A DNA stretch of 51,367 nucleotides from Octopus sinensis. Its lineage: Eukaryota. Location of the stretch: positions 1 to 51,367 of the forward strand of contig NW_021834014.1 of assembly GCF_006345805.1 (NCBI RefSeq), read 5' to 3'. The notes below the pieces were generated by a model. That model saw only the letters and a list, made by a program, of their open reading frames with translations. It was not told where the DNA came from and made no database searches. The position numbers and the translations under genes are program-made. Shown here one piece after another: positions 1-51,367 of the stretch. The number at the start of each line of letters is the position of its first letter. The first letter of the stretch is position 1.

Positions 1-198
1 TGTATGTATGTAGTGTGTGTGTGTGGATACACATACCTATAACAATACAGGTTTCCACAGAGACACACAAATTCTACTCACAAAAGCATTTCAGACAACC
101 AGAAACTATAATAGGAGACACTTGTCCAAAGTGTACACAGTCCTTACAGAGTACCTGCAATTATAATTTATAGAGGTGTATTACCAATTGTTACTTAC

Positions 199-266
199 TG
201 AGGAGTATCACTTATTTTCAAAACAGAACGTTCTGGTATAGAAAAATGCTTCTCCCTTTTTTCATC
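199..266 (-). CDS. MAN2A1: Golgi alpha-mannosidase II exon, 68 bp
   Basis: DEKREKHFSIPERSVLKISDTP(CA); long poly-T tract plus tacag acceptor, gtaagt donor; phase 0 in matches the previous exon. Confidence 0.88.
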
Positions 267-739
267 CTGTATTAAAAAAAAAAAAAGAAATAGATTGTAA
301 TTTACTCTCAGCATTTACATTTGTGAGAATAGCAACCAAATCTTCCTCAAATCACACTTTAAAATGCATGACACAGAAGTATTTAAAACAACAATTTTCC
401 TAAAATGATGCATCGAAAATTTTACTGTGTCGCAAGGGACAAAAACAAATTTCAAGCAAAGTCTCTTTTTGATATCAACCAATTTGACACAGCTCCCACT
501 TCTCCTGAGATACAAACTTCCTGTTTTAAAGTGATCTGACCAAACATTTATTGAAGAATATCCCCCAATGAATACTTATAAAGGAGTAGCCTCAATTATT
601 ATTTACTGCATCAGACTCTCTATTTCCCATTCAGTATCCTGAATCAACAATCTTTTGTAATTACTTTCATGCCAGATTTCTTTTCAGTCATGGAAGTGCT
701 TAGGAAGGAAAGAAAATCAAAAGCAGTCATTCAACTCAC

Positions 740-854
740 AACATTAAACATAGGTTTTTCTTTGGAGTAGCTGTATTTGCTTTTCTCTTTCATCATTAAA
801 AATGTGATGGATTCTGTTGTCAGTCTCTTCATCTCCATCATAGCAGTCAGCAAC
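740..854 (-). CDS. MAN2A1: Golgi alpha-mannosidase II exon, 115 bp
   Basis: (R)LLTAMMEMKRLTTESITFLMMKEKSKYSYSKEKPMFNV; ttttcag acceptor, gtgagt donor; phase 2 in, phase 0 out; no stops. Confidence 0.9.
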
Positions 855-1305
855 CTGAAAAATTAAAAAGACAGATTCTCTTATTCCTTTATCCTTGTAA
901 TGGATCCAGGCTTTGAATTACAGTTATGATGGAGCACTTCCTTCAGGTAGTGTGTGTGCACCTATGTATATGTGTACACACATATACACACAAAATCTTC
1001 CCAGTAGGGGAGACTATGTAGTCACCTCTTCAGCAAGACACCTGTCCTGTCTCTCATACTTTCATAGTAATATAACCCACAGAGTTGAGAGGCCTTGTCT
1101 TGCAAATACTTTCTAGCCTAACTAGTGCAGGTGACACAGAAAAAGCAGCCAGTATACTATGTGAAGTGTAACATGCAACTGTAGAAACCTTGCCAAAACA
1201 AACATTAGACTTCAGTGCAGCCTTTTGGATCATCAGTTCCAGTCAAACCCATGACAGCATGGAAAAAGATATGTGAAACAATAACAATGACAACTAGACT
1301 AGATA

Positions 1306-1711
1306 TCTTTATATATAAAAGTCAAGTTGTGTGTCTGTCTCCTACGATTTAGTTTCCTAACTACTCCCACATTTTGCGGTGCAGTTTAACCAAAAGCGGG
1401 TATCTTATAGTCGTGATTCATATCGAGCCCTTCTGGGTATTAGTACGCGTCTACGATGAGTCTACGATTTAAAAAAAAATTTACCATAATTTTTCCGTAT
1501 TTTTAATGCATTTTCGCTCAGTTTATATAAGGGAAGTAACTCTCTAAAAATGTATTATTAAATCTCAGAATGTAAAAAGCTACAGTAACACCCCCCCCCC
1601 CTTTGTGGTTAGCCATATTGTGATGGCTATTATACTTTACATTTATACTCTAAATATGCTCATATAGTTATTCCCCTTACAAACCCGAGCAACGCCAGGC
1701 GATACTGCTAG
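1306..1711 (+). mobile_element. Non-autonomous Helitron, family Y (about 400 bp)
   Basis: A|TCTTTATATATAAAAG start; 3' GC hairpin cccgagcaacgccagg followed by CTAG|T; homologous to 24528-24903, 26920-27314 and the 5' part of 30002-30846. Confidence 0.88.
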
Positions 1712-1825
1712 TTATATATTTATATAAATATATATATATATATATCATCATCATATATATATATATATATATTGTTGACGATATATATATATATATCTAT
1801 ATATATATATATATTCTAGCAAAAA

Positions 1826-1863
1826 CTGTCTGATGAACGGCAACGAGAAACTCAGAGTAACAG
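1826..1863 (+). ncRNA. Minimal type I hammerhead-like motif in an 80-bp PLE-type fragment between (TA)n tracts
   Basis: CUGU-CUGAUGA-ACG GCAA CGA-GAAA-CUCAGAG-UA-ACAG; stem I CUGU/ACAG, stem III ACU/AGU; A.A mismatch at the base of stem II. Confidence 0.6.
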
Positions 1864-1950
1864 ATTTTGTTGAATTTTTTGCTGCTTAAAATAAAGTATA
1901 TATATATATATATAATATATATATATATATCGATATATATATATATATAT

Positions 1951-4900
1951 GTCGTTGATGAACGACAGAGACCTTCTCTTTGTGGCTGGTGATTTCAATG
2001 GACATGTTGGACAACGTGCAGGGGGCTTCCGCAATGAGGAGGGAACCGGACTGCTGGAGTTCTGCGATGCAAATGACCTTATGGTTTGCAATACCAACTT
2101 CAGGAACCTGCCTGTCACCTAGTCACCTATCGTTCTAGCAGACACACCAGCCAAATTGACTATATCCTTGCCAGAAAAAGGGAAAGAGGGCTGCTTATAA
2201 ATGCCAAAACCTTCCCAGGCGAAGAATGTACCACTCAACATAGATTAGTAGTTAGTGACTTCAGGAACGGGGCTGAATGGATGCCCAGAAGAAGACCAGC
2301 CTGGAGGAGAAGGGTCTGGAGACTTAAAGATCCTGCAAATGAGCAGAGATTTAGAAACGTATTACTCGAAGCCCTCGATGAAATAGAAGGGGATATAGCA
2401 TCACATAATGTGGAAGACAATTGGAGGTTTCTACGGGACAACCTGCTGAGAGCCACTGACCAGATCTGTGGCTGGTGCAAAGTCCCCTCTCGACCCAAGG
2501 TAACGTGGTGGTGGAACAATGTGGTTGACAGGGCTATTAGACAATAGAAACAGGCTTGGAAGGACTGGAAGAACGGAGGTAGCAGGGAATTGTATCAGAC
2601 AGCCAAAAGGGAAGCTAGGAGACAGGTTTATTTAGCCAGATAAGGAAAAATTTGCCAATGTCCTGCACCGTGAGGATGAAAGACTTGAGGTATTTCGTGT
2701 TGCAAGACAGTGTGTGAGAGAGAATCGTGATGTGGTAGGAGAGAAATGTGTTCGCATGGATGATGGTTCACTTGCGCTAAATGAGGATGCAAAGAGAGAG
2801 GTTTGGAGACACCACAATGAAAGGTTGCTGAATAAAGAAAATGAATGGGATAAAGAGAGGGACCAGCTATCCAAGTTGACAGTTCCATAGTAGTTAAGGC
2901 AATTAGAAGCATGTAGACAAGGAAAGCCCCAGGCCCACCAGGAATTACTGCAGAGATGCTTAAAATATCTAGTAGTGTCGGCTATAGCCTAGTCACCAGT
3001 ATAGTTAACCAGGTGATACACGAAGGAGTCAGACCCAATGACTGGTGTAGCAGCATAATAGTCAACTGCTACAAAGGTAAAGGTGACACTTTAGATACAA
3101 ATAATTACAGAGGTATCAAGCTGTTGGATCAGGTAATGAAGGTTACGGAGAGGGTCATAGCCCAACTGATTAGAGAGAGAGTCAGTTTAGATGAGATGCA
3201 GTTTGGTTTCGTGCCAGGGAAAAGTACCACTGATGCTATATTCCTGGTAAGACAGCTGCAGGAGAAATACCTAACCAAAGATAAGCTCCTGTACCTGGCT
3301 TTCGTTGACATGGAGAAAGCCTTTGACAGAGTCCCCCAATCCCTTATCTGGTGGTCAATGAGGAAACTAGGGATAGATGAATGATTAGTGAGAGCTGTGA
3401 AAGCCATGTACAGGGATGTGGTTAGTAAGGTGAGGATTGGCAACGAGTATACTAAAGAATTCCGGGTAGAGGTAAGAGTCCACCAAGGTTCAATCCTCAG
3501 CCCCCTCCTATTTATCATAGTCCTCCAGGCAATAACAGAGGAATGCAAGACAGGATGCCCCTGGGAGCTCCTCTATGCTGACGACCTTGCTCTAATTGCT
3601 GAGTCGCTATCAGCACTGGAAGAGAAGTTTCAGGTGTGGAAGCAAGGATTAGAATCGAAGGGCCTTAGAGTCAACCTAGCTAAAACAAAAGTCCTAATAA
3701 GTAGGAAGGTAGACAAACCACAAACGCCTTCAGGTAGATGGCCCTGCTCGATCTGTAGAAAAGGCATAAGTAGAAACTCTATAAGATGCACCAAGTGTAA
3801 GCTATGGACACATAAGAGGTGCAGCAATGTCAAAGGAAGGCTAACTAGGAAGATAGTTTTTGTATGTGGCAGATGCTCAGGAACAATAAACACTGAAAAT
3901 GCACAGAGACCAACTTCCGCCACATTCCAGGGAGAAAAACTATAAATTGTTGATAGCTTCCGTTACCTAGGTGACCAAGTCAGTAGCGGGGGCGGGTGTG
4001 TTAAAAGTGTAACTGCTAGAGTAAGAATAGCCCGGGCAAAGTTCAGAGAGCTCTTACCTCTGCTGGTGACAAAAGGCCTCTCGCTCAGAGTAAAAGATAG
4101 ACTGTATGACGCATGTGTATGAACAGCCATGCTACATGGCAGTGAAACATGGGCCGTGACTGCTGAGGATATGCGTAAGCTCATGAGGAATGAAGCAAGT
4201 ATGCTCCGATGGAGGTGTAATATCAGTGTTCATACTCGACAGAGTGTAAGTACCTTGAGAGAAAAGTTGGACCTAAGAAGCATCAGTTGTGGTGTGCAAG
4301 AGAGACGTTTGCGCTGGTATGGTCATGTGGCGAGAATGGATGAAGATAGGTGTGTGAGAAAGTGCCAATCCCTAGTAGTTGAGGGAACTTGTGGAAGAGG
4401 TAGACCCAGGAAAACCTGGGACGAGGTGGTGAAGCACGACCTTCAAACATTAGGCCTCAGTGAGGCAATGACTAGTGACCAAGACATTTGGAAATATGCT
4501 GTGCGTGAGAAGATCCAGCAGGACAAGTGAGTCCATCCTGTGTCCCTTGCCAGCTCATTTGTGCATGCCTTTCCTTCCTTGGACATGCGAAGACCTGTTG
4601 AGGCAAGTGAAGTCGAAATTGAATTCGAAATCGAACCTCATCCGACGACTGGCACCCATGCCAACCTCCCTTCATTGGACACTAAACTCTGCTTGTGAAG
4701 ATCTGTTGGGGCAAGTGAAATCGGAATCGAAATCGAAATCGAAATTGAACCAATCCTATGATTGGTACCCAGCACTTGCCAGTACCGCTGGACTGACTCC
4801 TGTGCAGGTGGCAAGTAAAGAAACACCGTTTTGACCCTGTGCTTGAAGAGACCTATTGAGTCAAGTACACCAGCATCAAAAATCAATGGAAATTGTAGTT

Positions 4901-5226
4901 GTGATCCCTGTGCCGGTGGCACGTAAAAAGCACCATTCAAACGTGGCCGATGCCAGTGCCGCCTTGACTGGCTTTTGTGCCGGTGGCACATAAAAAGCAC
5001 CAATCCGATTGTGGCCATTGCCAGCCTCGCCTGGCAGCTGTGCCGGTAGCACGTAAAAAGCACCCACTACACTCACGGAATGGTTGGTGTTAGGAAGGAC
5101 ATCCAGCTGCAGAAACACTGCCAGATCAGACTGGAACCTGGTGCAGCCTTCGGGCTTCCCAGATCCCGTTCAAACCGTCCAACCCATGCTAGCATGGAGA
5201 ACGGACATTAAACGATGACGATGATG

Positions 5227-5228
<2 letters not shown>
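1951..5228 (+). mobile_element. 5'-truncated RTE-clade LINE (end of APE domain, RT, 3' UTR with tandem repeats, (GAT)n tail); disrupted by stops and frameshifts
   Basis: SQIDYILARK, YRGIKLLDQVMK, QFGFVPGKSTTDAIF, AFVDMEKAFDRVP, VHQGSILSP, LLYADDL, FRYLG, RRLRWYGHV, GRPRKTW; tail aaacgatgacgatgatgat. Confidence 0.95.
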
Positions 5229-5259
<31 letters not shown>

Positions 5260-5520
5260 ATAATAGAGTTATGGACACTCACATACAGAACATGAAGTTT
5301 CTGTGTCAACAATACAACAATCACTGCACTTCTTCAGCAGTCACAAGTCCAGTGTCCATAGCACCATCAATTATAAACATTCAGTTATCAATATATGTAT
5401 ATTTTTCCTGCCTTTAACCTCCCAATGCAGAGTGTAGGACGCTTAGAGTTGAATTCCATGTCACATAATTTTTCGCTTCTGTACTAATACTCTGCCATGA
5501 ATTTCCCACTTTATATATAT

Positions 5521-7622
5521 CATCATCATCATCATCGTTTAATGTCTGCTTTCCATGCTGTCATGGGTTGGACAGTTTGACTGGGAACTGGTGAGCCAGA
5601 TGGCTGCTCCAGGCTCCAATCTGATCTGGCAGAGTTTCTACAGCTGGATGCCCTTCCTAAGGCCAACCACTCCGTGAGTGTAGTGGATGCTTTTACATGC
5701 CACCGGCACAAGGGCCAGTCAGGCGGTACTGGCAATGGCCATGTTCAAATCATGTTTTTTACGTGTCACCTGCGCAGGAGCCAGTCGAAAGGCACAGGCA
5801 ACGTCCTCGCTCAAATGTTGTTTTCACGTACCACCAGCACAAATGCCAGTAAGGCAACGCTGGTAATGATCACACTTGGATGATGCTGTCATTGAATTTG
5901 ATTTTGATTTCACTTGTCTCAACAGGTCTTCGCAAGCAGAGTTTAGTGTCCAATGAAAGAAAGGTACGCCTAAGTGGGCTGGTTACACTACTGGCATAGG
6001 CTACGGGTTATGGACTCACTTGTCCTGCCGGGTGTTCTCAAGCACAGCATATTTCCAAAGGCCTCGGTCACTAGTCATTGCCTCACTGAGGCCTAATGTT
6101 CGAAGGTCGTGCTTCAATACCTCATCCCAGGTTTTCCTGGGTCTACCTCTTCCACAGGTTCCCTCGTGACACTTTTTCACACAGCTGTCCTCATCCTTTC
6201 ACACCACATGACCATACCAACATAGTCGTCTCTCTTGCACACTACATCTAATGCTTCTTAGGTTCAACTTTTCTCTCAAGGTACTTACACTCTGTCGAGT
6301 ATGAACACTGACGTTACACATCCATCAGAGCATACTGGCTTCATTCCTTGCGAGCTTACGCATATCCTCAGCAGTCACAGCCATGTTTCACTGCCATGTA
6401 TCATGGCTGTTTGTACACATGCGTCATACAGTCTATCTTTTACTCTGAGCAAGAGGCCTTTTGTCACCAGCAGAGGTAGGAGCTCTCTGAACTTAGCCCA
6501 GGTTATTCTTATTCTAACAGCTACTCCAGTTACTGACTTGGTCACCTAGGTAACGGAAGCTATCAACTACTTCTAGTTTTTCTCTCTGGAATCTGGCAGA
6601 TGTTCCCTGCACATTTTCAGTGTTTATTGCTCCTGAGCATCTGCCATATACAAAATTATCTTCCTAGCTAGCCTTCCTTTGATATTGCTGCACCTCTTAT
6701 GTATCCATAGCTTACACTGGGTACATCTTATAGAATTTCTACCTACACATTTCCTACAGATCGAGCAGGGCTATCTACCTGAAGGGATTTGTGGTTTGTC
6801 TGCCTTCCTACTTATTAGGACTTTTGTTTTAGCTAGGTTGACTCTAAGGCCCTTCGATCGCTAATCCTTGCTTCCACACCTGAAACTTCTCTAGTTCTGA
6901 TAATGACACAGCAATTAGAGCAAGGTCGTCAGCATAGAGTAGCTCCCATGGGCAGCCTGTCTTGAATTCCTCTGTTATTGCCTGGAGGTCTATGATAAAT
7001 AGGAGGGGGCTGAGTACTGAACCTTGGTGGACCCCTACCTCTACCTGGAATTCTTCACTGTATTCAATGCCAATCCTCACCTTACTGACAGCATCCCTAT
7101 ACATGGCTCGCATAGCTCTCACTAACGATTCATCTTATCCCTAGTTTCCTCATTGACCACCAGCTAAGGGATCGGGAGACCCTATCAAAGGTTTTCTCCA
7201 TGTCAACGAAAGCCAGGTACAGGAGCTTATCTTTGGTTAGGTATTTCTCCAGCAGCTGTCTTACCAGGAATATAGCATCAGTGGTACTTTTCCCTGGCAC
7301 GAAACCAAACTGCATCTCATCTATACTGACTCTCTTCCTAATTAGTTGGGCTATGACCCTCTCCGTAACTTTCATTACCTGATCTAACAACTTGATACCT
7401 CTGTAATTATTTGTATCTAAAGCGTCACCTTTTCCTTTGTAGCAGTTGACTATTATGCTGCTACACCAGTCATTGGGTCTGACGCCTTCGTGTATCACCT
7501 GGTTAACAATAGGGTGACCAGGCTATAGCCGACATGACCAGATATTTTGAGCATCTCTGCAGTGGTTCCTGATGGGCCTGGGGCTTTCGCTGTCTTCATA
7601 CTCTTAATTGCTTTATCTACCA
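5521..7622 (-). mobile_element. RTE LINE 3' half (RT to tail), degenerate
   Basis: Minus-strand ORFs with YRGIKLLDQ, QFGFVPGKST, VHQGSVLSP, YADD; (CAT)n tail at 5521. Confidence 0.95.
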
Positions 7623-7623
7623 A

Positions 7624-7644
<21 letters not shown>

Positions 7645-7654
<10 letters not shown>

Positions 7655-7958
7655 TATTTGAGACAAAACCACTATTTTGCAAAACAAACAAGGAAAGACT
7701 TAATCAATACATAAAATTTAATAAATAGTCAAAAAAACCGCCACTACAATCGTTTCTTGTCTTGATCGACAATCTTCAGGTGGACTTCCAATAATTCAGT
7801 TACAACTGAATTATTGGAAGTCCACCTGAAGATTGTCGATCAAGACAAGAACGATTGTAGTGGCGGTTTTTTTGACTATTTATTAATTTTATGTATTGAT
7901 TAAGTCTTTCCTTGTTTGTTTTGCAAAATAGTGGTTTTGTCTCAAATAATATTTTATA
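7645..7958. repeat. Near-perfect 314-bp palindrome (arms 157 and 155 bp, 2-nt loop); inverted PLE-type pseudo-LTR; element extends to about 8040
   Basis: 7645-7801 is the reverse complement of 7804-7958 apart from two 1-bp indels; flanked by (TA)n. Confidence 0.95.
7741..7783 (-). ncRNA. Type I hammerhead ribozyme motif with canonical core
   Basis: CCAC-CUGAAGA-UUGUC GAUCAA GACAA-GAAA-C GAUU G-UA-GUGG; the mirror copy at 7822-7863 (+) lacks one A of GAAA. Confidence 0.8.
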
Positions 7959-8037
7959 ATATTTTACTATAAAATTGGATTTAATCCTAAATCTGATTTT
8001 TTTTCCCTGTAAATTTGGATATATTCCCTAATATTAT

Positions 8038-8078
<41 letters not shown>

Positions 8079-8084
8079 AACAAA

Positions 8085-8240
8085 CATGGCTATATGTTTA
8101 AGAGGCTTGCTTCCAAACATGTGGTCTTGTCTAGTGTTCAGTCTCACTGAGTAGCACCTTGAGCAAGTGTCCCCTGCTATAGCCAAACCCTTGTGAGTGG
8201 ATTTGCTGTATGGAAACTGATAGAAGCCTGCTGTATATAT
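8085..8240 (+). mobile_element. tRNA-derived SINE 5' part (octopus OR-like family, name unverified)
   Basis: Degenerate A/B boxes, then caccttgagcaagtgtc...ccttgtgagtggatttg, shared with 42270-42652. Confidence 0.7.
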
Positions 8241-8659
8241 GTGTGATATTTTTCATGCCTGGCCATGAGTAAACATTATCCTGCTTGGAGTGGTTGGATG
8301 TTAGGAAGGGCATAGAAGCCAAGTCAAAACCAAACTGGAGCCTGGTACAGCTCTCCAGCTTACCAGTTCCAGTCAAACCATCCAACCCATGCCAGCATGG
8401 AAAGTGGACATTAAATGACAATGATATGATGATAATATATATATATATATATATATTTATCCCATCATTAGCATCTTCATTGTCATTTAATGTCCACTTT
8501 TCCATGCTTGCATTGGTTAGACAGAATTTGTTGGGGCAGATTTTCTATGGCTCGATACCTTTCCTGTTATCAACACTCACTTGTTTTCTAGCATGATGTT
8601 TACCCATGGCCAGGCATATGTTTTATAGACGTTGGTTCACAACCATCACATGATGTCAC

Positions 8660-8835
8660 ATACACAAATACATACATATATACAGCAGGCTACTTTCAGT
8701 TTCCATATATCAAATCCATTCACAAGGGTTTAGCTATAATAAGAGATACTTGCTCAAGGTGCTGCACAGTGGGACTGAACCCTAGATAAGACCACATGTT
8801 TAGGAAGCAAGATTCTTAACCATGTAGCCATGTTT
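8660..8835 (-). mobile_element. tRNA-derived SINE 5' part
   Basis: gggactgaaccc (B-box complement), cacaagg...cttgctcaaggtgc; same family as 42270-42652. Confidence 0.7.
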
Positions 8836-8872
8836 GCGCACACGCGTGTGTGTGTGTGTGTGTATATATATA

Positions 8873-9084
8873 TATCTGTAAAATAATATGTGACAATTAT
8901 TCGGTAGCCAAGATAAAACTCTGAGTTTCGGATGCCGAGGTGGAAATCCACACCACCATCTCTTCGGTTATCTGGCCATCTCCAGATAACCGAAGAGATG
9001 GTGGTGTGGATTTCCACCTCTGCATCCGAAACTCAGAGTTTTATCTTGGCTATTGAATAATTGTCACATATTATTTTACAGATA
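8873..9084. repeat. 212-bp palindrome (103-bp arms, 6-nt loop); inverted PLE-type pseudo-LTR; element continues to about 9150
   Basis: 8873-8975 versus 8982-9084 with 3 mismatches; same family at 45250-45489 and fragments at 24904 and 27315. Confidence 0.93.
8984..9046 (+). ncRNA. Variant hammerhead-like motif (CCGAAGA core); mirror copy at 8911-8973 (-)
   Basis: AGAUAA-CCGAAGA-GAUG...CAUC-C-GAAA-CUCAGAG-UU-UUAUCU; stems I, II and III present; U4C change and an extra C before GAAA. Confidence 0.5.
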
Positions 9085-9174
9085 AATTTCCTCTATTTAC
9101 ATAATATTGAGGTCTCTTTCTTTCTTTTGTTATCTTACCGTTTTTACCAATATATATATATATATACACACACA

Positions 9175-10520
9175 TAAGCGGCACCCAGATATCCTCCATG
9201 GGGTGCATGAGGGACATGGAATTGGTTCCCAAAATGAGAAGTATATAAAGCTGCTGAAATTCTGTCACACAAATGACCTAATGATCTGCAACATCAGAAA
9301 GCCAGCAAGTCACTTGATAACCTATAAAGCCAGATTGACTACATTCTCACCAGAAAGCAGACAAATCACAAATCCCCTAAGGTAGATAGCCCTGCTCAAT
9401 CTGTAGAAAAGGCATAGGTAGAAACTCAATAAGATGTACCCAGTGTGAGCTATAGATACATAAGAGGTGCAGCAATATCAGAGGAAGTTAACTTGGAAAA
9501 TAGTTTTTGTGTGTGTAAGGTGTACGGGTACAATAAACACCACAAATGCACAGAAAATAGATGCCATCAAATGCCAGGCAGGTAAGTGGAGGTGGATGCT
9601 CCAAGAGAATAGCTATAAGAATAACAATAGGATGGGCAAAGTTCGGAGTGTTCCTATCTCTGTTGGTACCAAAGGGCCTCGCCCTCAGAGTGAAAGGCAG
9701 ACTGTATGATGCCTGTGTTTGAACAGTTGTGCTACATGGCAGTAAAACACAGGCTATGACTACCAAGGACATGTGTAATCTTGAAAGAAATGAAGCAGGG
9801 TATGCTTTGCTGGATGTGCAAAGTCAGTGTGCATGTATGACAGAGTGTAAGCATCTTGAGAGAAAAGCTGGGCATAAGAGGCATCAGATGTGATGTGCAA
9901 GGGAGACAACTGCATTTATATAGTCATATGATGCATCTGGATGAGGACAACTGTGTAAAGAAGTGCCAATCTCTAACTGTGAAGGGAACCTGTGGAAGAG
10001 GTAGACCAGGAAGACATGGAATGAGGTGGTGAAGCATGGTCTTCAAATGTTGGGCTTCATGGAGATGATGACAAGTGACTGAGAGCTCTGGCAATATGCT
10101 GTGTGTAAGAGGACTCGTCAGGTCAAGTAAAATCATAGTTGTGGCTATGCTAGTGCCATGTAAATAACACCCAATGCATTGAGGTCATGGTCATTCATGG
10201 CATCTGTGTATCATAGTCATGGTCATTGATTAAGTCCTGAAAATTGGTATCCAGGAATCGTTCTCATTGGCAGTGCCATGTAAATGGCACCTGTGAGTTT
10301 TCGTTACTGGTGCCATGCAAACGGCACCCATGAATTGTAGTCATGGTTGCACGTAAAAGTATCCATTACACTCCTGGAGTGGCTCATGTTGGGAAGGGCA
10401 TCCAACAGTAGAAACCAAGCCAAATCAGACTGGAACTTGGTGCAGCTCTCCAGCTCATCAGTTCCAGTCAAACGGTCTAAACGATGCCAGCATGGAGAGT
10501 GGATGTTGAATGATGATGAT
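9175..10520 (+). mobile_element. Old, internally deleted RTE LINE
   Basis: APE-end fragment (RKPASHLITY) fused to the PHD/RT-end region and the shared 3' tail ending gatgatgat. Confidence 0.85.
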
Positions 10521-11020
10521 AATGAACATTTTTGACATATTTTGCTTTCTTATTATTTTGGTAAAGGCAAGAAAGTTGCTGAGGTTCACAAAGAGATATG
10601 TGAAGTTTATGGTGTTGATTGCTTAACAGAATGCAGATGTCAGAAATGGTTTTAAAAATTCCATTCTGGAGATTTTTCACTCAAAGGTAACCAATGTTTT
10701 GGTCAACCTACAGAAGTTGATGATGACCGTATCAAAGCTATAATTTAATTTAATTGCCATATAACTGTGTGAGAGATTGCAGAGAGGTTAAATGTATCAT
10801 ACATAACAATTGAAAATCATTTAAAATGTCTCGGACTTGTTAAGAAGCTTGACATTTGGGTTCCACAGAAATTGAATGAGATTCACTCAACACAATGAAT
10901 CAACATTTGCGATATGTATTTAAAACACAATGAAATCGACCTGTTTTTGAAACAAATCATCACAGGTGATGAAAAATGGATTGTCTACAATAAGATCAAT
11001 CGAAAACAATCATGGCAAGC
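10521..11020 (+). mobile_element. mariner (DD34D-type) transposase N-terminal fragment, pseudogenised
   Basis: EICEVYG, CQKWF..F.SGDFSL, EIAERLNVS, KKLDIWVPQKL, QIITGDEKWIVY. Confidence 0.85.
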
Positions 11021-11109
11021 TGTGATGGTGGCTTTGGAGGCTAAACATGGTGATTTAGAAATTTCTTGTTTTCTGAAAGTTGCAAGATCTTTTGTCTACA
11101 AGATTTGGT

Positions 11110-11910
11110 AGGAGTTAGAGGAAGCGTATTACCTGTATCAAAACATAAAAAAACATTCCACACATTCTGATTCTATCAGGACACCTGAATTTATTCAAGA
11201 AGTTAAGCAAAACATTGAAAACAATCCAGGAAAATCAATGAGGTCAATTGCAAAAAAAATTTTCTGTGTCAGAAAAATAATCAGAAATGTTGTGCGTGAA
11301 GGTATCTGATACAAATCTTACATGATGAGGAGAGGTCAATTAATGTCAGAAAAATCAAAAGAAAACTGCTTAATCAGAATCAAAAGATTTTTGAACAAGC
11401 TTAAATATCCATCAGAAGATGGTATGATTTGGTTTTTCTCAGATGAGAAAACTTTGACCAGGACCAGAAAACTAACAGATAACAGGTGGCTATGTACAGA
11501 CACTTCTGAGGTTCCAAGAGTAATGCATACAAAACTTCCTGCAAGTGTCATGTTTTTGGATGCTGTTAACAATGAAGGACATGTGATGCCTCCTCACTTT
11601 TTTCTACAAGGCCTTAGGATGAATACTGCTGTATATATTGAGGTTCTGGATAAAGTTGTTAAGCTTTGGATCAACAGTGTTTACAATGGAAGGCCTTATA
11701 TCTCTAAAGATCTCAATCCACTGGATTACTTTGTATGGAGCATTGTCGAGAAAAATGTCAATGAACACCCCCATAGCACTAAAGATTCTTTGAAAGCCAC
11801 CATAGTTCGAGTCGTTCAATATGAACAAGGACAATTTAATCTGAGATTGTAAATGATTTCGACCCCATGTAGAGGCAGTTATTGATGCTTATGGTGGTTT
11901 TATTGAATGA
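11110..11910 (+). mobile_element. Tc1/mariner maT (DD37D-like) transposase remnant, internally deleted
   Basis: WFFSDEK, TKLPASVM, GHVMPPHFF, YIEVLDKVVKLW, DLNPLDYFVWS. Confidence 0.8.
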
Positions 11911-12021
11911 AATTATTAAAATAATAATTTAGATTTATGTTTATGTTATTTTTCTAAAAATACAGTTTCTTTCTGTTATTATATAAGTGTTTTTTAAAAA
12001 GCATAAATCTGTCCTCAAATA

Positions 12022-12049
12022 CCATCTGCACTGTGTGTGTGTGTGTGTA

Positions 12050-12103
<54 letters not shown>
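12022..12103. repeat. Compound (TG)n(TA)n microsatellite, representative of dozens of (TA)n, (CA)n, (TATG)n and (CAT)n tracts in the window
   Basis: Read directly; other examples at 1712-1813, 1896-1950, 7624-7647, 22776-22876, 26160-26257, 31908-32110 and 49831-49908. Confidence 0.98.
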
Positions 12104-12104
<1 letters not shown>

Positions 12105-12105
<1 letters not shown>

Positions 12106-12360
12106 ATGCACAGGCATGGTTGCGTAAAAGAGGCTTACTTTCTGACCACTGGTTGCAGGTTCAGTCCTGCTATGTGACAGCCTTAGATTGATCAAAATCT
12201 TGTGAGGAGATTTGATGCACAGAAGCTGAAAGTAGCCCATCGTATGTGTACATATATGTGTGTATGTGTGTGTGCACACGTGCGTGGGTCTTTTGTTTTG
12301 TGTTGTGTGATAACTGTAAATGATTGTCACTATCACAGAAGCAGTGTCATTCATTTCCAA
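12105..12360 (+). mobile_element. tRNA-derived SINE, degenerate
   Basis: caggcatggttgcg...aggttcagtcc head, then ttgtgaggagatttg body. Confidence 0.6.
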
Positions 12361-12409
12361 TATTCTGCAAGAACATGATAAACAAGTTCTTGCAGAATAT
12401 TGGTCTCAG

Positions 12410-13935
12410 TCTCTTGCCATCTGAAGATCCGTCACCACTTCACCCCACATCTTCCTGAGTCTGCCCCTTCCATATGTTCCTTCCACGATTAGAAATCATC
12501 ACTTCTTTATGCAGCTATCCACCTCCATATGCATAACATGATCATATCAGTGCAGTCTTCCCTCTTTCACACTACAACTGATGCCCCTGAAACCTAGTTT
12601 TTCTCTTAAATCCTTTACTGACATTATCCATCCAGCAGAGCATGCTGGCTTCAATCCTTTCAACCCTTCTCATGTCCTCTGCAGTCACAGCCCATGTTTC
12701 ACTGCCAGGTAACATAGCTGTATGTACACAGGCATAATACAATCTGCTTTTACATTCTTAGTATTTATTGTACCTGCACATTTGCCACACACAAAGACTA
12801 CTTTCATTGTTAGCCTTCCTGTGACACCAATACAGCTCTTATGTGTCCAAAGCTTGCACTGAGTACAACATATGGAGTTTTTACCAACACCCTTCTTACA
12901 TATCCAAGCAAAGCCATTTCTCTGAAGAGACTTGTGATTTGTCTAAGGCCTTTAGATTCCAGACTTTGCTTCCATACCTGAAATTTCCTCTCTAGTTTGG
13001 GTAGTAATTCAGTTATAAAAACAAGATCATCAGCATAGAGGAGCTCCCAAGGGATCTTAAATCCCTCTGTTATTGCTTGGTGGATTATGATAAACAAAAG
13101 GGGGATGAGAACTGATCCTTGGTGAACTCCTACTAAATTCATTGCTATACTCATTATCAACCTTCACCTTACTGACATCATTCTGTACATGTATTGTACA
13201 CTCATCTATCCCTAGCTTTTGCATTGACCAGTAGATAAGGGAGCAGGGGACCCTGACAAAGGTTTTCTATATGTCAACAAAAGTCAAATACAGGTTTATT
13301 CTTGGCTACATGTTTCTCCTACCAGGAAGATAGCATGAGTAGTGCTTCTACCAGGTACAAAACCAAACTGCATCTCATCGAAGCTAACTCTCTTATTAGT
13401 TGAACCTAATTAGTTGAACTATGACCATCCCTGTAACTTTCATCATCTGGTCCACCAATTTGATACCTCTGTAATTGTTTCTATCTAAGGTGTCACCTTT
13501 ACCATTGTAGCAGTTACTGCTACACCAGCCATTGGGTATGACTCCATTGTTGATAACCTGATTAACTCTACAGATAACTAGGCCATATCAGCAGTGATTT
13601 CTGAAGGGCTAGGGGCTTTCTTTGCTTTCATATCTTCAATTGCTTTATCAGTCAAGCTACTGTCTATTTGGATAGCTGGTTCCTCTGTTGGATCCACATT
13701 GGACAGACTCCTCTTCTCACATGTGTTCTCAACATTTAACAGCCTCACATAGTGGAATCTCCAAGTCTCTTTCTTTGCAGAATAACTAACTGCAAATGCA
13801 CTCTTCTCTCCTACAGCATCGCAATTCTCTCTGATACACTGTCTTGCAATCCCAAACACCTCAAGTCCCTGGTCCTCATGCTGCAGAACACCAGCAGACT
13901 TCTTTCTTTCTACTTCTCCTGTGGCTAAATATACC
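12410..13935 (-). mobile_element. Degenerate RTE LINE (RT region)
   Basis: GVHQGSVLIPLLF, WELLYADDL, KKAPSPSEITA; its 5' end lies about 70 bp from the exon donor at 14003. Confidence 0.88.
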
Positions 13936-14003
13936 TAGTATATATTACATATACAGACACATACATATATGCACAGAATAAACAAGCAGACAATGATACA
14001 AAC

Positions 14004-14186
14004 CTGTCAATATAGTCGTCAACTACGACGTCCTTGGAAGTCCCCGTAATACCATCATGGTGCTGAAACAGTGCAATGTTCCGTCGAGCATTAACCAGAC
14101 TCTGCATGAACTCTATGAGAGGGAATTTGATGCCATCATGTATCTTAAGATACCGACTGACCAGAAAGAAAAGGATCTCAGCGCTC
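14004..14186 (-). CDS. MAN2A1: Golgi alpha-mannosidase II exon, 183 bp (QHHDGITG zinc-ligand motif)
   Basis: (R)SAEILFFLVSRYLKIHDGIKFPLIEFMQSLVNARRNIALFQHHDGITGTSKDVVVDDYID(R); acag acceptor, gtttgt donor; phases match both neighbours. Confidence 0.97.
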
Positions 14187-14329
14187 CTGTATAACAGACA
14201 CAATACAAGATATAAAGCACATGCCTGACACCTGACATTTCATAAAAATGCATCCCATGAATGTAAGCTAAATCAAGGCAACTAAAAAAGCAATGTCACA
14301 GCACACACCACCTACAAATGCTATAAAGA

Positions 14330-14613
14330 CAGTGGTTCTCAACCAGGGTCCATATAAAACCAGAGGCCATGCAGCAAAATAGTAAATTAGGGATCTACAA
14401 CAGTATTTTGAAGGCCCCTGAAAGAATTTTGCTTTAGATATATGTATTGGTAAGTATTGCAGAAACAGTTAGGTTTCTTTCTCTAACATTTTACGTAGTT
14501 CAACCGACACAAGTCAATGTGTGAAAAACAAAACTTTGAATGGCTATGGGGGTCCACCAGAATAAAATAGTAATCAAATGTGTCCACAGGTAAAAAATGG
14601 TTGAGAACTCTTA
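14330..14613. mobile_element. Possible hAT-type MITE, old
   Basis: Left end CAGTGGTTCTCAACC, right end GGTTGAGAAC; no clean 8-bp TSD. Confidence 0.4.
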
Positions 14614-16139
14614 CTCTACAGTCACTTGAACTGCTAGAAATAGCAGTCAAATCTTCCTCAAATCACACCCTTTGATCTTAAGTATGTATGTACGAGCTAA
14701 CAGGGGAAACCTCTAAATGGTAGCTAAATATGCTAGAAATAGCAGCCAATCTCCCTGAAATTACAACCTACAGCCTGAATGAAATTCATGGAGTGTTTTT
14801 TTTATTTTTACTTTTTAGAATGTTGGTAATTTAGGAATAGAGAGTAAGAGAGAATGTTCTTAGTGTTTTCATACAGACAAAAAAAGCCATTTCCAGGGTA
14901 ATTCTAGCTCATGAAAATGTTGAAGTTGCTAATAGTTTCAACATCATCTACAAATTATTTTTCAATATATCGTTAGAGGTAAAGATATATATACAGAGGG
15001 TTTGGGCTAACTTTCCTTATTTTTATGTCTCATTTTTTAAAGGAATATTATCATCATCATCATCCTTTCCATGCTGGCATGTGTTGGATGGTTTGAGAGA
15101 AACTGGCTGGACGGAAGACTGCACCAAGCTTCAGTCTCTGTTTTTGCATGGTTTATATGACTAGATGCCCTTCCTAACACCAATCATCCCAGAGAGTGGA
15201 CTGAGAGCTTTCTACATGGCACCAGCATAGGCGAGGTCAGTTCTGGCATGATTTTTACAGCTGGATGCCCTTCCAAATGCCAACCACTTTACAATATATA
15301 CTGGATGCTTTTTACATGGTATCAGCATTGGTATGGGCATCAAGTAACTTGCAAGACAAAGATCTTTTGAGAGGGGAGAGAGCATTGGAGGGGGGTGATC
15401 TTGTGCCAGATTATGAAAGGTTAGAGTGTGAAAGAGAGATAGAAAGAGGTGACTTGCTAAAGAGATACATGGTTACTTGGCCAGAGGTGGGAAGTGATCA
15501 AGAATGAGGACAGAAACAGGTGTGTGGCTGTAGAGGAGATACATGGTTAACCAGTGAGAGGGAGAGAGAAAGAGAGAGAGAGCAGAGGAGAGATGGTGGA
15601 GAAGTGCCAGGGCATACTGAGAAGGAAGTGGAATCAGAATATAGATGGGATGGTAGAAACAGAGCAAGAGAGAGATAGATGGTGGTGAAGTGCTATGGCA
15701 TACCGTCAAGGTATGGGGTTCAGAATATAAATGGTAAGGTATTGCCAAAGGTGCATGAGTAGGAATGTAAGGAGTGTGGGGTGGGGAATGCAGTGACTGT
15801 TGAAAACTGGGTATATAGAGGGAGTGGGAGATGACAGGATTGGGGAGTGAGAGATAAGCATAACATAGGAAATGGGAGGAAGTGAAGAGATGTGGTTTGG
15901 TTTGCTGAGGTAAAGTGTGTGAAAAGTGGTTCTTTTTTTGTTAGCTTGATGTGTTGGTGGACAGTGTTGGTGAGCATAAAGATTAAAGAGGTGAGAAAAG
16001 TTAGTTGAGATGGAGGACTGATGATGATTGATGCTGGGTGTCAAAATGCCAACATCCTGACTCTGTCCAATGCTCTGTGAACACTTCATAGGCTATGAGA
16101 TATGGCATGGACAGCTGCAGCAAAAGCTACAAAGTGAGC

Positions 16140-16620
16140 AGGAAGGACACAGTAGGCATTGTGACATGTCCGCATGTTGAATTTCATCCAGCAACTGGGG
16201 AACAGGGGATTAGGATTAATTTAGACAGCTATGTGAAGCTGCTGAGACTGTAGTCAAACTCTGGCTGTAGGGGACTGCTGCTGAAAGGCATGTGTGTGGC
16301 AGTAGGATTCAGCTCCTTGCCTTGACTCTGGAAAAAGTCAGAAGTGGCTGTTGGAGAATTTGTATGGCTTCACCGGCCCCACTTTTTGGCCTCTGAATTT
16401 CTCCAGTTGTAATCCTAAGGATTATTATGTATGAGGTGTCATTGAGAAAGGCATCTACCACTCTGTCTGCAACACCTGGCCCGAGCTTGGGCCAAGATCA
16501 AAGAGGTTTTCAAAGATCTTTCAAGGACACAATAAGGAATGCATGTGCGAGGTTCCAGAGTTATCTAGAGGCTGTGACAGAAGCTGCAGGTAGCTAATTT
16601 GGGTAAAATGTTACTTCCTA
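16140..16620 (+). mobile_element. maT-like transposase C-terminal remnant
   Basis: Frameshifted translation YVKLL..VVKLW, WQ*DSAPC, SQKWLLEN, FWPLNFSSCNPKDYYV*G. Confidence 0.65.
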
Positions 16621-16727
16621 GCCATAATGTACTTTGATTTTCTTTAGAATATCTTTATCTTTGGATGGGGATATTGTTTTCTTTTCCTTATATGCAAACT
16701 GCCAAATTAGCCCAAACACCCTGTATA

Positions 16728-17012
16728 TACATCATCATCATCATTTAACGTCTGTTGTCCATGCTGGCATGGTTGGATGGTTTGACTGGGCTGGCATACT
16801 GGAAGACTGTGCCAGGCTCCAGTCTGATTTGGTATGGTTTTCTATGGCTGGATGCCTTTCCTAACATCAACCACTCTGAGAGCATAATGGGTGCTTTCAC
16901 CACTGGCATAGGTACCATTTGCATGACACCGGTATCTGCCACAACTGCGATTTTGCTCAGTTTGATGGATCTTCTTTTCAAGCACAACATAATGCCAAAG
17001 GTTTTGGTCAGT
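16728..17012 (-). mobile_element. RTE 3' tail fragment
   Basis: (CAT)n-ttaacgtctg...ccttcctaacatcaaccactc, the tail shared by all RTE copies. Confidence 0.85.
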
Positions 17013-17290
17013 GCCTCCATGAGGCCCAACACTCAAAAGGAACTCAGCCACTTTGCCTGCATGTGGCCCAAAGCTTGAAAGGAACTCAGCCACTTTGCCT
17101 GCATGTGGCCCAAAGCTTGAAAGGAACTCAGCCACTTTGCCTGCATGTGGCCCAAAGCTTGAAAGGAACTCAGCCACTTTGCCTCCAAGAAGCCCAATAC
17201 TCAAAAGGAACTCAGCCACTTTGCCTCCAAGAAGCCCAATACTCAAAAGGAACTCAGCCACTTTGCCTCTGTGAAGCCCAATGTTCAAAG
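17013..17290. repeat. 42-bp minisatellite, about 6.5 units
   Basis: GGAACTCAGCCACTTTGCCT recurs at 17039, 17081, 17123, 17165, 17207 and 17249. Confidence 0.97.
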
Positions 17291-17378
17291 GTTGAATTTT
17301 TTATGTGCCACCAGTACAGGTGCACTTGGCTTGATGAATCCTCTTAAGCAGAGCACATTGCCAAAGGTATCGATCAGA

Positions 17379-17813
17379 AGACAACAAATGCAGAGGCATA
17401 TCAAGCATCTCAAGTCATATACATTATTTTATATTATTCTTGAATTAGTTGAGGTCTTACAGATGTTTCTGAGATGTCCCAAATGATAGGTGAGTATGCC
17501 TGAATATGGGGCATTCCATCATCAGAGACAAGTAAAGAACATATGAAAGATCTTTATTTCCTTACTCTCTATTTCTATTTCATTGCTTATTATCTGCAAA
17601 TTTTCCATGTCTAGATTTTATCTGAATATTTCCGTGTCTAGATCTTTCCTATGTTCTCTACTTGTCTCTGATGACAGAGTACCCCACATTCAGCATCACT
17701 TGCCTACCACTTGGGATATCCAGAAACAGCTGTAACACCTCAACTAATTTCAGAATAATATAAAATAATGTATATGACTTGAGATGCTTGTTGTGCCTCA
17801 GCATTCGTTGTCT
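17379..17813. repeat. Old inverted repeat (about 175-bp arms, about 87-bp spacer), probable decayed PLE pseudo-LTR
   Basis: 17379-17553 matches the reverse complement of 17640-17813; CTGATGA at 17668 without an intact GAAA. Confidence 0.8.
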
Positions 17814-18625
17814 CTTTCACAAATATATATCTGCTAAATCAACAATGTAAAATGGTTACGTGCTTGGAACCCTGATAATCTATTACATCATTTACTCAGC
17901 ATACCTATTTGTTTATTTGTTTAGATCACAAGTGAACCCCATATTCTATATATATATATATATATATACACATACACACACATACATATATATACATACA
18001 TACACACATATATATTTACACACACACACACACACACAATTTTTGTATTTGTTTGCAAGATCCTTGATGTGCAATTGTATGTTGGAAGAAATGTTGAAAT
18101 AATGTCCATATACATGTATGAAGTAGATCACTAAACAGTTGCTAAAACTGACACAATGTATGCCAAAAATCTCTCAAATCACACCCTTTTGTCTTATGTA
18201 TACATATATGTACATTTAAACAACCCAGGGAGATAAAATGACTTGATAGAAAAGGTAGTCAAAGCTCCCTCAAATCAAACCTACTGTCTTATGCATGTCT
18301 ACAATTGCCAAAAAAGGTAGTTGGAACTAATAGAAATAGCAGCCAAATCTCCTTTGACGCAAACACAACTTTCTTAAAAAAGTAAAAGGTATATCAAAAT
18401 GATGAGAAAGTCATTTATAGAGTGCATTTGGTCAAAGGTCTGCTCAATAAAGACTGAACTGTGGCTAAACACCAACAGCTAGTTACAACTGGTCAGATGA
18501 TGAGTCAATGAGAATCCTGTATATGGACTTTTGAAGGGCTAAAGCTAAATCTCCCTCAACTTACATTTTACAATCTTAAAAAAAGCAAGGACACAATAAA
18601 TTACATAAATTCTGTATCTTGTTAA

Positions 18626-18830
18626 CCCTTTAGTATTTGAGCCAATCATATCCAGTGCAAATATTTGTTTTACATTCTAATTGGTCAGATTTGGCTTCTC
18701 ACACCAACCCTACAATGTCATTCTAAAAATGAATAACTGCATCATTGAACTCTCAAAGCTACATGATTAATTCAACTCAATGTAAATAAATAAGCATTAC
18801 ATTTGACAGAGCAATCTGAATGCTAAAGGG
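18626..18830. mobile_element. 205-bp piggyBac-type MITE
   Basis: TTAA on both sides; TIR CCCTTTAGTATT / AATGCTAAAGGG (11 of 12 match). Confidence 0.85.
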
Positions 18831-18952
18831 TTAAGGGATGAAATGGTCATAGCCATTAATGCCTTTGGTCCTAGGTTTGCTTGATTCATTTGACCTTGGA
18901 CTAAACATCAACAACCAATTATAACCAGTTGGATGGCAAGTATTCGGCTTAC

Positions 18953-19155
18953 CGCAGCTGGTGTTCCATCTCTCGGTCAAGAACCTTCTGGAAGGGGCGC
19001 GAGGTATAGTAGCCACTCCAGTAGTGGTCATCTCGATCAGCATAGGTGAAGAAATCGCCTGACAGTGAAGGTATGTTTGGGGGAGGATCCCCAGGTGCAA
19101 TTTTATGCTTCTTGTAGATTGCATTGAAATAGTCAGACAAAGTTCCAAACTTAAT
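18953..19155 (-). CDS. MAN2A1: Golgi alpha-mannosidase II exon, 203 bp
   Basis: [67 protein letters not shown](R); ccag acceptor, gtaag donor; conserved [17 protein letters not shown]. Confidence 0.97.
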
Positions 19156-20164
19156 CTGGAATAAAACAAAAAGCAAACATAAAAATATAGAAATAAATAA
19201 TCAAAACTAAAAGTAAACAAAAACTCATCTAGACAAATAATATAAATATATTAAAAAACAAAAATACAATTACATAAACATAAACAAAAATTTATGTTTC
19301 ATTGGTTTGATGAAGGATCCAGATTTTAACTGTTTTTCTTGAAGCTAATTAGAAGACAAAACAGCAGGTAATATGGGGGGGGGTGCATAATTATTGTAGC
19401 TTTTTTTCAACAAAGTTTATTCAACAAAAACAATAACAACATGTAACCAAAACATCTTGAATTGATTATTCCGGAGCATATTCACCATCTACTCCAATTA
19501 CTGCTTCTCATGAGCTTGGCAGAAGTGTGTGTGTATGAGAGAGAGAGAGGGAGAGAGTGTGTGTGCTTGTGTGTGTATGTGAGAAAGAGATATTCAGTTC
19601 TAAGTCAGACTTGATCCAATATATACATACAGTTCAAAGTCACAATATTGTGTATACCATGTTTTTCTTTACCGACTTCAGATAGTAAGGTATTATTTGA
19701 GATAATAAGGTATTATTTGCAGCTATTTCTAAGTGGTCGAACTACAATCTAAAGGCATTCACTGTTGGATCTCTCTCACACACACACACTCTCACTCTCT
19801 CTCTCTCGATATTTGTATTTGACTTGCAAGATTCTTAAAATGTGGAATCATGTGTTGAAACAGATGCTGTATCTTTTTTTTTGGGGTGGATTTCTAATAA
19901 GAAACACACCCATTAATACTAGTTAATTTAATTGTTTATTCAACTACTTAATCAATTAACTGCTTGATCAATCAATTAATCGGCTAATTGTTTAGAATCT
20001 CTTTGTCATGCTCCCATTACTCCAGACCTGGCTCAGTCCTTCCTTTATATTCAGAAATCTATTACAGAAAATTAAACCTCCTTGTAATCTACTACTTTTT
20101 ATTGTATTTTATCTTTTTTATTATTGTTCTGCTGTTGTCTTACTGTAGAAATATATATTTATAT

Positions 20165-20385
20165 ATATAGTTAATCCAAACAAGAAAACACAAAAAAACA
20201 CAACAACGCGAGGATGTGGAACAAATATAGTATTATTGGACGCTCAGGAAAGAAGGGAAGAAGGAGGGTTTAACGTTTCGAGCGGAGCTCTTCGTCGGAA
20301 ACATAGGAGAAGGAAAGATCCTGAGAAAGGAAGACAGAGGGAAAAAAATCGCCAACGGTACACACGAGGTCACACATATATATAT
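20165..20385 (-). mobile_element. Solo PLE-type pseudo-LTR between (TA)n tracts
   Basis: Contains the hammerhead at 20268-20302; (TA)n on both flanks; CpG-rich, so probably young. Confidence 0.65.
20268..20302 (-). ncRNA. Minimal (dimer-type) hammerhead motif, U4C variant
   Basis: GUUU-CCGACGA-A-GAGC UCC GCUC-GAAA-CG-UU-AAAC; stem III is the ACGU palindrome. Confidence 0.7.
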
Positions 20386-20395
20386 ATATACAGTA

Positions 20396-21730
20396 GTGAA
20401 GGCACATGGCTTAGTGGTTGGAGTAATTGGTTCACAATCATTAGATCGTGAGTTCAATTCCCTGCGGCACGTTATGTCCTTGAGCAAGACACTTCACTTC
20501 ATGATGCTCCAGTCCACTCAGCTGGCAAAAATGAGTTGTATCTGTAATCCAAATGTCTGATCTTGTCACATTCTGTGTCAGACTGAATCTCCTTGAGAAC
20601 TACATTAACCCTTTCGTTACCAAACCGCCCGAAAAAAATTTTGGTTAATGTGACCAAGCCGCCCAAAACCACCCGAATTTACCTATTCATATTTAAATGA
20701 GAATATCAGAGCAAATCTCTTTAGTACATTCGTGAAAACACGTATTATACTTCGTAAAGAGTTCAACTACAGTTTTGTACAAAAATCGAAGTGTAATTTT
20801 AATTCCGTGAATTTTGGGAGATTTTTTTCCAAAATTTGTTCCTATTGTGTTTTCAAAATTTGTAATTCTGACAAAAAATGGATACGAATTTCATTATATC
20901 AAGCAGCGAGTCAGAATTCGAAGCATTTTCTACTGAAGACCTTCATAAATCTAACTCTATGACTGAAAAAAAAAGCATGTGGTATTTGATAATGAATCTG
21001 ATGTTTCATTTTCCGAAAGTGAAAACAGTGAATCCGAGAGTTCCGACAGCGATAAAGAAAATGAATTGGCACCTGAATGGAGTGAAAATTTAAAAACTGT
21101 TTCTTTCGGTGATTTTTCTGAAGAAACTGGACCAAGCCACAGACTTTCCCAGAAGAGTAAAGCCTTAGACTATTTCTTTTTACTTTTTCGAATGAGCCTA
21201 TTTGAAATCATTACGGCGGAAACGAACTGTTACGCTAAATGTAAACAAAACGATAGTTAGTGGTTTCCCATAACCTTAAATGAAATTAAGACTATTTTGC
21301 CATAAATATTATTATGGGTATCAGAAAGTTACCCAGAATAACAAATTCTATCGTAAAATTTTGTATACCCAATTGAATATTTGCTAATAACCCATTTTCT
21401 ATAGCGATGTTTGAACAAAATTTTAATAATTTTATATTTTGTTGAATTTACCTGTATCTACCTGCAATTAGAGTCACTTTGTGACAAAAATTATAGTATA
21501 GAATTGGTTGAGAACATTTCATTAAATTATCTTCCAAAAATCACATTAATATATTGATGAATAAAAAAGTTATAGTTGTTTAATGAAACCAGACTAAATT
21601 TATGATTACGTTAGAAATTAATTGAAACACATAAGGGGTGTATTATGGTCAGAAATATAGTAACGAAAGGGTTAAGGGTACATGTGTCTGTGGAGTGCTC
21701 AGCCACTTGCGTGTTAAATTCATGAGAACA
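20396..21730 (+). mobile_element. tRNA-derived SINE (second family) split by a piggyBac insertion
   Basis: Head tggcttagtggt...gagttcaattcc; halves gagaactacaTTAA and TTAAgggtacatg rejoin to match the uninterrupted copy at 43515-43820. Confidence 0.85.
20609..21671 (+). mobile_element. Internally deleted piggyBac transposon (1063 bp)
   Basis: TTAA TSDs at 20605-20608 and 21672-21675; perfect 12-bp TIR CCCTTTCGTTAC; acidic N-terminus then FSEETGP..ALDYFFLLF..LFEIITAETNCYA. Confidence 0.92.
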
Positions 21731-22759
21731 CTATTCTCCAGATGTTGAGTTTGACAGTGGAGATGACAAAGGATTGAGATGACTGGTGATTTGCTGTGCC
21801 CGAGAAGACCTCTCCATCTCAGCATAAATGAAAGCCCAAAATCAAATCCCTTATGCCTATAGCCTCAGCACCCAATCCGTCCTAAACCTGTCTCTTCCCT
21901 ACAACACATCTAAATACCCACTCTAACATCACTCTTCTGACTAGAGCAAAACAGAACATATTTCATCCTCCACCATTTTGTGCTCCCACTCACCCTCCCC
22001 AACACCATTTACTCTGTTTCTTGCATCCTCAATATCATCTCTTACTTACCATTATATTTTCTGTTAAATGCCCCTTTCACTTCCAGTCTTCTCCTTCACA
22101 CCCTCTCATTCCATCAATGGCAGCCCCCACTACTGATGTTCATCTCCCACTATTTCCACCCCTTTCTACCTCTCACCTTGTCTCTGGCACCTACCATCTC
22201 TCACCTACCACCCACACTCCACATCCATTTATGCTGCTACTTATCCCAATCCTATTTCCTCCATTTTTTCCCCTCCACCACTGACCACACCTCTGCTCCT
22301 CATTCACTGCATTTTCCACTGTCCCCATCTCCATTCATGCTCTTGCAAACCCAATCACCCTGTCTAATCCTCTGGACCACTTTCCTGTTCCCCATTCCTG
22401 TAACTTAAACATACACCTTGACACCTCTTCACAAACTTCTCTCCTTTACTAACAGCAAAACACTTATTTCTCTCTCTCTCTATCATACCTTAACTTCTTA
22501 TTACGGGACAGAAATCCACCTCCCTCAATACTATACCCACCCACCCTCAGTTCAGAGGACTTGTCTTGAGAGTTATTTAGTGACGTCACTTGAACAGGGT
22601 CCATGTGAAAAGCAGCCAGTATGCATAAGGAAAGGCTTCCAGTCACAGAAACCATGCCACAAAGCAGACATCGGAACATAGCACAGTCCTTTGGCTCATC
22701 AACACCTATCAAACTGACCAACCAATGTTATATGATGTTGATGATGATACACACACAAA

Positions 22760-22811
22760 TATATTTACATTTATGTATGTGTGTGTGTGTGTGCATGCGT
22801 GTGTGTGTGTG

Positions 22812-22850
<39 letters not shown>

Positions 22851-23050
22851 ATGCGTGTGTGTGTGTGCATGTGTGTTTCTGTTTGCATTTGTCCCTCATC
22901 ATCACTTGACAACCATTGTTAGTTTATTTAACTTAACAGTTTGGAAAAAAGAGACTGATAAAATGAGTACTACACTTAGAAAAAATAAGTACTGAGTTGA
23001 TTTTCTTGACTAAATTATTCAAAGCAGTGCCCCAGCATGGTCACAATCCA
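22760..23050 (+). mobile_element. SINE 3' half with TG microsatellite
   Basis: gcatttgtccc...cttgacaacc...aaaataagtact...gccccagcatgg. Confidence 0.7.
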
Positions 23051-23065
23051 AAAAAGATGATCTAT

Positions 23066-23220
23066 ATATATGAATAAATACATGGAGTTTAACGCAGGTG
23101 TAAATCAAATATTTTTACTTTCGACACGTTTCGAAAATTCCGCTGTTACTATTTAAAAGAATAAACGGTATAAACAATGCAATCTTCTCTTCAAGGTAAA
23201 AATACACTCATCTATTTTTA
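23066..23220 (-). mobile_element. PLE-type pseudo-LTR fragment with a truncated hammerhead-like fold
   Basis: Minus strand: UUGAAGA-GAAGAUU..AAUUUUC-GAAA-CGUG-UC|GAAAGUAAAAAUA; same family as 49440-49830. Confidence 0.55.
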
Positions 23221-23352
23221 TATATATATATATATACATATATCAATCATGTGTGTATAAATGTAAACAAACAAATATTTGTTTTTTTATTTGAAGCATT
23301 GAAATGTGTATTATATGATACAAATAAGATGATGATATTTTTTTGAACACAA

Positions 23353-23760
23353 GAGTTGCCATTACAACAGAAGAAATACTGGGTGAATTAAGCTTACAAG
23401 GTAGAAAAATTTGTCAACAACCACCCATGGGACCCAAACCCTTATCCCTCAAAGACTCCAGCTGAGTGCTTTATCATTAAGCTAAATTGCCCACTGACAA
23501 ATTCATCTGATTAATTAGACACTAAATACTTTAGCTTTATAGAACAACCATGTGTATAAAAGTAAACAAATATTTCAATACTTCTAGGAAAAAAAAGTTT
23601 GTTTACATTTATTAATCAACAAGCAGTTTAGCTTAGTGGTAAAGCACTCAGTTGGAGTCTTTGAGGGATAAGGGCTCGAGTCCCATGGCTGGTTGTTGAC
23701 AAATTTTTGTGCCTTGTAAGGGGAATTTACCCAGTATTTCTGCTGTTCTAACAGCAACTC
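23353..23760. repeat. Inverted pair of tRNA-like units (138-bp arms, 132-bp spacer)
   Basis: 23353-23490 versus 23623-23760; A box tagcttagtggt and B box gggctcgagtccc in the right arm. Confidence 0.85.
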
Positions 23761-23790
23761 TGCGTTAAAATAAAATAATTTTATTTGTAC

Positions 23791-23824
<34 letters not shown>

Positions 23825-23924
23825 TCACACACATATCTGATATTTACAGAAAGCAAAAGATGAAGACAGGTGTAGGAACAATAAGCAGGTGTATTAGTTT
23901 AATGCTCAGGAAAAATGGGAAAGT

Positions 23925-23960
23925 CTTTTGTGTTTCAAGCATATGCTCTTCATCAGAAAG
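23925..23960 (-). ncRNA. Decayed minimal hammerhead motif
   Basis: CUUU-CUGAUGA-A-GAGC AUAU GCUU-GAAA-C-ACA-AAAG; cleavage triplet mutated (GU to AC). Confidence 0.45.
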
Positions 23961-24109
23961 GATTAAGAGGGAAAAAATGGACAGAGAATGAAAGGGAAAA
24001 AAAGAGATAGAGGCAAGTATGCGGCTAAACAAATATATTAAATATAGTAAATAGATCAAATACAAAATGTCTACATGCAAAAATGAGAGAAAGCAAAAGG
24101 TGGAAGGTT

Positions 24110-24350
24110 TTAGATGATGAATTTCTATTCTTTTACTTGTTTCAGTCATTTGACTGTGGCCATGCTGGAGCACCACCTTTAGTAAAACAAATCAACCCCA
24201 CGACTTATTCTACTAAATCCACTCACAAGGCTTTGGTCAGCCTGAGGCTATAGTAGAAGACATTTGCCCAAGGTACCACATGGAGGGACTGAACCTGGAA
24301 CCATGTGGTTGGGAAGCAAGTTTCTTACCACACAACCACTCCTGTGCCTG
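24110..24350 (-). mobile_element. tRNA-derived SINE, internally deleted
   Basis: ttgtttcagtcatttgactgtggccatgctggagcac 3' end and ggactgaacc...accactcctg head. Confidence 0.85.
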
Positions 24351-25221
24351 TATAAATTTTATTCCATGTGTTTAATTTGCTTATCTGCATAATTGCCTCT
24401 ATACCTGCTCAACTTGATCCCTCTGATAGTCTTTCTTTACCTTGTGGAATGATCCCCTGAAGTCTAAGTTTGAATCTTTTGAGCACTACAGAGAGTCTCT
24501 GGATCTCATCTGTGAACTATATATATACTAGCAGTATCGCCCGGCGTTGCTCGGGTTTGTAAGGGAAATAATTCTATAAGCATTTTTAGAGATGTAAAGT
24601 ATAATAGCCATCTCAATATGGCTAACCACAAAGGGGGAGGGGTGTTACTGTAGGTTTTTACGTTCTGAGATTTAATAATAAATTTTAGAGAGTTACTTCC
24701 CTTATATATGTCAAAAATGGATTAAAAATGGGAAAAATTGATGGTAAATTTTTTTAAAATCGTAGACTCATCGTAGACGCACGCTAATAGCCAGACGGTC
24801 TCGATATGAATCACGACTGCACGACTGCACCGCAAAATGTGGGAGTAGTTAGGAATCTAAATCGTAGGAGACAGACACACAACCTCACTTTTACATATAA
24901 AGATTTCCTCTATTTACATAATATTGAGGTCTCTTTCTTTCTTTTGTTATCTTACTGTTTTTACCAATATACTCTTTACTCTTTTACTCTTTTACTTGTT
25001 TCAGTCATTTGACTGCGGCCATGCTGGAGCACCACCTTTTAGTACTTATTCTATCGGTCTCTTTTTGCCGAGCTGCTAAGTGACGGGGACCTAAACACAC
25101 CAGCATCGGTTGTCAAGCAATGCTAGGGGGACAAACACAGACATATATATATATATAGTTACAGAGATGTACTTGCATAGCAAGTGACTTGATCTGAGAT
25201 CGTGTGCTGGAACGAAAACAG

Positions 25222-25479
25222 TTGCAGCGTTGAAGGTGTTTATAAGCTATTTAAGAAACACACAAAAACCGTTAGATTCACTTCAACATTTAAATTTAAT
25301 TTGTCAAAATATTTTCGTCGCTTTGAGACCGCGACCTGTTAGCACGATATTTTTGTCAGTGAACAGGTCGCGGTCTCAAAGCGACGAAAATATTTTGGCA
25401 AATTAAATTTAATGTTGAAGTGAATGTAACGGTTTTTGTGTGTTTCTTAAATGGCTTAGAAACACCTTCCACGCTGCAA
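25222..25479. repeat. Palindrome (about 118-bp arms, 21-nt loop) inside the composite Helitron; duplicate at 27633-27887
   Basis: 25222-25340 is the reverse complement of 25362-25479 with a few mismatches. Confidence 0.93.
25352..25402 (+). ncRNA. Hammerhead-like motif with swapped 3:8 pair (GUGAACA core); duplicate at 27760-27810
   Basis: UUUGUCA-GUGAACA-G-GUCGC GGUCUCAAA GCGAC-GAAA-AUAU-UU-UGGCAAA; 7-bp stem I, 5-bp stem II, AAUAUU palindromic stem III. Confidence 0.6.
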
Positions 25480-25849
25480 TATATATATACACACATATAT
25501 ATATATGTATGTATGTATGTATGTGTGTATATGTGTATGCATGTATGTGTGTGTGTGTGCGTGTCTGTGCTTGTGATTGTCCTCCACCACTGCTTGACAA
25601 CGAATGTTGGTTTGTTTACATCCCTGTCACCTAGTGGTTTGACAAAGGAAACAGATAGAATAAGTACAATGCTTACAAAAATAAAACTGGAGTTGATTCA
25701 TTAAACTACAATTCTTCAAGGCATTGCCCCAGCATGGCCACAGACCAATGGCTGGAAAAAGTAGAAGAATAAAAGAATACATTCTCTGCTTTGGTCTTAT
25801 GTTCAAGGCATGAGAAAGCTTGAGTTTACATGAGAAGGCCTAACAGACC

Positions 25850-26110
25850 TGGTAGAAACAGCAGCCAAATCTCCCTCAAATCACACCTTACTGTCTTATG
25901 TATGTATATATAATGAGCCAATGAGGGGGACCTCTACATGGTAGCTAGACCTGGTAGAAATAGCAGCCAAATTTCCCCCAAATCACACCTTACTGTCTTA
26001 TCTATGTATATATGTATGTATGAGCCTATGAGGGAGACCCCTACATGGCAGCTAGACATGGTAGAAATAGCAGCCAAATCTCCCTCAAATCACACCTTAC
26101 TGTCTTATCT
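25850..26110. repeat. Three tandem copies (about 100-bp period) of a short dispersed repeat
   Basis: gtagaaatagcagccaaatctccctcaaatcacacc; related copies near 325, 14635, 14735, 18330 and (opposite strand) 44800. Confidence 0.8.
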
Positions 26111-26218
26111 TTCTGCTACTTGGATATAGGTCTTATATTGGTCGTAAAAAACTTTCCTGTCACACACTCACGCACACGCACACACACACACACACGCACC
26201 CTCACACACACACACGCG

Positions 26219-26249
<31 letters not shown>

Positions 26250-26919
26250 ACACGCACATTAGCTTACAATTTTATTTATATATTTGTGTGTCTATGTGTG
26301 GAAAGAGGAAGTGGGAGGCAGAGTGAAAGAATCACTCACTACAGTAAGTGAATTACTTTCATTTTATTCGCTGCCCACTGTGTGTGTGCGTTTGCGTGTG
26401 GTGTAAACCAGACTAAGAAAAGCATTTGACACACACACCAGAATGTGAGTTTTCTGTAAATTTTGCTTAATTGGAGTTTAAATTTAAAAAACTGGACCTG
26501 GCATGACGCGATGCATTCTACTCTTAAAATTGCTAGGTAAATTGTAATTGAAGAAATCCTATATTGTAGATTTGTATAACTCCCAAAGGGAGGCAGATAA
26601 AATCTGCCTTTTATAATAAGAGATTAACTTGAAAATTTTGTGCATTGTAGAAGAATAACCATAATAACTCATAATTTATAAAAAAATTTTATATGGATCT
26701 CCAAGAGTCATGTGGACCCCAGTTGAGATCCACTGAATGAGGCTATCTGCCACACTTGCAAATACTTTGACCGCGCTTCGATGTCACTAACAACTTATAA
26801 ACAAATGTTTTCAATAAAGTATTCTTATAAACACTATCCAATACATTAACACCTGAATCGATAGGAATTCAGAATATAGACTGTGTAACGTTAGTAAATA
26901 AACACTTTTTATAACAACA

Positions 26920-27905
26920 CTAGCAGTATCGCCCGGCGTTGCTCGGGTTTGTAAGGGAAATAATTATATAAGCATTTTTAGAGATGTAAAGTATAATAGC
27001 CATCTCAATATGGCTAACCACAAAGGGGGAGGGGTGTTACTGTAGCTTTTTACGTTCTGAGATTTAATAATAAATTTTAGAGAGTTACTTCCCTTATATA
27101 TGTCAAAAATGGATTAAAAATGGGAAAAATTGATGGTAAATTTTTTTTTAAATCGTAGACTCATCGTAGACGCACGCTAATAGCCAGACGGTCTCGATAT
27201 GAATCACGACTATAAGATACCCGGTTTTGGTTAAACTGCACCGCAAAATGTGGGAGTAGTTAGGAATCTAAATCGTAGGAGACAGACACACAACCTCACT
27301 TTTATATATAAAGATTTCCTCTATTTACATAATATTGAGGTCTCTTTCTTTCTTTTGTTATCTTACTGTTTTTACCAATATACTCTTTACTCTTTTACTC
27401 TTTTACTTGTTTCAGTCATTTGACTGCGGCCATGCTGGAGCACCACCTTTTAGTACTTATTCTATCGGTCTCTTTTTGCCGAGCTGCTAAGTGACGGGGA
27501 CCTAAACACACCAGCATCGGTTGTCAAGCAATGCTAGGGGGACAAACACAGACATATATATATATATAGTTACAGAGATGTACTTGCATAGCAAGTGACT
27601 TGATCTGAGATCGTGTGCTGGAACGAAAACAGTTGCAGCGTTGAAGGTGTTTATAAGCTATTAGAAACACACAAAAACCGTTAGATTCACTTCAACATTT
27701 AAATTTAATTGTCAAAATATTTTCGTCGCTTTGAGACCGCGACCTGTTAGCACGATATTTTTGTCAGTGAACAGGTCGCGGTCTCAAAGCGACGAAAATA
27801 TTTTGGCAAATTAAATTTAAATGTTGAAGTGAATGTAACGGTTTTTTGTGTTTCTTAAATGGCTTAGAAACACCTTCCACGCTGCAATATATATATACAC
27901 ACATA

Positions 27906-27936
<31 letters not shown>

Positions 27937-28620
27937 GTGTATATGTGTATGCATGTATGTGTGTGTGTGTGCGTGTCTGTGCTTGTGATTGTCCTCCACC
28001 ACTGCTTGACAACGAATGTTGGTTTGTTTACATCCCTGTCACCTAGTGGTTTGACAAAGGAAACAGATAGAATAAGTACAATGCTTACAAAAATAAAACT
28101 GGAGTTGATTCATTAAACTACAATTCTTCAAGGCATTGCCCCAGCATGGCCACAGACCAATGGCTGGAAAAAGTAGAAGAATAAAAGAATACATTCTCTG
28201 CTTTGGTCTTATGTTCAAGGCATGAGAAAGCTTGAGTTTACATGAGAAGGCCTAACAGACCTGGTAAAACAGCAGCCAAATCTCCCTCAAATCACACTTA
28301 CTGTCTTATGTATGTATATATATATGAGCCAATGAGGGGGACCTCTACATGGTAGCTAGACCTGGTAGAAATAGCAGCCAAATTTCCCCCAAATCACACC
28401 TTACTGTCTTATCTATGTATATATGTATGTATGAGCCTATGAGGGAGACCCCTACATGGCAGCTAGACATGGTAGAAATAGCAGCCAAATCTCCCTCAAA
28501 TCACACCTAACTGTCTTATCTTTCTGCTACTTGGATATAGGTCTTATATTGGTCGTAAAAAACTTTCCTGTCACACACTCACGCACACGCATACACACAC
28601 ACACACACGCACCCTCACAC

Positions 28621-28658
<38 letters not shown>

Positions 28659-29028
28659 GCACGTTAGCTTACAATTTTATTTATATATTTGCGTGTCTAT
28701 GTGTGGAAAGAGGAAGTGGGAGGCAGAGTGAAAGAATCACTCACTACAGTAAGTGAATTACTTTCATTTTATTCGTTGCCCACTGTGTGTATGCGTTTGC
28801 GTGTGGTGTAAACCAGACTAAGAAAAGCATTTGACACACACACCAGAATGTGAGTTTTCTGTAAATTTTGCTTAATTGGAGTTTAAATTTAAAAAACTGG
28901 ACCTGGCATGACGCGATGCATTCTACTCTTAAAATTGCTAGGTAAATTGTAATTGAAGAAATCCTATATTGTAGATTTGTATAACTCCCAAAGGGAGGCA
29001 GATAAAATCTGCCTTTTATAATAAGAGA
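26920..29028 (-). mobile_element. Composite Helitron copy B (2109 bp)
   Basis: Same termini and cargo as copy A; A|T junctions at both ends; 296-bp unique spacer between the copies. Confidence 0.85.
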
Positions 29029-29039
29029 TATATATATCA

Positions 29040-30001
29040 TCTCTTATTATAAAAGGTAGATTTTATCTGCCTCCCTTTGTCTCTTATAGAAATCTACAAT
29101 ATAGGATTTCTTCAATTACAATTTACCTAGCATTTTTAAGAGTAGAATGCATCGGGTCTTGCCAGGTCCACTTTTTAAAATTTCAACCCCAATTAAGCAA
29201 AATTTAGAGAAAACTCACATTGTGGTGTATAAGTCAAATGCTTTTCTTAGTGTGGGCTACAGCACACGCACACACACAGAGTGCAACGAATAAAGTGAAA
29301 GTAATTCACTTTTTGTAGTGACTGACTCTTTCACTCTGCATTCCCACTTCCTCTTTACACACATAGACACGCAAATATATAAATAAAATTGTAAGCTAAC
29401 GTGTGTGTGTGTGTGTGTGCGTGCGTGTGTGTGTGTGAGGGTGCGCGTGTGTGTGTGTGTGTGCGTGTGCGTGAGTGTGTGACAGGAAAGTGTTTTAGGA
29501 CGAATATAACACCTAAAGTATATCCAAGTAGCAGAAAGATCGCCCGAAAGTGTATATAGATATTTAAATGTATTTATATATTCATCTATACACAGATGTA
29601 TTGTATAATGTGGTGTATATATTCCATAGACGTAACCATTCACTCCGCACAAAGTTTTTAGGACGAAAATAAGATCTAAAGTTATCTCTAAGTAGCACAA
29701 AGATTGCCCAAAAGTGTATATAGATATATAAATGTATTTATATATTCATCTATGCACACATGTATGTATAACATGTGTGTATATATTTCCATAGAGGTAA
29801 CCATTCACTCCATACAAAGTTTTTTAGGACGAAAATAAGATCTAAAGTTATCTCTAAGAAACAGAAAGATCGACCAAAAGTGTATATAGATATTTAAATG
29901 TATTTATATATTCATCTATACACACATGTATGTATAATGTGCATGTATATATTTCCATAGAGGTAACCATTCAATCCATACAAAGTTTTTTAGGACGAAA
30001 A
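29040..30001 (+). mobile_element. Helitron-like family X element (5' TC, subterminal hairpin, TG microsatellite, tandem repeats)
   Basis: A|TCTCTTATTATAAAAGG; AGGTAGAT-TTT-ATCTGCCT hairpin; about 90 percent identical to the X part of copies A and B. Confidence 0.7.
29487..30001. repeat. About 165-bp tandem repeat, 3 units plus a partial unit
   Basis: aaagt(g/t)ttttaggacgaa at 29487, 29651, 29816 and 29982. Confidence 0.92.
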
Positions 30002-30846
30002 TATTCATATATAAAAGAAATGTTGTGTGTCTGTCTACTCCGATTTAGATTCCTAACTACTCCCACATTTTGCGATGCAGTTTAACCAAAACCGGGTATC
30101 TTATAGTCGTGATTCATATCGAGCCCTTCTGGGTATTAGCGCGCGTCTACGATGAGTCTATGATTTTACAAATAATTTACCATCATTTTTTTCCATTTTA
30201 ATGCATATTTTTTAAATAAAGGGAAGTAACTCTCAAACTTCACACCAATATGCGTGCTCATATGCGACGTAATATCACATCAGCAGCATTTCCTCACACC
30301 CTCCTTGCACTTGGCGAAGGCAAAATACCAGGGATGAAAATGGTAATATTGCCATCGATTCCATTTGTACCATTGTTAAGACGCCTTCTGATCTCAGAGA
30401 TGCAGTGTTCCCAGATCTACAAGCTAATTATCAGAATATGGATTGGATTGGCAAAAAGGCTATACTGGCCCCGAGGAATAAAACTGTTCACCATATTAAT
30501 GATGAAATGCTAAAACTCATTCCTGGGGAAGTCTATGTATATCAGTCTATCGATACAACTCCTGACCTAGAGGACGTCATCAACTATCCAATAGAGGTAC
30601 TCAATTCCTTTGAGCACCCCGGACTACCACCACACTTTCTCAAACTTAAAGTTGGTGCCCCTATAATGCTCATCAGAAATTTGGTTCCCCCAAAACAATG
30701 CAATGGCACACGTTTGATCGTTAAGTCCTTATCTCCCACCGTAAACTTATATCAATATTTGCCTGAATAATCATCATAATTCAGTGCAATCATTAACAGT
30801 ACTTTCAAGCAATTCAGCCCCGAGCAACGCCGGGCAATTCTGCTAG
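30002..30846 (+). mobile_element. Helitron deletion derivative retaining a PIF1-like helicase fragment
   Basis: 5' about 220 bp matches family Y; LTxNMRAH..LLALGEGKIP, AILAPRN, NSFEHPGLPPHFLKLKVGAPIMLIRNL..CNGTRL; 3' cccgagcaacgccggg hairpin then CTAG|T. Confidence 0.92.
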
Positions 30847-31905
30847 TATACTATAAAAGTATAGAGGTAACCATTCTATGTTTGTTTTTAATACAATATA
30901 GAATTTCTTCAATTGGAATTTAGCTATGATTTTTCGAAGTAGATTCAATTGGGTCATGGCATATAAATATTTTTCAATTTGACCCCCAATTAAGCAAAAA
31001 TTCGATAAAACTAAATATTTTACGATTTGCCTCTCTCATTTCAACTTTTACTCAAAATATTACCACACTTTCTGCTACTTTCTCTTTGCAAGTGTACACC
31101 ACTATTATATCCTCTTTCTACCACTCTTATTCAACATCACACATTCTGCTACTTTCTCTTATTAATGCTTAAACCACTCCTCAAAAAAAAATATACAGAG
31201 AGGAAACAGAGAAAAAAATAAATACATAACGATTTACTCCTCACACACACACATAGACACGCAAACATATACATATATGACAGTGACAAACACAAATGTT
31301 TCAAACAACTACATACAAACACTCAAACACACACGTGTGTGTTTGTTATTAGTAAAAAAAGGCGCGAAACACAATTCACTTTCTCATTCGAACACATTTG
31401 CAAACACACACCAACAATTCACTGACATATGGTGAAAATTACCCATATTTACTTACCCATGCTTCATTCCCCGCTTGCCTACATAGGGCATCCATTCTCT
31501 TTTAACACAGCATGAAAGCTATTATGGCCAAGACCAAGCTAGAGCATACGTGTTCGTAAGACATATAGCCGCTCACATTATGAGTTACACTATTACACCA
31601 ATTGTACTGGGACTGTTGTCTAGTTCCCGTTAGTTTTTAGTGTCGAGGAAACAAAAGTTTCTCGAGAATGAACAAAAAAAAAACACTCCTACATTTCACA
31701 AAGGTCTTTAAGAAACGATAGGAAGTAAGTTCAGTTGAAGAAAAGAGATGGGTTTAAGCAAATCAGACGGTCGAATTGCCATGATAACTCAACACAAAAG
31801 GTAAGTTGGTTTTTAATTTACTTTCTGTCGCTAAGTTTTGGTAGTATTAATTTGGGAGCGTACTTCAGTTGTCAATTGTTGAAAGAAAGAAATTGTAAGC
31901 TAAGA

Positions 31906-31950
<45 letters not shown>

Positions 31951-32113
31951 TGCGTGCATGTGTGTGTGTGGGTGTGTGTGTAGGAAGTGAAGGATAAAAA
32001 TATGGCAAGAAGTGGACAGATGTACATATATACATACATACATCCATCCATACATACATACATACATGTGTGTGTGTGTATGTATGTATGTGTATTAATG
32101 TGTGTGTGTGTTA

Positions 32114-32504
32114 TCTCTCTCTATATAAAGCTGAAGTTGTCTGTGTGCGGCAGGTTTAGTAGCCTTCAACTAACATTATCTCCTCCGAGACCCTGTGGCG
32201 CAAGTTGACCAAAATTGAGAGTATGATAGAAGAAGGGTTGCTCTTCCTTCTGTAGAAGATAAAATTCAAATCGGATCATGTTAACACCAAAAATTATTTA
32301 CATCAAAAAGGTGCTTTTTTCTATGAAAATCCCTATTTTTTACGATTTTTTCACTGCTGTGTTGCCACTTTTCGGTGTATTTCAACCAGAAAAATGTTCA
32401 CTTGAAGAGATTAACAAGCTACATAATGCAAAATTTTTACTTTTCAAAAATTCCAATTCCAAAGGGTCGAAACAAACCCGAGCAACACCGGGCGATACTG
32501 CTAG
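32114..32504 (+). mobile_element. Non-autonomous Helitron, third family (own 5' end and body, family Y 3' end)
   Basis: A|TCTCTCTCTATATAAAG start; ends aaacccgagcaacaccgggcgatactgCTAG|T. Confidence 0.85.
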
Positions 32505-33285
32505 TTTATATATATACATATGCTTATATGAGTACAGGACGTCACTAATGGTGTAAATAACATGAAATACGTACACAAATGAGTTAAATAATTAAACAAC
32601 GAGACAAAAATGGAAAACAGGACCAGTAAATACAGAGAAAGGGCCCTTCGTCAATTGTCGAGCATTCAATGACAATATGAATCTTTAAAGACAGTTGTTC
32701 CCATAATTTCTGAAATAAAATTTAGGATTTATGGAGGGTCAAATTTGGGAAGAAAAAACCCATGACAGTGGAGACATAGAAGGAAACCGAATGAAAGCAA
32801 ACATGGAGGGTCATTAGAGCAGAATGAGAGGAAAATAGTGAATGCTGGGAGAAACATTTTCTTTTTAAATGAGAAAAGATAGAAGAGAGAGAGAAACACG
32901 TCTGCTCTTTTGAACGCCTGTAGAGGAAAAGAAAGATGGTCACGTGAGGAAAAGAAACACACACAAACAGATATACTTACATACATTATAATATTTTATT
33001 ACAGCTGAGGAGATACACAACTGACACGAAGGCCTATCATGAAACTATCAGCCCTTGCATCATTGCTGTGGCTTCCTAGCTATAATAAAATATAAGCACA
33101 TTAAGTATTGAGTTCTTTTTGTATAAATATTCTGTATGTGTGTACATGTTCATGCAAGTGAATCTATATGTTATTGCATGCATGTGTGTATATGTATGTA
33201 AATATATATAGATCTATAGTTCATCAGTAGAAATACAAGTGAAAACCCAATTTAAAAAAGAGTAAAAAAACAGTGGAGTCCTCAC

Positions 33286-33463
33286 ATCAACTTTCATTTT
33301 TGGATGGGAGTTCATGTAGTCAAACAGCTTCTTGTAGTTCTGATACTGCAGGTCCCATTCATTGGACTTGTCATACCGAAAGTCATCACCCAGAGGTATC
33401 AGTACAATGTTCTGTCGGTATAGCTGAGATTTCTTGCGGTACTGATCGAGTAACATTTCAGCC
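33286..33463 (-). CDS. MAN2A1: Golgi alpha-mannosidase II exon, 178 bp (contains PLGDDFRY acid/base region)
   Basis: (R)[59 protein letters not shown]; ccag acceptor, gtgag donor; phase joins AG|G with the previous exon. Confidence 0.97.
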
Positions 33464-33829
33464 CTGGTAAAGACAGAGAGAGACAAGCAGACACTCAGAC
33501 AAACTGACACAAGAAAAATGGCAACAGATTAATTAATCTTTTTTTTTATGTTCATATTTCCTTGCTAGTATGGCTTAGATGACTATATTACTGAGGCATT
33601 GTTTAAAATTAGACACCCTTCCTATTGCTGATAATTCTTAACTGTTTCTCAAGTAAAGGATTTTTTGCTTCACACATTTTGAAAGTACAGTCATCACTTG
33701 AAACTCAGAGATTTGTAGAGAAGACATTTGCCCACAGTGCCACGTAATAGAATTGAAATCAAAAGGCATGTAGTTATAAAATGAACTTCAAACCACATGG
33801 TTATGCTAGTTTTGGTTTAGGTGGCATGA

Positions 33830-34420
33830 ATATTCTACAGGCAGAGAAATGGTGTGGATAAGGTGATTGAAGTAGTCAGGGTATGTGATAGAATTATTAC
33901 GCTAAGAATAACCTTGTTCAATAACAATGAATCTCTTCCATGGACTGCCTCAACAACAAAAGATGACAAAGTTCTCATAGTGGCAGGGGACTTCAATGGT
34001 CATGTTGGAAGACACCCTGATGGATTCCAGGGTGTGCATGGGGCTTTGGCTCAAGAAATGAGGAGGGTGGGGACAAGGCTACTGGGATTCTGTGATGCTC
34101 ATGGCTTACTGGTCTGCAACACCAACTTCAGGAAACTGGCCAATCTTCTGGTAGGCACACCAGCCAGATTGATTACATCTTCACCAGACACAATGACAGG
34201 TGTATTCTCATAAATGTAAAATCTTACCCAAGTGAAGAATGTACAACTCAACATAAGCTAGTGGTTAGTGATTTCAGACTTAGGGCCAGAAGGATCCAAA
34301 GACACAAGCTAATATGGAAAAGGAGGTTATGGAATGTCAAGTATCCTTCAAATGGGCAGGGATTTAGTGATGTTCTTAATGAGACCTTTGATGAGAAGGA
34401 AAGAGGAATAGAGACATATT
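33830..34420 (+). mobile_element. Degenerate RTE endonuclease fragment
   Basis: VVRVCDRII, VAGDFNGHVG, CNTNFRK. Confidence 0.85.
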
Positions 34421-34829
34421 CTTTCACTCATGAAAATTTATCACACGTTCACATAGTCTTTCGTCTCTAATTTCATCTCTAATCTTGTCTTTCTCCAAAT
34501 CCAGGAACCATTCCGCTCGCGTGTTCTGACCCCCCACCCACTGGCTCATCTATTGGCCTTCATTCTGTCTAATTCCTACATTATATGCCGATAGATATCT
34601 ATCGGCCTTTTTCTGTCTCTTAATTCCTAGCCCATGGTTGCCAGTTCGCGGCAGTACAAACGCCCCCACCCCCTCGACCTGTACTGAAAGTCCCTATCTC
34701 GTCTTCCTTTGCTTGTCTCCCATGAACACCTAAAGGCTTTACGCCAACCCCACCCCTACTATATAAGGTAGTGATCATACAGTGCAAAACATGATAGTTT
34801 AGTGTAAGCAGGTTGAACTTAAGATCATT

Positions 34830-37800
34830 GTTTGCTTATGAATTCTGCCAAATGCGAGTTTTCTTTTCAGCTTCATGAAGCTACTGTCACCTGTCCCAGG
34901 GTCTCTAGGGCCCATACCTCCTACACCCTCAGGGTTGGCACTCTCAACATCTACACACTGAAAGGTTGGTCTGGTAAGATTGTTGAAATGCTTAAACAGA
35001 GATGTGTTGATATGTGCTGCATCCAAGAAGTAAGGTGGAGAGGAGGTTCTGCTAGGTTCCTCACAGGCAAAGAACACAGGAACAAGATTTTCTGGGCAGG
35101 GAACACTTACGGGGTTGGGGGTGTGGGTATACTTTTTGCGGAGAAATGGGTAGATAAAGCAACTGAGATAGTCAGAGTATGCGACAGAATACTTAAGATA
35201 AGATTAGTGTTCCATTATGGGTTAGCAACCATTATCTCAGCCTATGCCCCTCAGGCAGGGCTACCCGATGGACAGAAAGGCCGATTCTATGACACCCTCT
35301 TGCAAACTACTGCGTTGACGAATGACAGGAACCTTCCTTTTGTGGGTGGCGACTTCAATGGACATGTTGGACAATATGTCAGGGGCTTCCATGGCATACA
35401 TGGAGGTTACGGTTTTGGCACTGGCAATGAGGAGGGAACCAGGCTGCTGGAGTTCTGCGACACAAATGATCTTATGGTTTGCAATACTAACTTTAGAAAA
35501 CCTGCCAGCCACCTAGTCACCTACCGCGCTGGCAGACACACTAGTCAGATCGACTACATCCTCACCAGAAAAAAGGAAAGATGGCTGCTTATAAATGCCA
35601 AAACCTTCCCAGGCGAAGAATGTACCGCACAGCATAGACTAATAGTTAGTGACTTCAGGATCAGGGCTAAATGGATGCCCAGAAGACGACCAGCAAAGAG
35701 AAGAAGGGTCTGGAGACTTAAAGATCCTGCAAATGGACAGAGATTTAGAGACATATTACTTGAAGCCTTTAATGAAATAGAAGAGGTATAGCTTCACATG
35801 GTATAGAAGACAACTGGAGGTTCCTACAGGACAACCTGCTAAGGGTCACCGACCAGATCTGTGGATGGTGCAAAGTCCCCTCCCGACCCAAAATAACGTC
35901 GTGGTGAAACGATGTTGTTGACAGGGCTATTAGAGAAAAGAGATAGGCTTGGAAGGACTGGAAGAACGGTGGTAGAAGGGAAGTGTATCAGACTGCCAGG
36001 AGGGAAGCTAGGAGGCAGGTTTATTTAGCCAGAGGGGAAGCAGATAAGAAAAAATTTGCCAATGTTCTGCGCCGTGAGGACCAAATCTTTAGGTATTTCA
36101 TGTTGTAAGACAGTGTGTGAGAGAGAATCGTGATGTGGTAAGAGAGAAATGTGTTTGCATGGATGATGGTTCATTTGTGCTGAATGAGGATGCAAAGAGA
36201 GAGGTTTGGAGACACCATTATGAAATGTTGCTGAATAAGGAAAATGAATGGGATAAAAAGAGTCTGCCGAATATCGACCCAACAGAGGGACCAGTTCCTT
36301 AGTAGTTAAGGCAATTAGAATCATGAAGACAGGGAAAGCCCCAGGCCCATCAGGAATTACTGCAGAGATGCTTAAAATATCTGGCAGTGTCGGCTATAGC
36401 CTAGTCACCCATATAGTTAACCAGGTGATACACGAAGGAGTCAGACCCAATGACTGGTGTAGCAGCATACTAGTCAACTGCTACAAACGTAAAGGTGACG
36501 CTTTAGATACAAATAATTACAGAGGTATCAAGCTGTTGGATCAGGTAATGAAGGTTATGGAGAGGGTCATAGCCCAACTGATTAGGAAGAGAGTCAGCTT
36601 GGATGAGATGCAGTTTGGTTTCATGCCAGAGAAAAGCACCACTGATGCCATATTTCTGGTGAGACAGCTGCAGGAGAAATACCTAGCCAAAGATAAACCT
36701 CTGTACCTGGCTTTCGTTGACATGGAGAAAGCCTTTGACAGGGTCCCCTGATCCCTTGTCTGGTGGTCAATGAGGAAACTAGGGATAGATGAATGGTTAG
36801 TGAGAGCTGTGCAAGCCATGTACATGGATGCTGTAAGGTGAGGGTTGGCAATTCAGGGTAGCCATAGGGGTCCATCAGTGAGAGCTGCGCGAGCCATGTA
36901 CAGGGACGCGGTTAGTAAGGTGAGGATTGGCATTGAGTACAGTGAAGAATTCCGAGTAGAGGTAGGAGTCCACCAAGGTTCAATCCTCAGCCGCCTCCTA
37001 TTTATCATAGTCCTCCAGGCAATAAAGGAAGAATTCAAGACAGGATGCACCTGGGAGCTCCTATATGCTGATGACCTTGCTCTAATTGCTGAGTCACTAT
37101 CAGAACTAGAGGCAAAGTTTCAAGTGTGGAGACAAGGATTAGGTGGATGGCCCTGTTCAATCTGTAGTAGAGGCATAGGTAGAAACTCTATAAGATGTAC
37201 CTAGTGTAAGCTATGGACACATAAGAGGTGCAGTAATATCAAAGGAAGGCTAACTGGGAAGAAAGTTTTTGTATGTGACAGATGCTCAGGAGCAATAAAC
37301 ACTGAAAATGTGCAGAAACCGACTTCCGCCACATTCCAGGGAGGAAAACTAGAAATAGTTGATAGCTTCTGTTACCTAGGGGACCAAGTCAGTAGCGGAA
37401 GTGGATGTGCTGAAAGTGTAGCTCCTAGAATAAGAATAGCTTGGGCAAAGTTCAGAGAGCTCCTACCTCGGCTGGTGACAAAGGACCTCTCGCTCAGAGT
37501 AAAAGGTAGACTGTATGACGCATGTGTACGAACAGCCATGCTACATGGCAGTGAAACATGGGCTGTGACTACTGAGGATATGCGTAAGCTCGCAAGGAAT
37601 GAAGCCAGTATGATCCGATGGATGCGTAATGTCAGTGTTCATACTCGACAGAGTGCAAGTACCTTGAGAGAAAAGTTGGACCTAAGAAGTATTAGATGTG
37701 GTGTGGAAGAGAGACGACTGTGCTGGTATGGTCATGTGGCGAGAATGGATGAGGACAGCTGTGTGAAAAAGAGCCACATCCTAGCGGTTGAGGGAACCTG

Positions 37801-38635
37801 TAGAAGAGGTATACCCATGAAGACCTGGGATGAAGTGGTGAAGCATGACCTTCGAACTTTAGGCCTCACCAAGGAAATGACTAGTGACCGAGACCTTTGG
37901 AAATATGCTGTGCGTGAGAAGACCCGGCAAGCCAAATGAAACCATAATCTCATGGCCTATGCCAGGGGTGTAACCAGCCCACTTGTACGTAACCTTTTCC
38001 TTCTTTGGTCACTAAAACTCTGCTTGCGAAGACCTGTTGAAGCAAGTGAAATCAAATCAATCAAAAGCAAAATCAAAATCAAGTTCGATGACTGGCGTCT
38101 GTGCTGGCAGGGTGCAAAGAGCACCATACGAGTGTGATCGTTGACAGAACAGCTAACCGGCTTCCGTGCCAGTGGCACTTAAAGGGCACCATTCGAGCGT
38201 GATCGTTACCAGTGTCACCTTACTGACACTTGTGCCCGTGCTTGTAGGGTGCAAAGAGCACCATCTGAGCGTGATCGTTGCCAGAGTAGCTAACTGGCTT
38301 CCATGCCAGTGGCACGTAAAAGGGCACCATTCGAGCGTAATCATTACCAAAGTCGTCTTACTGGCAACTGTGCTGGTGGCATGTGTAAAAGGATTTGATT
38401 GAGGTTGTTGCCAGTACCACCTGACTGGCCCTTGTGCCGGTGGCACATAAAAATCACCCACTACACTCTTAGAGTGGTTGGCGTTAGGAAGGGCATCCAG
38501 CTGTAGAAACTCTGCCAAATCAAGATTGGAGCCTGGTGCAACCATCCGGTTCACCAGCCCTCAGTCAAAATCATACAACCCATGCTAGCATGGAAAGCGG
38601 ACATTAAACGATGATGATAATGATGATGATGATGA
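34830..38635 (+). mobile_element. Near-full-length RTE LINE (APE, RT, 3' UTR, tail); inactivated by stops and indels; 5' boundary uncertain
   Basis: LRVGTLN..DMCCIQEVRW..SAYAPQ..GGDFNGHVG..SQIDYIL; complete RT motifs; (GAT)n tail at about 38608-38635. Confidence 0.96.
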
Positions 38636-40648
38636 ATGTAGAGGACAACTGGAAGTTTCCATGGGACAATCTACTGAGGGCAACAGACTAAACCTGTGGT
38701 TGGGTCAGAGCCTCTGCCAGACCAAGGGTGACATTGTGGTGGAACAGTGACATTGACAGGGCCATGAAAGATAAGAAACAAGTCTGGGAAGAATGGAAAG
38801 GAAGAGGTAGTAAAGAATCATATCACAAAGTTAAAAGGGAGGGTGGACACCAGGATTATCAAGCTAGGCCACAAGCAAAAGAGAGATTTGCCAATGTCCT
38901 ACATTGTGAAGATCAGAGACTTGAGGTGTTCCTGATTGTGAGACAGTGTGTCAGAGAGAATCAAGATATTGTAGGAGAGAAGTGTGTACAATAGTTGATA
39001 TGCTTGCACTTAGTGATGCGGACAAGAAAGAGGTATGGAAAAGTTACTCTGTAAGGCTATTGAATATGGAGAATGAATGGAATAAAGGAGTCTCCCTCAT
39101 GTGAACCTAACAGAGGGACCAGTTATCCTGGTGAACAGCAGGGTAAGCCCCTGATCCATCTGGAATCACAGCGCAGATACTTGAAATATCTGGTAAGGTA
39201 GGATACAGGCTAGTCACCCACAAGTTATTCAGGAAGGTTTAACACCAGGTGAGTGGTGTTAGTTGCTACACAACTCACCGGAAGATGCCTTAAGTAGAAG
39301 CAATTATAGAGGCATCAAGCTCCTGGACCTGCTGATGAAAATTACAGACTTATAGCCCAATTAATTAGGGGTAGAGCTAGGCTAGATGAAATACAGCTTG
39401 ACTTTGTCATAGGGAGAAGCACTACTAATGCTATTAGGCAGGTAACTGCAAAAGAAGTACTTAGCTAAGAATAAACCATTACACCTGGCATTCATTGATT
39501 TAGAGAAAGTCTTCAATAGAGTACCCAGTTGTGTGATATGGTGGGCTCCGGGGAGGCTAGAGGTAGCGACATGTGAAAGCTGTGCAGGCCATGTATGGAG
39601 CAAAGAATTTGGTGTGCAGGTAGGCATTCATCAAAGAATTCAAGACAGGCAGCCCCTGGGAACTACTATATGCTGATGATCATAGCAGATTATATAGAGA
39701 TAGAAAAGAAATTCCAAGTGTGGAAGAAAAAACTAAAATCTAAAAAACTGAGGTCTTTGTAAGCAAGAAAACAGACAAGACCCTACCTGTTTGATTTGTA
39801 GGAAAGGTGTTGGCAAGAATTTCATATGGTGTACCTAGTATAAGCCACAGACATACAAGAAGTGCAGTGGAATAATATGAAGGTTATCAGAGAAAGTAGT
39901 GTTTGTGTAAGATGCAGAGGAGCCCATTAAAACTAGATACTAGGCAAATCGATTTTCTCAAATGTCCTGGAAGCTCATCAGAGGCAGTGAATAATTTCTG
40001 CTACCTAAGGGAACAAATTAGTAGTAGTGACACATGTATACGAACAGTAATTCTACATGGTGTTGAGACATGGGCATTGAATGCAGAAGACAAGTGAAGG
40101 CTAGAGAGGAATGAGGTTGGTATGCGCCACTGGATATGTAATGTAAGTGTACAGGTTTGACAGAGTGCTGGTGTATTGAAAGAGAAAACTGTGCTGGTAT
40201 GGTCATGTGATGCAGATGGATGCCGACAGTTCCATAAAGAAGTGCCAATCTCTCAAAGTGGAAGGAACATGTCGAAGAGGGAAACCCAGGAAGACATGGT
40301 ACGAAGACCTGAAGGACGACCTCAGGATGCTGAACCTTTCAACAAAGGGCCATGATACCTGGTGCCTTGCTGCACTCAAGAAATGTTAAGATGACCACTC
40401 CCCCTGGTGAAGGGGATTGACCTGCAAGAGTCCTGTACCAGTGTCACATAAAAGCGCTCGTGCAGTGCCATGTTAAAACCATCTGGCTTACATTGTAAAG
40501 TGGTTGGCATTAGGAAGGGCATCCAGCTGTAGAAACCAATCTAAATCAGACTTGAACCTAGTGAAGATCGCCACCTTGCCAACTCTGGTCAAACTGTCCA
40601 ACCCATGCCAGCATGGAAGACAGACATTAAAGGATGATGATGATGATA
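38636..40648 (+). mobile_element. Older degenerate RTE LINE
   Basis: TLWWNSDIDRAM..EDQRLEVF, ctatatgctgatga, WYGHV, GKPRKTW, shared tail. Confidence 0.85.
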
Positions 40649-40874
40649 CACACACACACACATAAAATCATCATTGTTCAATGTTCATGTTCCATACTGG
40701 TATGTGTTGGACAGTTTGACAAGATCTGGTGGGTGCAAAGATTGCTTTGTGCTTCTCTGTTTGCTTGATATGGTTTTGAAAGAAGAAACAGTCCCACAAG
40801 GTCTGTTATTTGGACTGAATCTGAAGAGCCCATTGTTATATCAAAAAGGTAAGAGTTAGTATTTCAGGTCCAAT

Positions 40875-41290
40875 TTTTATCATTATAGTTTATAAGGTTT
40901 TTTCTAGCAGCAAGGATTATATCTATATGAGATGCAGAAATGGTTGTATAGTTTTGAACAAATGATAATGCTTCACTCAGTAAATTTGGTGTTATTGAAG
41001 CGTAATAATCAAGATATCAATTTGAATGAAATTAATGTGATGTTTGTCCTTGAGGGAATGAAACCATGTAATTACATCACTGGCAGAGTTCCAAAGGGGG
41101 AGCTCTACATTTTCTTTAATTCGGGGTAATGCTCTATCTAAAATTGTTTTACTAATCTTGCCCAAGTCTGATTTTGTAGGACATATTAACTGAATGGATG
41201 GTTTACTTTGAAAGTTAGGTTTATGGTCCTTCATTGTAAAATGTGGTGTTTTCAGAGCATATGGTTCAGTTCTATTGAGCAAGTCCAAAT
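40875..41290 (-). mobile_element. Penelope-like reverse transcriptase fragment (inverted relative to the adjacent endonuclease)
   Basis: MKDHKPNF..LICPTKSDLGKISKTILD..WNSASDVITWF..FIQID, then frameshifted YYASITPNLL..ALSFV..IILAARKTL. Confidence 0.85.
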
Positions 41291-41309
41291 CCTAACCCTA
41301 AACCTAATT

Positions 41310-42240
41310 TCATATAGTTTATATAGGAAGTACTATAGACTTTAAATGTCACTATAGGGCCCACTTGAATTCTTTTGCCAATGTAAAATATAAATTTTCT
41401 ACAATGCTAGCTATGTATATACAAGAAGTTAAACCAAAAAATATGCAATACTCATTGTTTTGATCTGTAATAGCAGAAGTTCCTCCCTCCCACATACAAT
41501 ATAATTGTATATGTATGTAAATTGTATAATAGTCCACAAATATTCTTCGTTGATATGACCCTAGATCATTAAATAAGTTCTTGAATGTTCAACATTTAAA
41601 TATTTTGATAAACCTCAATAGATTAACCATTAAAGTTTTAATTATCTATATTTCACTTAATCTCTATACTCCTGCCATACTGTGACTTCATCTTGATCAA
41701 TTATTACCTGCTTAACATTTAAAACATTTTCTAAATTGTATTTCCTATAATTACTGCTATAACATTTCCTCTTCCAGTTAATAAGTGCATCTCCCTATAT
41801 AAGTAAATCTCATCTACCAATTACAACATTGTACAAAATGAGAATCCTGAATAATATGCTCTCTCTGATGAAGGAGGCAGTATCCAATTTTTAGAGTGGA
41901 AATACCCTTAAAATCTATGAATTACTGTGCCCCTGAAATGGCCGTAAGAGGACTACCACCAACAGTTTATTTAAACAGAATTATCTATTTTCTTGGATTA
42001 CTCACATATATTTTCTGAAACATCTAATCTCAACACTGTGATTTTTCTTTATTCGCTCTTTTCCTAAGACTTTATTTTATTCACCTTCTCGTAAGGGCAT
42101 ATTTATTTCTAAATATTTTTTATGACACTGTTCTACAGTGCCTTTTGATACGATTGTGATTCTAAATGTCTCTATATATATCTTTATACAGCTATAATTT
42201 TATACATCTACACTTTTATAAATTTATCTCATTCTATTTA
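41310..42240 (+). mobile_element. Penelope-like GIY-YIG endonuclease C-terminal part, 3' UTR and pseudo-LTR
   Basis: VYIGSTIDFKCHYRAHLNSF..STMLAMYIQEVK..YSLF*SVI..LNK; hammerhead at 41861-41950. Confidence 0.75.
41861..41950 (+). ncRNA. Type I hammerhead motif with a long stem II loop
   Basis: CUCU-CUGAUGA-AGGAGGCAGUA..(41 nt)..UACUGUGCCCCU-GAAA-UGGCCG-UA-AGAG; C15.2 has decayed to U. Confidence 0.7.
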
Positions 42241-42269
42241 TATATGTATATTAAATTTTTATATAGTTG

Positions 42270-42652
42270 TGTTCTTTTATTCTTTTGTTTCTGTCATTTG
42301 ACTGTGGCCATGCTGGAGCACCGCCTTTAGTCAAACAAATTAACCCAAGGACTTATTCTTTTGTAAGCCCAGTACTTAATCTTTCGTTCTTTCGTTGAAC
42401 TGCTAAGTTACGGGGATGTAAACACACCAACATTGGTTGTCAAGAGATGGTCGGGGGTAAAAACGCAGACACACAAACATATATACATATGACAGGCTTC
42501 TTTCAGTTTCCGTCTACCAAACACACTCACAAGGCTTTGGTCAGCCCAAAGCTATAGTGAAAGACACTTGCCCAAGGTGCCATGCAGCGGGACTGAACCC
42601 CAAACCATGAGGTTGGTAAGCAAGCTACTTACCACATAGCCACTCCTCTGCC
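42270..42652 (-). mobile_element. Full-length tRNA-derived SINE
   Basis: Minus strand: ggagtggctatgtggtaag (A box), ggggttcagtccc (B box), ggcaccttgggcaagtgtc, body, 3' ccagcatggccacagtcaaatgac. Confidence 0.9.
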
Positions 42653-42914
42653 TACACAACCACATCTATACCTCACAGCTATTTCTGCATAGATTTTTGA
42701 TATGCTTTAATAATTTAATGACTGATACATTTGTATATTTAAAAACTGATATACATCGATCCACCGCACAATATATGTTTATATAAATTGTTGAACCTAT
42801 TTCAACTCTCCTTAATATTTCTTTATATCTTGCGTCTTGGGATTTTATCTGAACACTTCAAACTTCTGCCTATACAATACACAAAGAAATTTTACTATAT
42901 ATATATATATATAT

Positions 42915-43075
42915 ACGACAGGCTTCTTTTAGTTTCCATCTACCAAATCTACTCACAAGGCTTTGGTCAGCCCAAGGCTTTAGTAGAAGACACTTGCCCA
43001 AGGTGCCATGCAATGGAACTGAACCCAGAACCATGTGGTTGGGAAGCAAACTTCTTATCACACAGCCACACCTGA
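42915..43075 (-). mobile_element. SINE 5' half
   Basis: Same head and body as 42270-42652. Confidence 0.85.
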
Positions 43076-43514
43076 CCTCTTGATAAATTGAAATAATCTT
43101 CACTTCAAGAAAAGTAAATAAATGGCTGGTGGCAATTATGACACACTAAATGGGAAGGGAAGATCATCCCCAGAATCAAGAATTCCTGAGAATTGGAAAC
43201 AAAAGAACAGCTACATATTATTTTTAGTACTATCTTTGCAGTGTGTGTGTGTGAGTAGTCATTAGTGGATCAGGAGATAAGGGCTGATCCATGGCATACC
43301 AAGATTGTTGAAATCACTGACTTTTGTGTGTGTTAGTGTGTGGATATATTCCTAAATATGTATTAGCTGGGAAGAACAATAAAACAGGATAGTCAAGGCC
43401 AGAATATCCCTGATCACATGTATGCTCTGAGACAAAACAATAGCAAGAAGCTGATGATTAAACCCTCTGTGATTGTTTACTCCACTAGAAATGGCAGATA
43501 AATTTTCACCTTAT

Positions 43515-43820
43515 CAGACTAGCACCAACTGGCACTCCTTCGGTTATAATGACAAGGGTTCCAGTTGATCCAATTGACAGAACAGCCTGCTTGTGATATT
43601 AACGTGCATGTGGTTGAGCACTCCACAGATACATGTAACCTTAATGTAGTTCTCGGGGGAGATTCAGCGTGACACAGAGTGTGACAGGGCTGGCCTTTTG
43701 AAATACAAGTACAACTCATTTCCGCGAGCTGAGTAGAGTGGAGTAACGTGAAGTAAAGCTCAAGGACAAAATGCATCGTTAGGAATTGAACTTATGATTG
43801 TGAGCTGAATACCCTAACCA
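43515..43820 (-). mobile_element. Full-length tRNA-derived SINE, second family
   Basis: Minus-strand head gaaggcacatggtttagtggt...aagttcaattcc; homologous to 20396-21730. Confidence 0.85.
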
Positions 43821-44065
43821 CTAAACCATGTGCCTTCACCGTATCACACACTAATCTCCTAAAAAGAGAAGGATGCACTGGATTATGTATGGTCCTTGAT
43901 ATACAAAATAACAGGGTGGTCATAGGTGGAAAGCCTTTCAGTCGAGAGCTGCTTAATCAATGATAGACCTGGGGTTAAACAACAACTGCAATAACAACAG
44001 AAACAAAAAATACAACAAAAAAGGATGCAAAAGAAACTAAAGATGGTTGTAATCTGATGAGTTAC

Positions 44066-44252
44066 CTTGCTGCTACATTTTCATCATCAATAACAACGGG
44101 AGCAACCTTCCAGGGGCAGTTGTAGCGCATTCCTGGCAGGCGGTTGAAGTCAAACTGGCAGCAGATCTTGGGATCAGGCCCACAGCTGTGGGGGATGTCA
44201 TAGGAGTAGAATGGCATCATGTGACAGAAGATGTCTGTACGACCAGAATCAT
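44066..44252 (-). CDS. MAN2A1: Golgi alpha-mannosidase II (GH38) exon, first in window, 187 bp
   Basis: Translates (D)[61 protein letters not shown](R); typical MAN2A motif [27 protein letters not shown]; tttcag acceptor, gtaac donor; ends phase 2. Too short to appear in the ORF track. Symbol is for the family (MAN2A1/MAN2A2 orthologue). Confidence 0.97.
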
Positions 44253-44859
44253 CTGAAATAACAACAGCAAAAACATCCTGATCATGAGTGACTTTAAATG
44301 AGTGACTTTAAATGAGACAGCCTGAGCCAATGAGTTATTTTCTATGTAATTTCAGGACCAAATAGAAGGTAACAATTGCATCATGCCTCACAGAAAATCA
44401 CACCCCACAGATAGATTACTACTTTACCAACTCCACACAATCTTACTTCAGAAAAAGTTCAAATGAAAAAATTTTGATTGAGGAGTGAATCAGAGAGGAA
44501 TCTGAACTTGTTTAACAAGACATTTGGGCAGAGTTTTAGATCAAGACGTCCATGTAAGTTAGATTTTCTCCATTTTGATGAGGATTTTTCCAACTTTTTT
44601 TCCACCTCTGGCCTTCAAAATGATGGTGGGCATCTTTTTGTGGGAAAAATTTTTGGAAAATTTATGATTTTTTTCATCTCACCCCCACCCTACTTCAGAC
44701 CAATATTAACCAAATATTTTGCACAATGCACTTAAAAACCATGGGAGAAGCCATTTTGGTACAAAAAAAAAGGAATGTATTTTCAGGTGAAAAGATGTGT
44801 GATTTAAGAGAGATTTGACTGATATTTCTAGTACATCCCACAATCACCTTTCTAGTTTC

Positions 44860-45078
44860 TTATTTCTTTATTGCCCACATGGGGCTAAACATAGAGGAGA
44901 CAAACAAGGACAAAGGGATTAAGTTGATTACATCGACCCCAGTTCATAACTGGTACTTAATTTATCGACCCCGAAAGGATGAAAGGCAAAGTCGACCTCG
45001 GCGGAATTTGAACTCAGAACGTAAAGACACACGAAATACAGCTAAGTATTTCGCCCAGTGTGCTAATCTTTCAGCCAG
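44860..45078 (-). mobile_element. tRNA-derived CORE-type SINE
   Basis: Minus strand: ggtggcgagctgg (A box), gagttcaaattcc (B box), gtcgactttgcctttcatcctttcggggtcgataaattaagtacc (CORE-like). Confidence 0.8.
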
Positions 45079-45218
45079 CTCGCCACCTTCGACTTTCTTT
45101 CTAGCTCACCTTTCTAGTTTCTTTGTTACTCTCATAAGTATTGATGTTTTTCAATATTTCTCTCCCAATAAACATATATATGTTATGGCGAAAGTGTAGA
45201 TAATTTCTGACCTCCCCT

Positions 45219-45249
<31 letters not shown>

Positions 45250-45251
<2 letters not shown>

Positions 45252-45489
45252 TGGTAAAACGGTAAGATAACAAAAGAAAGAAAGAGACCTCAATATTATG
45301 TAAATAGAGGAAATTTATCTATACAATAATATGTTACATTACTCGATAGTCAAGATAAAACTCTGAGTTTCGGATGCCGAAGTGGGAATCCACGACATCT
45401 CTTCGGTTATCTGACTAGTTTTCAAATAGCCAGATAACCGAAGAGATGTCGTGGATTCCCACTTCGGCATCTGAAACTCAGAGTTTTAT
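45250..45489 (-). mobile_element. PLE-type pseudo-LTR with 135-bp fold-back (45355-45489) and variant hammerhead at 45353-45412 (-)
   Basis: Same family as 8873-9150; (TA)n flanks. Confidence 0.8.
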
Positions 45490-45509
45490 ATATATATATA
45501 TAAAAATGA

Positions 45510-45935
45510 AAATCGATGACTGGAATCCATGCTAGTGGAGCGCTAAGAGTACCATCCGAGAGTGATCGTTGCCAGAGCAACAAACTGGCTTCCATGCCGG
45601 TGGTGCGTAAAAAGCACCATTTGAGTGTGATCGCTGCCTCCGTTGCCTTACTGGCACCTGTGCTGGTGGCACGTGAAAAAACATTGTTGCCAGTGCATAA
45701 AAAGCACCATTTGAGCCTGACCGTTGCCAGTACCGCCTGACTGGCCCTCATGCCAGTGGCACATAAAAGCACCCACTACACTCTTGGAGTGGTTGGCGTT
45801 AGGAAGGGCATCCAGCTGTAGAAACTCTGGCAGACCAGATTGGAGCTTGGTGCAGCCATCTGGTTCACTAGACCTCAATCAAATCATCCAACCCATGCTA
45901 GCATGGAAAGCAGATGTTAAACGATGATGATGATG

Positions 45936-45938
<3 letters not shown>
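45510..45938 (+). mobile_element. 5'-truncated RTE (3' UTR tandem repeats and tail)
   Basis: About 60-bp UTR repeats (gcaccatttgagtgtgatcg...) and (GAT)n tail. Confidence 0.9.
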
Positions 45939-45973
<35 letters not shown>

Positions 45974-45990
45974 TTATATATACATACATA

Positions 45991-47747
45991 CATCATCATC
46001 ATCATCGTTTCATGTCCGTTTTCCATGCTAGCATGGGTTGGACGGTTCGACCGGGGTCTGGGAAGTCAGGAGGCTGCACCAGGCTCGTCTGATCTGGCAG
46101 TATTTCTACAGCTGGATGCCTTTCCTAACGCCAACCACTCCGTGAGTGTAGTGGGTGCTTCTTACGTGCCACCGGCTCAGGTATTACAACCACAATTTCC
46201 ATTTGATTTTTACTTTTTTTTTATGTTCATGTACTTGACTCAATAAGTCTCCTCAAGCAGAGTAGGTCGCCCTATGATCCAAGTTAAGCACAGCTGGCTG
46301 TCCTACGATCCAAGGCACTTTGGATGGGCTGGTGCAGGAAACAGCCATGAACTCACGTTATTTGTCGGGTCTTTGCAGTCACAGCATATCTCCAGAGGTC
46401 TCGGTCTTTTGTCATTGCCTCTGTGAGGCCCAACGTTTGAAGGTCATGCTTGACCACCTCATCCCATGTCTTTCTGGGTCTACCTCTACCCCAGATTCCT
46501 TCAACTGTTTGGGAGTGGCACTTCTTCACACATCTCTCCTCAACCATCCATAGTACATGACCATACCAGCACAAAAACATCTCTCTTGCACACCACATCT
46601 GATGCTTTTTATGTCCATCATTTCTCTAAGGGTGCTTACACTCTATTGTGTGTGCACACTGATATTATGCATCCAGCAGATCATGCTAGCTTCATTTCTT
46701 TCAAGCCTACACATGTCCTCCGCAGTCACAGCCCATGTTTCACTGCTTGAAGCTTGGCAGTACACACACATGCGTTGTACAATCTACCTTTCACTCTGAG
46801 CGAGAGACCCTTTGCCACCAGTAGGGGTAGGAGCTTTCTAAACTTTGCCCAGGCTATTCTTATTCTAGTGGTAACACTCTCTGAGCATCCACCCCCACTA
46901 CTAACTTGATCACTCAGGTAGTGAAAACTATCAACTACTAGTTTCTTCCCCAGGAGTGTAATGGAATCTGTTTTCTGAGAAGCAATGGTGTCTGTTGCAC
47001 CTGTACATCTGCCGCACATGAAAGCTATCTTCTCGGTTAATTTTCGTTTGATGGTGCTGCACCTCTTATGTGTCCATAACTTACACTGGGTACATCTTAT
47101 GGAGTTTCTACCTACACCTTTTCTACAAATTGAGCAGGGCCACCTGCCCGAAAGGGTGTGTGGTGTGTTTGCCTTTCTAGTTACTAGAACTTTGGTCTTT
47201 GCTACATTGACTCTAAGGCCATTTGATTCTAAATCTAGCTTTCACATCTGAAAATTCTTTTCTAGTTCCGGTTGTGATTCTGCTATGAGAGCCAAGTCAT
47301 CAGCATAGAGGAGCTCCCAGGGACAACCCGTTTTGAATTCCTCTGTTATTGCCTGGAGGACTATGATGAATAAAAGGGGACTGAGGGCTGAACCTTGGTG
47401 GATCCCTACTTCTACCTGGAATTATTCACTATACTTATTGCCAATCCTAAACTCGCTGACGGCCTCTCTGTATAGGGCTTTTACAGCCCTTATTAACCAT
47501 TCATCAATCTCCAGTTTCCACATCGCCCACCAGATAAGGGATCGGGAGACCCTGTCAAAGGCTTTCTCCAAGTCCACAAAAGCTATGTAGAGGAGTTTAT
47601 CTTTAGCTAGGTATTTCTCCTGCAGTTGTCGAACCATGAATATGGTATCAGTGATGCTTCTACCTGGCACAAAACCGAACGCATCTCATCTAAGCAGACT
47701 CTCTCCCTAATGAGATTGGCTATGACCCTCTCTGGGTCCTTCATGCC
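45991..47747 (-). mobile_element. RTE LINE 3' part (RT to tail)
   Basis: AFVDLEKAFDRV, WYGHV, GRGRPRKTWDEVVKHDL; (CAT)n at 45991. Confidence 0.93.
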
Positions 47748-47748
47748 T

Positions 47749-49416
47749 AAAAAATGATCACCACAACAACCCTCTTCTTTTCAGGCACTGAATTACATCC
47801 CTCCTCCCCAAACCTCACCCCACATTACCTTCCCAGTTTTCAAAGTTGGCACTATCAATGTTGGTACACTGAAAGGTAGGTCTAGTGAGATTGTAGAGAT
47901 GGTTGAAAGGAGACGGGTTAATGTATGCTGCATACAAGAGGTAAGATGGAGAGGTGCTTCAGCTAGGGTCCTTACAGGCAAGGCACATAGGTATAAAGTC
48001 TTCTGGCACAGTAACATGGATGGTGTAGGGGATGTAGGCATTCTCCTTGCGGAGAAATAGGTGGATAATGTCATAGAGGTTGTCAGGGTATGCGATAGAG
48101 TGCTTAAGTTCAAGCTATTCCTACAGAATGGCACATCTACGATTATCTCCGCCTATGCCCCAGATGCGGGGCTGCCAAATGATCAGAAGGACCACTTTTA
48201 TGATACCTTTCTACAGGCTACCTCAAAGACGAGTGGCAAGGACCTCATCTTTGTGGCTGGGGACTTTAATGGGCGTGTTGGGTGGCAATCCGGTATCTTC
48301 ACTGGGGTACACAGGGGCCATAGTATTGGTTCCCAAAACGAGGCAGGAACTAGGCTACTGGAGTTCTGTGATGCATGTAACCTTTTAATCTGTAACACTA
48401 ACTTCAGGAAGCCAGACTGTCACCTTATAACCTATCAGTCAGGGGACTCCGCTAGCCAAATAGACTTCATCCTCACCAGACAGCGGGATGCAGGGTTGCT
48501 CTTAAATACAAAGACCCTCCTGGGTGAAGGCTGTACCCTTCAGCATAGGCTAGTCATTAGTGACTTTAGGCTTGAGGCCAGAAGGATGCCAAGAAGCAGA
48601 CCAATCCAGAAAAGAAGGATTTGGAAGCTAAAGAACCCATCACATGGTCAGAGATTTAGGGACATCCTCATGAAGAAATTTGATGAGAGGGAGGAGGAGC
48701 TACAGACGTTGGACATAGAAGGTAGCTGGAAATTCCTACGGGACAGCTTGCTGAGTGCCACAAACCAAGTCTCTGGATGGTGCAAAGTCCCTTCCAGACC
48801 TAGAGTTACGTGGTAGAGGAATAGTACAGTAGACAAAGCCATTAGAAACAGGCCTGGAAAGCCTGGAGAGATGGGGGTAGCAGGGAACTGTACCAGGTAG
48901 TCAGAAGGGAGGCTGGGCGGCAGGTATACATAGACAAGGGTGAAGCAGAAAAGAAGTTTGCCAATGTCCAGCGATGTGAGGACCAAAGAACTGAGGTATT
49001 TCGTATTGCTAGACAGTGTGTGAGAGAAAATTGTGATGTCAGAGGAGAGAAATGTGTCCGCATGGATGATGGTGCACTTGCTTTCAATGTTTCTGAAAAG
49101 AAAAAGGCTTGGAGAAGCTATTATGAAAGACTGCTGAATGTGGAGAATGAATGGGAGAAGGAGAGCCTGCCAAATGTTGACCCAGTAGAGGGACCAGCTA
49201 TCCTAGTAGATAAAGCAATTAAGGGTATGAAGCCAGGAAAACCCCTGGCCTATCAGGAATCACTGCTGAGATGCTTAAGACATCTGGTGGTGTGGGCTAC
49301 GGCCTAGTCACCCGCATTGTAAACCAGGTAGTTCATAATGGAGTCATACCCAATGACTGGCGTAGCAGCACTATAGTCAACTGCTACAAGGGTAAAGGTG
49401 ATGCTCCAGATAGAAA
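47749..49416 (+). mobile_element. RTE LINE 5' part (APE to start of RT), inverted relative to 45991-47747
   Basis: KVGTINVGTLKGR, ISAYAPD, VAGDFNG, SQIDFIL; ends at CYKGKGDAPDR. Confidence 0.93.
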
Positions 49417-49439
49417 AAAGAATATATATATATATATAT

Positions 49440-49828
49440 ATAAATAGATGAGTGTATTTTTACCTTGTTAACAATTAACACGGAAAAATAAATAAATAGT
49501 TACCAGGGCAGCAAAAATTTCACGAGTAAAGATGTTGTAACTCCTTGTTTATAAAGGTTGAAACTTCGTGTTTACGTTGAATATTTTGAATAATATGAAT
49601 AAAAAATGGAGTTAACGCAGGTTTAAACAAGTATTTTTACTTTCAACACATGTTTCGAAAATTCCACTGATACTATTCACCCTCCTGGGTGAAGACTGTA
49701 CCCTTCAGCATAGGCTAGTCATTAGTGACTTTAGGCTTGAGGCCAGAAGGATGCCAAGAAGCAGACCAATCCAGAAAAGAAGGAAAGTAAAAATACTTGT
49801 TTAAACCTGCGTTAACTCCATTTTTTTC

Positions 49829-49830
<2 letters not shown>
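49440..49830. mobile_element. PLE-type element with inverted arms (49601-49644 and 49783-49826) enclosing a captured 106-bp segment
   Basis: 44-bp perfect inverted arms; 49679-49784 duplicates 48514-48619; (TA)n flanks. Confidence 0.8.
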
Positions 49831-49886
<56 letters not shown>

Positions 49887-50280
49887 TATACATACATATA
49901 TATATGTATGACTTTTTCGGAGCTGAGGAGGGAGGACACCCAAAGCCTGGCGAGATGGTGTGAGAGCGATTGCTGTAAGAGTGAGGTAGATCCAGCCATC
50001 CTCGTTAATGGGAACAAACCACGATTTAAAATACTGGAATTCATTGATATGTTCACAATTTGGTAGATAGAAACAAAGAAACCCTTACTATGTATGTATG
50101 TGGATAGGTAGGAATATACGTACATATATGTAAGTAGATACATATACATACAATACATGTGTGTGTGTATCATCATCATCATCATCATTTAACGTCCACT
50201 TTCCATACTGGCAAGAGTTTGACAATTTGACTGAAAACTGGGAAGCCGGGGAGTTGCACTAGGTTCCAATTTGTGTGTGT

Positions 50281-50913
50281 AACATTAGGTCTCACCGAGG
50301 AAATTACCAGAGACCGAGACCTTTGGAAGTATGCTGTGCATGGGAAGACCCGGCATGGCAAGTGAGACCATAACCCATGGCCTCTACCTGGGACATCGCC
50401 AGCCCACTCATGCATACCTTTCCTTCTAGGGACACAAAACTCTACTTGTGAAGACCTGTTGAGGCAAGTGAAAATGAAAAATCAAAATCAAAATCAAAAT
50501 CGAAATCGATCAACATCAATGGATATTGTAGCTGTGATACCAGTGCCGATGGCACATAAGAGAACCATCCGAACGTGGCCGTTCCCAGCGCCGCCCCGAC
50601 TGGCCTCCATGCCGGTGGCATGTAAAAAGCACCATCCGATTGTGGCCGTTGCCAGCCTCGTCTGGTCCCCGTGCCGGTGGCACGTAAAAAGCACCATCCA
50701 ATCGTGGCAGTTTGCCAGCCTTGTCTGGCACCTGTGCAGGTGGCACGTAAAAGCACCCACTCCACTCACGGAGTGGTTGGTGTTAGGAAGGGCATGCAGC
50801 CATAGAAACATTGCCAGATCAGACTGGGCCTGGTGCAGCCTTCTGGCTTCCCAGACCCCAGTTGAACCGTCCAACCGATGCTAGCATGGAAAACTGACGT
50901 TAAACGATGATGA
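50281..50913 (+). mobile_element. 5'-truncated RTE (last codons of the ORF, 3' UTR, tail), abutting an inverted tail fragment at 50169-50275
   Basis: TLGLTEEITRDRDLWKYAV, UTR repeats, aaacgatgatgat. Confidence 0.9.
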
Positions 50914-51367
50914 TATTATATATATACATAAGTGTTTATCAATTTGTTTTGCAAGATTCCTGATGTGAAATCGTGTACGAAAGAGATATTGTTGTATTTT
51001 GGGATGGCCATTTTTTTTTTGTCAAATAAACACACACTCTCTCTATATTTTTTTTCACTCATTTATTACTGCTCTTATTTTATTATTTTAACACATGTCC
51101 ATTGTCCAGAAATCTTTCATCACACATCAGTGACCTCTACAGCGAAATTTTTCGTTTTTGTGTGTGTTCTTACTCCACTTACTCCATTCTGTTCTTCTAA
51201 GATGTGTATCCTAATGTCACAAGGATACATACACACACATATATATATATATATATAACAAAGCATGTGCATAGATGTATTAATGTGTGTGAATGAACGT
51301 GTTATCCTTACTTCGAAAAAAATAAGGGTTAGTATCAGAAAAGGAAAGCTTGGAAAAACGAACTAAA

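What the first reader, a model, noticed from the sequence alone, without database searches (positions are those of the whole stretch)
24528..29028. A 2.1-kb composite Helitron assembled from two families, moving captured DNA and a ribozyme, present twice
Seen: both duplicated units start exactly at the 5'-TC of family X and stop exactly at the hairpin-CTAG of family Y, each between A and T, with unrelated flanks and a 296-bp unique spacer, which ordinary tandem duplication would not produce. Cargo: PLE fragment, two SINE halves, a ribozyme palindrome, microsatellites. The Y element sits against TTTCCTCTATTTAC, the right half of the site AGATAAA|TTTCCTC seen intact at 9080-9095; the left half is missing from both copies. 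Inference: neither copy is the donor; rolling-circle transposition started at an X 5' end lacking its own terminator, read through about 1.6 kb and ended at a downstream Y terminus, creating a new mobile unit.
Basis: partly seen in the sequence, partly recalled or inferred. Interest (0 to 1): 0.85.

Follow-up and report, generated by a model that had tools for sequence, protein, structure and literature searches.

The report
Chimeric Helitron duplicated in octopus intron
Two near-identical 2.1-kb copies of a patchwork rolling-circle transposon (Helitron) lie 296 bases apart in an octopus intron; this is a clear example of a way of building Helitrons already described in bats and plants, and the ribozyme and Penelope-element claims are not supported.

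Summary
The core observation holds. On the minus strand, 26623→24528 and 29028→26920 are two copies of one unit (1.06% substitutions). Identity falls from 59-60/60 inside to 20/60 outside at both ends. Each unit starts at 5'-TC after A and ends at a hairpin-CTAG before T, with a unique 296-bp spacer between them. The unit has three parts: a 517-bp "X" 5' module, about 1.2 kb of repeat-rich non-Helitron DNA, and a complete 0.4-kb "Y" Helitron that supplies the end.

Y is mobile: a solo copy at 1306-1711 is missing from the matching A|T site in an Octopus sinensis contig. X and Y share their 5' end signal, and a Y relative still carries a Pif1 helicase fragment.

Two more X-plus-Y-type chimeras with different partners lie immediately to the right (29040-30846 and 30847-32504). 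The pairing is therefore recurrent.

- **Not supported:** the ribozyme (Rfam and core-motif searches found nothing) and the PLE fragment (no Pfam hit in six frames).
- **Inaccurate:** the "SINE halves" are two inverted SINE copies.
- **Not established:** "neither copy is the donor". The "half site" is the junction of a MITE-like hairpin with its tail.

The mechanism is the published end-bypass or composite-transposition model. This is a new member of a known kind, of modest interest.

The parts
24528..26623 (-). Unit 1 of the chimeric Helitron (2096 bp): 5' TC at 26623, 3' CTAG at 24531-24528.
26624..26919 (.). Spacer B, 296 bp. Unique in the window and absent from the fetched octopus loci.
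   Evidence: L001, L002; L003, L004
26920..29028 (-). Unit 2 of the chimeric Helitron (2109 bp): 5' TC at 29028, 3' CTAG at 26923-26920.
24528..24903 (-). Complete Y-type Helitron inside unit 1 (its own 5' TC at 24903; 18-bp deletion). It supplies the terminator.
26920..27314 (-). Complete Y-type Helitron inside unit 2.
24904..24971 (.). 68-nt 'Z tail' (also at 27315-27382). It is 98.5% identical to 9087-9154.
24972..25157 (+). SINE copy with an internal deletion (also at 27383-27568).
25222..25479 (.). Near-perfect 258-nt hairpin (also at 27633-27887). No ribozyme match.
25544..25781 (-). Complete SINE copy in inverted orientation (also at 27956-28193), preceded by a TATG/TG microsatellite at 25479-25575.
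25845..26110 (.). 2.5 copies of a 107-nt repeat (also at 28257-28521). The repeat family is dispersed, with copies at 14614-14771 and 18162-18352.
26107..26623 (-). X-type 5' module of unit 1 (also at 28518-29028), including (CA)n. It is truncated 55 nt into the 166-nt monomer that continues in X3.
29029..29036 (.). TATATATA, host remnant between the head-to-head 5' ends. 29037-29039 (TCA) is probably the first 3 nt of X4.
29040..30846 (+). Second chimera, X3..Y3. It has an X core at 29040-29540 (86-88% to the units), a 166-nt repeat x3.1 at 29487-30003, and Y3 at 30002-30846. Y3 carries a Pif1 helicase fragment at 30238-30735 and ends ...GGGCAATTCTGCTAG|T.
30847..32504 (+). Third chimera, X4..W. 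It has X-like sequence at 30892-31012 (77%), (GT)n at 31908-31981, and a Y-like 391-bp element W at 32114-32504 that ends ...GATACTGCTAG|T.
1306..1711 (+). Solo Y Helitron (A|TC...CTAG|T). It is absent from the orthologous A|T site in the O. sinensis contig L004.
8870..9163 (.). Z1: a 218-bp TA-flanked hairpin (MITE-like) plus a 76-nt tail. The second copy, Z2, is at 45238-45489.

Best explanation
The two units are copies of one chimeric, non-autonomous Helitron.

Structure (shown): each unit has three parts.
- A 517-bp X-type left end.
- About 1.2 kb of ordinary repeat-rich octopus DNA: a 107-nt repeat, two inverted SINEs around a 258-nt hairpin, microsatellites and a 68-nt Z tail.
- A complete 0.4-kb Y-type Helitron.

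Mechanism (inferred from the Helraiser work):
1. A RepHel transposase supplied in trans nicks at the X 5'-TC.
2. It unwinds the strand 5'->3' and stops at the first terminator it recognises, the hairpin-CTAG of Y.
3. The released strand is circularised and pasted between an A and a T without a target duplication.

How the chimera arose (inferred): a 3'-truncated X lay about 1.2 kb upstream of a Y in the same orientation, so everything between them became cargo. This is the end-bypass or composite-transposition model.

Further points (shown): at least one of the two copies is a transposed daughter, and which one is open. X and Y carry the same kind of 5' signal, and the nearly identical 33-nt 3' end closes Y, W and Y3. 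They are therefore probably moved by one transposase lineage. The same kind of pairing happened at least twice more in this 8-kb nest.
For: - The duplication boundaries fall exactly at TC and CTAG. Identity is 59-60/60 inside and 20/60 outside.
- A|T flanks and no target duplication are seen at all ends in the window and in an O. vulgaris Y copy.
- Y behaves as an independent element. There is a solo copy and an empty orthologous A|T site in O. sinensis.
- The 3' motif occurs 5 times against 0 expected. In all five copies it is followed by T.
- The X and Y 5' ends are alike.
- Y3 holds a Pif1_2B helicase fragment (E=2e-15). Its best matches are multi-copy octopus helicases.
- X homology to X3 stops 55 nt into X's own 166-nt monomer and is followed by unrelated DNA.
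- X3..Y3 and X4..W repeat the pattern with other junctions.
- Published precedent exists. It covers the composite HelibatN539 and the end-bypass model (PMC4224331). It also covers the hairpin as terminator, 11.7% read-through and the left end being essential (PMC4778049).
Against: - Only two copies are known, and they are neighbours. No genome of this species could be searched, so no third copy, donor locus or empty site for the units was seen.
- The O. sinensis contig lacks the whole 11 kb (22254-33205), and the O. vulgaris locus is not colinear there.
- Helraiser shows no local hopping. Two random insertions 296 bp apart would be roughly a 1e-7 event, so some local mechanism is still unexplained.
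- The 3' hairpin is short: 6 bp with a bulge, -4.5 kcal/mol, z=-1.0.
- No Rep (HUH) domain was seen in the window.
- The assembly cannot be checked with reads.
Confidence: 0.7

Rival explanations
1. Nested insertion plus early termination. The donor X was intact. Y, the SINEs and Z had inserted inside it. Transposition from the X 5' end simply stopped at the first terminator, the nested Y, and the rest of X was lost. X did not lack a terminator of its own.
For: In the neighbouring chimera, Y3 sits inside X3's own 166-nt repeat, at monomer position 20. Nesting of Y in X therefore does occur. Helraiser stops at a recognised hairpin.
Against: In the units, nothing between the X core and Y resembles X-native sequence. 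X homology ends 55 nt into the monomer, and the next 1.2 kb are a dispersed 107-nt repeat, SINEs, a hairpin and a Z tail. No X-type element with its own distinct 3' end exists in the window.
Confidence: 0.25
2. The whole 4.5-kb block (unit 2, spacer, unit 1) was inserted in one event. This could be read-through of the first Y terminator, or a rolling-circle multimer of an 'A+B' element that ended at the second Y.
For: The block is bounded by (TA)5 on the left and (TA)4 on the right. These would join into one microsatellite at an A|T. Intact Helraiser reads through its end in about 12% of events, and tandem Helitron arrays are reported. Helraiser shows no local hopping.
Against: It only moves the origin of A-B-A to another locus. 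Unit 2's terminator is intact: its last 44 nt are identical to unit 1's. The spacer ends in ...CAAGTTAA, not in a CTRR-like end, so an 'A+B' element has no visible terminator. (TA)n is the usual Helitron target anyway.
Confidence: 0.12
3. X...Y is the old, standard architecture of one family, and the internal DNA accumulated later by insertions. On this view the unit is not a recent chimera and nothing was captured by read-through.
For: All three X-type modules in the window end in a Y-type element. Divergence is similar in both modules: X against X3 is 86-88%, and Y of unit 2 against Y3 is 88.8%.
Against: The sequence just upstream of the Y-type 5' TC differs in the three cases: Z tail, 166-nt monomer and (GT)n. 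Each Y-type part is a complete element preceded by A. The partners also differ: Y, Y3 with a helicase fragment, and the distant W.
Confidence: 0.15
4. The duplication is not transposition. It is a segmental duplication, or an assembly artefact that places two haplotypes in series.
For: The 1% difference between the units is in the range of allelic divergence (from my own knowledge of octopus heterozygosity, not tested here). Many of the differences are 1-nt indels at homopolymers, as in long-read errors.
Against: Both boundaries coincide to the base with Helitron termini. With 5 such 3' ends in 51 kb, the chance is about 1e-4 per boundary. The flanks and spacer are unique, so neither A-B-A-B nor B-A-B-A is present. 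There are no N runs in the region read.
Confidence: 0.06

Closest known systems
HelibatN539, a compound Helitron of vespertilionid bats (Thomas et al. 2014, PMC4224331)
   Same: [quoted passage not shown] The intervening host DNA is captured and amplified as a new element. It is explained by end bypass (Feschotte & Wessler 2001; Tempel et al. 2007, as cited there).
   Different: For HelibatN539 the parental locus with both progenitor ends was found and the cargo was a gene fragment (KCNQ5). Here no parental locus is available, the cargo is only repeats, the 3' partner is a complete short Helitron with its own 5' end, and only two adjacent copies are known.
Helraiser read-through and 3' transduction (Grabundzija et al. 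2016, PMC4778049)
   Same: The left end is required, the 3' hairpin acts as terminator, and bypass leads to termination at a downstream site. Insertion is at AT dinucleotides. Natural cases exist where one Helitron abuts another.
   Different: That work is experimental, in human cells, and found no local hopping. Here the two copies are 296 bp apart, inside a nest of 4-5 related insertions.
Tandem Helitron arrays and head-to-tail junctions in plants and bats (summarised in Grabundzija et al. 2018, PMC5876387)
   Same: Copies lie in the same orientation side by side. At 30846/30847 a CTAG end abuts the next element directly.
   Different: The flagged pair is separated by a unique 296-bp spacer. 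It is not joined CTAG-to-TC.
Annotated Helitrons of Octopus vulgaris (PMC13282606)
   Same: Helitrons make up about 1% of that genome in 84 families, with 8 families and 178 copies called recently active. This agrees with a young pair (about 1% divergence) and a lineage-specific Y insertion here.
   Different: That paper gives counts only. Its held supplement has no sequences matching these termini, so family identity could not be checked.

Membership tests
Canonical Helitron (Helitron1 type) | 5' terminus TC | tested here: met
   Homology among X copies starts at TCTCTT, and homology among Y copies at TCTTTAT.
Canonical Helitron (Helitron1 type) | 3' terminus CTRR | tested here: met
   CTAG is present at all five 3' ends in the window and in O. 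vulgaris and O. sinensis copies.
Canonical Helitron (Helitron1 type) | GC-rich hairpin about 10-15 nt before the 3' end | tested here: inconclusive
   CCCG-A-GC/AAC/GC-CGGG lies 12 nt from the end and is conserved. It is short: -4.5 kcal/mol, z=-1.0 against shuffles.
Canonical Helitron (Helitron1 type) | Insertion between host A and T with no target-site duplication | tested here: met
   All ends are flanked A|...|T and no repeated flank is present. An empty A|T site for the solo Y exists in O. sinensis L004.
Canonical Helitron (Helitron1 type) | No terminal inverted repeats | tested here: met
   The ends TCTCTTATTATAAAAGG and ...GATACTGCTAG are not complementary. No inverted pair links the unit ends among the 25 longest of 277 pairs listed.
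Canonical Helitron (Helitron1 type) | Autonomous relatives encoding Rep (HUH) plus a Pif1-type helicase between the same termini | tested here: inconclusive
   Y3 carries a Pif1_2B helicase fragment between Y-type ends. An O. sinensis helicase fragment is followed 1.35 kb downstream by a related end...GGGCAACGCCGGGCTATACTGCTTG|T. No Rep domain or full-length element was seen.
Chimeric (composite) Helitron formed by end bypass | 5' and 3' ends derive from different elements that also exist apart | tested here: met
   Y exists solo. The X core exists with other 3' partners in X3 and X4.
Chimeric (composite) Helitron formed by end bypass | Non-Helitron DNA lies between the two ends and is copied with them | tested here: met
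   About 1.2 kb of SINEs, hairpin, microsatellites, 107-nt repeat and Z tail is shared by both units.
Chimeric (composite) Helitron formed by end bypass | A parental locus with the two progenitor ends flanking the captured DNA | not testable with these tools
   No genome of this species is searchable. Metagenome scans gave 0 hits.
Self-cleaving ribozyme (hammerhead and others in Rfam) | Match to a covariance model, or the conserved catalytic core | tested here: not met
   There is no match at gathering score, no ribozyme at E<=10, and no CUGANGA...GAAA inside the units.
Penelope-like element fragment | RT or GIY-YIG coding remnant | tested here: not met
   The six frames of unit 2 give no Pfam family at E<=0.1. 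A non-coding PLE piece cannot be excluded without a repeat library.
Helentron / Helitron2 | Insertion between T and T, with short terminal inverted repeats | tested here: not met
   The flanks are A and T, and the ends are not inverted repeats.

The most novel reading that the evidence does not exclude
The 8-kb nest records a local or end-directed mode of Helitron insertion that the Helraiser cell assays did not show. The nest contains two direct copies 296 bp apart, a head-to-head pair 8-11 bp apart, and one chimera inserted 3 nt inside the 5' end of another. On this reading, X modules that have only a left end persist by repeatedly borrowing the terminator of short Y-type Helitrons. Daughters land next to resident Helitron ends.
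Probability: 0.2. Interest if true: 0.5.

Novelty: new member of a known kind. Interest (0 to 1): 0.3.

Why it matters
This is a clean, base-resolved natural example of how Helitrons swap ends and pick up neighbouring DNA, in a cephalopod, where such detail has not been described. The pair is young (about 1% divergence) and a Y copy is missing from a sister species, so the family was active recently. The locus could be used to study Helitron mobility and target choice in octopus. It does not change what is known about the mechanism.

Tried and rejected
- **Rfam:** a scan at gathering score and a permissive scan gave only sub-threshold miRNA-like hits. These are caused by microsatellites and by the head-to-head X ends.
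- **Hammerhead core:** the regex search found none inside the units.
- **Further copies through spurious ORFs:** a junction-spanning 68-aa ORF had no homologue in the protein collection. A 98-aa ORF over the X 5' end was not on record.
- **Exact-pattern scans of metagenome contigs:** the Z-tail/Y junction and the 3' terminus each gave 0 hits.
- **Orthologous loci:**
  - The O. vulgaris locus L003 is colinear only up to window 21675; beyond that it holds unrelated repeats.
  - The O. sinensis contig L004 jumps from window 22253 to about 33206 with a 124-bp tRNA-SINE piece in between. It gives no empty site for the units.
- **Helicase loci L001 and L002:** neither holds a full RepHel. The long ORFs upstream in L002 are low-complexity repeats.
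- **Tandem duplication:** rejected because neither A-B-A-B nor B-A-B-A is present.
- **O. vulgaris repeat paper:** its held supplement has no sequences to compare.
Full report
**Source and setting**

The window is octopus DNA. Four exon-sized stretches on the minus strand encode alpha-mannosidase 2: 19164-18937, 14188-14003, 856-740 and 266-198. The best protein matches are O. vulgaris and O. sinensis. Large parts of the window align at 95-99% to O. vulgaris OX597837.1 (L003) and to O. sinensis contig VCDQ01005736.1 (L004). One exon differs by the same two residues from both species. The window therefore comes from a close third taxon or a divergent haplotype. The finding lies upstream of these four exons (the gene is on the minus strand), most likely in an intron: in the O. 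sinensis contig a gene model carrying a weak Glyco_hydro_38N match spans the orthologous stretch.

**The observation**

Two direct copies are present: unit 1 at 24528-26623 and unit 2 at 26920-29028. A global alignment gives 22 substitutions in 2084 aligned positions (1.06%) and 12 small indels. Ten of the substitutions lie in a CA microsatellite.

The boundaries are sharp.
- The 60 nt inside each end match 59/60 and 60/60.
- The 60 nt outside match 20/60 on each side.

On the minus strand, each unit starts A|TCTCTTATTATAAAAGG and ends ...AAACCCGAGCAACGCCGGGCGATACTGCTAG|T. The 296-bp spacer has no other match in the window or in the fetched loci. A tandem duplication of unit plus spacer would leave A-B-A-B or B-A-B-A, and neither is present.

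**Y is a real Helitron**

- A solo copy at 1306-1711 (85% identical to the copy in unit 1) has the same TC and CTAG ends between A and T.
- At the orthologous place, the O. sinensis contig reads ...CTAGACTAGATA|TATATA... without the element. This is an empty A|T site.
- An O. vulgaris copy (L003 3036-3421) has the same ends and flanks.
- The 25-nt 3' motif occurs five times in the window against none expected, always followed by T. It occurs six more times in 112 kb of other octopus DNA.
- The predicted 3' hairpin is conserved but short: 6 bp with a bulge, -4.5 kcal/mol, z=-1.0.
- Y3 (30002-30846) keeps the first 240 nt of Y and a related 3' end. Between them lies a frameshifted Pif1 helicase fragment (Pfam Pif1_2B, E=2e-15). 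Its best relatives are multi-copy octopus helicases.

**What X is**

The X core (517 bp, including a CA run) has a third copy, X3, at 29040-29540 on the plus strand. X3 is 86-88% identical, and the homology again begins exactly at TC after an A. The first 16-17 nt of X and Y differ only by two 1-nt indels. The two are therefore sub-lineages with the same end signals, not unrelated families.

X3 continues into a 166-nt repeat (3.1 copies). The first 55 nt of that repeat are also the last 55 nt of the X core in the units. After that point the units carry unrelated DNA. X in the units is therefore 3'-truncated relative to X3.

**Cargo between X and Y**

The cargo contains:
- 2.5 copies of a 107-nt repeat, which is also dispersed at 14.6 and 18.2 kb;
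- a complete SINE in minus orientation;
- a TATG/TG microsatellite;
- a near-perfect 258-nt hairpin;
- a second SINE in plus orientation with an internal deletion;
- a 68-nt Z tail.

Rfam finds no ribozyme at gathering score or at E<=10. No hammerhead core lies in the units. No frame of unit 2 has a Pfam match. The ribozyme and PLE labels are unsupported.

**The half-site argument**

The Z tail is preceded by ...ACAGATAAA in both other copies. That left part is the end of a 218-bp hairpin with perfect terminal inverted repeats (TCTGTAAAATAATATG...) flanked by TA on both sides. In other words, it looks like a MITE. In Z1 the hairpin is preceded by (TA)n, and unit 1's Y is preceded by (TA)5. A tail copy without the hairpin would give exactly unit 1's arrangement after a Y insertion. 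The claim that neither copy is the donor is therefore possible but not shown.

**The neighbourhood changes the picture**

Three further features lie immediately right of unit 2.

1. Unit 2 and X3 are head to head.
2. X3, its repeat and Y3 form a second chimera (29040-30846) that starts at TC and ends at CTAG. Joining its flanks gives TCA|TATACTATAAAAG, a canonical X/Y-type 5' end. This chimera therefore probably inserted 3 nt inside the 5' end of the next element.
3. The next element (30847-32504) is X-like at 77% and ends in W (32114-32504), a distant Y relative with the same 33-nt 3' end.

All three X-type modules in the window thus end in a complete Y-type element, each with a different junction: Z tail, 166-nt monomer and (GT)n. 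No X core was found in the other 43 kb of the window or in 112 kb of other octopus DNA.

**Mechanism**

The structure matches the published end-bypass or composite-transposition model.
- Grabundzija et al. show that the left end is required, the hairpin is the terminator and read-through occurs in 11.7% of events. They also report natural Helitrons abutting each other.

Initiation at X and termination at Y are inferred, not shown.

**What remains unexplained**

The proximity of the copies has no explanation yet. Helraiser does not hop locally, and two random hits 296 bp apart are roughly a 1e-7 event. Options are reinsertion near the parent, targeting of resident Helitron ends, or a single A-B-A insertion. 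The block is bounded by (TA)5 and (TA)4.

A minor oddity concerns where the units differ. Substitutions between them cluster in the X and Y modules (8 in 809 bp) and not in the cargo (1 in 1080 bp; Fisher p=0.006). Possible causes are gene conversion across the centre, conversion from other family members, or polishing errors in high-copy sequence.

**Limits**

No genome of this species could be searched. The O. sinensis contig lacks window 22254-33205 altogether, and the O. vulgaris locus is not colinear there. No empty site, donor or third copy of the 2.1-kb unit was obtained.

**Verdict**

This is a real, well-delimited chimeric Helitron present twice, inside a Helitron nest. The mechanism is known, several cargo claims are wrong, and the interest is modest.

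Noticed in passing
window 1306-1711 vs L004 about 26870: The solo Y Helitron is present in the window but absent from the orthologous A|T site in the O. sinensis contig. This is a lineage-specific insertion, or less likely a precise loss.
   Followed up: yes
window 22254-33205 vs L004 3667-3790: The O. sinensis contig lacks 11 kb, including the whole Helitron nest and about 3 kb of flanks. It has a 124-bp tRNA-derived SINE piece instead. Whether this is a deletion, an insertion complex or a contig misjoin is not resolved.
   Followed up: partly
window 29040-30846 and 30847-32504: Two more X-type plus Y-type chimeric Helitrons lie here. The first probably inserted 3 nt inside the 5' end of the second: joining its flanks restores TCA|TATACTATAAAAG.
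   Followed up: yes
window 30238-30735: A frameshifted Pif1-type helicase fragment (Pfam Pif1_2B) lies inside the short Helitron Y3. It is 87.7% identical at DNA level to an O. bimaculoides copy (L001).
   Followed up: yes
window 8870-9163 and 45238-45489: The Z repeat is a 218-bp perfect-TIR hairpin flanked by TA (MITE-like), followed by a 76-nt tail and bounded by (TA)n.
   Followed up: partly
window 24972-25781 (and 27383-28193): An imperfect palindrome of about 800 bp centred near 25350: SINE, microsatellite, 129-nt arm | arm, microsatellite, SINE. The inner arms are 90% complementary and the SINE arms about 78%.
   Followed up: partly
window 24528-26623 vs 26920-29028: Substitutions between the two units cluster in the X and Y modules (8 in 809 bp) and are nearly absent from the cargo (1 in 1080 bp; p=0.006). 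Unit 1 carries most of the derived states.
   Followed up: partly
window 26592-26608, 28997-29013, 29055-29071: The X 5' module has a strong 8-bp hairpin (GGCAGATTTTATCTGCC) 15 nt from the 5' end (z=-3.0). This is not a usual feature of Helitron left ends.
   Followed up: no
window 28991-29077: Sub-threshold Rfam hits (mir-556 at 64 bits against a gathering score of 84) are produced by the head-to-head X 5' ends. This is not a miRNA gene.
   Followed up: yes
window 19164-18937, 14188-14003, 856-740, 266-198 (minus strand): Exons of an alpha-mannosidase 2 gene. One exon differs by two residues from both O. vulgaris and O. sinensis.
   Followed up: partly
window 3388-3945, 34832-35791, 48061-48816: ORFs with reverse-transcriptase and endonuclease domains (LINE-type remnants). 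They belong to repeats found several times in the window.
   Followed up: no
window 23336-23490 / 23623-23777: A 155-nt inverted repeat (84% complementary) lies left of the nest. It was not characterised.
   Followed up: no
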